Source of the DNA: a virus
Lineage: Duplodnaviria; Heunggongvirae; Uroviricota; Caudoviricetes
Direction: 5' to 3' (one strand)
Virus record (IMG/VR): IMGVR_UViG_3300000553_000015
Length of the DNA stretch: 23,310 bases
Shown: piece by piece, positions 1 through 23,310 of the stretch
Layout of the letters: each line of letters starts with the position of its first letter
How positions within the stretch are numbered: position 1 is the stretch's first letter
Position numbers and translations under genes: made by a program
The notes under the pieces: model-generated
What the model saw: only the letters and a program-made list of their open reading frames with translations
Told to the model about the DNA's origin: nothing
Database searches by the model: none

Positions 1-222
1 AAAAAGGCCGTTAGTACATATCGTAAAGAACATCCTGGAAGCAAACTAAAAACTGCTGTTACAAAAAAACCTAGTGAATTAAAGAAAGGTAGTAAAGACT
101 CTAATAGACGAAAAAGTTTTTGTGCAAGGTCAAACGGACAAAAGAATATGCATCACATTGATTGTTCAAAAACACCCGATAAACCAATCTGTAAAGCACG
201 TAGTCGATGGAACTGTGAATGA
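1..222 (+). CDS. 3' end of a basic phage protein (DUF6321-like), truncated by the window edge
   Basis: Frame 1 is open from base 1 to TGA at 220-222: KKAVSTYRKEHPGSKLKTAVTKKPSELKKGSKDSNRRKSFCARSNGQK...PICKARSRWNCE. The 'PGSKLKTAVT...RRKSFCAR...RWNC' pattern is recalled from large-phage DUF6321-type proteins. The stop overlaps the next ATG (ATGA). Confidence 0.6.
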   Translation, partial: KKAVSTYRKEHPGSKLKTAVTKKPSELKKGSKDSNRRKSFCARSNGQKNMHHIDCSKTPDKPICKARSRWNCE

Positions 223-689
223 AGATTAAAGAAATTTTAGAAGTAACTATGAATAGTAAAACAGGTGCTGGTGCTGTAAGCAATAATGATGAAGTAGATT
301 ACTTTGGAATTCGTGTAAAAATGAAACCATCAACATTTTTAAAGTTAGCAGAAGAAATGCCAGTAGATTCAGAAGTAAAACAACAAATTTTAAAATTAGC
401 ACAGTATATAAAAGATGGCGGGGAAATTGGTCAACCATTTTTTGGTATACATATTCCAGAAAAATGGCATTCTGGAGACTTTACAGAACCTGCTGAAATT
501 ACAAATCATGAAGGACGACATCGCATGGAAGCAATTATATTAGCGGAAGGTGATAACCCTGTTGAAGTGCATTTATTTCCACAATATTATAGAAATAGAC
601 ATATAACACTTGAATGGATTAAACGACTTAATAAAAGTATTATTAGCGAGACTGGACAATTGATATCAGGCCCATTGTTTACAATTTAA
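219..689 (+). CDS. Hypothetical phage protein with ParB/sulfiredoxin-like motif
   Basis: 156-aa ORF coupled to the upstream stop. HEGRHRM resembles the ParB/Srx 'DGHHR' motif. N-terminus MKIKEILE. Confidence 0.55.
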   Translation: MKIKEILEVTMNSKTGAGAVSNNDEVDYFGIRVKMKPSTFLKLAEEMPVDSEVKQQILKLAQYIKDGGEIGQPFFGIHIPEKWHSGDFTEPAEITNHEGRHRMEAIILAEGDNPVEVHLFPQYYRNRHITLEWIKRLNKSIISETGQLISGPLFTI

Positions 690-694
690 GAATT

Positions 695-780
695 GCCCTT
701 AGGACCGTAACATTTGTTACGTGGCATAGGTGTCTACCACCTTTAGAACATTGATTCGCTACCAGTATTCTATAAAGGGT
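695..780 (+). ncRNA. Putative structured RNA: four-way junction with pseudoknot (family not identified)
   Basis: P1 GCCCTT 695-700/AAGGGT 775-780; P2 CGTAAC 706-711/GTTACG 716-721; P3 AGGTG 728-732/CACCT 738-742; P4 TAGAA 744-748/TTCTA 768-772 plus ATTG 750-753/CAGT 763-766. Loop GCTAC 758-762 is complementary to GTGGC 721-725. GC-richer than its flanks and fills the intergenic gap. Confidence 0.55.
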
Positions 781-801
781 AGAATTAATTTGAGAAATAT
801 A

Positions 802-1044
802 ATGAAAATATATGAAATAATATTTGAAGATGAATTGTTAGATGAAGATGGGATTCCATCATTAAAGGATGTATTAAGAGAATTAAAACGTCAAGGATGG
901 ACTAAAAGAGAAGGTGGTTCACATGAAAAATGGTTCCCACCTGAAGGGTTTATATTACCAAATAACAGACCTTTTATACCAATTCCTAGATCTCATTGTA
1001 ATCCACATACTCTTAGGGATATTATAAAAATAGCCAAATTATGA
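802..1044 (+). CDS. HicA-family mRNA interferase-like protein with acidic N-terminal extension
   Basis: ATG at 802 preferred over the 730 start, which lies inside the RNA structure. LKDVLRELKRQGW..REGGSHEKW...IPIPRSH...TLRDIIKIAKL matches the HicA pattern (GSH motif). No hicB adjacent. Confidence 0.7.
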   Translation: MKIYEIIFEDELLDEDGIPSLKDVLRELKRQGWTKREGGSHEKWFPPEGFILPNNRPFIPIPRSHCNPHTLRDIIKIAKL

Positions 1045-1047
1045 TTT

Positions 1048-1218
1048 TTAATATCTATTTTGCCAAATAAAAAACCAATCTTTTAATGATTTATAAATCA
1101 TTTCTGGGACTATTACAAATAGACTAAGTACTGCTACTAATAGTAATATAAACATAATTCCTATTGTAGCAATTATTCCGCAAATCGATGATATAAAACT
1201 TCTGTTTCTAAATGCCAT
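1048..1218 (-). CDS. Small membrane protein (56 aa)
   Basis: ATG at 1218 with AAAGGA upstream. MAFRNRSFISSICGIIATIGIMFILLLVAVLSLFVIVPEM... has a long hydrophobic stretch. The track's 1290 start overlaps the cyclase gene. Confidence 0.6.
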   Translation of the reverse strand: MAFRNRSFISSICGIIATIGIMFILLLVAVLSLFVIVPEMIYKSLKDWFFIWQNRY

Positions 1219-1228
1219 TTTGAATCCT

Positions 1229-3283
1229 TTATTTTGTTGTTGCTCGAAGAATTCCATCCCAGTCTTTGGGAAATGAGATATCTTCACCATATGTTTCTAT
1301 TCGTTTAATCATCATATCATAATAGTAGTCAAGTGCACCATTAAAAGAACCTTTTAATTCGAGGCATTCAACTGTTGCTAGCCACCATTGTTGTGATTGA
1401 TAATAATTAAACATTTTATTGTGTTTTAATCGATGTGCGTGTGAACTATTATTTGGTAATATTGTATAGATATCTAACCCAATAGTTTTTCCTTTAACTG
1501 CTATATCATCCAGTTTAATAACAAAATAATCATTCTCTACAAGTTTAGCAGTTGTGGGGCCAATTATTAATAATACACCATAACCTTTGGTTTGTCCTTC
1601 TAATCTAGCAGCAGTTGATACTGAATCACCAAGTACATCATACCCAAACCTTGCTTTAGACCCAATATTTCCGATTAATGTTGGTCCAGTATTAACACCA
1701 GCTCCCATACCAATTTTGGGTTTACCTTGTCGTACTAATTGCTCATTAAATTTGTCAACGGCTTCGATCATTTCTAAAGCAGTTCTTACCGCATTCTTAG
1801 CGTGGTATTTATCATCTAATGGTGCCCCATGTACATGTAAACTGGCATCACCTATGAATTTTATTAAACACCCATCATTCTTTAATACTGGGTCTGAAAT
1901 AGCAGTCATATAGTCATTCATGATTTTAGTTAACCCTTCTACATCTTCCCCATATGATTCCCCAAGAGTTGTAAACCCTCTTAGGTCTGTCATCACTATA
2001 GACAGCTCTTTCTTTTCGCCACCAAGTTTAATTAACTCTGGATTCTTCTGAAGTCTTTCAACCATTACAGGTGACACATAACTTCCAAATTGTTTCTTGA
2101 TTTGTTGTTTTTGTAAAAATTCATTTACAAATTTAATTCCATATGCATGTAAAGCAACCAAAATAATACCGCTAACTAGTGCAGTGATATCTAAAAGATA
2201 CAGATATTCTGTAAAAGCAAACCTACTTCCAATAACAATACACATTATGATAATGAAAGTGCTTGCTAACCCAACATATACCCATCTTGTTAAAATTAGT
2301 AAAAGTAAACATGAAAATAGTAGAATCCCTTCTTCAGCGGTATCTGCCCAAAACGGTCGTTGGATATTCACGTTATTCATCATTGTACTAATTACCGTTG
2401 CTTGCATATCTTGCGGCCAAACACTACCAATACTTGTAGGAACTGGGTTACCTAGTCCAGCAGCACTTGTACCCACGATTACTATAGCACCATCAAAATC
2501 ATCAGGTAAATGTTCTAAACTAAGTGATTTATGTTGTTGACTCCAATCTATCCATATACGTCCTAAGTTATCTGTGCTTATAGTACCAAACTCAGGAATA
2601 CGCATTTTATCAACACCAAATTCATTCAATTTTACTTGAAATGTTGATACACCTGATGCAACTCTAAGTGCTTCAATTGCAATACTAGGATACAGTTTTT
2701 CATTTACTGATACAACTAGCGGCATACGTCTATTAACACCATCAATTTCTGGTAATGTATTTGTTGTTCCTACACCAGCAGCATTCATTTCTAATGATTC
2801 TATATTTGCAATCAATCCAGGATATTGCACAATTCTATCTAAGTATTCTGAACCAATAACTACACTTCCTGGTGTTTTTGGTAAATTTTTAAATTGCTGA
2901 GACGGAACATTGCTTAACACAACAGGAAATTCTGATAAGTATTTTGCAAGTTGGGAATCTTGTCCACTACGATCCTTATCTGGCATAAGAACATTCCAAA
3001 CAACTAGACCTGCATTTTTAGAATATAAATCATTAATAATTTTTGCATACTCACCACGTGGGAATGGCCATTGACCATATTTGTTTAATGATTCTTCATC
3101 AATATTTACAGTAACAACACTATTTTCGGTTGGGTGTTTATTTGCTATTAATGTGTCAAAATATCTTAATCTAATTGATTCTACAAATGTCGGGTCTGAT
3201 ATTCTTATAACTAAGATTATTGCTAGTGTAATTAACGCTGTCCACACACTTGTTGCTATTTTTCTAAGGATCTGTTTGGTCAT
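1229..3283 (-). CDS. CHASE2-domain class III adenylate/guanylate cyclase
   Basis: N-terminal TM; CHASE2 (VVTVNIDEESL..YGQWPFPR, EIDGVNRRMPL); three TM helices; cyclase motifs SIVMTDLRGFT, KFIGDA, GVNTG..LIGNIGS...YDVLGDSVSTAARLE. K and D specificity residues suggest ATP. Confidence 0.92.
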   Translation of the reverse strand: MTKQILRKIATSVWTALITLAIILVIRISDPTFVESIRLRYFDTLIANKHPTENSVVTVNIDEESLNKYGQWPFPRGEYAKIINDLYSKNAGLVVWNVLMPDKDRSGQDSQLAKYLSEFPVVLSNVPSQQFKNLPKTPGSVVIGSEYLDRIVQYPGLIANIESLEMNAAGVGTTNTLPEIDGVNRRMPLVVSVNEKLYPSIAIEALRVASGVSTFQVKLNEFGVDKMRIPEFGTISTDNLGRIWIDWSQQHKSLSLEHLPDDFDGAIVIVGTSAAGLGNPVPTSIGSVWPQDMQATVISTMMNNVNIQRPFWADTAEEGILLFSCLLLLILTRWVYVGLASTFIIIMCIVIGSRFAFTEYLYLLDITALVSGIILVALHAYGIKFVNEFLQKQQIKKQFGSYVSPVMVERLQKNPELIKLGGEKKELSIVMTDLRGFTTLGESYGEDVEGLTKIMNDYMTAISDPVLKNDGCLIKFIGDASLHVHGAPLDDKYHAKNAVRTALEMIEAVDKFNEQLVRQGKPKIGMGAGVNTGPTLIGNIGSKARFGYDVLGDSVSTAARLEGQTKGYGVLLIIGPTTAKLVENDYFVIKLDDIAVKGKTIGLDIYTILPNNSSHAHRLKHNKMFNYYQSQQWWLATVECLELKGSFNGALDYYYDMMIKRIETYGEDISFPKDWDGILRATTK

Positions 3284-3479
3284 TGATGGTATGTCCTAGT
3301 GTTGTTGCTCCAGCAATTTCTGCTGCTGTAAAATGTTTGCATTTATCACCAATTTTGTAATCACAGATTGGTTTTTTTGGAGATGGTCTAATAAGTTTTA
3401 ACTCATTAATTGGTGCTGCTATATGTTGAGTTGCACAACCTGACAGAATTATTAATGAAAATAATATTATTTTTCTCAT
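3264..3479 (-). CDS. Small lipoprotein
   Basis: MRKIILFSLIILSGC lipobox, two further Cys, overlaps the cyclase start. Confidence 0.65.
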   Translation of the reverse strand: MRKIILFSLIILSGCATQHIAAPINELKLIRPSPKKPICDYKIGDKCKHFTAAEIAGATTLGHTINDQTDP

Positions 3480-3485
3480 GTGTAT

Positions 3486-4505
3486 TTATTTTGTTTGCAT
3501 ATCTATTAGATTATCTTTAAAAATCTTCCAACAATTGTCCCAAGTCCATTTACTACTTGCATTATACACAATATCTCTATCTAAAGTTAAACATGATTCA
3601 ACACTAAATGATAGATCATCAGACATATGTCCAGTAACATTCTGTTCTAAAATATCAATAGGACCTGGAACAGGATATGCAGCAACTGGCGTTCCTACAC
3701 TCAAACTTTCAATGATAACTATACCAAACGTATCAGTTCTACTAGTAAACACAAAGACATCTGATTTAGCAAAATATTTTGCTAAATCACTTCCAGTTTT
3801 TGAGCCAACAAACCATACATTTTTATATTTCTTTTTTAGCTCTTCTAGGTATGGGCCATCACCAACTACTATTTTAGACACGTTTTTATAGTTTGGTAAT
3901 ACTAACTGACAGAAATCATCTAGACCTTTTTCTTTACTTACACGACCAACACTTAATAGTATTATTTCTTTATCTGAAAACTTTTTATTTTCATCACGTT
4001 TAAAAATAGTTCGATCAACACCACGTGTCCATGGTATGATATCACCATTAAACCCATGTGCTTTTAAATCATCGACCATTGTTTTAGTAGTTGTTAGCAC
4101 TTTACCAGAATGCTTATGAAACCATCTTACATAAGAATATGTAATATTTTCTGGAATATTATATAACTTTTTTAGAAATTCTGGAAATTTTGTATGATAT
4201 GCTGATGAAAAATTTATATTATGTTTCTTGCACCAAAAAAGAACGGCTAATCCAAGTGGTCCTTCTGTCGCAATATGAATATAATCTGGGTTAATTGCTT
4301 TGATTTTTTTATCAATCTGCCACGGAATACTTATTTTTACTTCTGGGTATCCAAATGCTGGAAAATTGAAGAACATATCTGGAAAGATATATTTTACAAT
4401 ATATCCATTTGTTAGTGCGTGTTTTTCTATATTTTTATAAGTAGTAACTACACCGTTGATCTGGTTATGTGAATTATCTGTGACTATCAATATTGTTTTT
4501 TTCAT
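3486..4505 (-). CDS. GT4 glycosyltransferase, Agt-like (glycosyl-diacylglycerol synthase family)
   Basis: ILIVTD...QINGVVTT, YPEVK, PDYIHIATEGPLG, AYHTKFPE, VGRVSKEKG, DVFVFTSRTDTFGIVIIESLSVGTPVAAYPVPGP (D-x7-E GT4 motif). Confidence 0.88.
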   Translation of the reverse strand: MKKTILIVTDNSHNQINGVVTTYKNIEKHALTNGYIVKYIFPDMFFNFPAFGYPEVKISIPWQIDKKIKAINPDYIHIATEGPLGLAVLFWCKKHNINFSSAYHTKFPEFLKKLYNIPENITYSYVRWFHKHSGKVLTTTKTMVDDLKAHGFNGDIIPWTRGVDRTIFKRDENKKFSDKEIILLSVGRVSKEKGLDDFCQLVLPNYKNVSKIVVGDGPYLEELKKKYKNVWFVGSKTGSDLAKYFAKSDVFVFTSRTDTFGIVIIESLSVGTPVAAYPVPGPIDILEQNVTGHMSDDLSFSVESCLTLDRDIVYNASSKWTWDNCWKIFKDNLIDMQTK

Positions 4506-4506
4506 A

Positions 4507-4674
4507 CTATTTCTTTAAGCAAACATATAGTTCGTTATCCCTGTGATCTTTTGATTTTTGTAATTGTTCCATTGCTACCTTGCATGAATCTTGAGAACTA
4601 AATTCACCGATTGGTTGCCAAAATAGACTAGTACCCAATGCTGCAACTGCTTGTAATGCTACTAAAATATACAT
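4507..4674 (-). CDS. Small hypothetical protein (55 aa), possibly exported
   Basis: Not in the ORF track. MYILVALQAVAALGTSLFWQPIGEFSSQDSCKVAMEQLQKSKDHRDNELYVCLKK; AAGGA RBS; TAG at 4507-4509 lies 1 nt before the GT4 ATG. Confidence 0.65.
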   Translation of the reverse strand: MYILVALQAVAALGTSLFWQPIGEFSSQDSCKVAMEQLQKSKDHRDNELYVCLKK

Positions 4675-4726
4675 AAGTTATTCCTTTATATTATTATAAT
4701 GGTGTAATATACGGCCATATATCATG

Positions 4727-5479
4727 TTATTCTTGAATTGAAGTCCAGTATATTATTTCAAATGACCCATCATGATTTTCAACTAATGCAGATAACGATT
4801 CAACCCAATCTCCATCATTCATGATTATAATACCATCTATATCTTTTATAACAGGGGTGTGTGTATGCCCTGCTATGACACCATCAAACCCTCGTTTTTT
4901 ACAATAGTTTGCCAATGTTACTTCAAACTGAAACAAAAAGTCAACCGCTGATTTAACTTTGTGTTTAAGGTATTTACTTAAACTCCAATAACCAAATCCT
5001 AATTTATGTCTAATCCAATTAAATTTGTTGTTAACCGCTAATATTAAATCATAACCTTTATCACCTAAAAATCCAAGCCATGGTGCAATTTTACTAATCC
5101 CATCAAATAGATCGCCGTGAGTAACAAGATATCTTTTACCATCTACCCCAATATGTTCTGCTTGATTATGAATTGAAATTTTACCAAATGAAATGCCAAG
5201 ACCAATCATTGGACGTAGAAATTCATCGTGATTTCCAGCTACATAGATTACTTTTGTACCATGCTTTGCAATACCTAGTATTCTACGAACCACATTGGAA
5301 TGACTTTGCTTCCACTTGAGTTTATTTTGTTGAATCTTCCATCCATCTATGATATCTCCTATTAGGTATAGGGTCTCACAAGAATTATGTTTTAGAAAAT
5401 TATTTAGTTGATCTGCTTTGCAATCACGAGTTCCAAGATGAACGTCGCTAATAAAAATAGTGCGATATGTTTTATTCAT
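4727..5479 (-). CDS. Calcineurin-like metallophosphoesterase, PlcP/LpxH-like (probable phospholipase C)
   Basis: YRTIFISDVHLGT..CKA, LYLIGDIIDGW, YVAGNHDE, HGDLFD, GHTH, NDGDWVES. The pattern matches PlcP-type enzymes, and the gene neighbours an Agt-like GT4. Confidence 0.82.
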   Translation of the reverse strand: MNKTYRTIFISDVHLGTRDCKADQLNNFLKHNSCETLYLIGDIIDGWKIQQNKLKWKQSHSNVVRRILGIAKHGTKVIYVAGNHDEFLRPMIGLGISFGKISIHNQAEHIGVDGKRYLVTHGDLFDGISKIAPWLGFLGDKGYDLILAVNNKFNWIRHKLGFGYWSLSKYLKHKVKSAVDFLFQFEVTLANYCKKRGFDGVIAGHTHTPVIKDIDGIIIMNDGDWVESLSALVENHDGSFEIIYWTSIQE

Positions 5480-5482
5480 AAA

Positions 5483-5491
5483 GTATTTATC
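5483..5491 (-). promoter_or_regulatory. Late-promoter-like motif GATAAATAC
   Basis: One mismatch to T4 late consensus TATAAATA, 3 nt upstream of the phosphoesterase ATG; no SD present. Confidence 0.4.
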
Positions 5492-5522
5492 GCACTATTT
5501 TTAAAAATATATTAAATTTATG

Positions 5523-5681
5523 TTACAGTTTTACGATTGTCCAACGGGCTGAAAATGGTTTATTTTTTTCTTTATGTTTTAATATTTTTTTATATTCTTC
5601 TATTCTTAATGAATATAATTTTTCATTATCACCAGTTAGACAAGCATTTAAAACTTCTTTTACAAGTTTCTTTTGTTTCAT
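5523..5681 (-). CDS. Small basic hypothetical protein (52 aa)
   Basis: Not in the track. MKQKKLVKEVLNACLTGDNEKLYSLRIEEYKKILKHKEKNKPFSARWTIVKL with GGAG RBS. Confidence 0.65.
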   Translation of the reverse strand: MKQKKLVKEVLNACLTGDNEKLYSLRIEEYKKILKHKEKNKPFSARWTIVKL

Positions 5682-5704
5682 GCTATTCTCCAGTAGACTA
5701 GTAT

Positions 5705-6577
5705 TTAGTTTAATTTGCTTTCTATAAAAGAAACAATAGCACCTGCAACATCGGTATTACAATATTTTTCAAAACCACTAAATCCTGGGTTTGAGTTGGC
5801 TTCACATACTCTAAATCCTCGTGAATCAAACAGTAAATCTATACCTGCTATATCTAATTTTAGTATATTAGCAGCATTTACAGCTATTTCAGCTATTTCT
5901 GGGGTTATTTCAAATGATTCACCAGTTCCACCATTTGTAATGTTAGCACGGAAATCTCCATCAGGTGCAGTTCTTTTCATAGCACCTAGAACTTTCCCAC
6001 CTATGACCAATACTCTTAAGTCTTCACCAGGTCTTTCACCAATATACTCTTGTGCTATTAATACCTTTGTATTATATACAATATTGACAAAATCTACAAA
6101 TCTTCGATAATCTTCTGTGGTATTACATAAATGAACACCTTCACCAAAACTTCCAACTACTACTTTTATAATACATGGAAATCCAATATGTTCATTTACA
6201 AGATCATTTGTTATTGGGTGTTTTACTATTATTGTTGTAGGAACCGCAATACCGGCTTTACTTAATATTTCACCTGAATGAAATTTATCTTGAACTATGT
6301 TAATACTATCACTTGAATTAAAACATGGTATATTAGATAGTTCAAAATATCTTACAACTGATAGATCTTTTCTGCCGATACCAGCACCTACCCTTACTAG
6401 AATTGCTTTTGGTAATTCAAGTTTTTCACCATCATAGTAAATACCATCGTTAATTATGATATCAATTTTTTCAAAATAACAAACTTTAGCGACAATTTCT
6501 TTCTCTTCAAACTTTTCGATTAGCTTTGTTGTTTCATATTCGTGTTTACTTTGTTTAGCTAAAATTATAACTGACAT
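5705..6577 (-). CDS. RimK-family ATP-grasp ligase
   Basis: QDKF...L..AGIAVPTT, GFPCIIKVVVGSFGEGV, IAQEYI, DLRVLVIGGKVLGAMKR, DFRANITNGG, GIDLL, VCEANSNPGF. Confidence 0.88.
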   Translation of the reverse strand: MSVIILAKQSKHEYETTKLIEKFEEKEIVAKVCYFEKIDIIINDGIYYDGEKLELPKAILVRVGAGIGRKDLSVVRYFELSNIPCFNSSDSINIVQDKFHSGEILSKAGIAVPTTIIVKHPITNDLVNEHIGFPCIIKVVVGSFGEGVHLCNTTEDYRRFVDFVNIVYNTKVLIAQEYIGERPGEDLRVLVIGGKVLGAMKRTAPDGDFRANITNGGTGESFEITPEIAEIAVNAANILKLDIAGIDLLFDSRGFRVCEANSNPGFSGFEKYCNTDVAGAIVSFIESKLN

Positions 6578-6602
6578 AAATTCCTTTATATAATGATAAT
6601 TG

Positions 6603-6677
6603 TTAACGGGTATTGATATAGCAGGTTACTTCAAACCCTAATCTAATATCATTGTATGTAGGTGTACTCCAAATCAT
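6603..6677 (-). CDS. pqqA: PqqA, pyrroloquinoline quinone precursor peptide (24 aa)
   Basis: Not in the track. MIWSTPTYNDIRLGFEVTCYINTR fits the PqqA pattern W..P...D.R.G.EVT.Y...R with the E-x3-Y pair. AGGAG RBS 7 nt upstream. Confidence 0.88.
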   Translation of the reverse strand: MIWSTPTYNDIRLGFEVTCYINTR

Positions 6678-6705
6678 AATAATTCTCCTAAATTATCTAA
6701 GTACG

Positions 6706-6714
6706 GTATTTATC
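6706..6714 (-). promoter_or_regulatory. Late-promoter-like motif GATAAATAC upstream of pqqA
   Basis: Same 9-mer as at 5483-5491, located in the intergenic gap. Confidence 0.4.
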
Positions 6715-6735
6715 AAAATTAATATTACAGAAAAA

Positions 6736-7854
6736 TTACTGTCCTTGTTGTACAGAAATTTTAGGACATCCACCGGTTGTAGCACAGTTGAAGTTTATTG
6801 AATATGATTGTTGTAAAGATCCAGCTTGATTTAGACTTAAATCTACTGGTAAACCTGACAACGTGACATTTGCCATATGATTACCAGAGCCTTGTTGTGT
6901 GATATCAACATTTTTATTACCACCACTTAATGTGGTTTCTATATACTGATTGCCATTACCCGATTGATTTGTAATTAATGATGAATTATTACCTATTATA
7001 TTAGCAGAAACTTGTTTACTTCCACCTTCATTTGATTGTGTCAATGATGCGGTATTTGAGTTTCCTATTATATTTAATGTTGCGTAGTTGGTAGAGGTAC
7101 TATTGGATGATGATTGTGTAATGTTTACGGAATTACTGTTACCATTGCCATAATAATTTGCGTAGTTATTTTTAGTACCTGTTTGATTTACGGTTATTGT
7201 ATTTGCAGACCCAATTTGATCAATATAAACCTTACTATCCGATGTTGCTCTATTGATATAGGATTGGATATTGGCATTATCAAATACATTTATAGTAAAT
7301 GGCGATGATGATGCACCACAACATACTGGTGGAACAAATACATTAACAGATGTTCCTAAGTTTGTAAATGGAACAACCGCTATGCCACCAATATCCCAGT
7401 CAAGTTGTATAACAGCCCCACCACCATTTTCATAATACCAAACATCCATGGTATATATTTGCCCTGAAGTAAGTAATATACTACCAGAACTATTATAATT
7501 TGCCGGACCTTGTTCTATCCAGTTATTGATTACAGTGGTACCATTTATAGTCATATAAAATCCATCATCACTACGATCATAAAATGTTACATTTTTCAAA
7601 CCAGTGTTTGTAGCACCGGGCCACAGAATATATCCAGTAAAGTGTATTAAAACCCCATCGGATAATCCACTATTCATAACAACTCCAGAACCCCAATCAT
7701 AGTTTAACGTATTAGCAACTCCAGATGCTAAGACTGTTCTGTTAGTTGTCATTGATGGTGTTGCACCACCTGCTGCATATACTGTATAATTTAATCCAGC
7801 AATATCAACTGCGTAAACATTAAAACTCAATAAAAATAAAATGATATATCTCAT
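6736..7854 (-). CDS. Secreted PA14-domain / curlin-repeat fusion protein
   Basis: Signal peptide; PA14 motifs (HFTGYI, SDDGFYMTING..VINNW, YYENGGGAVIQLDW); C-terminal N/Q/G-rich repeats (VYIDQIGSANTITVNQTG, GNSNSVNITQS, GNSNTASLTQS, NVDITQQGSGNH). Confidence 0.82.
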   Translation of the reverse strand: MRYIILFLLSFNVYAVDIAGLNYTVYAAGGATPSMTTNRTVLASGVANTLNYDWGSGVVMNSGLSDGVLIHFTGYILWPGATNTGLKNVTFYDRSDDGFYMTINGTTVINNWIEQGPANYNSSGSILLTSGQIYTMDVWYYENGGGAVIQLDWDIGGIAVVPFTNLGTSVNVFVPPVCCGASSSPFTINVFDNANIQSYINRATSDSKVYIDQIGSANTITVNQTGTKNNYANYYGNGNSNSVNITQSSSNSTSTNYATLNIIGNSNTASLTQSNEGGSKQVSANIIGNNSSLITNQSGNGNQYIETTLSGGNKNVDITQQGSGNHMANVTLSGLPVDLSLNQAGSLQQSYSINFNCATTGGCPKISVQQGQ

Positions 7855-8936
7855 TGTTTTGGTACTCCTGGATTTTGAATAATTGTAACAATATTTCCAC
7901 CAGGAGTACCAGTACCTATAACTGCTGCCCCCGGACTATAGTTTTGTGTAATAAATACTGATGTGTTTGATGCAAAGCCAAATGTTTTTACTTCTGCGTA
8001 ATCTTGTGAACCTAATACCCTAAATGCAATACCTTTTCCTTTACCTTGTGTATCAGTTGCTGCTGAATTTTCCCATGAAATACATACATTAGTAGTTGGG
8101 TCACACCCATTCTCATTTGCTTCACGTATTAATGAAAGTAATCTTGCTTCGGAATCTTGTGTATTTTTGGAAACTTGATTAACTAACCTTCTAGCCATTT
8201 CCTCTTCCATTGCTTGAACTTCTTTATCTTTTGGTGATTTACTGGACTCCTTGACTACCTTTTGCACTTCCAGTGGTTTGACTAGAATAAGGTTATTTGA
8301 AATCTTTGATTCTATTATGTTAACAGTTGTTGGTAGACTGGGTGACATTGTTGCACTTTGGACATATGTAGCTTCATATGCTTTATCTAATGATACGGTA
8401 CCAGCAAGTGTCGTAACATCTATTTTACCTACTGCGCATATATTTTCTTGAAGTTCGTACTGTTTGATATCTTTTTTATCTTTACAACTTGGTACTAATA
8501 CTATTAAAGACTGACCAGCTTCATCTACAGTCATTGTGAAATCTGTACCTCTAACTGCAATAGTAGCTGTAGGTGTTTTTATTCCAACTTGCTGTGGATT
8601 ATTTTTAGCAATTTGCCCAGATGCATACCTTACTGTACCCATACCTACTTTTAAAGCAAGTTTTCCAGCATCTGATTGTTTTGGGTCAAACACAAAATCA
8701 TCTATTAATAATCTACTATTTTCATTTACTTTGACGTTTGTATCATCTTTGAATTTTATATCAGCAACACAACCACCGGTAATATAAGTGTCCATACTTT
8801 CTATTGAAGCACCTTTATTACCTGGTAGTTTTTGTTTATTACGTTCTATTTGGCAGGATATTCCTTTAGTTTCTCCCACTGAGCCAATATCAGCCCATAC
8901 ATTAGAAGAAACCAACATGAATATAATCCACCACAT
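7851..8936 (-). CDS. Exported FecR-domain protein
   Basis: Signal peptide; FecR core (DTYITG, IKFKDDTNVKVNENSRLLID, G.VRYASG, IKTPTATIAVRGTDF). Confidence 0.85.
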   Translation of the reverse strand: MWWIIFMLVSSNVWADIGSVGETKGISCQIERNKQKLPGNKGASIESMDTYITGGCVADIKFKDDTNVKVNENSRLLIDDFVFDPKQSDAGKLALKVGMGTVRYASGQIAKNNPQQVGIKTPTATIAVRGTDFTMTVDEAGQSLIVLVPSCKDKKDIKQYELQENICAVGKIDVTTLAGTVSLDKAYEATYVQSATMSPSLPTTVNIIESKISNNLILVKPLEVQKVVKESSKSPKDKEVQAMEEEMARRLVNQVSKNTQDSEARLLSLIREANENGCDPTTNVCISWENSAATDTQGKGKGIAFRVLGSQDYAEVKTFGFASNTSVFITQNYSPGAAVIGTGTPGGNIVTIIQNPGVPKQ

Positions 8937-8937
8937 A

Positions 8938-9723
8938 TTATCTTGCTATTGCTGATTGTGGGCTCACTATGGTTGCAGAACTTGTTCTAACAGTAACGGT
9001 ATTGAAGTCACCTTGAGTTAATATATTAACGTTAGTATTGTTTGCACCTTGTTGTTGGGTGTATATAACATTACTACTTCCAGTAATATTCTCAACTAAA
9101 GAATGAACACCAACATCATTTTGTTGTGTGTTTATAATGTTGCTATTACCTGAAATATTAATAGTACTATTATCGCTAGAACCTGCTATTCCAGAAGTAC
9201 TAGTTATATTTTGTGTAACTTGGTTGAAGTTACCAGATGCTGATAAGAAACTGGTAATATAGTTACCTATTAAATTTTGTAATGATAAGTTGCTATCACC
9301 TGTTATTAATTCGGTAATAGTATTATAGTTATTAGATGGATTTCCTTGACTACCAACTGTTAATGATGTTTGGTTACTACTTCCAGTAATGGTACTAGTA
9401 TACATATTGTTACCACCTAGGATATTATATTGCGCCCAATCGTTATTACCATGTTGTGTAATGTTTAGAATATTGCTACTACCTGTAACGGTTCCATAGT
9501 TCAATGCACTTGCTGCTACTGGTGTAACCGATGTAACACCAGCTGAATCAACCGAAATAGTTCCAGATGTTCCACCAACGGTGTTAGTTCCACCTACTTG
9601 TTCAACATTAATAGTATTTGATGTTCCTATTTGTTCTATATAAACATTATTTGGTCCAGTTGATATTCCAACTCCAAATGCTGTTTGTGATAGAAATGTT
9701 GTTAATAAAAGATATTTTTTCAT
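8938..9723 (-). CDS. Curlin-repeat (CsgA/CsgB-like) secreted protein
   Basis: Signal peptide; repeats such as NNVYIEQIGTSNTINVEQVG, SNILNITQHGNND, GNSNIINTQQ, GSSNVIYTQQQG, NILTQGDFNTV. Lies directly after csgG. Confidence 0.8.
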   Translation of the reverse strand: MKKYLLLTTFLSQTAFGVGISTGPNNVYIEQIGTSNTINVEQVGGTNTVGGTSGTISVDSAGVTSVTPVAASALNYGTVTGSSNILNITQHGNNDWAQYNILGGNNMYTSTITGSSNQTSLTVGSQGNPSNNYNTITELITGDSNLSLQNLIGNYITSFLSASGNFNQVTQNITSTSGIAGSSDNSTINISGNSNIINTQQNDVGVHSLVENITGSSNVIYTQQQGANNTNVNILTQGDFNTVTVRTSSATIVSPQSAIAR

Positions 9724-9728
9724 TGCTC

Positions 9729-10535
9729 CTACCCCTTAAATGCCCAGATTCCTTTTCTAGCACCTTCTTTAATTGTTTCGACAACTGCTGCTTGTATTGC
9801 CTTATTAGTAGCTCTATTAATGCTCTCGTTAATAGAACCGCCTACCTCTGCTTCCACTGCCATTGTTCCGGCATCTATAAATTTAAGTAATCCAACACGA
9901 TCTAAATAACTTAAAACAGTTTTAGTGATTGTAACACTAGTTAATACTTCTCCTGTATTAACCGAAACAGTTCTTAAACTGATAGTTACTGTATCACTTT
10001 GGTATTGTGTATCTGCTCCAATACCAAAGAATCTTACACCTGCTCCACCTGTTATTGTATTAGAATCATATCCTACGATTGACCCTTCTACTATAATACC
10101 AGCAAATGTCATAGCAGGCAATGATATTGCATCTTTACCTTGAAATTGTTCACGCATTTGACGAATCATTTGACGTTCTTTAATCAAATTCTCTAATCCA
10201 ACACGTTCTACAACTTTAAACCACACACCATTACCAGCATCTTGTAATGCTTTAATCAAGTATCCTTCACCACCTTGAGTAACAGCAGAACTTAAACTGG
10301 CAATTCCAGTTATTGATTTACGTTGACCAGTTTTATCCATAAAACCATATACTGCAACAGGAACAGGTCCACCAACTGGCGGTTTTAATTGATTTTCTTC
10401 TTTTTTAAGGTATGTGCTAATACTTTCATTTACCGGATCATCAAACTGTTCACCAGTTAATAACTTATGTATAGAACTACCTGTTGCACATCCTTGTAAT
10501 AATGTTATTGCACATAATATAATAATCTTTTTCAT
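9729..10535 (-). CDS. csgG: Curli secretion channel lipoprotein CsgG
   Basis: Lipobox LLQGC; VAVYGFMDKTGQRK, LSSAVTQG, WFKVVERVGLENLIKERQMIR, IIVEGSIVGYD, LRTVSVNTGEVL. Confidence 0.92.
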   Translation of the reverse strand: MKKIIILCAITLLQGCATGSSIHKLLTGEQFDDPVNESISTYLKKEENQLKPPVGGPVPVAVYGFMDKTGQRKSITGIASLSSAVTQGGEGYLIKALQDAGNGVWFKVVERVGLENLIKERQMIRQMREQFQGKDAISLPAMTFAGIIVEGSIVGYDSNTITGGAGVRFFGIGADTQYQSDTVTISLRTVSVNTGEVLTSVTITKTVLSYLDRVGLLKFIDAGTMAVEAEVGGSINESINRATNKAIQAAVVETIKEGARKGIWAFKG

Positions 10536-10537
10536 AG

Positions 10538-11023
10538 CTAAAAATAAAATGTCCCCGCTGGTACTGAAATTTGTGTGGTTTGACTAGGATTTGAGTTGTT
10601 GGTAATATTAATTAAAATCATACCATTATTTGAACCACTTCCTAATCCCCAGGTTACCGTATTCCCACCAAGATCTGGAATTGTTCCACAGACTGTACCT
10701 GGTGTAGTACATGTTGGATTTCCAGTCCCACCAAAAATACTATTTGTTAGTTGTTGAGCCAGTTGTGAATAAATTCTAGATTGTAAATTTGCTATAAATT
10801 GTGCCTGTGGTGTATTTGCAGCTGCAGCCTCAGCTTGTTGTTTTATGGCAGCAGCAGCTGCTTGATTCTGTGATGTCGCTTGGTTTTCTAACTGCTGAAT
10901 AGTTAATATATGTGAACTATAGCCAGCACCACTGAATGATGGACTATTAAATCCAAATTGTATTTCGGCAGCAAAAGATGGCATAGCTGCTAAAAATAAT
11001 ATAAAACCTACTATTTTACTCAT
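10538..11023 (-). CDS. csgF: Curli assembly factor CsgF-like
   Basis: Signal peptide then FGFNSPSFSG (CsgF F.NP.FGG-like), QFIANLQSRIYSQL, TTQISVP; adjacent to csgG. Confidence 0.78.
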   Translation of the reverse strand: MSKIVGFILFLAAMPSFAAEIQFGFNSPSFSGAGYSSHILTIQQLENQATSQNQAAAAAIKQQAEAAAANTPQAQFIANLQSRIYSQLAQQLTNSIFGGTGNPTCTTPGTVCGTIPDLGGNTVTWGLGSGSNNGMILINITNNSNPSQTTQISVPAGTFYF

Positions 11024-11079
11024 GTTTGTTGCTCCTAATATTATATTTAAGCGATAACAAATATGAGTAAAACTAGTAG

Positions 11080-11754
11080 TTAACTAGATGGGAATAGACA
11101 GTTATTAATATATTCTACTGCTTCTTCTTCTGACAATCCTAACATCATCAATACTTTAGGATTGTGTGGGTTAAGACGTTGATTTTCAACATAATATTTA
11201 TGTTTATTTGAAATATCATCGCTTGTGTTGTTTGTATCAGATAACGATGCTAGATATACGTCTAATGTATCTGCTATCATATCAGATATTTGCGTTAGCT
11301 CTTCATCTGATTGTACGTTACCAGCAGCAATAATATCATTTGAAAATATACGTTGTGCCCATTCTGGTAATTCACGTTTCTTATTCCAAGATAACTTTGC
11401 AGATTCATTTGCAAACCATTCTGATAACGGATGATTATCTGATACTGGACTAAAATCATGAAAACAACCTGTGATTTTATTCTTACCAGCAAATACATCA
11501 AACCCAAATATTGGAGCAGGATTATGAAAATGTGGATAAATGCAACAATGCATCATCCACAACCCACGAGTATCTATTGCATCAATAATATTGACATGTG
11601 CTTTTCTATATAAATCAGATTCCCAGGTTAGATTACTCCAACCTGGCTTGTTAAACTGAACAGCTTCTGGTATATGAATTTCTTCACCTGAATGATCAAA
11701 TTTATATTTAAATAGCTGACTTATATCAATAAGCGACATTTGAATGTTATTCAT
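11080..11754 (-). CDS. Ferredoxin-dependent bilin reductase (PcyA/PcyX type)
   Basis: YRKAHV, LWMMHCCIYP, PIFGFDVFAG, FHDFSP, RELPEWAQRIFS, YVENQRLNPH. Start uncertain (11754 or 11739). Confidence 0.85.
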   Translation of the reverse strand: MNNIQMSLIDISQLFKYKFDHSGEEIHIPEAVQFNKPGWSNLTWESDLYRKAHVNIIDAIDTRGLWMMHCCIYPHFHNPAPIFGFDVFAGKNKITGCFHDFSPVSDNHPLSEWFANESAKLSWNKKRELPEWAQRIFSNDIIAAGNVQSDEELTQISDMIADTLDVYLASLSDTNNTSDDISNKHKYYVENQRLNPHNPKVLMMLGLSEEEAVEYINNCLFPSS

Positions 11755-12061
11755 CAATAGGTAGCCATGCCCACGATTTTATTATATTCTTAATACTAGG
11801 TCTTCGCCTAAATAACCATATTTTACGATGTGGTCTTGTTTTTACAATAAAATCATATGGATCCATCTGCGTAACTACTTTAGAAAATGGTGATTCTATT
11901 CTAATATACCATCCATCATTTTGTGTGCCAATTACGTCTGATGAATACACGTGCTTGCTATACGGTTGATATTTGACTTTTATAGATTTACCAAATGATA
12001 ATAGAACATTTGAAACATATGGTTCACCTTGAATATTTGTTTTTATCTTAATTAGTTTCAT
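11747..12061 (-). CDS. Hypothetical protein between heme oxygenase and bilin reductase
   Basis: 104-aa ORF overlapping both neighbours, implying translational coupling; no family recognised. Confidence 0.6.
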   Translation of the reverse strand: MKLIKIKTNIQGEPYVSNVLLSFGKSIKVKYQPYSKHVYSSDVIGTQNDGWYIRIESPFSKVVTQMDPYDFIVKTRPHRKIWLFRRRPSIKNIIKSWAWLPIDE

Positions 12062-12590
12062 CCAATGCCTTCATGATTTTTATAGCCCATTCAAATGCTA
12101 CTCTAGCTTCATCTCCTAAATCATCAGTTAATTCTGCTCTAATAGCATTTCGTAGACCTTCAACATCTTCAAATTGATAGAACTTACCAGAACCTGGAAC
12201 AGTCTTAGCGATATATTGCCCACCATTCAATGTCCCTAGGTGATGAACATATAAATGAGCTTTTATTAAATGCTTACGTTCTAAATCGTTGATTAAATCT
12301 TGCAGATATCTAATATATTCCAATGTTTCTTGTGTCCACGTGTAATGAATCTCTTTATCAGCTAATTCAAGAAAATCTTGATAGATATATTTTGTTCTAT
12401 CAATACCAGATAATTTAGAAAAAAATCCCTGAACTTGCGCTCCAAATTCAATAGTGGAATATATTGGGATCATTTGCCACAAATAGTTTATATATAATTC
12501 TCTTGGTAATTTTCCTGAAATGATTAATTTCATAAAATCAGTTTGTTCAGCTTGTGTATGTAAATCTTTAGTGATTTCGCGTAATGACAT
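12048..12590 (-). CDS. Heme oxygenase
   Basis: MSLREITKDLHTQAE (proximal His helix), AHLYVHHLGTLNGGQ (distal helix), EARVAFEWAIKIM; AAGGA RBS. Confidence 0.88.
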   Translation of the reverse strand: MSLREITKDLHTQAEQTDFMKLIISGKLPRELYINYLWQMIPIYSTIEFGAQVQGFFSKLSGIDRTKYIYQDFLELADKEIHYTWTQETLEYIRYLQDLINDLERKHLIKAHLYVHHLGTLNGGQYIAKTVPGSGKFYQFEDVEGLRNAIRAELTDDLGDEARVAFEWAIKIMKALDETN

Positions 12591-12614
12591 ATATTGTTCC
12601 TTTAATAAACGTAT

Positions 12615-12643
12615 ATTATAACACTATGATAATATAATGTCAA
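12615..12643 (-). promoter_or_regulatory. Perfect sigma70 promoter TTGACA-N17-TATAAT
   Basis: -35 at 12638-12643, -10 at 12615-12620; faces the heme oxygenase gene. Confidence 0.8.
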
Positions 12644-12692
12644 GAAAAATATAAATAAAGATGTAGTTCACGGAATTGGCGTTCCCAACTAC
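12638..12692 (+). repeat. 55-nt endonuclease leader, copy 1 (late promoter plus hairpin)
   Basis: 51/55 identical to 16749-16803. Contains TATAAATA 12650-12657 and hairpin GTAGTT 12663-12668/AACTAC 12687-12692 with inner GGAA/TTCC. Confidence 0.85.
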
Positions 12693-12718
12693 ACTAACGT
12701 CTATGGAGGACAATCAGC

Positions 12719-13541
12719 ATGAGTATTTATACAGAAATACAACCAACATATCTTTATATAAAAAAGCATTCAATTACTGGTCTAAAATATTTTGGAAAAA
12801 CTAGTAAAAAAGACCCATACAAGTATCTAGGATCTGGAAAATATTGGAAAAAACATATCAAAAAACATGGAAAACAATTTGTAGAAACATTATGGGTTTC
12901 AGAATTATATTATGACACTTCAATTATTGACCATGCTTTGCATTTTTCAAATGAAAATAATATAGTATTGTCAGATGATTGGGCCAACTTGGTAATGGAA
13001 AATGGTATAGATGGAGGGGTATCTGGGGTATCTGGGACATCACCATCGGTAGAAACTAGATCTAAGTTATCAATCGCTAATAAAGGTCATACAGTGACTC
13101 AGGAAACACGCACTAAAATATCATCAGCGCATAAAGGCAACCCGAAATCAAAAGAAACTAGATAAAAAATATCAGTTGCAAAAAAAGGCACAATATGTTC
13201 TTATGAAACTAAACTAAAATTATCTATTGCTAATAAAGGAAAGATAAAAATCTGATGAAACTAAAGCAAAATTGTCTATAGCAAATACAGGAAAAAAAGC
13301 ATCAGCGGATACTTTAATAAAAATGTCTATCGCCGGTAAAAATATTTCTGACGAAACACGTAGGAAAATGTCTGATTCTAAAAAGGGTAGTATATTATCA
13401 GTTGAAGTTAAATCAAAAATTTCAGCTGCACACAAAGGACGAATTTTTAAAACAGCAGAATGTCCACATTGTAATAAGTCTGGAAGAATTAATAATATGA
13501 CCAGATATCATTTCAATAATTGTAAATTAAAATATCAATAA
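12719..13541 (+). pseudogene. Degenerate free-standing GIY-YIG-type homing endonuclease with NUMOD3-like repeats
   Basis: YLY-x10-YFG motif followed by about eight 17-aa S.ETR.K.S.A.KG repeats and a C-terminal CPHC..CK tail. Broken by in-frame TAA at 13163-13165 and a one-base frameshift near 13238-13250. The track ORFs 12719..13165 and 13272..13541 are its pieces. Confidence 0.82.
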
Positions 13542-13545
13542 AACA

Positions 13546-13570
13546 ACTGTATGCATTAAATGCATACAGT
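13546..13570. terminator. Perfect 11-bp inverted repeat between convergent genes
   Basis: ACTGTATGCAT-TAA-ATGCATACAGT between the endonuclease stop and the clpS stop. Confidence 0.55.
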
Positions 13571-13587
13571 ATTATGATTATTTATTA

Positions 13588-13890
13588 TTATTCAGATTGT
13601 TCAATTTTGATCTGTAATGGAAAACCATTTTCTCTTGCAAGTTTTGTCGCTTCTACTGCTTTAATTTCTGCAATTTCAAAATCATAAAATCCAGCAATAC
13701 CAGATCCAGATTCGTGGACTTGTAATGTAACATTTGTTGCGGAATCCATTGAATGTTTAAATATTTCAATAAGCATAGCAATTACAAAATCAATTGGTGT
13801 ATGATCATCATTGATTATGATAACTTTCCATCGTTTTGGTTCTGACACTTTAATACTTACTTTTTCTTCGGTGATAACATCTGTTGACAT
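13588..13890 (-). CDS. clpS: ATP-dependent Clp protease adaptor ClpS
   Basis: EPKRWKVIIINDDHTPIDFVIAMLIEIF, VHESGSGIAG, EIAEIK, ARENGFPL. Confidence 0.92.
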   Translation of the reverse strand: MSTDVITEEKVSIKVSEPKRWKVIIINDDHTPIDFVIAMLIEIFKHSMDSATNVTLQVHESGSGIAGFYDFEIAEIKAVEATKLARENGFPLQIKIEQSE

Positions 13891-13908
13891 ATTGTTTTCC
13901 TTTAATGT

Positions 13909-13926
13909 GGGGGAGTTTCCTCCCCC
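13909..13926 (-). other. GC-rich hairpin between hsp20 and clpS
   Basis: GGGGGAG-GAAA-CTCCCCC on the minus strand; no U-tract, so more likely a stability/processing element than a terminator. Confidence 0.45.
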
Positions 13927-13937
13927 TGGTGATAAAA

Positions 13938-14363
13938 TTATTTAATTTCTATTTGACGAGGTTTATGTGCCTCTGGCACTACGTATTCTACTGAAATTTT
14001 TAACATTCCGTCTTTAACTACTGCACCTCTAACTTCCATAAATTCTACTAATGGAAATTCGGTTACAAAATTTCTAGCAGCTAATCCACGATGAATAAAT
14101 TCAGTACCTTCTGGTAATGATGTATCATGTTCTCCTCTAATAGTGATAATATTTTGGTCAACTTCGATAGAAATATCTTCTCTACTAAACCCAGCCACTG
14201 CTAGTTCAATAGCGTAATCTGTTTCAGTATATCTTATGATATTATGAGGTGGATAGTTTGATTGTGGTGAATTAGTTCTGGCATTTACCATTCTATCAAA
14301 CCCTACTAGTGCTTTACTTAAATTAGCAAGTTCTGCTGCAGTTATTGTTCTTAATTGTGTCAT
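13938..14363 (-). CDS. Small heat shock protein (Hsp20/IbpA-like)
   Basis: NYPPHNII, YAIELAVAGFSREDISI, FIHRGLAARNF, GAVVKDGMLKI, PEAHKPRQIEIK. Confidence 0.93.
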   Translation of the reverse strand: MTQLRTITAAELANLSKALVGFDRMVNARTNSPQSNYPPHNIIRYTETDYAIELAVAGFSREDISIEVDQNIITIRGEHDTSLPEGTEFIHRGLAARNFVTEFPLVEFMEVRGAVVKDGMLKISVEYVVPEAHKPRQIEIK

Positions 14364-14371
14364 TTTATTTT

Positions 14372-14424
14372 CTCCTTATATTAAGCAAGATGTTCATAAT
14401 ACCCAAATGGCATACTATGAACAT
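14372..14424 (-). promoter_or_regulatory. ROSE-like RNA thermometer in hsp20 leader
   Basis: CUUGCUU (14383-14389) pairs with SD AAGGAG (14372-14377) with a bulged G; 12-bp hairpin upstream at 14390-14424. Confidence 0.65.
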
Positions 14425-14452
14425 ATTATATCACATTTTTCTTAAATGTCAA
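14425..14452 (-). promoter_or_regulatory. sigma70 promoter TTGACA-N16-TATAAT (with extended -10 TGn)
   Basis: -35 at 14447-14452 overlaps the dnaK stop; -10 at 14425-14430; faces hsp20. Confidence 0.6.
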
Positions 14453-16341
14453 ACTTCAGTGAATTCAGCATCCAACGGTTCGTCAGAATTAGCTTCTGAT
14501 GATGTTTGTTTAGCTTGTTCAGCTTCTTGTTTTTTTGCAAATACTGGACTTGCTGCTTCATACAATTTTGTTACTGAATTGGTAATTGCCTCAACATCAT
14601 CACCTTTGGTAGCTTCTTCAACTTTAGATAATGCTGATTCAAACGCTAGTTTTTCATCATCTGATAATTGGTCAGCAACTTCATCAAAGTCTTTTTCTAA
14701 TGAATGTTTTTGAGCATCGGCATTATTACGAGCTTCAATTAGTTCTTTAGCTTTTTTATCAGCATCTGCATTTGCTTCGGCATCTTTTATCATTTGTTCA
14801 ATTTCAGATTCACTTAATCCAGAATCAGATTTAATGGTAATATTATTTTTCTTACCAGTACCTTTATCTTGTGCTGATATATGCATAATACCATTAGCAT
14901 CAATATCAAAGGTTACTTCAATTTGTGGAACGCCACGACGAGCTGGTTCAATACCTTCCAAATTAAATTCACCTAATTGTTTGTTATATTGATATAACTC
15001 ACGTTCACCTTGCCCAACTTTAATATTTACTGCAGGTTGGTTGTCATCCGCAGTTGAGAATACTTGACTAGCTTTTGTAGGGATCGTAGTATTCTTTTGA
15101 ATGATTTTGGTAAACACACCACCCATTGTTTCAATACCCAATGACAATGGTGTAACATCCAATAATAATACGTCAGTTTTATCACCTGACAATACTGCAC
15201 CTTGGACCGCAGCACCAGCCGCAACTGCTTCATCTGGGTTAACATCTTTACGTGGTGCTTTGCCAAATAGTTTTTCAACTGCTTCTTGTACTTTGGGCAT
15301 ACGTGTTTGACCACCAACTAAAATAATTTCATCAATATCTGATAATTTTACTTTAGCGTCTTTAATAGCAATTTTACATGGGGCAATACTTCTTTCAATT
15401 AAATCTTCTACTAATGCTTCAAATTTAGCACGAGTTAATTTAACATTCAAATGTTTTGGACCACTTGCATCTGCTGTTAGGTATGGTAGATTAACGTCTG
15501 TTTGTTCAGCTGATGATAATTCAATTTTAGCTTTTTCAGCTGCTTCTTTTAAACGTTGCAATGCTAATGTATCATTTTTAAGATCAACACCACTATCTTT
15601 CTTAAATTCAGTTACTAAGAAATCCATGATACGTTGATCGAAATCTTCACCACCTAAGAATGTATCACCATTAGTTGATAATACTTCAATTTGTTTCTCA
15701 CCATCTATGTTTGAGATTTCAATGATAGAGATATCAAATGTACCACCACCTAAGTCATAAACAGCAACTTTGCTATCTATATTATCTTTTTTATCAACAC
15801 CAAATGCTAATGCAGCAGCAGTAGGTTCATTGATGATACGCAATACTTCTAGCCCAGCAATACGGCCAGCATCTTTAGTTGCTTGTCTTTGTGAATCATT
15901 GAAATATGCAGGAACTGTGATAACAGCTTGTGATACAGAATATCCTAAATAATCTTCTGCAGTTTTCTTCATTTTACGAAGAACTTCGGCTGATATTTGT
16001 GGTGGGGCTAATTTCTCACCATTTGCTTCGACCCAAGCATCTCCATTATCTGCTTCCAGAATAGTGTATGGCATTAAGTCTATGTCTTTTTGAACTGCGT
16101 CTTCAGCAAATTTACGACCAATCAAACGCTTTGCAGCATAGATTGTATTTTTTGGATTAGTTACTGATTGACGTTTTGCTGCAGCACCAACTAAAACTTC
16201 ATTGTCAGTGTATGCTATGATAGAAGGCGTTGTTCTTGTACCTTCTGAATTTTCGATTACTTTTGCTGAACCATTTTCTAAAATAGCTACGCAAGAATTT
16301 GTAGTACCTAAATCGATACCGATGACTGTATTTTTACTCAT
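14449..16341 (-). CDS. dnaK: Molecular chaperone DnaK (Hsp70)
   Basis: [72 protein letters not shown]. Start set at MSKNT (16341, AAGGAG RBS) rather than the track's 16401. Confidence 0.97.
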
Positions 16342-16349
16342 AATATTTT

Positions 16350-16408
16350 CTCCTTTTATTAAGCGAGGTGTTATTGGCATTATGCCATATATTAAACCCA
16401 ATTGGCAT
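16350..16408 (-). promoter_or_regulatory. ROSE-like RNA thermometer in dnaK leader
   Basis: CUCGCUU (16361-16367) pairs with AAGGAG (16350-16355) with a bulged G; upstream AUGCCA/UGGCAU stem. Confidence 0.6.
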
Positions 16409-16418
16409 TTAATATATT

Positions 16419-16694
16419 TTATTTATCATTTTGTTTAAAAATATTGGACCATTTTTGCAATTTTACTATTTTAGCAGCAGCAGCTTCATCAACTTTATCT
16501 TTATTGATAACGCCATTCTGTTCTAACAGAGTAATTAATGCTTTAAGGTCTCCAATTTCTTCTTCTAGGTGTTCACGATTAGTTTCACCTTTCCAAGAAG
16601 TATCAATGCCAAATCTAAAAATTTTTGAAATTGCCAAAATTATTTCAGCTGCTTCTTCAGCTGCTATTTGCAATAGTTCGGTTTCTATATTCAT
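16419..16694 (-). CDS. MazG-like nucleotide pyrophosphohydrolase
   Basis: [18 protein letters not shown]...[12 protein letters not shown] (EE..E and EE..D metal-binding motifs). Confidence 0.78.
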
Positions 16695-16725
16695 TTTATT
16701 TAATCCAATGTTTTATTAGATGAAT

Positions 16726-16754
16726 ATTATACTATAGATTACTATATCTGTCAA
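16726..16754 (-). promoter_or_regulatory. Perfect sigma70 promoter TTGACA-N17-TATAAT
   Basis: -35 at 16749-16754, -10 at 16726-16731; faces mazG-like gene and dnaK. Confidence 0.8.
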
Positions 16755-16803
16755 GAAAAATATAAATAAAGATGTAGTTCGCGGAATGGGGATTCCCAAC
16801 TAC
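16749..16803 (+). repeat. 55-nt endonuclease leader, copy 2
   Basis: TATAAATA 16761-16768; hairpin GTAGTT 16774-16779/AACTAC 16798-16803 with inner GGAAT/ATTCC. Confidence 0.85.
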
Positions 16804-16828
16804 TTTAATACTGAAAAGGAGTATCAAC

Positions 16829-17680
16829 ATGAGTATTTATGATAATACTATAACACCAACATTTTTATATATAAAACAACATTCGGTTACCGGCTTAAAA
16901 TATTTTGGCAAAACAACTAGAAATCCTATTAAATATATGGGTTCTGGGAAATATTGGAAAACACATATTGTCAAACATGGAATAGAATTTGTAGAAACGG
17001 TATGGGTTTCCGAACCATATACGGATAAAAATCAAATTAAAGAAATTGCATTAAAATTTTCAATAGAAAACAATATAGTAGAATCTAACGAATGGGCTAA
17101 TTTAATACCAGAAAATGGGCTAGATGGTGGAAATTCAACGGGTAGAAAACATTCTGATGAAACAATTGAAAAAATAAAATTTGCAAAGTCATCCAAGACG
17201 CACGTAGAAAAAATGTCAATTAAAGAAAAGATAGCCGCCGCAAGAAATTCTAAATCTATCACAGAAAAACTTGATATTGAACATAGAAGAATGACTACTT
17301 TGCTATCTAAAACACTGGAAGAAAAAAAGGCAATTAAAGAAAAGACAGCTACTACTAAAAAATCAAAAACATTAGAAGAAAAATTAGTAATAAAAGAAAA
17401 ATTTAAACAGTCAATACTGAACCGAACTCCTGAACAACGCCTTCAATCTAAACTAAAACAAGCCAATTCTGTCAAAGAACAAACTCCTGAGCAAAGAATA
17501 GCCATTAAAGAAAAAACATGTAAAACATACATAGTGACATCACCGGATGGTAAAGCAACCACTATTTTAGGATTATCACCATTTTGCCGAGAAAACAACT
17601 TAAATGTTGGAAATATGCACGCGGTCATACGAGGAACACGTGCACATCATAAAGGTTGGACTTGCACAAAAGTTAACTGA
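16829..17680 (+). mobile_element. Intact free-standing GIY-YIG-type homing endonuclease gene
   Basis: FLY-x10-YFG motif with N-terminal domain similar to the 12719 gene; six 19-aa helical repeats; C-terminal NUMOD1-like domain (YIVTSPDG...FCRENNL...HHKGW); AAGGAG RBS. Confidence 0.82.
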
Positions 17681-17738
17681 TAATTTCTGAGCATTCTTCT
17701 ATAGTAATACTCAATATCTCGTGTATTTGTGGATCCAT
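17673..17738 (-). pseudogene. 5' remnant of a MazG-like gene truncated at the endonuclease boundary
   Basis: GGAG RBS then MDPQIHEILSITIEECSEIIS-stop. Aligns with the [19 protein letters not shown] start of the 16419..16694 gene and stops inside the endonuclease's last codons. Confidence 0.72.
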
Positions 17739-17761
17739 TTAAATCTCCAATGTAAGTTTGT

Positions 17762-17790
17762 ATTATAACATAGGAGATTTAAATTGTCAA
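17762..17790 (-). promoter_or_regulatory. Perfect sigma70 promoter TTGACA-N17-TATAAT
   Basis: -35 at 17785-17790, -10 at 17762-17767; faces the mazG remnant. Confidence 0.8.
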
Positions 17791-17794
17791 TCAG

Positions 17795-18268
17795 TTATTC
17801 ACCAAATAATTCTGCTTGTGCTCTTAACATTTCATCTCGTAATGAATTTAATCCAAATTCATAATTATATGTTAATGCATCTGCACATACAATATTTGTT
17901 TCTACGATATGTCTTAGATGTTCTTGACCACATAATAGTCTATCCCTGCATATTGCCACATTATCAGGCATTAATTCAACTCCATAAATACCTGATAATG
18001 CTGTTTCAAAATCAATACCGTTTTCAAGTTTGCGAATCAACACTTCTGCTAAGAATTGACCATCACCACATGAATTATCAATAAAGTTTTTTGAAGGATC
18101 TTTAAACAACTCAGGAGATAATGTATCTAACATCTCTTGTACTAGATCAGTAGGTGTAAATACTTCAGCTGTTTGTTTAATTCGTTTCTTATCTCTAGAA
18201 ACACTACTCATAAATGCATGTTTTCGTAAATGTGTTGTTGCATCTACTACACTTATGATATCGGCCAT
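17795..18268 (-). CDS. Short N6-adenine DNA methyltransferase-like protein (SAM-binding half only)
   Basis: TAEVFTP (motif X), FIDNSCGDGQFL (motif I), YGVELMPDN (II), NIVCADAL (III); ends without an NPPY/DPPY motif IV. Confidence 0.72.
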   Translation of the reverse strand: MADIISVVDATTHLRKHAFMSSVSRDKKRIKQTAEVFTPTDLVQEMLDTLSPELFKDPSKNFIDNSCGDGQFLAEVLIRKLENGIDFETALSGIYGVELMPDNVAICRDRLLCGQEHLRHIVETNIVCADALTYNYEFGLNSLRDEMLRAQAELFGE

Positions 18269-21200
18269 TACACAGCTCCTTCAATAAACTCTTTTACTTC
18301 ATTATTTGTCCAAGATTTTGAGATATCAAATGGAGGCAAATATTTTAATGCATATGCAAATCCATAACCATCAAGTTCTTTCCACTTTCTTGTATGTTCT
18401 AAGAAGTACTCAGAAAAAATGAATGATTTGATATTATTAACTTCAGTTTCATTATTTACTTTTATACACATATACCCGACATCAAAATCAAGATCTGAAA
18501 CAATTGATGCTTCTTCAGTAATCATTTTTGTCATTGCAATAGAAAACTTTAATTCCCCAAAAAAGTATGGGGTATTTTTTGTATAGTACGTTAATAATGG
18601 CACACCTTTATTCAATTTATATAATGCATTTGTATGTACGGCATCTTTAACTTTAACAGACGACTTCCCAAAGTTATTTTGACAAAACATACGTTTTGAT
18701 GGTTTGTCTGTTAATTCTTTTAATTTATAATATAATGTTACAAAATCTTTATCAACTTTGCTATATTTTACTATAGCGTTGTTTTGTGGTTGATAATCTA
18801 TAACATCATCGTACATAACTTTAACATCACCAGTATATGTTCTATCAATAGTCCATGAACATATTCCAACACCAACATTAAAATATTTATTGACGTTATA
18901 ATTTACTAATTTAAGACCATGTTCTCCAATTATTGAATATCTTGAAGAATTCTTAAGTAGTGATTCTGGTGTTACTAATGTTATTGACCCATCAGGACTT
19001 AATATTTCTAAAAGTTTCTTACAAATAAACGTATAGATCTTATTTTGACCACCATCTTTAGTACCGTCTTGGTATGGTGGGTTTCCTATTGCCACGTGAA
19101 ATTCTTTACCTTGCATTTTGAAATCCTTTTCAATATTGCATAGATCTTTATAGTCTACGACTTCAAACCCAAGTGATTTCAAATATTGTTTGTGATAGTC
19201 AAATATTTCTACACAAATAATTTTTGAATCTGGGTATTGCTCTCTTAAAGCTAATGGAATACTACCATTAAGTGCATTAATAACAAGAATAATACTTTTG
19301 TCTTTTGCACCTGAGATATTACTAACTAATTCATCAGCTAACGCAAAATCCGTATATACTAATCCTTTTCTTTGTTTGAATTCTGAATTATCAAACAACA
19401 GTGGGTATATTTGTCTTTCTGTTAATGATGAATATGCATTCTTTTTTTCTTTGAAATCTTTATTAAGCATTTTTTTAAATTCTCGTGAATTTTTTGCAGC
19501 TTTTAAGATTGCATCGATTACTTCCTTGCCATATATTGCAATAAGATCTTCATTTTTGAAGACTTTACGATAATCATAGCATTTTGTATAATAACATACT
19601 ACTCTTGAATCTCCTATTAAAGACTGTATTGTATCTTTAATATTTAACTCTAAGTTTGCTACTTCTTTAGGAGTTGGGATATTCCCATTTATTCTTGTAA
19701 TAATTTTAGATTTGGATCCGTTTGAATCACTAACCTCATGTGTACATTTTTTATTACCAGAATTAACCAACTCTAACTTAGCAAACTCATTGATATCAAA
19801 TGATGATACTACTTTTTTCAATTGTACATCTGGTAGTTTGCCATTTTTAACTTGCTTTTCACACCATTCTTGAGTATATTCTAAAATCTGAATTGAATTA
19901 ACATCTCGTCTTGACCCATCTACATCAAAGTCGGTAAATGAAATCATATCTAAGAATGATAAAATTTGTTCACCATTTGACCCATCCGCTTTAGCAAGTC
20001 TTCCAATCATTATTTGTAGGTTATACCCAGGTGTTAATGAATACACTTTAACTCTATCTTTACCTTTGTAAATACGAATTAATCTACCTAGTAACTGCTC
20101 AAAACCACAAAGGCTTTCGATTTTGTCAAACATTACTAAATGCCCTAGTGATGGGATATCAGTACCAGTTGTAAATTTTCTACAAGTTAATATTATAACA
20201 TTCTTACCAATATTATCATCTAACAATCCCTGAATAAAATCTCCAGTTGTTATGTATTTTGGACATTGATCACTAATTTCATAACTAGAAATAAATACTG
20301 TATGAGTTTGATATGAATTAAGAGTTTTTGCCAATAATGGAATATAATAATCTGCTGAAATTTCACCAGCGCCAATTGGTAATACCCACATTCCATTTCT
20401 TTTAGCTACGTCACTTAATGAAGTATCATTGGTAATACTCATTGAATTTTTAAATTTAGATTGGTTGGTATTATAACACAATTCAACAATTCGGTGTAGT
20501 TCAAGAGAATGTACAAAATTACCCTCTTGCATTGCAAATAACTTTTGTGGAGAAAATCCTTCTTCAATTGAATATATATCTTTTAATACTGGTGATACGT
20601 TGCAGAATGGGGTGTTAAAAGTTTCCATTTTTATAGATGGAATCTTAGTATAATGGGTATTTCTAACAGCCCATGGAAGCCCACGTAGTATACATTGATC
20701 TGGATCGTATTGATCCATAATTTCATATGGAGTTGCGGTCAAATCTAATGTATAAGTTGCGTTAATGTTTTCAAATTTTGCAGAAGTGACGTCACCTTCG
20801 TATTGAAAATGTCTTTCGTCACAAATCCATAAATCTACATTTCCAGTAAGTTCTACATATTTTTCACGAATTTTGTTCTTTGCAGTGTTCATTTGGTCAT
20901 AACGAATATCCTGAACACTAAGTACCACTATAATAATCTCTTTATTTGCAGCACGTCTATGAATTTCAGATATCGACGTCTTACTAAATTCTTTAGATTC
21001 CATAATTGTGATAATAACCTTTCGGTCACCGCCAAAATGATAAGAATTAACATTTGAAATCAATGTTTTCATCGTATCAACGATTGGTGTTGTAACTAAA
21101 CATACTCCACCGTTTGTTAATAGATTAGCTGTGATTTCTAGTGAAGTAAGTGTTTTACCAAAACTTGGATATGCAGCCAACAAACAGCGGCCTGTACTTT

Positions 21201-21717
21201 TGAGAATATTAACTGCTTCAGTAATAACTGGAGCTTGATAGATTCTTGGTACTGATGGTTTATGGATATTGAATGATATTTCTAACTTGAAATACTGCTT
21301 TACAACATTTATTAGATCAGTCATATGACTTTCGTCATTATACCCAATCATAGATTCGCCATTTGTTCCGTCTATTTGATATCCTGGAAAAAGGGCATCA
21401 AAACCAATCTCTTGTTTTACATATAAATCATGAATAAATTTTCTGACTTCATCATCTACTTCAGTTGTTAAAACAACTGACTTATCATAGACGATAATGA
21501 GAGAAGCTACATAATCTTCGTGCAAATTAGATTGATGCTTTGTATATCTATCTTCAAATGCTTCTGATGGAGTAAACCCAGATAAGTCTTTACTATTTCG
21601 TTGACCTAGTTTACCATTTACTACATATAAAATACCATGGCTAGATGTTAATTTGCCAATATTATGATTATTTGAAAACCATACGATTTTCGCTTTTGAT
21701 CCATCTATAGTGATCAT
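18268..21717 (-). CDS. SF2 helicase / N6-adenine methyltransferase fusion (restriction-modification-like)
   Basis: Walker A AAYPSFGKT, DERH, LTATP, KFTTGTDIP, QLLGRLIR; C-terminal MTase with GNPPYQ (about 19069-19086) and a probable target-recognition domain. N-terminal ~150 aa possibly a nuclease (unconfirmed). Confidence 0.8.
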   Translation of the reverse strand: MITIDGSKAKIVWFSNNHNIGKLTSSHGILYVVNGKLGQRNSKDLSGFTPSEAFEDRYTKHQSNLHEDYVASLIIVYDKSVVLTTEVDDEVRKFIHDLYVKQEIGFDALFPGYQIDGTNGESMIGYNDESHMTDLINVVKQYFKLEISFNIHKPSVPRIYQAPVITEAVNILKSTGRCLLAAYPSFGKTLTSLEITANLLTNGGVCLVTTPIVDTMKTLISNVNSYHFGGDRKVIITIMESKEFSKTSISEIHRRAANKEIIIVVLSVQDIRYDQMNTAKNKIREKYVELTGNVDLWICDERHFQYEGDVTSAKFENINATYTLDLTATPYEIMDQYDPDQCILRGLPWAVRNTHYTKIPSIKMETFNTPFCNVSPVLKDIYSIEEGFSPQKLFAMQEGNFVHSLELHRIVELCYNTNQSKFKNSMSITNDTSLSDVAKRNGMWVLPIGAGEISADYYIPLLAKTLNSYQTHTVFISSYEISDQCPKYITTGDFIQGLLDDNIGKNVIILTCRKFTTGTDIPSLGHLVMFDKIESLCGFEQLLGRLIRIYKGKDRVKVYSLTPGYNLQIMIGRLAKADGSNGEQILSFLDMISFTDFDVDGSRRDVNSIQILEYTQEWCEKQVKNGKLPDVQLKKVVSSFDINEFAKLELVNSGNKKCTHEVSDSNGSKSKIITRINGNIPTPKEVANLELNIKDTIQSLIGDSRVVCYYTKCYDYRKVFKNEDLIAIYGKEVIDAILKAAKNSREFKKMLNKDFKEKKNAYSSLTERQIYPLLFDNSEFKQRKGLVYTDFALADELVSNISGAKDKSIILVINALNGSIPLALREQYPDSKIICVEIFDYHKQYLKSLGFEVVDYKDLCNIEKDFKMQGKEFHVAIGNPPYQDGTKDGGQNKIYTFICKKLLEILSPDGSITLVTPESLLKNSSRYSIIGEHGLKLVNYNVNKYFNVGVGICSWTIDRTYTGDVKVMYDDVIDYQPQNNAIVKYSKVDKDFVTLYYKLKELTDKPSKRMFCQNNFGKSSVKVKDAVHTNALYKLNKGVPLLTYYTKNTPYFFGELKFSIAMTKMITEEASIVSDLDFDVGYMCIKVNNETEVNNIKSFIFSEYFLEHTRKWKELDGYGFAYALKYLPPFDISKSWTNNEVKEFIEGAV

Positions 21718-21785
21718 GTGCCTTTCCTTGTGCCTAAATTTATAATTTCCCTATAAATTGGAAGTCATTTTCCAATTAAGTTTGT

Positions 21786-21814
21786 ATTATATAATAAAAT
21801 ATAATGTTTGTCAA
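21786..21814 (-). promoter_or_regulatory. Perfect sigma70 promoter TTGACA-N17-TATAAT
   Basis: -35 at 21809-21814, -10 at 21786-21791; faces the helicase-MTase gene. Confidence 0.8.
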
Positions 21815-21817
21815 CTA

Positions 21818-21840
21818 AAAAGGGGAATAAATCCCCTTTT
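21818..21840 (-). terminator. Rho-independent terminator after rpsU
   Basis: AAAAGGGGA-N5-TCCCCTTTT with A/T tracts on both sides, immediately after the rpsU stop. Confidence 0.8.
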
Positions 21841-21841
21841 A

Positions 21842-22066
21842 TTAATGCTTTTTTGGTAATGCTTCTTTCTGCAGTTTTTTCTTTAATCTAGCTTTAGCCG
21901 AACCTTTAGCTCTTTTGCGTTCAGTTGTTGGCTTTGTATAGAATTCTTTTTCACGTAGATCATCAAGTTTTCCCGATTCTTCTACTTTCTTTTTAAATTT
22001 TCTTAGAGCTTGGTTTATATTATCATTCTCTTTTAAATAAACCCCAGTTCTAATTCTCTGATTCAT
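21842..22066 (-). CDS. rpsU: Ribosomal protein bS21
   Basis: VYLKENDNINQALRKFKKKVEESGKLDDLREKEFYTKPTTERKRAK. Start placed at MNQR (22066; 22069 also possible). Confidence 0.88.
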   Translation of the reverse strand: MNQRIRTGVYLKENDNINQALRKFKKKVEESGKLDDLREKEFYTKPTTERKRAKGSAKARLKKKLQKEALPKKH

Positions 22067-22478
22067 CATCATCTTCGTCATTGTCCTCATCGTCAATATT
22101 TTGTTGTAGTTGTTCAGCTACCCAGTCTAAATTATAAATCCTATTTTTTGATATTAGATTATATGGAGTTAGTTCATCAGTTGTAATATAATGTACATTT
22201 GGTTGTGCTAACAGAAATGTAATAAATTGTTTAGTTATATCGTTGCAATTATCAACATCAATAATTACAACGTCAACCATAAATGATACACTAAGCAACC
22301 AATCAATATCATTTTCGTCATTTTCATAAATGAATACATTTAAATCATCTATGCTTTTACTCAAAATAGTTTGAAATTGCTGTTTAACATGAAGTGATGG
22401 GCATATCAAAAGATAGCTTACATTCAGATTAAAGATTTTATCTGGGGGTGATATTATTGTTATCTGTCCTAAATTCAT
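22050..22478 (-). CDS. Hypothetical protein with acidic tail
   Basis: 142-aa ORF with AGAGGA RBS; overlaps the rpsU start; no family recognised. Confidence 0.7.
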   Translation of the reverse strand: MNLGQITIISPPDKIFNLNVSYLLICPSLHVKQQFQTILSKSIDDLNVFIYENDENDIDWLLSVSFMVDVVIIDVDNCNDITKQFITFLLAQPNVHYITTDELTPYNLISKNRIYNLDWVAEQLQQNIDDEDNDEDDDESEN

Positions 22479-22510
22479 ATTTCCTCTTAGTAATTTATGT
22501 ATAGTATTTA

Positions 22511-22966
22511 TTAACTGATAATATCTAATGATACTTTTTGTAAACCATTGATACCAATTGATTTAGCAGCTGATTTTGATAAATCAATAATACGATGTTT
22601 AACATATGGACCACGATCATTTATAACAACTACAATAGATTGGTTATTATGTAAGTTAGTGACTTTAACTTTTGTTCCAAATGGTAATTTACGATGTGCT
22701 GCGGTATTTTTATATGGGCTGAAAACATCACCGTTTGCAGTCCTTGGTACTCTTCTGCCTTTTCTAACAGATTCATATCCATACCAACTAGCTATACCAA
22801 TATTACTATATGCTGAGTTATGATTTACTACTGATTTTTTAGTAGTAAATTTTTTATGTTTATGTTCAATATGTGAAACTTTATGAACATGGTTCTTAGT
22901 TTTTGCTTCCGTATAAGAAGCCGATAGACTAGCAATAATTGCTAGAATTATAAGTGAATATTTCAT
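22511..22966 (-). CDS. rlpA: RlpA-like lytic transglycosylase (DPBB domain)
   Basis: Signal peptide from ATG 22966 (AAGGAG RBS); GIASWYG, TANGDVF, TAAHRKLPFGTKVKVTNL, VVINDRGPY, RIIDLSKSAA. Confidence 0.9.
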   Translation of the reverse strand: MKYSLIILAIIASLSASYTEAKTKNHVHKVSHIEHKHKKFTTKKSVVNHNSAYSNIGIASWYGYESVRKGRRVPRTANGDVFSPYKNTAAHRKLPFGTKVKVTNLHNNQSIVVVINDRGPYVKHRIIDLSKSAAKSIGINGLQKVSLDIIS

Positions 22967-22969
22967 TTT

Positions 22970-23230
22970 TTCTCCTTTCACTTGGTGCATTCTAGAGCAG
23001 CAATGCATTACATTAAGGGAGATAACAACCAAGGTTTTTTAAACCCTTTGTCACTGGCGTTTTCTCCATCAGTCATAACTTCTGTCACAAGTTATGCCTT
23101 TGGCGAGTATGGCTTCCCGACTTTCGGGTTTCTACATTGGCCAAGACTCGCAGGTTCAAATAAACTGCATTTGAACCAACTACTCTTAGTTTCTTTCGAA
23201 ACGATCTGTTTATATCTCAATAAAAAGATA
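22970..23230 (-). ncRNA. Long structured 5' leader of rlpA (candidate cis-regulatory RNA)
   Basis: Stems at 23153-23177 (9 bp), 23103-23108/23146-23151 enclosing 23116-23128, 23074-23096 (8 bp), GGAGA 23063-23067/UCUCC, and UGCAUU/AAUGCA. GC-richer than its flanks. Confidence 0.6.
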
Positions 23231-23262
23231 TAGCACTAAGTATTTATTACTTAATGTTTGAT

Positions 23263-23291
23263 ATTATACTACTATATTATATATTTGTCAA
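23263..23291 (-). promoter_or_regulatory. Perfect sigma70 promoter TTGACA-N17-TATAAT
   Basis: -35 at 23286-23291, -10 at 23263-23268; a late-like AATAAATA follows at 23241-23248. Confidence 0.8.
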
Positions 23292-23310
23292 TGTTTAATT
23301 TACTGAACTG

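What the first reader, a model, noticed from the sequence alone, without database searches (positions are those of the whole stretch)
695..780. Compact pseudoknotted four-way-junction RNA directly upstream of an orphan HicA-like gene
Seen: four clean stems fill the intergenic gap, and the P4 loop (ATTCGCTAC) can pair with junction GTGGC to form a pseudoknot. This density of pairing is unexpected in AT-rich spacer DNA. I cannot assign it to a known riboswitch or ribozyme. Inference: a phage ncRNA, such as a self-cleaving or processing element, a translational control element, or an RNA antitoxin for the toxin gene 21 nt downstream.
Basis: partly seen in the sequence, partly recalled or inferred. 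Interest (0 to 1): 0.7.

Follow-up and report, generated by a model that had tools for sequence, protein, structure and literature searches.

The report
Phage pseudoknot RNA mirroring 23S rRNA
The flagged spacer holds a real folded RNA of about 95 bases from a large family found almost only in big uncultured phages; it has nothing to do with the neighbouring HicA toxin gene, and its two invariant exposed segments are the exact complement of a universally conserved stretch of bacterial 23S ribosomal RNA, so the phage may use it to pair with the host's large ribosomal subunit RNA (untested).

Summary
The spacer after the 156-aa gene (window about 690-783, + strand) holds a real structured RNA. 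A covariance model built from other phages hits it over its full length (48.9 bits, E 4e-10). The family has more than 190 distinct members in viral contigs. It occurs once, rarely twice, per large phage genome and is almost absent from bacterial genomes. It has no Rfam match and is not a tRNA.

The family closes the 5' domain with a short P1 (694-697/723-726). The real pseudoknot joins the P3 loop (733-737) to the 3' tail (779-783), with a compensatory double change in the sister contig.

HicA is not a partner. Homology with the sister contig stops at 790, and HicA opens a 10.3-kb variable island.

The invariant blocks CCUUAGGACCG and UUCGCUAC are exact antisense to E. coli 23S rRNA 1920-1930 and 1930-1937 (chance about 1e-6). 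My best guess, at about 35-40%, is a trans-acting RNA that pairs with host 23S rRNA. Function is untested. This scan reached the same reading earlier on other genomes.

The parts
219..689 (+). Upstream 156-aa gene of unknown function; its stop codon is TAA at 687-689. The RNA starts within a few bases of it.
   Evidence: ORF list. No Pfam or PHROG hit. 47 homologues and more than 200 viral loci. In the family the conserved block lies 7-15 nt after the stop codon of a same-strand ORF in most loci.
690..693 (+). 5' flank GAAU (family consensus GAAC, A-rich), unpaired.
   Evidence: Alignments A3 and A6, and the upstream base-frequency profile.
694..697 (+). P1 5' strand (UGCC), pairs with 723-726 (GGCA). 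The register is shifted by one base relative to the family consensus.
   Evidence: Read from the sequence. It is 5 bp in L004 (UUGCC/GGCAA). The family P1 has compensatory changes at all 5 pairs.
697..707 (+). Conserved block CCUUAGGACCG. C698-C705 (CUUAGGAC) is unpaired in the junction between P1 and P2. The block is an exact antisense match to E. coli 23S rRNA 1920-1930.
   Evidence: Invariant in A3, with the caveat that most of A3 came from a search pattern that fixed TAGGACCG. The core CCUUAGG is kept in members found without this block in the search pattern. 23S match.
706..721 (+). P2 hairpin: CGUAAC / GUUACG with loop AUUU.
   Evidence: L004 has CGCAA/UUGCG, a compensatory U-A to C-G change. 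Family covariation at 3 of 5 pairs. P2 is absent in the short forms.
723..726 (+). P1 3' strand (GGCA).
   Evidence: As for 694-697.
728..742 (+). P3 hairpin: AGGUG / CACCU. Its loop UCUAC (733-737) is the 5' strand of the pseudoknot.
   Evidence: 99.7% of cells paired, and 4 of 5 pairs show double changes.
744..772 (+). P4 hairpin: 10-position stem with one C/A mismatch. Its 9-nt loop AUUCGCUAC lies at 754-762. UUCGCUAC is an exact antisense match to 23S rRNA 1930-1937.
   Evidence: L004 has a perfect 10-bp stem with a compensatory A-U to G-C change. Family covariation in the lower and upper stem. 23S match.
773..778 (+). A-rich linker UAAAGG (family AAAG). AAG can pair with CUU of the conserved block; this contact never varies in the family.
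   Evidence: pairs 14-186, 17-185 and 18-184 are pairable in 55/73, 63/71 and 68/72 rows, with no variation.
779..783 (+). Pseudoknot 3' strand GUAGA, pairs with the P3 loop UCUAC (733-737). This is the 3' end of the conserved element.
   Evidence: L004 has ACUAC/GUAGU, a double compensatory change. Family loop/tail variants match in at least 8 combinations (helices 4 and 5).
791..11087 (.). Not part of the RNA. This 10.3-kb variable island starts 7 nt after the RNA. It carries HicA-like (802-1044), a CHASE2 cyclase, and CsgG/CsgF-like and other genes.
   Evidence: blastn of the window against the sister contig; Pfam.

Best explanation
What it is. Window about 690-783 (+) encodes one copy of a roughly 95-nt pseudoknotted RNA. 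It belongs to a large family specific to big uncultured phages.

How it is probably made (inferred). It is transcribed as the tail of the upstream gene's mRNA, because no conserved promoter lies in front of it. Short family members end in a U-tract terminator.

Fold (shown by comparison). P1 encloses an exposed CUUAGGAC segment plus hairpin P2. Hairpin P3 pairs through its loop with the 3' tail, forming an H-type pseudoknot. Hairpin P4, inside the pseudoknot, presents a 9-nt loop.

Likely working parts (inferred). These are the two invariant exposed segments. Together they are the exact complement of 18 contiguous bases of bacterial 23S rRNA (1920-1937: helix 69 3' strand, linker, start of helix 70).

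Most likely mechanism (inferred, untested). The RNA acts in trans and base-pairs with host 23S rRNA while that region is unfolded, for example in nascent or late-assembling 50S particles. It would thereby alter host ribosome biogenesis or subunit joining.

It is not functionally tied to HicA.
For: Family membership and structure:
- Model R2, built only from other phages, hits window 686-783 over its full length at 48.9 bits, E 3.8e-10.
- Family structure including the pseudoknot: 93.4% of cells paired against 70.3% in shuffles, 21 of 26 pairs with double changes, and slid controls at 29-54%.
- Pseudoknot loop/tail variants match each other: GCUGC/GUGAGC, GGUGC/GUGACC, GCCAC/GUGGC, GCUAC/GUAGC, CUCCCUG/CAGGGAG, window UCUAC/GUAGA and L004 ACUAC/GUAGU.

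Strand:
- A conserved G-U pair in P3 occurs in 74 of 77 rows.
- Short forms carry U-tracts on the + strand.
- 91 of 122 loci have both neighbouring genes on the same strand as the RNA.

Distribution:
- 81 of 100 viral pattern loci pass the model, against 1 of 100 bacterial or archaeal pattern loci.
- The class-A pattern occurs once in each of 5 large phage contigs. The model finds one clear copy per contig, plus a weak second one in one complete genome.

23S complementarity:
- CCUUAGGACCG is the reverse complement of E. coli 23S 1920-1930, and UUCGCUAC of 1930-1937.
- For the first block this is by far the best duplex site in 16S, 23S and 5S: -20.3 against -15.2 kcal/mol for the next site.
- Monte Carlo chance is 414/200000 for the first block and 127/200000 for an adjacent second block, jointly about 1e-6.
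- No contiguous phage-encoded target was found in 5 phage records.
- Short forms keep both motifs and P2 but lack P3 and the pseudoknot. This fits the loops as working parts and the rest as scaffold.
- From established knowledge: the 23S stretch is the I-CeuI site, conserved across bacterial rrl genes.
Against: - No expression or binding data exist.
- In mature ribosomes 1920-1937 is largely base-paired, so pairing would need unfolded rRNA.
- The CC and CG ends of the first block sit in P1 and P2. The CUU of that block may pair with the tail AAG. A 9-nt hairpin loop cannot easily form 8 bp.
- The two motifs are in permuted order relative to a plain antisense RNA.
- Members found without fixing the P4 loop have other loop classes: AGUCGUGCC, UAACGCCAUU/UUACGCCAGA and GGCCGGGAAUCC. 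The best rRNA sites of the first and last are elsewhere.
- Some members carry changes in the first block that would mismatch 23S (CCUCAGGACCG, CCUUAGGAACG).
- In one subtype CCUUAGG is paired inside the RNA with CCUAAGG, so its conservation may be structural.
- The invariance of both motifs in my first set was imposed by the search pattern.
Confidence: 0.38

Rival explanations
1. Protein- or ligand-binding structured RNA. The invariant loops are recognition surfaces for a phage or host protein (for example RNA polymerase, an RNase or Hfq), or form a tertiary core. The 23S complementarity is then mimicry of a partner's natural site, or has no function.
For: - The scaffold core (CCUUAGG, the P3 loop-tail pseudoknot, the AAAG linker) is constant while the P4 loop comes in discrete classes, all of the form N3-CG-N4.
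- CCUUAGG is sometimes buried in a helix.
- The CUU/AAG contact is conserved.
- Loop classes B and D have no good site near 23S 1920-1980.
Against: - No protein family is consistently adjacent. The commonest neighbours are replication and nucleotide-metabolism genes: a cytidine/dCMP-deaminase-domain (dCMP_cyt_deam_1) protein, a DsbA-like protein and family B DNA polymerase.
- An exact 11 + 8 nt contiguous antisense match to the most conserved part of 23S has a chance probability of about 1e-6.
Confidence: 0.25
2. Cis-acting 3'-end element of the upstream transcript. It would be a compact pseudoknot that blocks 3' exonucleases, marks a processing site, or insulates neighbouring transcription units.
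For: - It starts within a few bases of a same-strand stop codon in most loci.
- Late-promoter-like ATAAATA within about 17 nt (about 22 of 121) or TTGACA (11 of 121, against 0 upstream) follows it.
- Short forms end in a terminator whose stem is P4.
- No conserved promoter lies upstream.
Against: - A stabiliser needs no invariant 8-11 nt loops conserved across phages of 31-60% GC.
- It occurs once per 300-kb genome rather than after many genes.
Confidence: 0.15
3. New self-cleaving ribozyme or riboswitch.
For: It has a pseudoknotted compact fold with invariant junction nucleotides, an intergenic position in polycistronic phage operons, and no known family match.
Against: - No similarity to any ribozyme or riboswitch model in Rfam, even at E up to 10.
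- Short forms lack P3 and the pseudoknot yet keep the loops.
- The terminator loop itself is the conserved part, which is unlike an expression platform.
- Downstream genes are diverse.
Confidence: 0.08
4. One reading: an RNA antitoxin or cis-regulator of the HicA-like gene 18 nt downstream.
For: Adjacency in this window only. HicA_toxin is a genuine Pfam hit (31 bits, cut-off 27), and no HicB-like gene is next to it.
Against: - The sister contig has the RNA without HicA.
- Homology breaks 7 nt after the RNA.
- Family neighbours fall into about 120 clusters, with no toxin family among the frequent ones I annotated.
Confidence: 0.02
5. A DNA-level site: a recombination or insertion hotspot that marks the edge of a plastic region.
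For: The homology break with the sister contig falls 7 nt after the element, with 10.3 kb replaced by 1.3 kb.
Against: - Compensatory changes, G-U pairs and a pseudoknot indicate selection on a single-stranded fold of the + strand.
- No recombinase is adjacent.
- Only one such comparison was made.
Confidence: 0.05

Closest known systems
Loop-presenting antisense RNAs and trans-acting or 3'-UTR-derived small RNAs (CopA/CopT of plasmid R1, RNA I/RNA II of ColE1, CpxQ/SroC type); from my own knowledge
   Same: A small structured RNA that exposes short conserved single-stranded segments in loops. Some members end in a Rho-independent terminator. It appears to be made from the 3' end of an mRNA.
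   Different: The candidate target is ribosomal RNA, not an mRNA or replication primer. There are two seeds in permuted order on one contiguous target. An H-type pseudoknot serves as scaffold. No target has been shown.
Group II intron exon-binding sites (EBS2/EBS1 pairing with IBS2/IBS1); from my own knowledge
   Same: The topology matches. An upstream internal or junction loop and a downstream hairpin loop pair with the 5' and 3' halves of one contiguous target, in the same (permuted) order.
   Different: The RNA is about 95 nt with no catalytic domains and no reverse transcriptase. There is no sign of splicing or mobility.
T4 gene 32 and gene 43 translational operators (an H-type pseudoknot and a hairpin bound by gp32 and gp43); from my own knowledge and as cited in PMC10690425
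   Same: Compact folded intergenic RNA, including a pseudoknot, in the replication module of T4-like phages. Family B DNA polymerase lies nearby in 32 of 195 loci.
   Different: It is not tied to one downstream gene, since neighbours are diverse. It sits directly after a stop codon rather than over a ribosome-binding site. The loops are invariant across very distant phages.
Calicivirus TURBS (termination upstream ribosome-binding site); from my own knowledge
   Same: A viral RNA motif complementary to ribosomal RNA, placed next to a stop codon.
   Different: TURBS pairs with small-subunit 18S rRNA and lies upstream of the stop inside the ORF. Here the complement is to large-subunit rRNA, the element lies downstream of the stop, and the spacing to the stop is not fixed.
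Anonymous candidate structured RNAs from IMG/VR (DNAVirus_N set; PMC10690425)
   Same: The data source (IMG/VR intergenic regions) and the discovery logic are the same. This family may be among the 8,495 unnamed candidates.
   Different: I could not check. No supplementary files are held, and the main text mentions no 23S-complementary or jumbo-phage motif.

Membership tests
   Window 686-783 (+): 48.9 bits, E 3.8e-10, model positions 1-96. Again 48.9 bits in the search of the window's own record.
This phage pseudoknot RNA family | Pseudoknot between the P3 loop and the 3' tail | tested here: met
   UCUAC 733-737 pairs with GUAGA 779-783. The sister contig has ACUAC/GUAGU.
This phage pseudoknot RNA family | Conserved CCUUAGGACCG junction block and class-A P4 loop AUUCGCUAC | tested here: met
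   Positions 697-707 and 754-762.
Any Rfam 15 family (riboswitches, ribozymes, sRNAs, tmRNA, Y RNA and others) | A covariance-model match at the gathering score | tested here: not met
   0 hits on the window and on 15 family loci. The best permissive hits in 600-900 have E above 3 and are far below gathering scores.
tRNA / tmRNA | Cloverleaf with canonical arm and loop sizes, as detected by ARAGORN | tested here: not met
   0 genes in the window, L002 and L003. The arms have a 4-nt loop, a 5-nt loop and a 9-nt loop on a 10-bp stem.
Type I/III toxin-antitoxin RNA antitoxin for HicA | Conserved linkage of the RNA with the toxin gene | tested here: not met
   L004 lacks HicA. Homology breaks at 790. 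No toxin family appeared among the frequent neighbour families I annotated.
Type I/III toxin-antitoxin RNA antitoxin for HicA | Antisense complementarity to the toxin mRNA (type I), or tandem repeats bound by the toxin (type III) | not tested
   I saw no repeats in the 86-nt element when reading it. I did not run a complementarity search against the HicA mRNA, because linkage had already failed.
Antisense RNA targeting 23S rRNA (proposed mechanism, not an established family) | Contiguous complementarity of exposed conserved bases to rRNA, beyond chance | tested here: met
   11 nt (1920-1930) plus 8 nt (1930-1937), both exact. Monte Carlo 2.1e-3 x 6.4e-4.
Antisense RNA targeting 23S rRNA (proposed mechanism) | Physical pairing with 23S rRNA in infected cells | not testable with these tools
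   No RNA run was listed for this sequence, and no cultured phage carrying the family was found.

The most novel reading that the evidence does not exclude
Large uncultured phages encode a dedicated small RNA that base-pairs with the universally conserved helix 69-70 stretch of host 23S rRNA (1920-1937), using two scaffold-presented loops. In this way it would seize, block or re-programme large-subunit assembly or subunit joining. This would be the first natural trans-acting RNA known to target bacterial large-subunit rRNA. The other P4-loop classes of the superfamily could then be variants aimed at other sites.
Probability: 0.3. Interest if true: 0.92.

Novelty: new variant of a known kind. 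Interest (0 to 1): 0.78.

Why it matters
If the pairing with 23S rRNA is real, it would be a new way for viruses to act on the host translation machinery: with an RNA, on the large subunit, at the bridge-forming helix 69 region. It would also be a natural design for a broad-spectrum anti-ribosomal RNA.

Even if it is not real, this is one of the most widespread unannotated structured RNAs in large environmental phages. It is present once per genome and has a well-supported pseudoknot fold, so it deserves a family model and an experiment.

For this window in particular, the result removes a tempting but wrong toxin-antitoxin reading. It also shows that HicA belongs to a swapped cargo island.

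Tried and rejected
- Rfam at gathering thresholds (window; 15 family loci) and a permissive scan of 600-900: nothing credible.
- ARAGORN: no tRNA or tmRNA.
- First model R1, built from the window plus L004, was too narrow. It found only L083 weakly.
- blastn of the window region and of a typical member against 50,697 cultured phage records: no real match.
- The only cultured phage with a homologue of the 156-aa gene, Ralstonia phage RsoM2USA, lacks the RNA by the model.
- Literature searches by motif strings and by topic found no description. The IMG/VR candidate-RNA catalogue could not be checked because no supplements are held.
- Sequencing runs: no RNA holder listed. I did not lay reads.
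- A bacterial-genome pattern scan gave 120+ hits, but they are chance matches. Only 1 of 100 passes the model.
- The idea that all P4-loop classes map next to the first 23S site is rejected. Class A maps adjacent and class C's best site is 1969-1976 by a small margin, but the best sites of classes B and D are elsewhere.
- P4 loop UUCGCU pairing with tail AGUGAG, suggested in earlier first-reader notes: rejected. The tail covaries with the P3 loop while the P4 loop stays fixed, and in this window the tail GGGUAGA cannot pair with the P4 loop.
- A T-loop / D-loop (tRNA elbow) reading of the two loops: the P4 loop lacks the T-loop A58 position and has 9 nt. I did not pursue it.
- A phage-encoded contiguous target was searched for in 5 phage records: none.
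It was redone correctly.

Full report
**Setting**

The window is bases 4973-28282 of a 37.9-kb IMG/VR viral record, about 31% GC, with CheckV completeness 11%. The genes around the finding are phage-like.
- A DUF6321 protein lies upstream.
- Next comes a 156-aa protein of unknown function at 219-689. It has more than 200 relatives in viral contigs of up to 518 kb.
- Further along are haem oxygenase, a bilin reductase, Hsp70, Hsp20 and homing-endonuclease-like genes.

The same DNA, including the junction between the RNA and HicA, is held by many freshwater metagenome runs. No run is on record as RNA.

**The observation**

However, 8 of 200 shuffles fold as well (z = -1.65), and the minus strand folds slightly better (z = -3.2). 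Thermodynamics alone therefore decide nothing. Rfam and ARAGORN find nothing.

**The sister contig**

IMGVR_UViG_3300023311_001083 (L004/L005) is 93% identical to window 1-790 and carries the element with informative differences.

| Part | Window | L004 | Meaning |
|---|---|---|---|
| P2 | GUAAC/GUUAC | GCAA/UUGC | compensatory |
| P4 | one mismatch, one wobble | perfect 10-bp stem | A-U to G-C swap |
| P3 loop / 3' tail | UCUAC / GUAGA | ACUAC / GUAGU | double change that keeps a loop-tail pseudoknot |

Downstream of the element L004 has no HicA. Homology ends at window 790 and resumes at 11088. The 10.3 kb in the window (HicA, a small membrane protein, a CHASE2 cyclase, a glycosyltransferase, a metallophosphatase, RimK, a PA14/curlin-repeat protein, a FecR-like protein, CsgG and CsgF) stand where L004 has 1.3 kb with two other ORFs. 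HicA is therefore cargo of a variable island, not a partner of the RNA.

**The family**

A weak hit of my first model in L083 shared only UAGGACCG and GGAUUCGCUACC.
Nearly all show the same architecture.
- Two further scans that did not fix the P4 loop, or either loop, also hit the limit. In total I collected 195 distinct loci.
- Model R2, built from nine members of other phages, matched 81 of 100 pattern loci and the window at 48.9 bits.
- The same pattern in 596 Gb of bacterial and archaeal genomes gave the number of hits expected by chance. Only 1 of 100 passed the model, on a 44.6-kb contig binned as Rhodobacteraceae.
- Five large phage contigs each hold one class-A copy. One complete 353-kb genome has a second, degenerate copy.
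- No member was found in cultured phages.

**Structure**

On the model alignment, P1, P2, P3, lower and upper P4 and the pseudoknot together have 93.4% of cells paired, against 70.3% in shuffles and 29-54% in slid controls. 21 of 26 pairs show double changes.

The pseudoknot is the best-supported part, because P3-loop variants and tail variants match one another in at least eight combinations.

Only CUU/AAG, the inner three pairs of the outer stem, is pairable throughout, and it never varies. In the window lineage this contact is extended to six pairs, and by nearest-neighbour energies that fold (-22.4) is about as good as P1 plus the pseudoknot (-17.9 plus about -3.4). Both may form in part, since they overlap by only two bases.

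The exact parts in the window were read from the sequence and are listed under 'parts'.

The + strand is the RNA strand. The evidence is a conserved G-U pair in P3 (74 of 77 rows), U-tracts after P4 in the short forms, and co-orientation with the neighbouring genes.

**Context in the family**

- The conserved block begins 7-15 nt after the stop codon of a same-strand ORF in most loci, and in 15 its UAG is that stop.
- The nearest genes fall into about 120 clusters.
- Within 4 kb the commonest are a cytidine/dCMP-deaminase-domain (dCMP_cyt_deam_1) protein (103 of 195 loci), a small DsbA-like protein (80) and a family B DNA polymerase (32). This is the replication and nucleotide module of T4-like phages.
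- No conserved promoter precedes the RNA. Late-promoter-like ATAAATA or TTGACA often follows it.
- A short form lacks P3 and the pseudoknot, and its P4 is followed by a U-tract.

I infer that the RNA is made as the 3' end of the upstream transcript.

**The 23S match**

I then checked this on E. coli rrlH.
- CCUUAGGACCG is the reverse complement of 1920-1930.
- UUCGCUAC is the reverse complement of 1930-1937. Together they cover 18 contiguous bases: the helix 69 3' strand, the linker and the start of helix 70.
- For the first block this is the best duplex site in all three rRNAs by 5 kcal/mol. For the second it is the best by a small margin.
- Random 11-mers match either strand of the rRNAs 414 times in 200,000. 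Random 9-mers give an 8-nt antisense match next to that site 127 times in 200,000.
- No contiguous target exists in five phage records.
- The order of the two blocks is permuted relative to a plain antisense RNA, as with EBS2/EBS1 of group II introns.

**Cautions**

- The invariance of both blocks in my first set was imposed by the pattern.
- Members found otherwise keep CCUUAGG but vary after it. Their P4 loops fall into classes: AUUCGCUAC and near variants, AGUCGUGCC, UAACGCCAUU/UUACGCCAGA and GGCCGGGAAUCC. All have the form N3-CG-N4.
- Only class A, and marginally class C, map near the first site.
- In one subtype CCUUAGG is paired with CCUAAGG inside the RNA.
- In mature ribosomes the target is mostly helical.
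- There are no expression data.

The mechanism is therefore an inference, which I put at about 35-40%. Protein binding or a structural role, a cis 3'-end function, a new ribozyme or riboswitch, and a DNA-level hotspot remain possible. The HicA antitoxin idea is contradicted.

**Earlier notes of this scan**

After reaching this reading I looked them up. At least eight follow-up reports on other genomes describe the same family and the same 23S complementarity, and several first-reader notes flag further copies. They agree with my results, but they are not independent evidence.

**Verdict**

- The element is a real, conserved, pseudoknotted phage RNA of an undescribed family.
- The proposed link to HicA is wrong.
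- The complementarity to 23S rRNA makes the family a strong candidate for experiment.

Noticed in passing
window 791-11087: A 10.3-kb island is absent from the sister contig, which has 1.3 kb with two other ORFs in its place. The island carries: HicA-like (802-1044), an 80-aa membrane-like ORF, a CHASE2 adenylate/guanylate cyclase (1229-3283), a GT4 glycosyltransferase, a metallophosphatase, a RimK ATP-grasp protein, a PA14/curlin-repeat protein, a FecR-like protein, a 261-aa ORF, CsgG (9729-10535) and CsgF-like (10538-11023). This is a curli-type secretion set inside a phage contig. The RNA-HicA junction is held by many freshwater runs.
   Followed up: partly
window 11080-12590: A ferredoxin-dependent bilin reductase, a 104-aa ORF and a haem oxygenase sit on the minus strand and are conserved (79% DNA identity) in the sister contig. 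They look like phage auxiliary pigment genes.
   Followed up: no
window 13588-16401: A chaperone and protease cluster: a 100-aa protein matching 'ATP-dependent protease' PHROGs, Hsp20, and a full-length Hsp70 (854 bits).
   Followed up: no
window 12719-13165 and 16829-17680: Two homing-endonuclease-like genes (NUMOD3 and HNH PHROG hits) lie on the + strand among minus-strand genes.
   Followed up: no
window 219-689: A 156-aa protein family with no Pfam or PHROG match but more than 200 viral relatives. Its invariant residues include H97, G99, R100, R102 and M103 (motif HEGRxRM). From memory this recalls ParB/sulfiredoxin-type motifs; I did not test that.
   Followed up: partly
L449 105-170 (G002:C1:76954-77019): A complete 353-kb phage genome has a second, degenerate copy of the RNA. 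It keeps P3, the pseudoknot tail and a UCGCUAC loop, but has CCUUAAAC in place of CCUUAGGACCG.
   Followed up: partly
loci L208-L327 (listing): The wider superfamily keeps the scaffold but has discrete P4-loop classes, all of the form N3-CG-N4. Some members contain the sense sequence as well: CCUAAGG pairs with CCUUAGG, and UGGCGU pairs with the ACGCCA loop.
   Followed up: partly
L364 6976-7081: This is the only model-positive member among 100 bacterial-genome pattern hits. It lies on a 44.6-kb contig binned as Rhodobacteraceae. It may be a mis-binned phage contig or a hint at the host.
   Followed up: no

Follow-up and report, generated by a model that had tools for sequence, protein, structure and literature searches.

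A probable phage version of the proteobacterial PlcP-Agt lipid-renovation pathway in a giant T4-like freshwater phage

Two neighboring genes of a giant T4-like phage, which encode a PlcP-type metallophosphoesterase and an Agt-type glycosyltransferase (GT), appear to be the phage version of the proteobacterial PlcP-Agt lipid-renovation pathway, a reading to which we assign a probability of roughly 0.7. The identity of this phage-borne PlcP and Agt pair, which had been claimed in an earlier note on this DNA, is backed by its phylogenetic placement, its signature residues, a gene order shared with the bacterial operon, and the purifying selection acting on the genes. On the evidence of these sequences, the phage would probably use the pair for mining the membrane of its host for phosphorus (P).

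The locus comprises three co-oriented minus-strand open reading frames (ORFs) that occupy exactly positions 3486-5479 of the window (the whole 23.3-kb stretch of DNA that was analysed). Both the ORFs and their Pfam domains match the arrangement described earlier, namely a PlcP-type metallophosphoesterase gene and an Agt-type GT4 gene in the same orientation with one 55-aa ORF between them. The features of the locus, in the direction of transcription, are as follows:

5523..5681, minus strand: orf52, a short conserved ORF frequently located ahead of phage plcP (homologs in relatives; no family match)
5511..5527, minus strand: Pho-box-like direct repeat TGTAAC-N5-TTTAAT, which overlaps the orf52 stop codon and lies 31 nt 5′ of the plcP ATG
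5484..5491, minus strand: GATAAATA, a probable -10 element (the "late-like promoter" of the earlier note), 4 nt 5′ of the plcP ATG
4727..5479, minus strand: plcP, a 250-aa PlcP-type Mn-metallophosphoesterase (predicted phospholipase C on membrane phospholipids; Pfam Metallophos, E=1e-11)
4507..4674, minus strand: orf55, 55 aa, between plcP and agt (no family)
3486..4505, minus strand: agt, a 339-aa GT4 of the Agt/GTcp clade (predicted UDP-sugar:diacylglycerol glycosyltransferase; Pfam Glycos_transf_1, 4.8e-23, and Glyco_transf_4, 1.6e-14)

The window belongs to a 37.9-kb virus record of IMG/VR with a CheckV completeness of 11%, in which phage genes are represented by a T4-type long-tail-fibre gene, homing endonucleases, S21, MazG, and many PHROG matches. 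An identical protein is encoded by metagenome contigs as long as 334 kb, and a contig of 257.7 kb among these was examined. The contigs derive from bog lakes. The source is a giant T4-like phage from freshwater with a genome of about 340 kb. When the genes were compared with those of a relative (L092), the dN/dS values were 0.12 for plcP, 0.08 for orf55, 0.16 for agt, and 0.14 for orf52, and plcP, orf55, and agt are under purifying selection.

As family membership suggests, PlcP, an Mn-dependent and LpxH-like enzyme with a helical lipid-binding lid, would remove the phospho-head group of host PE, PG, and PC and leave diacylglycerol in the membrane. Agt would then move glucose, galactose, or glucuronate from a UDP-sugar onto the diacylglycerol. 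Its products would be the phosphorus-free glycolipids MGDG and GADG, and the bilayer would therefore stay intact. Freeing phosphate from the head groups requires additional enzymes, and host phosphatases might turn the liberated phospho-alcohols into phosphate, which could feed replication of the roughly 340-kb genome; by simple arithmetic, each genome copy contains about 0.7 million P atoms. Control of these genes would be exerted by PhoB via the Pho-box-like repeat followed by the -10-like GATAAATA, as the sequence pattern suggests.

The order plcP-then-agt on one strand, which corresponds to the "type 2" operon of PMC4796936, was observed in 30 of 76 bacterial loci, in all 15 SAR11 loci, and in 35 of 71 IMG/VR loci; in the window, agt lies 222 nt downstream of plcP. 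The pair is not obligatory, because about half of the viral plcP loci have no agt within 5 kb, and some of them carry a GT2 instead (for example, locus L002). The phosphoesterase occurs in at least 596 IMG/VR contigs, among them complete phage genomes of 372 kb and 161 kb that have terminal repeats. Four matches at 66-76% identity that are labelled as MAGs (Haliscomenobacter, Fischerella, Gammaproteobacteria, and Bacteroidia) were rejected as probably mis-binned phage contigs; among them, L002 has phage DNA polymerase and endonuclease PHROGs. A search of the available literature found no paper describing a phage PlcP-Agt system.

With regard to regulation, the Pho-box-like site of the window scores 11/12 against TGTMAY-N5-TGTMAY, its promoter-proximal repeat being degenerate, and only three sites of this kind are present in the 23.3-kb window. 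With a consensus that was refined after inspection of these data, 34 of 78 viral plcP loci had a Pho-box-like element at -75..-10, versus 0.26% of control windows (approximately 170-fold enriched). The bacterial plcP promoters acted as a positive control: 18 of 89 loci had such an element 5′ of the gene versus 0.35% of controls, and SAR11 contributed 13 of its 15 loci to these. The signal emerges only across relatives: when up to three mismatches to the canonical E. coli Pho box were allowed, 4 sites were obtained versus 2.5 expected, which is not significant. The distance from the repeat to the -10 element is 19 nt in the window versus about 10 nt in relatives, and the window site is the weaker one.

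The earlier note had also claimed a late-like promoter and, from this, expression at the time of peak nucleotide demand, which is not borne out. A T4-type late promoter was taken to consist of TATAAATA about 6-7 nt 5′ of the transcript start and then a leader with a ribosome-binding site. GATAAATA matches this late-promoter consensus at 7 of 8 positions; no exact TATAAATA occurs 5′ of these genes (3 in the entire window versus 6.4 expected), and no Shine-Dalgarno sequence was found ahead of the plcP ATG. A sigma-70 scan returned 20 sites versus 22.2 in shuffles, i.e., no excess. On the other hand, CGATAAATA is conserved in L092 and in another locus (L089), 22 of 79 loci have ATAAATA no more than 27 nt from the ATG, with G/A-TAAATA variants in many more, and the location of GATAAATA downstream of a Pho-box-like repeat is common to many related phages and SAR11 plcP. 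This shared arrangement suggests host phosphate-starvation control and not late timing, and plcP expression is probably wired to the PhoB phosphate-starvation regulator of the host. The transcript may have little or no leader. Among recurring motifs, TATAAAGGA is found 5′ of orf55 and rimK only (2 versus 0.58 expected; 16 of 100 shuffles reach 2; not significant), and a terminator scan detected one terminator-like hairpin, located inside agt.

The same chemistry might serve a purpose other than P gain, such as changing envelope properties, blocking superinfection or grazing, or supporting a curli/FecR/cyclase envelope module. The plcP-agt pair is indeed flanked by curli/FecR genes and a CHASE2 cyclase within a co-oriented block, no pstS is present near plcP in this window, and lipid remodelling is tied to changed phage attachment and grazing in PMC9938194, PMC9457565, and PMC9804370. 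However, the association with curli is not a conserved one, because L092 lacks the curli block yet retains rimK-orf52-plcP-orf55-agt intact. Phosphate stress is further indicated in relatives by the Pho-box-like repeats and by pstS, which adjoins plcP in Mosig and in G108. An envelope purpose thus seems rather unlikely.

Alignment to a SAR11 GT in agreement with the published numbering shows that Agt keeps 14/14 of the key residues that were shown by mutagenesis to be important in the SAR11 glycolipid synthase GTcp/Agt (PMC8231724). The catalytic dyad of GTcp is His104-Asp256, in which Asp occupies the place of the usual GT4 Glu and is not replaceable by Glu (PMC8231724); His104 and Asp258 of Agt (window numbering) align to it. 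The diacylglycerol-binding residues of GTcp, His104, Thr162, Arg163, and Trp320 (PMC8231724), are present in Agt as His104, Thr160, Arg161, and Trp322 (window numbering). The UDP-sugar motifs GRVAxEKN and FPSxTDTFG of GTcp (PMC8231724) appear as GRVSKEKG and FTSRTDTFG, the N to G and P to T changes being common to the phage subclade. In addition, Gly16, Gly82, Gly85, Arg190, Lys195, Thr257, Phe258, Gly259, and Glu264 (GTcp numbering) are all conserved (9/9). Agt is 42-48% identical to plcP-adjacent SAR11 GTs and belongs to the Agt/GTcp clade by the criterion of about 40% or higher identity inside the clade and less than 25% to other GT4 families; its best PDB match reached only E=2e-8. In the GT tree, the phage GTs constitute one 99* clade, while E. 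coli WaaG and WaaB and the other GT of the phage lie on saturated branches. The comparison with other GT4s that had been suggested earlier thus came out in favor of Agt, with all 14 GTcp residues retained, including those for diacylglycerol binding, and WaaG and WaaB far off. It was also reported that SAR11 agt expressed alone in E. coli forms glycolipid (PMC4796936). By its residues and clade, the GT is a predicted Agt-type diacylglycerol glycosyltransferase.

It is highly doubtful that the GT has another acceptor, be it phage DNA, a protein, or a sugar linked to polyprenol, and adjoins plcP only incidentally, or that the genes were captured recently as passengers and play no part in infection. 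DNA and O-antigen are frequent targets of phage GTs (PMC7029224), and the viral plcP loci that lack agt, together with the GT2 of L002, would fit such an explanation; it is contradicted by agt, which, where present in viral loci, lies downstream on the plcP strand in 35 of 35, by the monophyly of both the phage PlcP clade and the phage GT clade, by dN/dS values of 0.12-0.16, and by the complete set of GTcp residues.

The phosphoesterase has complete metallophosphoesterase motifs (DxH, GD, GNH[D/E], H, and GHxH), and an alignment of 32 sequences shows no variation at D12, H14, D42, N83, H84, H121, H205, and H207. Against the NCBIfam LpxH equivalogs, it scores 40.6 bits for TIGR01854 (cut-off 190) and 48.3 for PRK05340 (cut-off 134), and the match is confined to the N-terminal 120 residues. 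True LpxH proteins of beta- and gammaproteobacterial genomes score 194-220 bits, and these bacteria encode such an above-cut-off LpxH plus a PlcP-like paralogue. The phage motif is GNHDE with His84, whereas E. coli LpxH and another true LpxH (G003) have GNRD; in PaLpxH, Arg80, which is invariant in LpxH, replaces the catalytic His of the GNH motif (PMC5016852).

Phylogeny against LpxH, a grouping with which had been named earlier as evidence against PlcP, places the phosphoesterase outside LpxH: a 100* branch separates four true LpxH (E. coli LpxH and three above-cut-off LpxH) from 109 PlcP-like rows, which include the agt-adjacent genes of SAR11, Kordiimonas, Rhodospirillaceae, and Derxia. 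LpxH was also the outgroup for the PlcP phylogeny in PMC9239053. The phage PlcPs form one 99* clade, which attaches to an unresolved polytomy. Identity is 47-53% to bacterial PlcP and 17-19% to LpxH (19% to that of E. coli), and characterised PlcPs share 46-51% mutual identity (PMC9239053 and PMC8528852). The comparison was made via L114, a SAR11 genome that stands in for characterised PlcP/GTcp, in place of SMc00171, MED193_17359, PA3219, and WP_008545403 themselves, and that was chosen only by its 334-aa GT fitting the published GTcp numbering 14/14; identity is 46.7% to the PlcP adjoining this GT and 50-53% to other bacterial homologs. An AF2 model (pLDDT 81) has an LpxH-like core and a helical lid. 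On these grounds, the phosphoesterase is a predicted PlcP and not LpxH. That it is instead an LpxH acting on UDP-2,3-diacylglucosamine next to a GT acting on LPS, as homologs named LpxH by JGI and GenBank, the counting of lpxH as a viral "LPS biosynthesis" auxiliary metabolic gene in databases and virome surveys, and a PDB fold search whose best 25 matches are all LpxH (TM about 0.55-0.6) would have it, is scarcely credible and already largely refuted in silico by the scores below both equivalog cut-offs, His84 in place of the LpxH-specific Arg, the 100* branch, the 19% identity, and a GT with the diacylglycerol-binding residues of GTcp that is very distant from WaaG and WaaB.

Examples of the bacterial PlcP-Agt operon and its components include PlcP and GTcp of SAR11 HTCC7211, PA3219/PA3218 of P. 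aeruginosa, Methylosinus OB3b, PlcP of S. meliloti, and Agt of A. tumefaciens. The phage and bacterial versions have in common the gene order, the strand, all metal-binding motifs, and the 14 functional residues of GTcp. The identity of phage PlcP to bacterial PlcP (47-53%) is near the range among characterised members, as far as the L114 stand-in shows, and the phage Pho-box-like repeat is of the TTTAAY/TGTAAC type, as in SAR11. Unlike the bacterial operon, the phage module is virus-encoded, carries a conserved 55-aa ORFan between the genes, forms phage clades of its own, and has a degenerate Pho box, no Shine-Dalgarno sequence, and a -10-like element 4 nt from the ATG. Phage PlcP also consists of the 250-aa core alone and lacks the variable C-terminal tail. 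Like LpxH, it has a calcineurin-like core and a helical insertion (lid) domain; it differs from LpxH in the lid sequence, in His84 for the invariant Arg, in its separate clade, and in failing the equivalog models. The module also resembles pstS, phoA, and phoH, the auxiliary Pho-regulon genes known from T4-like cyanophages and pelagiphages, in being host-derived, in addressing phosphate scarcity, and in lying in plastic regions of T4-like phages; plcP in relatives adjoins pstS and follows a Pho-box-like site. Unlike for pstS, phoA, and phoH, the phosphorus source for plcP-agt would be the host membrane and not the water.

Bacteria and the phages that multiply inside them are often limited by phosphorus, of which a 340-kb genome demands a great deal. 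Phage genes already known to serve this need, such as pstS and phoA, import external phosphate, while PlcP-Agt would draw on an internal store, the membrane, and would represent a new class of auxiliary metabolic gene. The LpxH or LPS biosynthesis label in virome surveys would then be a systematic mis-annotation to be corrected, and infected P-starved cells are predicted to exchange phospholipids for MGDG or GADG. A more general proposal, which we hold tentatively and at somewhat less than even odds, is that a widespread viral plcP-agt module is wired to host PhoB, so that large aquatic phages would sense phosphate starvation of the host and draw the phosphorus for nucleotides from host phospholipids, with glycolipids preserving the integrity of the cell. 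If this is true, the "lpxH" of surveys is misassigned, the glycolipid marker of P-limited bacterioplankton is partly virus-driven, and the 55-aa membrane ORFan is a phage-specific accessory factor in this lineage.

The orf55 product has a hydrophobic N-terminal segment and two Cys residues and has no family in Pfam, NCBIfam, or PHROGs. Its identity to the L092 homolog is 93%, compared with 84-85% for PlcP and 81% for the GT. A single cluster of relatives (78%, 55 aa) was found among 1.84 billion representatives; orf55 was not detected in 80 IMG/VR loci and is missing from bacterial plcP-agt spacers (14-234 nt). It is a conserved, lineage-specific addition of a predicted membrane type. As for orf52, a homolog is located 5′ of plcP in 21 of the 80 IMG/VR loci.

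Three co-oriented ORFs occur on the minus strand exactly where an earlier note on this DNA had placed them; a repeat upstream of them is listed as well:

Features of the plcP locus
4727-5479, minus strand: plcP, 250 aa; Pfam Metallophos and Metallophos_2
4507-4674, minus strand: orf55, 55 aa; without family
3486-4505, minus strand: agt, 339 aa; Pfam Glycos_transf_1, Glyco_trans_1_4, and Glyco_transf_4, i.e., a GT4 glycosyltransferase (GT)
5511-5527, minus strand: Pho-box-like repeat TGTAAC-ATAAA-TTTAAT, score 11/12; promoter-proximal repeat degenerate

Judged by sequence, the phosphoesterase is PlcP, as had been proposed, and not LpxH, the UDP-2,3-diacylglucosamine pyrophosphatase of lipid A synthesis. 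It failed the NCBIfam LpxH equivalogs (48 and 41 bits vs. cut-offs of 134 and 190), and the match was confined to the N-terminal 120 residues. In a tree of 113 rows, a 100* branch lies between 109 PlcP-like rows and E. coli LpxH with three other LpxH. The protein and every PlcP-like row carry GNHDE, whereas LpxH carries GNRD; this His-to-Arg change (Arg80), according to Okada et al., is found only in LpxH and in all known LpxH sequences, and Arg80 binds the substrate beta-phosphate (PMC5016852). The protein shares 19% identity with E. coli LpxH and 47-53% with homologs from SAR11, Kordiimonas, Rhodospirillum, Derxia, and Hirschia; characterised PlcPs share 46-51% among themselves (PMC9239053, PMC8528852). 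True LpxH (194-220 bits) was located elsewhere on the chromosome in the three Beta- and Gammaproteobacterial genomes searched, two of which (G002 and G005) also yielded a homolog of the window PlcP (30-35 bits); the two proteins are therefore paralogues. In both Alphaproteobacteria searched, the only hit was the window-PlcP homolog (50-59 bits). An AlphaFold model (pLDDT 81) has a calcineurin-like core with a two-helix lid, and its top 25 PDB fold matches are all LpxH (TM about 0.55-0.6), so its fold is that of a lipid-directed phosphoesterase. GenBank names the homologs of phages Mosig and S-SRM01 UDP-2,3-diacylglucosamine hydrolase/diphosphatase, and virome surveys count 'lpxH' among the AMGs for LPS biosynthesis. 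No paper in the literature collection searched ties PlcP to phages.

The GT is, on its residues, of the Agt/GTcp type. In GTcp of SAR11 HTCC7211, mutagenesis by Wei et al. mapped a His104-Asp256 dyad whose Asp is not replaceable by Glu, the motifs GRVAxEKN and FPSxTDTFG, nine donor-site residues, and the diacylglycerol-binding residues His104, Thr162, Arg163, and Trp320 (PMC8231724). Homologs of the window GT (42-48% identity) are present in 31/101 Pelagibacteraceae genomes; one of these, the 334-aa GT of SAR11 genome L114, has 14/14 residues at the exact published positions, and its numbering was taken as the reference. In an alignment with this protein, the window GT keeps all 14, including His104, Thr160, Arg161, Asp258, and Trp322 (window numbering), with the motifs GRVSKEKG and FTSRTDTFG, which bears out the Agt-type GT4 assignment of the earlier note. 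Its best NCBIfam scores are to lipid-acceptor GT4s, all far under cut-off, and E. coli WaaG, WaaB, and the phage's other GT form saturated branches in the GT tree. The pelagimyophage paper treats GTs solely as O-antigen modifiers. A phage GT subgroup (L005 and L089:8910-9908, the latter from a contig of 513 kb) carries Glu where GTcp has Asp256, within FPSKWETFG; D256E lowers GTcp activity by >90% (PMC8231724), and this subgroup may have another activity or donor.

Linked plcP and agt occur in both bacteria and phages. In 30/76 bacterial loci, and in 15/15 SAR11 loci, the next gene 3′ of the PlcP homolog is a co-oriented GT homolog, the two being 14-234 nt apart; Sebastian et al. described this order as the 'type 2' plcP-agt operon (PMC4796936). 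Relatives of the window PlcP are encoded on at least 596 IMG/VR contigs. Of the viral plcP loci, 71 extend far enough 3′ to be scored, and agt is present in 35 of these, in every case 3′ of plcP and on its strand. Phage PlcPs form a 99* clade and phage GTs a separate 99* clade, so the pair was inherited within phages. Against L092, a relative with 84-85% identical PlcP, dN/dS is 0.12 for plcP, 0.08 for orf55, and 0.16 for agt. Family membership, intact catalytic and substrate-binding residues, conserved linkage, and purifying selection are shown by these data. PlcP would convert host PE, PG, or PC to diacylglycerol and Agt would turn this into MGDG or GADG; the released phosphorus would serve replication, with expression putatively under PhoB control.

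That the genes are phage-borne is sound, given the phage genes of the record, contigs with the identical PlcP, and complete phage genomes of relatives. The IMG/VR virus record is 37.9 kb long, and the window covers its bases 4973-28282; the record's CheckV completeness of 11% implies a genome of ~340 kb. The record encodes a T4-type long-tail-fibre distal subunit, homing endonucleases, and several AMG-type PHROGs, and the window itself S21, MazG, DnaK/Hsp20/ClpS, heme oxygenase with bilin reductase, and CsgG/CsgF. The identical PlcP occurs on metagenome contigs of up to 334 kb (one, of 257.7 kb, was read), and relatives with 74-77% identity are encoded by phage genomes of 372 kb and 161 kb that are complete and have terminal repeats. 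A CHASE2-adenylate/guanylate cyclase (1229-3283, minus strand) matches phrog_35576 end to end (E=5.7e-207), which indicates a close copy in a phage sequenced before; a 71-aa ORF (3264-3479) shares 20 nt with the start of the cyclase gene.

Several relatives differ in their surroundings. L092:6903-9945 retains the rimK-orf52-plcP-orf55-agt order of window 3486-6577 (orf52 being a small ORF upstream of plcP) and lacks the entire curli/FecR/PA14 block between bilin reductase and rimK, so the curli module is a separate insertion. In L002:6001-7462, the gene after plcP (73% identical) encodes a GtrB-like GT2 in place of the GT4; this contig, labelled a Haliscomenobacter MAG, is probably a mis-binned phage contig since it has phage DNA polymerase and endonuclease PHROGs, and the same is suspected of the Fischerella, Gammaproteobacteria, and Bacteroidia MAG matches. 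The cultured pelagimyophage Mosig EXVC030M (MT647606.1, 93031-94866) has a 50% identical PlcP homolog that divergently adjoins pstS, without agt nearby. In L089:4475-7676, a fatty-acid desaturase, rubrerythrin, and rubredoxin lie just upstream of plcP-agt, a broader lipid-modifying neighbourhood than that of the window.

The 'late-like promoter' of the earlier note is most likely GATAAATA at 5484-5491, 4 nt ahead of the plcP ATG. The exact TATAAATA was absent from this locus, and a generic promoter scan was uninformative. The region resembles a PhoB-dependent promoter (a Pho box, then a -10 element) more than a late one. This is rated suggestive because the repeat consensus was refined on the same data as scored and PhoB binding is predicted. 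The common layout across 78 viral loci is TGTMAY-N5-TGTMAY, ~10 nt, G/A-TAAATA, 4-6 nt, and ATG; where a third repeat is present, the distance to G/A-TAAATA is ~21 nt instead of ~10 nt. Repeats scoring >=11/12 at -75..-10 were found in 34/78 viral loci (vs. 0.26% of control windows) and upstream of bacterial plcP in 18/89 (vs. 0.35%). These 18 include 13/15 SAR11 loci, where the repeat takes the form TTTAAC-N5-TGTAAC. Only three sites in the whole window reach such a score, 5511-5527 among them.

The plcP start (5477-5500, minus strand) has no Shine-Dalgarno, and only 4 nt separate the -10-like GATAAATA from the ATG. Many relatives have this geometry too, which suggests a leaderless or near-leaderless mRNA. 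A second Pho-box-like repeat, CAGTAAT-TTTT-CTGTAAT (6724-6741, minus strand), is the sole match with <=1 mismatch (it has 1) to CTGTAAT-N4-CTGTAAT in the 37.9-kb record. It occupies the 3′ end of the PA14-curlin gene, with a 24-codon ORF and rimK downstream of it. The rimK-orf52-plcP-orf55-agt block could have two phosphate-responsive entry points.

The intervening orf55 is a real, lineage-specific gene. It was absent from the bacterial plcP-agt operons examined and not detected in 80 IMG/VR loci, and a search of 1.84 billion representatives returned one related cluster. The product has a hydrophobic N-terminus of 19 residues and two Cys, and its 93% identity to the L092 counterpart is above that of the neighbour genes.

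What the first reader, a model, noticed from the sequence alone, without database searches (positions are those of the whole stretch)
6603..6677. Stand-alone pqqA: a phage supplying only the precursor peptide of the redox cofactor PQQ
Seen: a 24-codon ORF below the track's cutoff, MIWSTPTYNDIRLGFEVTCYINTR, with a strong RBS, its own late-like promoter, and no pqqBCDE in the window. Known: the Glu and Tyr of PqqA's E-x3-Y motif are cross-linked by PqqE/PqqD and excised, so PqqA is consumed stoichiometrically while the enzymes are catalytic. Inference: the phage tops up the one short-lived component so that host PQQ dehydrogenases (methanol, alcohol, glucose) keep supplying energy. This is a RiPP-precursor auxiliary gene and points to a PQQ-dependent, possibly methylotrophic or methanotrophic, host.
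Basis: partly seen in the sequence, partly recalled or inferred. Interest (0 to 1): 0.85.

Follow-up and report, generated by a model that had tools for sequence, protein, structure and literature searches.

The report
Phage-borne PQQ precursor gene pqqA
A large freshwater phage carries a genuine 24-codon copy of pqqA, the small peptide that bacteria use up to make the redox cofactor PQQ, but this kind of lone viral gene was already reported in 2020 and is common, so the case is real but ordinary.

Summary
The ORF exists, on the MINUS strand (6677 down to 6603). It passes both curated PqqA models (TIGR02107 39.4 bits, cut-off 20; PF08042 32.7 bits, cut-off 21.1). It keeps the Glu-x3-Tyr pair and the W-x-x-P leader.

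The contig is a fragment (about 11% by CheckV) of a roughly 340-kb freshwater tailed phage. I found no pqqB, C, D or E in the 38 kb held.

The claimed own late-like promoter is not supported. The adjacent RimK ligase is a chance neighbour. The closest relative has the same curlin-rimK synteny without pqqA, so pqqA is a 133-nt cassette that is gained and lost.

They also sit, mostly unannotated, in cultured phages of methylotrophs. Coutinho et al. 2020 already reported viral PqqA, and this scan has noted it on other DNA many times (86 notes, at least 72 genomes).

The peptide is of a gammaproteobacterial type. The host is unknown, and a methylotroph or methanotroph is possible but not indicated.

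Most likely function (inferred, untested): it supplies extra precursor to the host's PQQ pathway. Verdict: a new member of a known kind, of low to moderate interest.

The parts
6603..6677 (-). pqqA: 24 codons plus TAA stop. Trp3 and Pro6 lie in the leader; Glu16 and Tyr20 form the E-x3-Y pair that becomes PQQ.
   Evidence: Translation; TIGR02107 39.4 bits and PF08042 32.7 bits, both above the curated cut-offs; 17/22 identical to operon-linked bacterial PqqA.
6685..6689 (-). Shine-Dalgarno AGGAG, 7 nt upstream of the ATG.
   Evidence: Read directly from the sequence. The same AGGAG/AAGGA site precedes nearly all of the 120 viral pqqA copies.
6603..6735 (-). 133-nt cassette (58-nt leader plus pqqA) inserted directly behind the stop of the PA14/curlin-repeat gene. 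It is absent from the closest relative.
   Evidence: Alignment with L005 shows conserved flanks and a 134-column gap covering exactly this stretch. In run X20 the abundant variant has a spacer of about 88 nt by length arithmetic, too short for the ORF.
6578..6602 (-). 25-nt spacer carrying the rimK ribosome site. It has no terminator, so pqqA and rimK are probably co-transcribed.
   Evidence: It aligns with the 27-nt curlin-rimK spacer of L005. No terminator-like site was found.
5705..6577 (-). RimK-family ATP-grasp alpha-L-glutamate ligase. It is the downstream neighbour and not a conserved partner of pqqA.
   Evidence: TIGR00768 227.8 bits. Of 69 viral RimK loci only L024 has pqqA nearby, and none of the other 120 pqqA loci has RimK.
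6736..7854 (-). PA14 / curlin-repeat protein gene, the upstream neighbour. It is the last gene of the csgF-csgG-...-fecR-curlin block, whose transcript probably reads into pqqA.
   Evidence: Pfam PA14 and Curlin_rpt; same synteny in L005.

Best explanation
This is a functional, phage-borne copy of pqqA carried as an auxiliary gene. During infection the 24-residue peptide is translated from its own ribosome site, probably on a transcript shared with the upstream curli-like genes and the downstream rimK. The host's own PqqD/PqqE would then recognise it through the W-x-x-P leader and cross-link Glu16 to Tyr20. Host PqqF/B/C would trim and oxidise it to PQQ. Each PQQ molecule consumes one PqqA while the enzymes turn over, so extra precursor would sustain or raise the PQQ supply for periplasmic quinoprotein dehydrogenases (methanol/ethanol/glucose type), and so energy supply, while the phage replicates. 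Shown: gene identity, intactness, ribosome site, stand-alone status, viral context, presence/absence polymorphism, and purifying selection on the viral family. Inferred: translation, processing by host enzymes, and benefit to the phage.
For: Both curated PqqA models are passed. The peptide is 17/22 identical to bacterial PqqA copies that sit directly upstream of pqqB or pqqC. The viral nature of the contig is supported. No pqqB-E is in the 38-kb record, and no pqqD or pqqE is in related viral contigs up to 200 kb. At least 120 IMG/VR contigs carry an in-register 23-25-codon pqqA with a ribosome site, next to phage recombination, lysis, capsid and replication genes. Across that family there are 111 distinct DNA sequences but only 52 distinct peptides. 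Third-codon-position entropy is about twice that of positions 1 and 2 at codons the search pattern left free, and the stop is in register in 120 of 122 copies. Cultured phages of methylotrophs carry it too, for example an unannotated copy in Melnitz. The literature proposes the same role (PMC7678222). The DNA recurs in freshwater metagenomes of 17 studies from 2012 to 2023, with pqqA letter-identical in two independent runs.
Against: There is no expression data; no RNA run was listed. The host is unknown, so its pqqB-E genes are assumed. Only about 11% of the phage genome is held. The gene is dispensable: the nearest relative and an abundant lake variant lack it. The residue between Thr and Tyr is Cys here, where 109 of 111 viral copies have Met or Leu; the effect of this is unknown. 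No experiment anywhere has shown that a viral PqqA is converted to PQQ.
Confidence: 0.75

Rival explanations
1. pqqA and the adjacent RimK-type glutamate ligase work together. Either the ligase modifies the peptide, or the pair supplies two cofactor-related functions (some RimK-family enzymes glutamylate cofactors such as tetrahydromethanopterin and F420).
For: The two genes are 25 nt apart on one strand with no terminator. A second viral contig (L024) also has rimK and pqqA about 130 nt apart. Melnitz encodes both genes. The RimK protein gives sub-threshold hits to MptN and CofF.
Against: The gene order is reversed in L024. 68 of 69 viral RimK loci and 119 of 120 other pqqA loci lack the partner within reach. 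The closest RimK (71% identical, L005) sits in the same synteny with no pqqA. In Melnitz the two genes are about 75 kb apart. The ligase passes only the general RimK family cut-off, not MptN, CofF or the RiPP ATP-grasp maturase models. RimK relatives occur in cyanophages and pelagiphages without pqqA. Earlier notes tie rimK to the PlcP-Agt block instead, and that is its other neighbour here.
Confidence: 0.05
2. The peptide is a decoy. It is a variant PqqA (with Cys next to the reactive Tyr) that occupies host PqqD/PqqE and lowers, rather than raises, PQQ synthesis, or serves another peptide-level role.
For: The Cys at the x position of E-V-T-x-Y is unique among the 111 distinct viral copies examined. 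The peptide is also the most divergent of the viral set.
Against: All residues that define PqqA are intact, and the HMM score is high. That position varies among bona fide bacterial PqqA (Met or Leu; from my own knowledge, Ser and others elsewhere). The other viral copies carry the ordinary residue, so no decoy signature is general.
Confidence: 0.05
3. The contig is cellular (or a prophage flank), and pqqA is simply a bacterial orphan copy, with the pqq operon elsewhere in the same chromosome.
For: Many genes look cellular: DnaK, ClpS, Hsp20, CsgG/CsgF, a CHASE2 cyclase and glycosyltransferases. The DnaK is 64-68% identical to gammaproteobacterial DnaK. Bacteria do carry orphan pqqA copies, 2-8 per genome in some.
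Against: The contig has a T4-type long tail fibre gene with an S74 chaperone domain, Nol-type carbamoyltransferase and sulfotransferase PHROGs, and at least three homing endonucleases. The nearest CsgG and RimK clusters are 77-100% viral. CsgG homologues occur in the cultured phages HTVC008M and Melnitz. There is synteny with IMG/VR contigs up to 200 kb, estimated 58% complete.
Confidence: 0.03

Closest known systems
Virus-encoded PqqA of Lake Baikal methylotroph phages (viral population VP_266; Coutinho et al. 2020, Microbiome 8:163, PMC7678222)
   Same: A lone pqqA on a freshwater viral contig, interpreted as an auxiliary gene that boosts PQQ for host quinoprotein dehydrogenases.
   Different: VP_266 also encodes methanol dehydrogenase and is assigned to Methylophilaceae hosts. 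This contig shows no such gene in the 38 kb held. It belongs to a much larger phage (about 340 kb) and carries a gammaproteobacterial-type peptide.
Unannotated pqqA of cultured phages of methylotrophs (Melnitz, Venkman, P19250A, MEP301)
   Same: 23-24-codon stand-alone ORF with its own ribosome site. Melnitz also shares CsgG and RimK homologues with this contig.
   Different: Identity to the window's peptide is only 38-54%. Those phages are 35-141 kb, and their peptides are of the MWTKPxATEMRFGFEVTMYVMNK type.
Operon-linked bacterial PqqA (TIGR02107 / PF08042) of Gammaproteobacteria
   Same: 17/22 identical core, the same length, and the same W-x-x-P and E-x3-Y spacing.
   Different: The bacterial copies are followed by pqqB or pqqC. 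The phage copy lies between a curlin-repeat gene and rimK, with no pqq enzyme gene.
Orphan extra pqqA copies in bacterial chromosomes
   Same: A stand-alone precursor gene, presumably adding to the precursor dose. 64 of 400 sampled GTDB Gammaproteobacteria have pqqA, many with 2-8 copies.
   Different: Those are chromosomal and share a cell with the operon. Here the gene travels on a virus and depends on whichever host is infected.

Membership tests
PqqA (NCBIfam TIGR02107, Pfam PF08042) | Score above the curated cut-off of the family models | tested here: met
   TIGR02107 39.4 bits against cut-off 20; PF08042 32.7 bits against 21.1.
PqqA (NCBIfam TIGR02107, Pfam PF08042) | Short peptide (about 20-40 residues) with conserved Glu and Tyr spaced E-x-x-x-Y, the atoms of PQQ | tested here: met
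   24 residues, with Glu16-Val-Thr-Cys-Tyr20.
PqqA (NCBIfam TIGR02107, Pfam PF08042) | N-terminal leader with the W-x-x-P motif at fixed spacing from the core (the part bound by PqqD) | tested here: met
   Trp3 and Pro6 have the same spacing as 120 viral and 73 bacterial copies. Binding itself is not testable here.
PqqA (NCBIfam TIGR02107, Pfam PF08042) | Conversion to PQQ by PqqE/PqqD/PqqB/PqqC | not testable with these tools
   This needs complementation or an in-vitro assay.
pqqABCDE operon | pqqA adjacent to pqqB-E | tested here: not met
   Neighbours are a PA14/curlin-repeat gene and rimK. No pqqB, C, D or E is in the 37.9-kb record. The models detect pqqB and pqqC in bacterial loci.
Viral auxiliary pqqA (as in Coutinho et al. 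2020) | Encoded on a bona fide viral genome | tested here: met
   Tail fibre gene, homing endonucleases, viral protein clusters, IMG/VR record and synteny with large viral contigs.
Viral auxiliary pqqA (as in Coutinho et al. 2020) | Host possesses pqqB-E and PQQ-dependent enzymes | not testable with these tools
   The host is unknown. There is only indirect similarity to gammaproteobacterial PqqA and DnaK.
ATP-grasp-modified ribosomal peptides (graspetide-type precursor plus maturase) | Ligase belongs to the RiPP ATP-grasp maturase family, and the precursor-ligase pairing is conserved | tested here: not met
   TIGR04187 scores 23 bits against cut-off 350, while RimK family TIGR00768 scores 227.8 bits. 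The pairing is absent in 68 of 69 RimK loci and in the closest relative.

The most novel reading that the evidence does not exclude
The pqqA and the RimK-type glutamate ligase beside it form a functional pair. For example, the ligase could act on the peptide or on a PQQ-pathway intermediate, or the two genes together could service cofactors of one-carbon oxidation. The adjacency seen twice (window and L024) would then reflect selection rather than chance.
Probability: 0.04. Interest if true: 0.65.

Novelty: new member of a known kind. Interest (0 to 1): 0.28.

Why it matters
It adds one more lineage, a roughly 340-kb freshwater tailed phage with a gammaproteobacterial-type peptide, to the list of phages that carry only the consumable precursor of a cofactor. 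It also shows the gene behaving as a 133-nt cassette that is present or absent among very close relatives. That supports two views: precursor supply can limit PQQ synthesis in nature, and gene callers routinely miss this auxiliary gene. It does not open a new question. The idea is published and still lacks an experimental test.

Tried and rejected
1. My first IMG/VR pattern had one N too many and found nothing. I rebuilt and verified it in a script and reran it.
2. The search for related loci and the search for homologous proteins both refuse a 24-residue query.
3. I looked for a pqqA-like mini-ORF upstream of the cyanophage S-CAM8 rimK and found none.
4. I searched for DNA similarity of the cassette leader to other pqqA loci. 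Nothing matched beyond a 41-nt coding core, so the donor cannot be traced.
5. The class-wide genome survey returns unnamed handles, so it could not name host families. I used marker genes instead.
6. My first reading of run X20 (a 308-letter replacement equal to an L005-like junction) was too simple. The contig also matches the first 31 nt of the window's leader. The corrected arithmetic from two independent layings gives a spacer of about 88 nt, which is still too short for pqqA.
7. No RNA run was listed for the locus.
8. The T4-late-type TATAAATA and sigma-70 promoter readings were rejected.

Full report
OBSERVATION. The plus strand of 6603-6677 has a stop. AGGAG lies at 6689-6685, 7 nt before the ATG. 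The peptide scores 39.4 bits on NCBIfam TIGR02107 (E 3.8e-10, cut-off 20) and 32.7 bits on Pfam PF08042 (cut-off 21.1). It has the W-x-x-P leader and the Glu-x3-Tyr pair at the spacing found in every other copy I collected. The ORF is therefore real and far beyond chance.

WHAT SURROUNDS IT. On the same strand, 58 nt upstream, a PA14/curlin-repeat gene ends (6736-7854). It is the last gene of a block with FecR-domain, CsgG and CsgF genes. A RimK-family ATP-grasp ligase starts 25 nt downstream (5705-6577; TIGR00768 227.8 bits). It is followed by a PlcP-like metallophosphoesterase and a GT4 glycosyltransferase. Further along are a bilin reductase, a heme oxygenase, ClpS, Hsp20, DnaK, homing endonucleases and a large restriction-modification-like protein.

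The window is part of a 37.9-kb IMG/VR record that CheckV rates at 11% complete. Its right flank holds sulfotransferases, a Nol-type carbamoyltransferase, glycosyltransferases and a long tail fibre gene with an S74 chaperone domain. Its left flank holds more homing endonucleases and phage-only families.

The CsgG and RimK proteins fall in clusters that are 77-100% viral. The only cultured-phage CsgG relatives are Pelagibacter phage HTVC008M and the OM43 phage Melnitz. Related IMG/VR contigs reach 200 kb at an estimated 58% completeness, which implies a genome near 340 kb. The DNA recurs in freshwater metagenomes from 17 studies dated 2012-2023. The contig is thus a fragment of a large freshwater tailed phage, not a bacterial chromosome.

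STAND-ALONE STATUS. No pqqB, pqqC, pqqD or pqqE is in the record, and no ORF in it hits those families. Five related viral contigs lack pqqD and pqqE. The pqqB and pqqC models detect their targets strongly next to bacterial pqqA, so the negatives are meaningful. About 300 kb of the phage is unseen.

THE PROMOTER CLAIM. The sigma-70 scan has no hit directly upstream on the minus strand. TATAAATA is absent there (GATAAATA at 6714-6707 is a one-mismatch match) and is not enriched in the window. There is no terminator between pqqA and rimK, and the leader does not fold unusually. Co-transcription with the neighbours is more likely than a private promoter.

IS RimK A PARTNER? I fetched 69 viral loci with RimK relatives. 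Only one, L024, has a pqqA-like ORF within reach, and there it lies downstream of rimK, the reverse order. None of the other 120 viral pqqA loci has RimK nearby.

The closest RimK (L005, 71% identical, on an 88-kb contig) sits in the same FecR / PA14-curlin / RimK synteny, but the curlin stop and the rimK start are only 27 nt apart. The alignment shows conserved flanks and one 134-column gap that covers exactly the 58-nt leader plus pqqA. So pqqA is a 133-nt cassette dropped behind the curlin gene, and rimK keeps its own ribosome-site spacer.

Laying metagenome contigs shows the cassette letter-identical in two runs (X13, X15). In lake run X20, a 12-kb contig of depth about 106 is about 99% identical over the curlin gene and the first 31 nt of the leader, and about 85% identical over rimK. 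Two independent layings place its rimK start such that the spacer is only about 88 nt, too short for the ORF. A low-depth contig in the same run does carry the 5' half of pqqA. This is length arithmetic; I did not see the letters.

Earlier notes of this scan report rimK recurring inside the PlcP-Agt block of related phages. That matches its other neighbour here. I conclude the adjacency is incidental, and give a functional link about 5%.

HOW COMMON IS IT? tblastn of the peptide against GenBank phages returns ten records. Seven are phages of methylotrophs (four Melnitz isolates, P19250A, Venkman and MEP301). Two are 'Acinetobacter phage MD-2021a' records and one is an uncultured Caudoviricetes. 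In Melnitz the ORF is unannotated, and an opposite-strand hypothetical is annotated over it.

Every one has an in-register 23-25-codon ORF behind an AGGAG-like site. The neighbours are YqaJ exonuclease, Sak/Erf annealing proteins, endolysin, capsid and replication initiator genes, not pqq enzymes.

Across 120 copies there are 111 distinct DNA sequences but 52 distinct peptides. At codons the pattern left free, third-position entropy is about twice that of positions 1 and 2. Phe at the free position before Glu is invariant. The stop is in register in 120 of 122 copies. The family is under purifying selection.

WHAT IS KNOWN. Coutinho et al. 2020 (PMC7678222) reported PqqA on a Lake Baikal viral population, together with methanol dehydrogenase. 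They proposed that it boosts PQQ for methanol oxidation. A 2026 reservoir virome paper lists pqqA, pqqD and pqqE among viral genes (PMC13188868). The Melnitz paper mentions PQQ only as a medium supplement. This scan has noted phage pqqA before on other DNA: 86 notes in at least 72 genomes, including freshwater jumbo phages. I had reached the same reading independently before consulting those notes.

HOST. The window's peptide is only 38-54% identical to the copies in cultured phages of methylotrophs. It is 17/22 identical to PqqA of several uncultured Gammaproteobacteria, Ca. Spongiihabitans and Halomonadaceae, and 15/22 identical to Methylococcales and Cycloclasticus copies. That search pattern was biased to the P-T-Y subtype. 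Those bacterial copies sit directly upstream of pqqB or pqqC.

In an unbiased sample of 400 GTDB Gammaproteobacteria, 64 have pqqA. One genome in that sample, G049, is flagged unpublished. Its single pqqA copy counts among the 64, and its peptide (L290, 15/22) is in the comparison. No conclusion here depends on it.

The most window-like peptides in that sample (16/22) come from five genomes of 1.7-2.8 Mb, three of which carry several pqqA copies. Four of those five encode full-length PQQ methanol/ethanol-family dehydrogenases. None has a RuMP hexulose-phosphate synthase above cut-off.

The phage DnaK is 64-68% identical to gammaproteobacterial DnaK, against about 53% for Firmicutes. So a PQQ-making proteobacterial host is likely, probably within GTDB Gammaproteobacteria. 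A classical methylotroph or methanotroph is possible but not indicated. A 22-residue peptide cannot settle this.

MECHANISM. Established knowledge of the pathway says that PqqD binds the PqqA leader, the radical-SAM enzyme PqqE links the Glu and Tyr side chains, and proteases, PqqB and PqqC finish PQQ. One peptide is consumed per cofactor. The phage peptide keeps every feature needed for this. I therefore rate 'extra substrate for the host pathway' at 0.75.

Every step after gene identity is inferred. No RNA run was listed, and no viral PqqA has been tested experimentally. The unusual Cys between Thr and Tyr (Met or Leu in 109 of 111 viral copies) leaves a small chance of a decoy role.

VERDICT. 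This is a real, correctly read gene on a phage. The private promoter and the specific host guess are unsupported, and the RimK adjacency is incidental. It is a new member of a known kind. Its modest added value is the cassette polymorphism and the extension to a very large freshwater phage with a gammaproteobacterial-type peptide.

Noticed in passing
window 6736-11023 (minus strand): A curli-type secretion block sits in a phage: CsgF, CsgG, an unassigned 261-aa gene, a FecR-domain protein and a PA14/curlin-repeat protein. The CsgG falls in mostly viral clusters, and its only cultured-phage relatives are Pelagibacter phage HTVC008M (45% identical) and the OM43 phage Melnitz (41%). The same FecR-curlin synteny is in L005.
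   Followed up: partly
L003 4001-4075 (+) = Melnitz MZ577097.1 76134-76208: Melnitz carries a clear 24-codon pqqA that is not annotated. Instead an opposite-strand hypothetical protein (MelnitzEXVC044M_152) is annotated over it.
   Followed up: yes
window 3486-5681 (minus strand): A PlcP-like metallophosphoesterase and a GT4 glycosyltransferase are separated by small ORFs and lie directly downstream of rimK. Earlier notes describe this PlcP-Agt lipid-remodelling pair, often with rimK inserted, in many related large phages.
   Followed up: no
window 11080-12590 (minus strand): A ferredoxin-dependent bilin reductase and a heme oxygenase flank a 104-aa unknown gene. This pigment-pathway pair is typical of cyanophages, but here it is in a phage whose other genes point to a proteobacterial host.
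   Followed up: no
window 13588-16401 (minus strand): A chaperone cluster of ClpS, Hsp20 and a full-length DnaK. The DnaK is 64-68% identical to gammaproteobacterial DnaK.
   Followed up: partly
L024 / L194 / L195 (IMG/VR contig of 94.5 kb, handle G005): This viral contig carries two pqqA copies about 70 kb apart. One lies about 130 nt downstream of a RimK gene.
   Followed up: partly
window 1229-3283 (minus strand): A 684-aa CHASE2 sensor fused to an adenylate/guanylate cyclase domain is encoded on the phage.
   Followed up: no
GenBank records CAKLQF020000010/29 and CAKLQH020000026/55 ('Acinetobacter phage MD-2021a'): These 'phage' records hold a pqqA-like ORF and a bacterial-type dnaK. They may be bacterial sequence filed as phage.
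   Followed up: no

Follow-up and report, generated by a model that had tools for sequence, protein, structure and literature searches.

Gene content of the locus

The stretch of DNA analysed here (the window) comprises 23,310 nt of IMG/VR record IMGVR_UViG_3300000553_000015, which is 37.9 kb long and 11% complete according to CheckV. The five genes named in the original prediction (csgF-csgG-curlin-fecR-PA14/curlin) are all present, co-oriented and tightly packed on the minus strand, and the CHASE2 cyclase expected about 3.5 kb downstream is found 3453 bp past the end of this cassette:

10538..11023, minus strand: csgF-like gene; 161 aa, signal peptide, PF10614
9729..10535, minus strand: csgG, outer-membrane lipoprotein pore; 268 aa, PF03783, lipobox LLQG|C16
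8938..9723, minus strand: curlin 1; 261 aa, signal peptide, about 8-9 curlin-like strand-turn-strand repeats
7851..8936, minus strand: FecR-like periplasmic protein; 361 aa, signal peptide, PF04773
6736..7854, minus strand: curlin 2; 372 aa, signal peptide, PA14 head and curlin repeats
3486..6577, minus strand: insert between cassette and cyclase, three enzyme genes (Pfam)
5705-6577, minus strand: insert gene, RimK-type ATP-grasp (Pfam)
4727-5479, minus strand: insert gene, metallophosphoesterase (Pfam)
3486-4505, minus strand: insert gene, GT4 glycosyltransferase (Pfam)
1229..3283, minus strand: CHASE2 receptor adenylate cyclase; 684 aa, PF05226 and PF00211

Neighboring cassette genes lie only 2, 5 or 1 nt apart, and one pair overlaps by 4 nt; the FecR-like gene is located between the two curlin genes (1-nt gap on one side, the overlap on the other). 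A heuristic check agrees with the prediction of signal peptides on all five cassette proteins: each has a hydrophobic stretch near its N-terminus and, after it, a -3/-1 cleavage-type site, a combination that the same heuristic did not find in the cytoplasmic neighbours (RimK, phosphoesterase, GT4 and bilin reductase). The insert genes encode cytoplasmic enzymes and are outside the conserved module. As anticipated, csgE and csgC are missing, with no profile match to either in the 37.9-kb, 11% complete record. In E. coli, CsgE feeds and gates CsgG.

The record is a fragment of a freshwater T4-like phage, and not a bacterial contig. It contains a tail-fibre-like gene, homing endonucleases and phage auxiliary genes, and its gene order matches that in the isolated T4-like phages HTVC008M and Melnitz and in 80 IMG/VR contigs. 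The source of this copy of the cassette is freshwater metagenomes.

Analysis of the individual proteins bears out the gene identities originally proposed, either by Pfam families or by curlin profiles. The CsgF ORF matches PF10614 (E 1.6e-7, 31.9 bits, cut-off 25.8), and the sequence AEIQFGFNSPSFSG at the N-terminus of the mature protein is similar to the peptide with which CsgF enters the barrel of CsgG; a phmmer search against CsgF in the PDB gave no match. The CsgG ORF matches PF03783 (E 1.3e-48) and, over residues 1-266, E. coli CsgG in the PDB (3x2r, 4uv3, 6l7a; E 2.6e-48), with replacement of the constriction residues Y51/N55/F56 of the E. coli protein.

Two cassette proteins contain curlin-type beta-solenoids. 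Against Pfam Curlin_rpt, curlin 1 and curlin 2 score 15.9 and 19.5 bits, below the cut-off of 20.7; the family profiles of both match the solved curlin 8c50, with E 1.3e-6 for curlin 1 (34 homologues) and E 4.2e-17 for curlin 2. Invariant G, N and Q recur periodically in the curlin 1 family alignment, and the conserved C-terminal tail is basic, ending in Arg; the HTVC008M ortholog carries a CsgB-like annotation. Curlin 2 has a PA14 head (residues ~20-165; DDG motif, 96-98) that is connected through a CC-containing linker to a curlin beta-solenoid (207-370, pLDDT ~90 in AF2) with a C357/C363 pair. The head scores 33.8 bits against PA14 (cut-off 24), matches the PA14 domain of RsgI3 with E 2e-15, and retrieves in Foldseek the PA14 lectins of RTX adhesins and flocculins, in agreement with the lectin-type fold proposed for it. 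Both the fold and the DDG motif are common to the PA14 lectins of Marinomonas MpIBP and LapA-like RTX adhesins, yeast flocculins and RsgI3; the phage domain differs from them in being joined to curlin repeats, and its sugar binding is only putative. The curlin 2 heads are swapped among carbohydrate-binding folds: among 46 proteins the head is PA14 in 7 and discoidin in ~15, while some have no head.

Conservation of the module and its known relatives

The synteny check suggested with the original prediction reveals a conserved order of csgFG, curlin, fecR and CHASE2 genes across phages. Downstream sequence of 9.5 kb or more is available for 43 IMG/VR loci; CsgF, curlin 1 and FecR are each present in all 43, and curlin 2 and the cyclase each in 42. 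The cyclase belongs with the cluster, as had been supposed, lying within 10 kb of the cassette in those 42 loci at a distance of -33 to 4388 bp. The content of this gap differs among related loci: it may be empty, contain RimK alone, or contain the metallophosphoesterase and GT4. FecR homologs down to 26-30% identity are still found within CsgF-CsgG-x-FecR-CHASE2 cyclase cassettes, and in one distant, rearranged cassette the cyclase is located between csgG and the FecR-like gene.

The same cassette has been published for marine SAR11 and OM43 phages (PMC7029224, PMC9004378, PMC9599517), and the locus described here is therefore a further copy of a module already known. In 2022, CsgF-CsgG-CsgA/B-FecR-CsgA/B-adenylate cyclase was reported as a conserved pelagiphage module, expressed in metatranscriptomes and found at all 65 GOV2 stations (PMC9599517). 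Thus, the novelty that the original prediction implied for the substrates and the signalling arm does not hold, and its statement that csgF and csgG alone have been reported from a methylotroph phage is out of date: Pelagibacter phage HTVC008M and Methylophilales phage Melnitz carry the whole cassette, and the module is annotated in both. Aggregation, superinfection defence and "sibling capture" have also been proposed earlier (PMC7029224, PMC9599517). The main texts of PMC7029224, PMC9004378 and PMC9599517 say nothing of CHASE2 or of PA14 and discoidin heads.

The viral type VIII secretion (T8SS, curli) module is known from HTVC008M (KC465899, CDS 7562-13807), Melnitz (genes 99-104), pelagimyophage MAGs and HTVC023P-type podophages. 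Its gene order, CsgF-CsgG-curlin-FecR-curlin followed by the CHASE2 adenylate cyclase, is identical to that of our copy, the CsgG proteins share 41-45% identity, the second curlin of HTVC008M has a PA14 head as here, and CsgE, CsgC and CsgD are missing from both. There are also differences: the cyclase is directly adjacent in HTVC008M and Melnitz but lies beyond a 3.45-kb insert here (RimK, phosphoesterase, GT4), the podophage version has a histidine kinase that our copy lacks, and this copy is from freshwater, whereas the operon was reported missing from freshwater pelagimyophages (PMC7029224).

Comparison with the curli system of E. coli (csgBAC/csgDEFG) reveals a common core: a pore formed by the lipoprotein CsgG (E 2.6e-48), a CsgF cap, and exported subunits made of curlin strand-turn-strand repeats. 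Unlike the E. coli system, the phage module lacks CsgE, CsgC and CsgD, does not conserve the constriction residues, provides one subunit with a folded lectin head, and has a FecR-like protein and a cyclase embedded in it. To our knowledge, no curli are known from the host of the phage.

The FecR-like protein and the CHASE2 cyclase

The FecR-like ORF (PF04773, E 1.1e-10) has ~5,900 relatives at 90% clustering. In its AF2 model (pLDDT 87), a FecR-fold beta domain (~18-200) is followed by a long helix (222-276) and then by a small beta domain at the C-terminus (284-354); it matches the cell-surface-signalling domain of PupR (6ovk; Z 15.8, rmsd 2.6, 135 residues aligned). The binding partner of this PupR domain is the periplasmic signalling domain of a barrel protein in the outer membrane. 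The FecR/PupR anti-sigma regulators share the fold of the periplasmic domain, but in place of the phage protein's cleavable signal peptide they possess a cytoplasmic anti-sigma domain and a TM helix. Our findings therefore contradict the name "FecR transducer": with neither an anti-sigma domain nor a membrane anchor, the protein is not a FecR-type transducer. Neither an ECF sigma factor nor a TonB-dependent transducer was found in the window, which also distinguishes the phage gene from FecR/PupR systems.

The cyclase ORF matches PF05226 (E 2.5e-39), PF00211 (Guanylate_cyc, E 2.3e-19) and P. aeruginosa CyaB (3r5g, E 4e-20). It contains a TM segment (5-35), a periplasmic CHASE2 domain, a TM cluster (313-386) and a cytoplasmic class III cyclase domain (424-600), in which Lys475 is the ATP-type specificity residue. 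The usual place of the transition-state Asn is occupied by Ser556, as it is by Ser in 33 of the 50 phage copies, and because of this replacement the activity may be low or altered.

In bacteria, the FecR homolog adjoins a CHASE2 cyclase in 26 of 70 loci, with CsgG in none (Pfam confirmed six of these cyclases and two of the FecR homologs), which suggests that the two genes constitute an older sensor pair. Together with published cases (PMC5498481, PMC5192318), this agrees with the original claim that FecR-domain proteins accompany CHASE2 receptors. The alphaproteobacterial CHASE2 cyclase CyaD1 of Sinorhizobium meliloti resembles the phage pair in its domains and gene placement, as it lies beside the secreted FecR-domain protein SMc02177 (SMc02178 is also a neighbor); unlike the phage cassette, it has no curli genes. 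Its signalling requires an outer-membrane beta-barrel protein, the receptor NsrA, and a role of SMc02177 in perception was not supported (PMC5498481, PMC7529298). In the Burkholderia "BiofilmReg" operon, which is tied to biofilm formation (PMC5192318), the gene for a CHASE2 receptor is immediately preceded by one for a FecR-domain protein of the periplasm; there, however, the operon consists of a response regulator, a LysM-FecR protein and a CHASE2 histidine kinase, so that the output is a kinase and not a cyclase, and the operon includes a LysM domain but no secretion pore.

Possible functions of the module

Taken as a whole, the interpretation given in the original prediction is partly supported. 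We lean towards regarding the locus as one more copy, in a freshwater phage, of the viral type VIII (curli) secretion module carried by T4-like phages that infect streamlined aquatic bacteria, with a fibre and sensor mechanism that we infer. Some observations speak against such a mechanism, namely the sub-threshold Pfam scores of both curlins, the 150-residue PA14 head that would need to pass the pore unfolded, and the Ser replacement in the cyclase. The lack of CsgE, the replaced constriction residues, the unrelated genes between cyclase and cassette, and the report of Buchholz et al. that Melnitz-infected cells show no clumping in cytograms or TEM (PMC9004378) also count against it, and these bear on the alternatives as well.

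According to the proposal made for Melnitz, CsgG/CsgF would form a pore without a fibre, i.e. a gated channel in the outer membrane by which lysis would be timed, much as by a pinholin or secretin. The non-clumping cultures, the modelled CsgF with extra domains (PMC9004378), the missing CsgE and the non-conserved constriction all fit this idea, which we nevertheless consider quite unlikely: it took csgA and csgB as missing, whereas two curlin-repeat proteins with signal peptides and profiles matching a solved curlin are kept in 43 and 42 of 43 loci. Moreover, an outer-membrane pore does not by itself depolarise the inner membrane, and neither a T4-late TATAAATA motif nor a lysis gene was found beside the cassette in the window. 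An ungated CsgG pore, also compatible with the absence of CsgE, has been put forward for the uptake of cofactors, iron chelates and larger solutes, with FecR as an iron-related regulator (PMC7029224, PMC9599517). This is very improbable given the lack of an anti-sigma domain and, in the window, of a TonB-dependent transducer or ECF sigma factor, and given that the bacterial relatives of the FecR-like protein pair with CHASE2 cyclases or two-partner secretion genes and not with iron transporters; it also leaves the conserved curlins with lectin heads unexplained.

A somewhat unlikely alternative is that the FecR-like protein and the cyclase form a sensor functionally independent of curli, which raises host cAMP for host takeover, its linkage to the secretion genes being merely genetic, in a variable island. 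The bacterial pairs without CsgG, the three intervening genes and variable gap, and the inconstant presence of FecR and cyclase in podophage modules (PMC9599517) favor it. Against it stand the wedging of the FecR-like gene between the curlin genes, the occurrence of the cyclase in nearly all loci, and a linkage that holds down to 26% identity and through the move of the cyclase between csgG and the FecR-like gene. That the stretch is bacterial, or that the cassette proteins are virion parts, is hardly credible: relatives are indeed found on contigs that were assigned to MAGs from several phyla, but the phage genes and gene order described above argue against a bacterial origin, and the predicted Sec signal peptides and lipobox against virion parts.

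In the fibre and sensor mechanism that we favor, the Sec and Lol pathways of the infected host would place CsgG into the outer membrane, where CsgF would cap it, and both curlins would cross the pore unfolded and polymerise outside into a fibre, in which curlin 1, with its basic tail, is likely to be the CsgB-like subunit closest to the cell. The cassette would have acquired the FecR-like protein and the CHASE2 cyclase as a two-gene envelope sensor of older, bacterial origin, most likely turning a periplasmic or outer-membrane cue, possibly the pore itself or the substrate flux through it, into cAMP in the infected cell. Glycans on neighboring cells or particles would be the targets of the interchangeable heads (PA14, discoidin or none).

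Gene content of the cassette and its phage context

Within a 37.9-kb IMG/VR virus record, 11% complete according to CheckV, the window spans bases 4973-28282. Between positions 6736 and 11023 we found five minus-strand ORFs, three of their junctions being gaps (2, 5 and 1 nt) and the fourth an overlap of 4 nt, and their family assignments bear out the original prediction of five co-oriented genes in the order csgF-csgG-curlin-fecR-PA14/curlin. The CHASE2 cyclase, placed by the prediction about 3.5 kb downstream of this cassette, is separated from it by a measured gap of 3453 bp. The features considered here are the following.

Features of the cassette and the cyclase region (window positions)
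upstream of curlin 1, to 11023, minus strand: csgG and, ahead of it, csgF
8938-9723, minus strand: curlin 1
7851-8936, minus strand: FecR-like protein
6736-7854, minus strand: curlin 2 (PA14 head and solenoid)
between cassette and cyclase: RimK ATP-grasp protein, metallophosphoesterase and GT4 glycosyltransferase (Pfam)
1229-3283, minus strand: protein with CHASE2 and class III cyclase domains (Pfam)

Upstream of the cassette lie genes for bilin reductase, heme oxygenase, ClpS, Hsp20, DnaK, homing endonucleases and a helicase-methylase. The DnaK-Hsp20-ClpS-heme oxygenase-bilin reductase block (11080-16401, minus strand) directly precedes csgF; among the 80 related viral loci (L004-L083), roughly half have the block at this place and in this order. 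A 24-codon, PqqA-precursor-like ORF, MIWSTPTYNDIRLGFEVTCYINTR, is found with a ribosome-binding site between curlin 2 and rimK (6603-6677, minus strand). The remainder of the record encodes a tail-fibre-like protein with matches to long-tail-fibre families, homing endonucleases, and a Nol-like carbamoyltransferase that has a counterpart in the Pelagibacter phage HTVC008M; judged by this gene content the stretch is derived from a phage, as had been assumed. A search with its CsgG recovered HTVC008M at 45% identity and, at 41%, four Melnitz phages of Methylophilales; these phages are without exception T4-like Kyanoviridae. Megablast with the complete window found no match among GenBank phages, hence there is no near-identical deposited genome.

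A promoter scan yielded 69 sites vs. 68 expected in shuffled sequence, i.e. no excess, and the T4-late TATAAATA motif was not found upstream of csgF. A perfect TTGACA-17-TATAAT promoter with the extended -10 TG is located at 12615-12643 (minus strand), upstream of the heme oxygenase gene. This promoter could give rise to a long transcript running via the bilin genes into the curli cassette.

All five cassette proteins possess an N-terminal hydrophobic segment and a -3/-1 site, which are absent from the flanking cytoplasmic enzymes. CsgG is recognized with confidence (PF03783, 165 bits, E 1.3e-48; full-length alignment to E. coli CsgG, E 2.6e-48) and has a lipobox with the cysteine at position 16. 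CsgF matches PF10614 with 31.9 bits (cut-off 25.8), while no direct match to a CsgF in the PDB was obtained. The locus thus has in common with the curli type VIII secretion system (T8SS) the CsgG lipoprotein, CsgF and secreted beta-solenoid subunits built of curlin repeats. It differs from that system in two respects: the constriction residues Y51/N55/F56 of E. coli CsgG are not kept ("pyp-asnfs" of 3x2r stands opposite "sitgiasls"), and, as predicted, CsgE, CsgC and CsgD were not found (PF10627 and PF10610 are unmatched in the 37.9-kb record, itself a fragment, and there is no LuxR-type regulator among the window ORFs).

Neither curlin of the window, taken as a single sequence, exceeds the Pfam cut-off for Curlin_rpt. 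An alignment of 34 curlin 1 sequences reveals invariant G, N and Q at a regular period, and its profile matches the solved curlin-repeat protein 8c50 (E 1.3e-6); for curlin 2, the profile from 46 sequences matches 8c50 in six repeats (E 4.2e-17). The AlphaFold2 model of curlin 2 comprises 14 regular strands (residues 207-370, pLDDT ~90) with a beta-sandwich head in front. This head is a PA14 domain (PF07691, 33.8 bits, above the cut-off), related at the sequence level to the PA14 domain of RsgI3 (E 2e-15) and at the level of fold, according to Foldseek, to the Marinomonas RTX adhesin MpIBP and to the PA14 lectin domains of yeast flocculins and Epa adhesins. Its residues 96-98 form the DDG motif, the calcium or sugar motif of PA14, and carbohydrate binding is predicted for the head.

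The head domain varies among the curlin 2 orthologs. Their length ranges from 140 to 640 aa (46 proteins), and Pfam assigns a PA14 head to 7 and an F5/8 type C (discoidin) head to 14-15 of the 46, the rest being headless or without an assignable head. Kept throughout the alignment (A3) are the C-terminal solenoid, the CCGGS linker and the terminal Cys pair. A constant solenoid combined with an exchanged head would agree with a ligand-binding tip under diversifying pressure, and on these comparisons we regard curlin 2 as a putative second fibre subunit with interchangeable lectin heads.

The FecR-like protein, the CHASE2 cyclase and their bacterial relatives

The FecR domain of the FecR-like protein (PF04773, E 1.1e-10, 42 bits) starts at residue 49 and is preceded by a 15-residue signal-peptide-like segment ending in VWA before D. 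The structural model of the protein (pLDDT 87) consists of a beta domain (residues 18-200), a helix (222-276) and a small beta domain (284-354), i.e. two globular domains linked by a helix of ~8 nm. The first beta domain can be superposed on PupR, an anti-sigma regulator, in its cell-surface-signalling domain (6ovk, Z 15.8). The phage protein thus shares the periplasmic fold of FecR-type anti-sigma transducers, but it lacks their cytoplasmic anti-sigma domain and membrane anchor, and neither an ECF sigma factor nor a TonB-dependent transducer was detected by Pfam among the 20 window ORFs. Because all these elements are missing, it is not a FecR-type transducer or iron regulator, and the label "FecR transducer" of the original prediction has to be abandoned.

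Homologs of the FecR-like protein are numerous (~5,900 at 90% clustering), and relatives at 26-30% identity are still found within CsgF-CsgG-x-FecR-CHASE2 cyclase cassettes, in one of which the cyclase is placed between csgG and the FecR-like gene. The C-terminus (7851-7990, minus strand; alignments A5 and A6) carries the motif h-x-h-x-Q ... G-G-N-x-h-x-I-x-Q, 2-3 residues from the end; the motif is conserved down to 27% identity and has the appearance of a curlin half-repeat, and its "GNxVxIxQ" strand is conserved in 68 homologs. Its interpretation as a fibre-docking curlin repeat is no more than a lead: in a profile-profile comparison the match to the curlin family was not significant (probability 3%, E 0.015), and the AlphaFold2 model has at this place a small beta domain of several strands, not an isolated curlin arc. 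We rejected the RTX-adhesin "cell surface anchoring domain" 5ix9, which Foldseek had at first suggested as a match for the C-terminal domain: according to VIA-align it falls within the FecR domain (residues 14-110) with a Z of 7.0, which is too weak. The C-terminal domain found no usable match in the ESM Atlas.

To place the protein among bacterial sequences, we scanned one genome per GTDB species with an 11-sequence alignment as the query. Ten close matches are located on contigs of metagenome-assembled genomes (L093-L102), binned as Actinobacteria, Verrucomicrobia, Bacteroidota, Planctomycetota, Rhodobacteraceae and Pelagibacter. The nine contigs long enough to include flanks all have csgG and seven of them have the cyclase, the tenth being a 1.6-kb fragment; these contigs are probably mis-binned phage. 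A further 70 bacterial loci are more distant, mostly alphaproteobacterial, with some from Elusimicrobiota and Myxococcota. Here the FecR homolog adjoins a CHASE2 cyclase in 26 of 70 loci and CsgG in none; a Pfam check of such pairs confirmed six cyclases and two FecR neighbors, e.g. in Litorimonas cladophorae. Two pairs of this kind have been published: Sinorhizobium meliloti cyaD1 adjoins smc02177, in a pathway that requires the outer-membrane protein NsrA (PMC5498481, PMC7529298), and a Burkholderia biofilm operon encodes a LysM-FecR protein and a CHASE2 kinase (PMC5192318). Seen beside the CsgG-free bacterial pairs and these two published ones, the phage cassette thus combines a T8SS with an envelope-sensor pair that already existed in bacteria. 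The phage "FecR" is one half of the bacterial FecR/CHASE2 sensor pair and no iron regulator. The two genes, 3.45 kb apart in the window, are neighbors in HTVC008M, Melnitz and many other loci.

The most distant FecR-domain homologs that we found (L084, L085 and L086) have a TPS-domain exoprotein on one side and a ShlB/POTRA transporter on the other; in bacteria, too, this FecR clade is therefore associated with the outer-membrane secretion of proteins that are beta-helical.

The cyclase is composed of a TM segment, a periplasmic CHASE2 domain, a TM cluster and a cytoplasmic cyclase domain, which aligns with P. aeruginosa CyaB. Since Lys475 occupies the position at which the guanylate cyclase Cya2 has Glu, ATP is the predicted substrate. 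The metal-binding D433 and D479 are present together with K475 and R560, and the position of the transition-state Asn is taken by Ser556, within GDSVSTAARLE vs. GDxVNLASRLE of class III cyclases. Among 50 distinct phage copies this position is Ser in 33 and Asn in 17; in the bacterial FecR-linked CHASE2 cyclases it is Asn in all 18 with a readable motif.

Distribution of the module and its possible function

An IMG/VR scan seeded with CsgG returned 136 relatives, from which 80 loci were retained and the window proteins compared with all their ORFs. Synteny was counted in the 43 loci that extend 9.5 kb or more beyond csgG on its downstream side: 43/43 have CsgF, curlin 1 and the FecR-like protein, 42/43 have curlin 2 and 42/43 have the CHASE2 cyclase. 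The synteny of csgFG, curlin, fecR and CHASE2, proposed earlier as a check on the system, therefore recurs in 42-43 of 43 loci, and together with the Pfam and profile matches it upholds both the gene identities and the cassette-cyclase linkage. As curlin 2 and the cyclase lie between -33 and 4388 bp apart, the gap in the window is normal and the cyclase belongs to the module. In L031, L049, L076 and L061 the cassette resides on IMG/VR contigs of 285-372 kb, vs. ~140 kb for pelagimyophages; these may be jumbo phages or concatenated assemblies.

The combination of substrates and signalling arm is not new, contrary to what had been supposed. A five-gene "curli operon" of pelagimyophages was described by Zaragoza-Solas et al. 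(2020), who proposed "sibling capture" (PMC7029224), and Wittmers et al. (2022) identified a single conserved module of myo- and podophages comprising CsgA/B, FecR, a second CsgA/B and the adenylate cyclase, expressed in metatranscriptomes and found at 65/65 GOV2 stations (PMC9599517). The window shares with that pelagiphage module the order CsgF-CsgG-CsgA/B-FecR-second CsgA/B and the nearby adenylate cyclase. The GenBank entries of HTVC008M and Melnitz likewise list CsgF, CsgG, curlin, a FecR-domain or hypothetical protein and a second curlin or hypothetical protein, followed directly by adenylate cyclase; according to Pfam, the fifth protein of HTVC008M combines PA14 with curlin repeats and both cyclases possess CHASE2, as in the window. 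CHASE2, PA14, discoidin and lectins are unmentioned in the main texts of PMC7029224, PMC9004378 and PMC9599517.

The window stretch occurs in 20 public runs from 15 studies, all of them freshwater, lake or freshwater-sediment metagenomes, and none of the 20 is an RNA run. The curli operon was reported absent from freshwater pelagimyophages (Zaragoza-Solas et al. 2020, PMC7029224), and our literature search found no paper describing a freshwater copy. The module also occurs outside marine phages.

The mechanism that appears most likely from the sequences is that the two curlins would be exported through CsgG/CsgF into lectin-tipped fibres, and the FecR-like/CHASE2 pair would make cAMP in response to an envelope cue. 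It has two main rivals. One is a role of the pore only; a pore that times lysis was put forward by Buchholz et al. (2022), who did not see clumping (PMC9004378), and the near-constant presence of both curlins in the syntenic loci speaks against this reading. The other is a cAMP takeover function independent of curli, favored by the CsgG-free bacterial pairs and opposed by the persistent linkage of cyclase and cassette in phages. For the module as a whole, aggregation, superinfection defence and import have been discussed as roles (Wittmers et al. 2022, PMC9599517). A more far-reaching version of the mechanism with exported fibres and envelope-cued cAMP, which we consider rather improbable, is that the phage builds an outside-in sensor with the module: lectin-headed fibres on the infected cell would report contact with glycans (of neighboring cells or particles) or their own assembly, the FecR-like protein would dock between CsgG/curlins and CHASE2, and cytoplasmic cAMP would adjust the course of infection to cell density or to contact with surfaces.

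Few auxiliary gene sets are as widespread as this module in phages of the most abundant aquatic bacteria, and the window itself represents one further copy, from freshwater. The window supports refining the published description in three points, namely FecR as half of a sensor pair, interchangeable lectin heads, and occurrence beyond marine phages. If these phages do equip cells with sugar-binding amyloid fibres and read the envelope by means of cAMP, this would affect plankton aggregation, carbon export, superinfection and gene exchange.

What the first reader, a model, noticed from the sequence alone, without database searches (positions are those of the whole stretch)
22970..23230. About 260-nt structured leader with a switchable anti-SD controlling a lytic transglycosylase
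Seen: at least six stems, including a nested domain (GCGAGU/ACUCGC enclosing UGGC/GCCA and CCCGA/UCGGG) with a palindromic UUGGCCAA. UCUCCCUU (23015-23022) can pair either with upstream GGAGA (23063-23067) or with the true SD AAGGAGA (22971-22977); these pairings are mutually exclusive, as in an expression platform. Known: cell-wall enzyme genes are often riboswitch-controlled (e.g. c-di-AMP), but I do not recognise this as a known aptamer. Inference: an undescribed phage riboswitch, thermosensor or protein-binding leader that times peptidoglycan remodelling, possibly sensing a nucleotide messenger such as that made by the encoded cyclase.
Basis: partly seen in the sequence, partly recalled or inferred. 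Interest (0 to 1): 0.72.

Follow-up and report, generated by a model that had tools for sequence, protein, structure and literature searches.

The report
Phage leader RNA gating a lysis enzyme
The 235 bases ahead of this giant lake phage's cell-wall-cutting enzyme gene encode a strongly conserved, intricately folded RNA, absent from RNA-family databases, that probably switches the gene's ribosome-binding site on and off in response to a signal not yet identified.

Summary
The minus-strand leader (window 22971-23202) folds far better than shuffles (z = -6.1). There is one copy in each of three complete 364-372 kb genomes that encode a T4-type capsid protein.

In 83 distinct sequences, 92% of cells in 58 modelled pairs are paired, against 33-44% in slid controls. 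Twenty-nine pairs show compensatory changes. No Rfam 15 family matches. No GenBank phage carries it. Among 185,579 prokaryote species genomes the only true match is a 4.3-kb MAG contig.

The RNA always directly precedes one of two unrelated secreted peptidoglycan hydrolases: RlpA/DPBB as here, or more often SleB-like Hydrolase_2. Both sit in the same syntenic slot, at the head of an operon that ends with ribosomal protein S21.

An invariant CUCC can pair with an upstream decoy GGAG, closing helix P5. It can also pair with the true Shine-Dalgarno sequence, as a coaxial extension of a covariation-supported irregular helix. The two states are nearly isoenergetic.

Best reading: an undescribed riboswitch-like translational switch with an unknown effector. 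The cyclase link is only a weak co-occurrence. First readers of this scan noted look-alike leaders on two windows of another genome.

The parts
23263..23291 (-). Consensus sigma70 promoter TTGACA-17-TATAAT
   Evidence: 12/12 match. An 11-12/12 promoter lies 35-95 nt upstream of P1 in 18 of the RlpA-type relatives and in no SleB-type locus.
23206..23262 (-). Lineage-specific 5' extension with an AU hairpin and a proximal A/T-rich box (GAGATATAAACAG, 23206-23218)
   Evidence: The extension varies in length and sequence among relatives. Most relatives have the box nCTATATAWWATAC abutting P1. The box is not enriched genome-wide.
23189..23202 (-). P1: 5-bp hairpin GUUUC/GAAAC with a GNRA-type loop
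   Evidence: 100% paired in 83 sequences, with one U-A to A-U swap. Loops are GCAAA, GAGA, GAAA, GUAA, GCAA.
23178..23188 (-). J1/2: nearly invariant linker UAAGA(G)UAGUU
   Evidence: Consensus uaAGAUAGu. No partner identified.
23153..23177 (-). P2: variable-length hairpin
   Evidence: 6 of 7 pairs have compensatory changes, e.g. UA33/AU31/CG10/GC5. It is among the top mutual-information pairs.
23103..23151 (-). P3 domain: P3 (GCGAGU/ACUCGC), P3a (UGGC/GCCA), A-rich internal loop, P3b (CCCGA/UCGGG)
   Evidence: Folds identically in every homologue. 93-100% paired, mostly G-C to G-U changes.
23072..23097 (-). P4 hairpin
   Evidence: 8 of 10 pairs have compensatory changes.
23063..23067 (-). Decoy SD-like GGAGA, the 5' strand of the P5 closing helix
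   Evidence: GGAG is invariant in all but one of the 38 sequences not selected for it (the divergent L058 reads GGAU). It pairs with CUCC in 99.4% of cells. In L058 the helix is rebuilt as GGA-GAGAA/UUCUC-UCC.
23024..23061 (-). P5a/P5b/P5c: inner helices of the P5 domain
   Evidence: 10 pairs with compensatory changes, e.g. CCAG/UUGG against CACG/CGUG.
23018..23022 (-). Anti-SD UCUCC, shared by the two alternative helices
   Evidence: CUCC in 80 of 83 sequences. Complementary to both GGAG elements.
23008..23017 (-). 5' strand of extended P6 helix (CUUAAUGUAA)
   Evidence: Pairs in register with 22976-22985. Variants U:G to U:A (15) to A:U (1), A:U to G:U (3), and co-insertion of U with A.
22986..23007 (-). 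P6 hairpin
   Evidence: Inner pairs GC34/UA22/AU16/CG9 and AU32/GC20/UA12/CG10. These are the highest mutual information in the alignment.
22976..22985 (-). 3' strand of extended P6 helix (CCAAGUGAAA)
   Evidence: See the 5' strand entry. 99.4% of cells paired against 42-61% in slid controls.
22971..22975 (-). Shine-Dalgarno GGAGA of the hydrolase gene
   Evidence: GGAG is invariant in 83 of 83 sequences. The start codon follows after about 4-9 nt in the family; here it is the ATG at 22964-22966.
22511..22966 (-). rlpA-like gene: 151 aa, signal peptide plus DPBB lytic transglycosylase domain
   Evidence: Pfam DPBB_1, E = 1.4e-21. The N-terminus MKYSLIILAIIASLSASYTEA reads as a Sec signal (sequence, inference).
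22050..22478 (-). 142-aa acidic protein of unknown family ('c1'), second gene of the operon
   Evidence: No Pfam or PHROG hit. It lies downstream of the hydrolase, directly or after a few intervening genes, wherever the contig reaches that far, and is followed by S21.
21842..22096 (-). Ribosomal protein S21 gene, last gene of the operon
   Evidence: Pfam Ribosomal_S21, E = 1.6e-14. The exact start codon is uncertain.
21823..21836 (-). Terminator-like hairpin plus T-run directly after S21
   Evidence: Scan hit at L001 377-364, which is window 21836-21823. It is followed by a second perfect sigma70 promoter at window 21786-21814.

Best explanation
Window 22971-23202 (minus strand) encodes an undescribed, phage-specific, roughly 235-nt cis-regulatory RNA that fills the 5' UTR of a secreted cell-wall hydrolase operon (rlpA, orf142, rpsU). 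It has six helical domains, P1 to P6. One CUCC tract can pair in two mutually exclusive ways. It can pair with a decoy GGAG 75 nt upstream, which closes the P5 domain and leaves the Shine-Dalgarno sequence free (ON). Or it can pair with the true SD, continuing the irregular extended P6 helix and blocking 30S binding (OFF). The large, highly conserved 5' part (P1-P4 with invariant junctions) most likely binds an effector that decides which pairing wins. That effector could be a small molecule, a second messenger or a protein. The result would be timed translation of a lysis-type enzyme. Shown: the conserved structure, the gene association, and the feasibility and near-equal stability of both pairings. 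Inferred: that switching occurs, its direction, and that an effector exists.
For: Structure: z = -6.06. 92.3% of cells paired against 33-44% in slid controls, 29 compensatory pairs, 0 of 500 shuffles reach the observed values. Helix pairs top the mutual-information ranking.

Selection on the RNA rather than on a protein: leader nucleotide identity is 75-84% in RlpA-type relatives whose RlpA proteins are only 47-53% identical. 54 of 230 consensus columns are invariant. There is no codon periodicity, and indel lengths fall evenly across the three residues mod 3.

Cis location: in most relatives a conserved A/T box abuts P1; the SD lies inside the conserved 3' block, with the start codon about 4-9 nt after it.

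Gene association: all 79 assignable downstream genes are peptidoglycan hydrolases of two unrelated folds, 58 Hydrolase_2 and 21 DPBB. The SleB-like one matches PHROG endolysin families.

Switch: decoy GGAG:CUCC is possible in 99.4% of cells. The SD:CUCC helix is possible in 99.4% and is coaxial with a helix supported by U:G/U:A/A:U and A:U/G:U variants, by A.G to A:U changes, and by a U plus A co-insertion next to the SD. Constrained MFEs differ by a median of -1.75 kcal/mol, with ON more stable in 69 sequences and OFF in 13.

One copy per complete genome.
Against: No experiment or transcript data.

GGAG, CUCC and the SD hardly vary, so neither alternative 4-bp helix is itself proven by covariation. 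The support is indirect, from flanking helices and from L058.

No ligand is indicated. There is no closing helix or proven tertiary contact joining P1-P4 into a pocket.

Both hydrolase types occupy the same syntenic slot. The two gene associations are therefore not independent contexts, and the leader might serve the whole operon, including S21.

About 55 of 79 syntenic loci manage with a different, shorter leader.
Confidence: 0.6

Rival explanations
1. Protein-operated leader. The conserved RNA is the operator of a phage or host protein. That protein could be the co-transcribed S21 recognising a mimic of the 16S 3' end and its SD:anti-SD helix, the unknown 142-aa operon protein, or a RegA-like translational repressor binding the UUAAUGUAA tract. 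It would stabilise the SD-sequestered state.
For: S21 and the 142-aa protein lie downstream in the same operon wherever the contigs reach that far. The anti-SD tract AUCUCCCUUA resembles the 16S rRNA 3' tail (own knowledge). The near-invariant UUAAUGUAA resembles the RegA SELEX consensus AAAAUUGUUAUGUAA and the UAA-triplet sites of RB69 RegA (PMC3014915). The irregular extended P6 helix with conserved mismatches looks like a protein-binding platform.
Against: No RegA (PF01818) is detectable in three complete genomes. S21 lies 1-4 kb downstream, separated by up to seven genes in SleB-type operons. The same operon tail occurs behind the unrelated type-B leader. The UUAAUGUAA tract is base-paired according to covariation, whereas RegA sites are unstructured.
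Confidence: 0.2
2. Effector-free structural leader. The fold acts constitutively. It could set a low fixed translation rate for a dangerous enzyme, protect the mRNA 5' end, provide a ribosome standby or decoy site, or give temporal control through alternative transcript 5' ends as in T4 gene e.
For: T4 genes e, soc, 49 and I-TevI sequester their SD in a helix in long early transcripts, with about 100-fold repression of lysozyme (PMC3014915). The relatives encode T4-type gp23. RlpA-type loci have two promoter-like elements, a consensus sigma70 promoter plus a proximal box. A decoy SD also occurs in the type-B leader.
Against: Both promoter-like elements lie upstream of the whole element, so every transcript carries both strands of the SD helix, unlike T4 gene e. 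The 5' extensions are not conserved. A simple occluding hairpin does not explain about 135 nt of conserved P1-P4 with 54 invariant columns.
Confidence: 0.13
3. Independent non-coding RNA or ribozyme (for example self-cleaving, tmRNA-like or tRNA-like) that merely lies upstream of the hydrolase gene.
For: Its size, complexity and conservation are in the range of large ncRNAs. Related marine phages carry two-piece tmRNA genes (PMC9004378).
Against: ARAGORN finds no tRNA or tmRNA. No Rfam ribozyme, tmRNA or other family matches. There is no terminator between P6 and the gene. The SD is part of the conserved, covarying 3' helix. The element is always immediately 5' of a start codon.
Confidence: 0.05
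4. The region is protein-coding: the 83-codon plus-strand ORF 22982-23233 or a small sense-strand peptide.
For: Stop-free antisense stretches of at least 60 codons occur in 40 of 83 homologues. An AUG follows the decoy (sequence).
Against: Column variability shows no third-position excess (0.606, 0.679, 0.625). Leader lengths are spread evenly over the three residues mod 3 (32, 26, 25). Substitutions are compensatory across helices.
Confidence: 0.02

Closest known systems
Translational riboswitches whose SD is part of, or competes with, the conserved fold (for example preQ1-II, SAM-II/SAM-V, and SD-sequestering expression platforms)
   Same: A cis-acting 5' UTR RNA with covarying helices. The SD lies inside the conserved block. 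Pairing of an anti-SD is mutually exclusive.
   Different: No sequence or structure match. The best Rfam score is preQ1-II at 17 bits against a cut-off of 47. This RNA is much larger, about 235 nt with six helical domains. It uses an explicit upstream decoy GGAG. The ligand is unknown. It is so far found only in phage.
ydaO/yuaA c-di-AMP riboswitch (RF00379), often upstream of cell-wall hydrolase genes in Firmicutes and Actinobacteria (own knowledge)
   Same: A long structured leader in front of peptidoglycan-remodelling enzymes, suggesting messenger-controlled wall hydrolysis.
   Different: No Rfam match even at E<=10. The helix layout is different, with no pseudo-twofold symmetry. The host range is different.
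SD-sequestering leader hairpin of T4 gene e (lysozyme), and of soc, 49 and I-TevI (PMC3014915)
   Same: A T4-type phage in which a lysis-type enzyme's ribosome site sits in an RNA helix, probably to avoid untimely wall damage.
   Different: In T4 a short hairpin is bypassed because late promoters lie inside it. Here both promoter-like elements precede a 235-nt multi-domain RNA, and release would need a decoy strand exchange.
Glutamine (glnA RNA) riboswitches reported in Melnitz-like and pelagimyophage genomes (PMC9004378)
   Same: Riboswitch use by T4-like phages of streamlined aquatic bacteria.
   Different: An unrelated small motif with no Rfam hit here. That paper and PMC7029224 found no other riboswitch in these phages.
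Catalogue of 8,495 candidate structured RNAs mined from IMG/VR (PMC10690425)
   Same: The same data source, so fragments of this leader may be among its unnamed 'DNAVirus_X' entries.
   Different: Those candidates are 29-151 nt long. None is described as upstream of hydrolases in the text. Its supplementary files are not held, so overlap could not be checked.

Membership tests
Riboswitch (generic definition) | Conserved structured domain supported by covariation | tested here: met
   29 of 58 pairs have compensatory changes. 92.3% of cells paired against 33-44% in slid controls.
Riboswitch (generic definition) | Located in cis in the 5' UTR of the controlled gene | tested here: met
   A promoter-like box abuts P1 and the SD lies inside the 3' block. 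All 79 assignable instances are followed by a start codon.
Riboswitch (generic definition) | Expression platform with mutually exclusive structures | tested here: inconclusive
   Both CUCC pairings are possible in over 99% of sequences and are near-isoenergetic. The elements themselves do not vary, and no probing data exist.
Riboswitch (generic definition) | Direct, protein-free binding of a ligand | not testable with these tools
   Needs in-line probing, ITC or a similar assay.
ydaO/yuaA c-di-AMP riboswitch (RF00379) | Match to the family covariance model | tested here: not met
   No hit at gathering score or at E<=10 or E<=5 for two family members.
preQ1-II riboswitch (RF01054) | Match to the family covariance model at or above 47 bits | tested here: not met
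   17 bits, E = 3.7. The match rests on the SD and a generic stem.
glnA RNA / glutamine riboswitch | Match to the Rfam model | tested here: not met
   No hit.
tmRNA (including two-piece) or tRNA-like RNA | tRNA-like domain and tag reading frame detectable by ARAGORN or Rfam | tested here: not met
   ARAGORN found 0 genes. No Rfam tmRNA hit.
T4 gene e-type translational occlusion | SD or AUG sequestered in an RNA helix | tested here: met
   CUCC:GGAG(SD) continues a covariation-supported helix. This is in silico only.
T4 gene e-type translational occlusion | A late promoter inside the 5' strand, so that late transcripts lack the occluding strand | tested here: not met
   The only promoter-like elements lie upstream of P1.
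Ribosomal-protein autoregulatory leader (S21) | The leader mimics the protein's rRNA site and is bound by it | not testable with these tools
   The only observations are co-transcription with S21 and a loose resemblance of AUCUCCCUUA to the 16S 3' tail.
RegA-type translational operator | Presence of a RegA protein in the genome | tested here: not met
   No PF01818 match in three complete genomes. No control genome could match either, so a distant homologue is not excluded.

The most novel reading that the evidence does not exclude
The RNA is the aptamer and platform of a new riboswitch class that senses a cyclic nucleotide. The candidate is cAMP made by the roughly 690-aa membrane class III cyclase of the phage's curli-FecR-cyclase module. 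That would couple a periplasmic signal to translation of the secreted lysis enzyme, a riboswitch-based analogue of T4 lysis inhibition. No natural cAMP riboswitch is known (own knowledge).
Probability: 0.07. Interest if true: 0.95.

Novelty: new variant of a known kind. Interest (0 to 1): 0.74.

Why it matters
Large, strongly conserved orphan RNAs with clear gene associations have been the source of nearly every new riboswitch class. Very few are known from phages, and published surveys of pelagimyophage-type phages found none apart from glutamine riboswitches.

This RNA is abundant in lake metagenomes and single-copy in roughly 370-kb T4-like genomes. It is more conserved than the proteins around it, and it sits exactly where a phage must avoid mistimed cell-wall damage.

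If it is a switch, it would show a new RNA-based route for timing lysis or wall remodelling. It would also supply a compact decoy-SD design and a defined 235-nt target for ligand screens. If its effector turns out to be a messenger or a wall precursor, it would open a testable link between phage sensing and lysis.

Tried and rejected
(1) Known families. Rfam at gathering score and at E<=10 or E<=5 on three leaders gave only noise. ARAGORN found nothing.

(2) GenBank phages. blastn of the window leader plus gene, of an SleB-type leader and of a type-B leader gave no true match.

(3) Pseudoknot CUUGG (P3a) with CCAAG (3' tail). Rejected. The tail G changes to A in many sequences without compensation. 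That same change improves the pair in the extended P6 helix. L058 lacks CUUGG.

(4) The AAGA:UCUU helix proposed by RNAalifold on the MAFFT alignment. It has no covariation and competes with the full P3a helix of SleB-type members, so it was not adopted.

(5) The A9-opposite-G10 register for the 3' helix. Replaced by the i:i register once A:U and U:A variants and the U plus A co-insertion were seen.

(6) The window-specific long-range pairing GAGUAGUU with the P6 loop in the MFE. It is not conserved.

(7) The 5' extension as an anti-switch (CAUUAAG complementary to CUUAAUG). It is present in only three related loci.

(8) The proximal A/T box as a genome-wide promoter consensus. It is not enriched over the control.

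(9) Upstream or antisense ORFs. No periodicity.

(10) RegA. No homologue found.

(12) The supplementary tables of PMC10690425 are not held.

(13) Of 12 pattern matches in prokaryote genomes, 11 are chance, being CM-negative.

Full report
**Anatomy in the window.** The finding lies on the minus strand. A perfect sigma70 promoter (TTGACA-17-TATAAT, window 23291-23263) is followed by a 57-nt extension and then the conserved element, window 23202 down to 22971. Next come the start codon (22966-22964) and a 151-aa protein with a signal-peptide-like N-terminus and a DPBB lytic-transglycosylase domain (Pfam E = 1.4e-21).

The next two genes are tightly packed: a 142-aa acidic protein of no known family and ribosomal protein S21 (E = 1.6e-14). 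A terminator-like hairpin at 21836-21823 and a second perfect promoter close the unit. The leader therefore heads an rlpA-orf142-rpsU operon.

The RNA folds far better than shuffles, with z = -6.06.

**It is a family.** Twenty viral contigs encoding RlpA relatives were fetched. In 17 of them the upstream region matched the leader. In most, nucleotide identity was 75-84% although the proteins are only 47-53% identical.

A pattern from the 3' block found 56 IMG/VR loci. A covariance model (R1) confirmed 59 of 61 new viral loci and 78 of 81 loci in the metagenome batch, which also included the one MAG contig.

Three complete genomes of 364-372 kb each carry one copy and encode a T4-type gp23 capsid protein. 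GenBank phages have no match. Of 185,579 prokaryote species genomes, the first pattern hit none. The second hit 12 places, of which only a 4.3-kb contig binned with a Crocinitomicaceae MAG is CM-positive. I take that contig for phage DNA; this is an inference.

Rfam 15 has no match at any threshold tried. ARAGORN finds nothing.

**Structure.** Segment-wise folding gave the same architecture in every member.
- P1 is a 5-bp hairpin with GNRA-type loops.
- J1/2 is an almost invariant linker.
- P2 is a variable hairpin.
- P3 is a three-tier domain (P3, P3a, P3b) with an A-rich internal loop.
- P4 is a hairpin.
- P5 is a four-tier domain closed by GGAG:CUCC.
- P6 is a hairpin flanked by two conserved strands.

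On the structure-blind alignment of 38 sequences, 90.2% of cells pair against 36-43% in slid controls. On 83 distinct sequences the figures are 92.3% against 33-44%. Twenty-nine pairs have compensatory changes, and no shuffle of 500 reaches the observed values. Helix pairs head the mutual-information ranking.

There is no coding signal. Variability does not peak at any codon position on either strand. Leader lengths are evenly spread over the three residues mod 3.

**The 3' domain and the switch.** Sequences collected through the 5' anchor vary in the 3' blocks, which were not selected for in that set. The changes fit one register, in which 5'-CUCCCUUAAUGUAAUG pairs with CACCAAGUGAAAGGAG-3' around P6.
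- One pair occurs as U:G (66), U:A (15) and A:U (1).
- Its neighbour occurs as A:U (78) and G:U (3).
- An A.C becomes A:U.
- An A.G becomes A:U in some metagenome variants.
- An extra U in the 5' strand always comes with an extra A next to the SD.

The helix continues coaxially into CUCC:GGAG(SD).

The same CUCC is also the 3' strand of the P5 closing helix, pairing with the decoy GGAG. That helix is held in place by the covarying P5a-c helices and is rebuilt in longer form in the divergent member L058. With either pairing enforced, MFEs differ by a median of -1.75 kcal/mol (range -5.9 to +4.1). ON is more stable in 69 sequences and OFF in 13. The energy model ignores the non-canonical pairs of the OFF helix.

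Whether and how it switches is inference.

**Gene association.** Downstream genes are SleB-like (58 sequences; Pfam Hydrolase_2, E = 6e-25; PHROG 'endolysin', E = 1e-19) or RlpA-like (21 sequences). The rest are cut by contig ends.

The two enzymes are unrelated, but they occupy the same syntenic slot. Upstream lie nrdB-like, glutaredoxin-like and PAAR-like genes (read from sequence; not run against family libraries). Downstream lie membrane and lipobox proteins, then the 142-aa protein and S21. The association is consistent, but it is not two independent contexts.

RlpA-type loci add a consensus sigma70 promoter 35-95 nt upstream. SleB-type loci have only the proximal A/T box.

Of 79 loci fetched through the 142-aa protein, only 20 carry this leader. 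Most others have a different, shorter conserved leader ('type B') before the SleB-like gene. It has its own covarying hairpins, a displayed SD-like decoy and a similar 3' tail. More distant RlpA genes lack either leader.

**What it most likely does.** It probably gates translation initiation of a secreted, potentially lethal wall hydrolase.

The size and conservation of P1-P4 argue for a bound effector. There are 54 invariant columns, GNRA loops and invariant junctions.

A protein operator is the main rival; S21, the 142-aa protein or a RegA-like repressor could fill that role. The UUAAUGUAA tract resembles RegA sites (PMC3014915). However, no RegA gene is found, and the tract is paired.

The T4 gene e mechanism is the closest functional precedent. 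Its defining feature, a late promoter inside the occluding strand, is absent here.

A class III cyclase occurs in 19 of 21 contigs with this leader and in 4 of 14 with other leaders. Contig size and relatedness confound this comparison, and some type-B contigs also have the cyclase.

**Novelty.** Papers on Melnitz-like and pelagimyophage genomes report only glutamine riboswitches or none. A catalogue of IMG/VR candidate RNAs of 29-151 nt may contain fragments, but this could not be checked. First readers of this scan noted look-alike leaders on two windows of another genome; those notes were not verified here.

I class it as a new RNA family of a known kind, a cis-acting SD-gating leader or orphan riboswitch candidate.

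Noticed in passing
L087:2860-3060 and about 35 other loci (for example L085:2868-2999, L091:2830-2965): A second, unrelated conserved leader ('type B', about 130 nt) precedes the SleB-like gene in most syntenic loci. Its layout is: GATAAYTAYWTATTG box, covarying hairpin, a GGCU...AGCC element displaying an AAGGAGA decoy, a hairpin with a CUAGCGA loop (UA/AU/CG covariation), then AUCCAGCGUAAAGGAG, whose UCC can pair with the SD. It has no Rfam hit and is not in GenBank phages.
   Followed up: partly
L177:5700-6250 (also L206): One type-A leader is interrupted inside P6 by an insertion. The insertion carries a strong hairpin and an opposite-strand ORF that reads like an IS200/IS605-type transposase. 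The SD module is displaced.
   Followed up: no
window 1229-3283 (-), and G001-G021 contigs: A class III nucleotide cyclase of about 690 aa (PF00211) is present in 19 of 21 contigs with the type-A leader and in 4 of 14 contigs with other leaders. It is absent from a 94%-complete type-B genome. Contig length and phylogeny confound this.
   Followed up: partly
window 21786-21814 (-) and 23263-23291 (-): Two perfect 12/12 sigma70 consensus promoters lie within 1.5 kb. The first follows the terminator-like hairpin after S21 and drives the 1149-aa ResIII/Eco57I-like gene.
   Followed up: no
L037:7271-8929 and L026:10847-12456: SleB-type operons continue with a small membrane protein, two lipobox proteins (...GCSS) and a secreted protein, before a 350-520-aa membrane protein. 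The arrangement looks like a lysis cassette (holin and spanin candidates), but there are no PHROG or Pfam hits.
   Followed up: partly
L258 (JBDNIA010000258.1, 4.3 kb): The only CM-positive match in prokaryote genome assemblies is a short contig binned into a Crocinitomicaceae (Bacteroidota) MAG. It is either mis-binned phage DNA or a hint about the host.
   Followed up: no
window 14449-16401 (-): The phage encodes a full-length Hsp70/DnaK (Pfam E = 7e-257).
   Followed up: no
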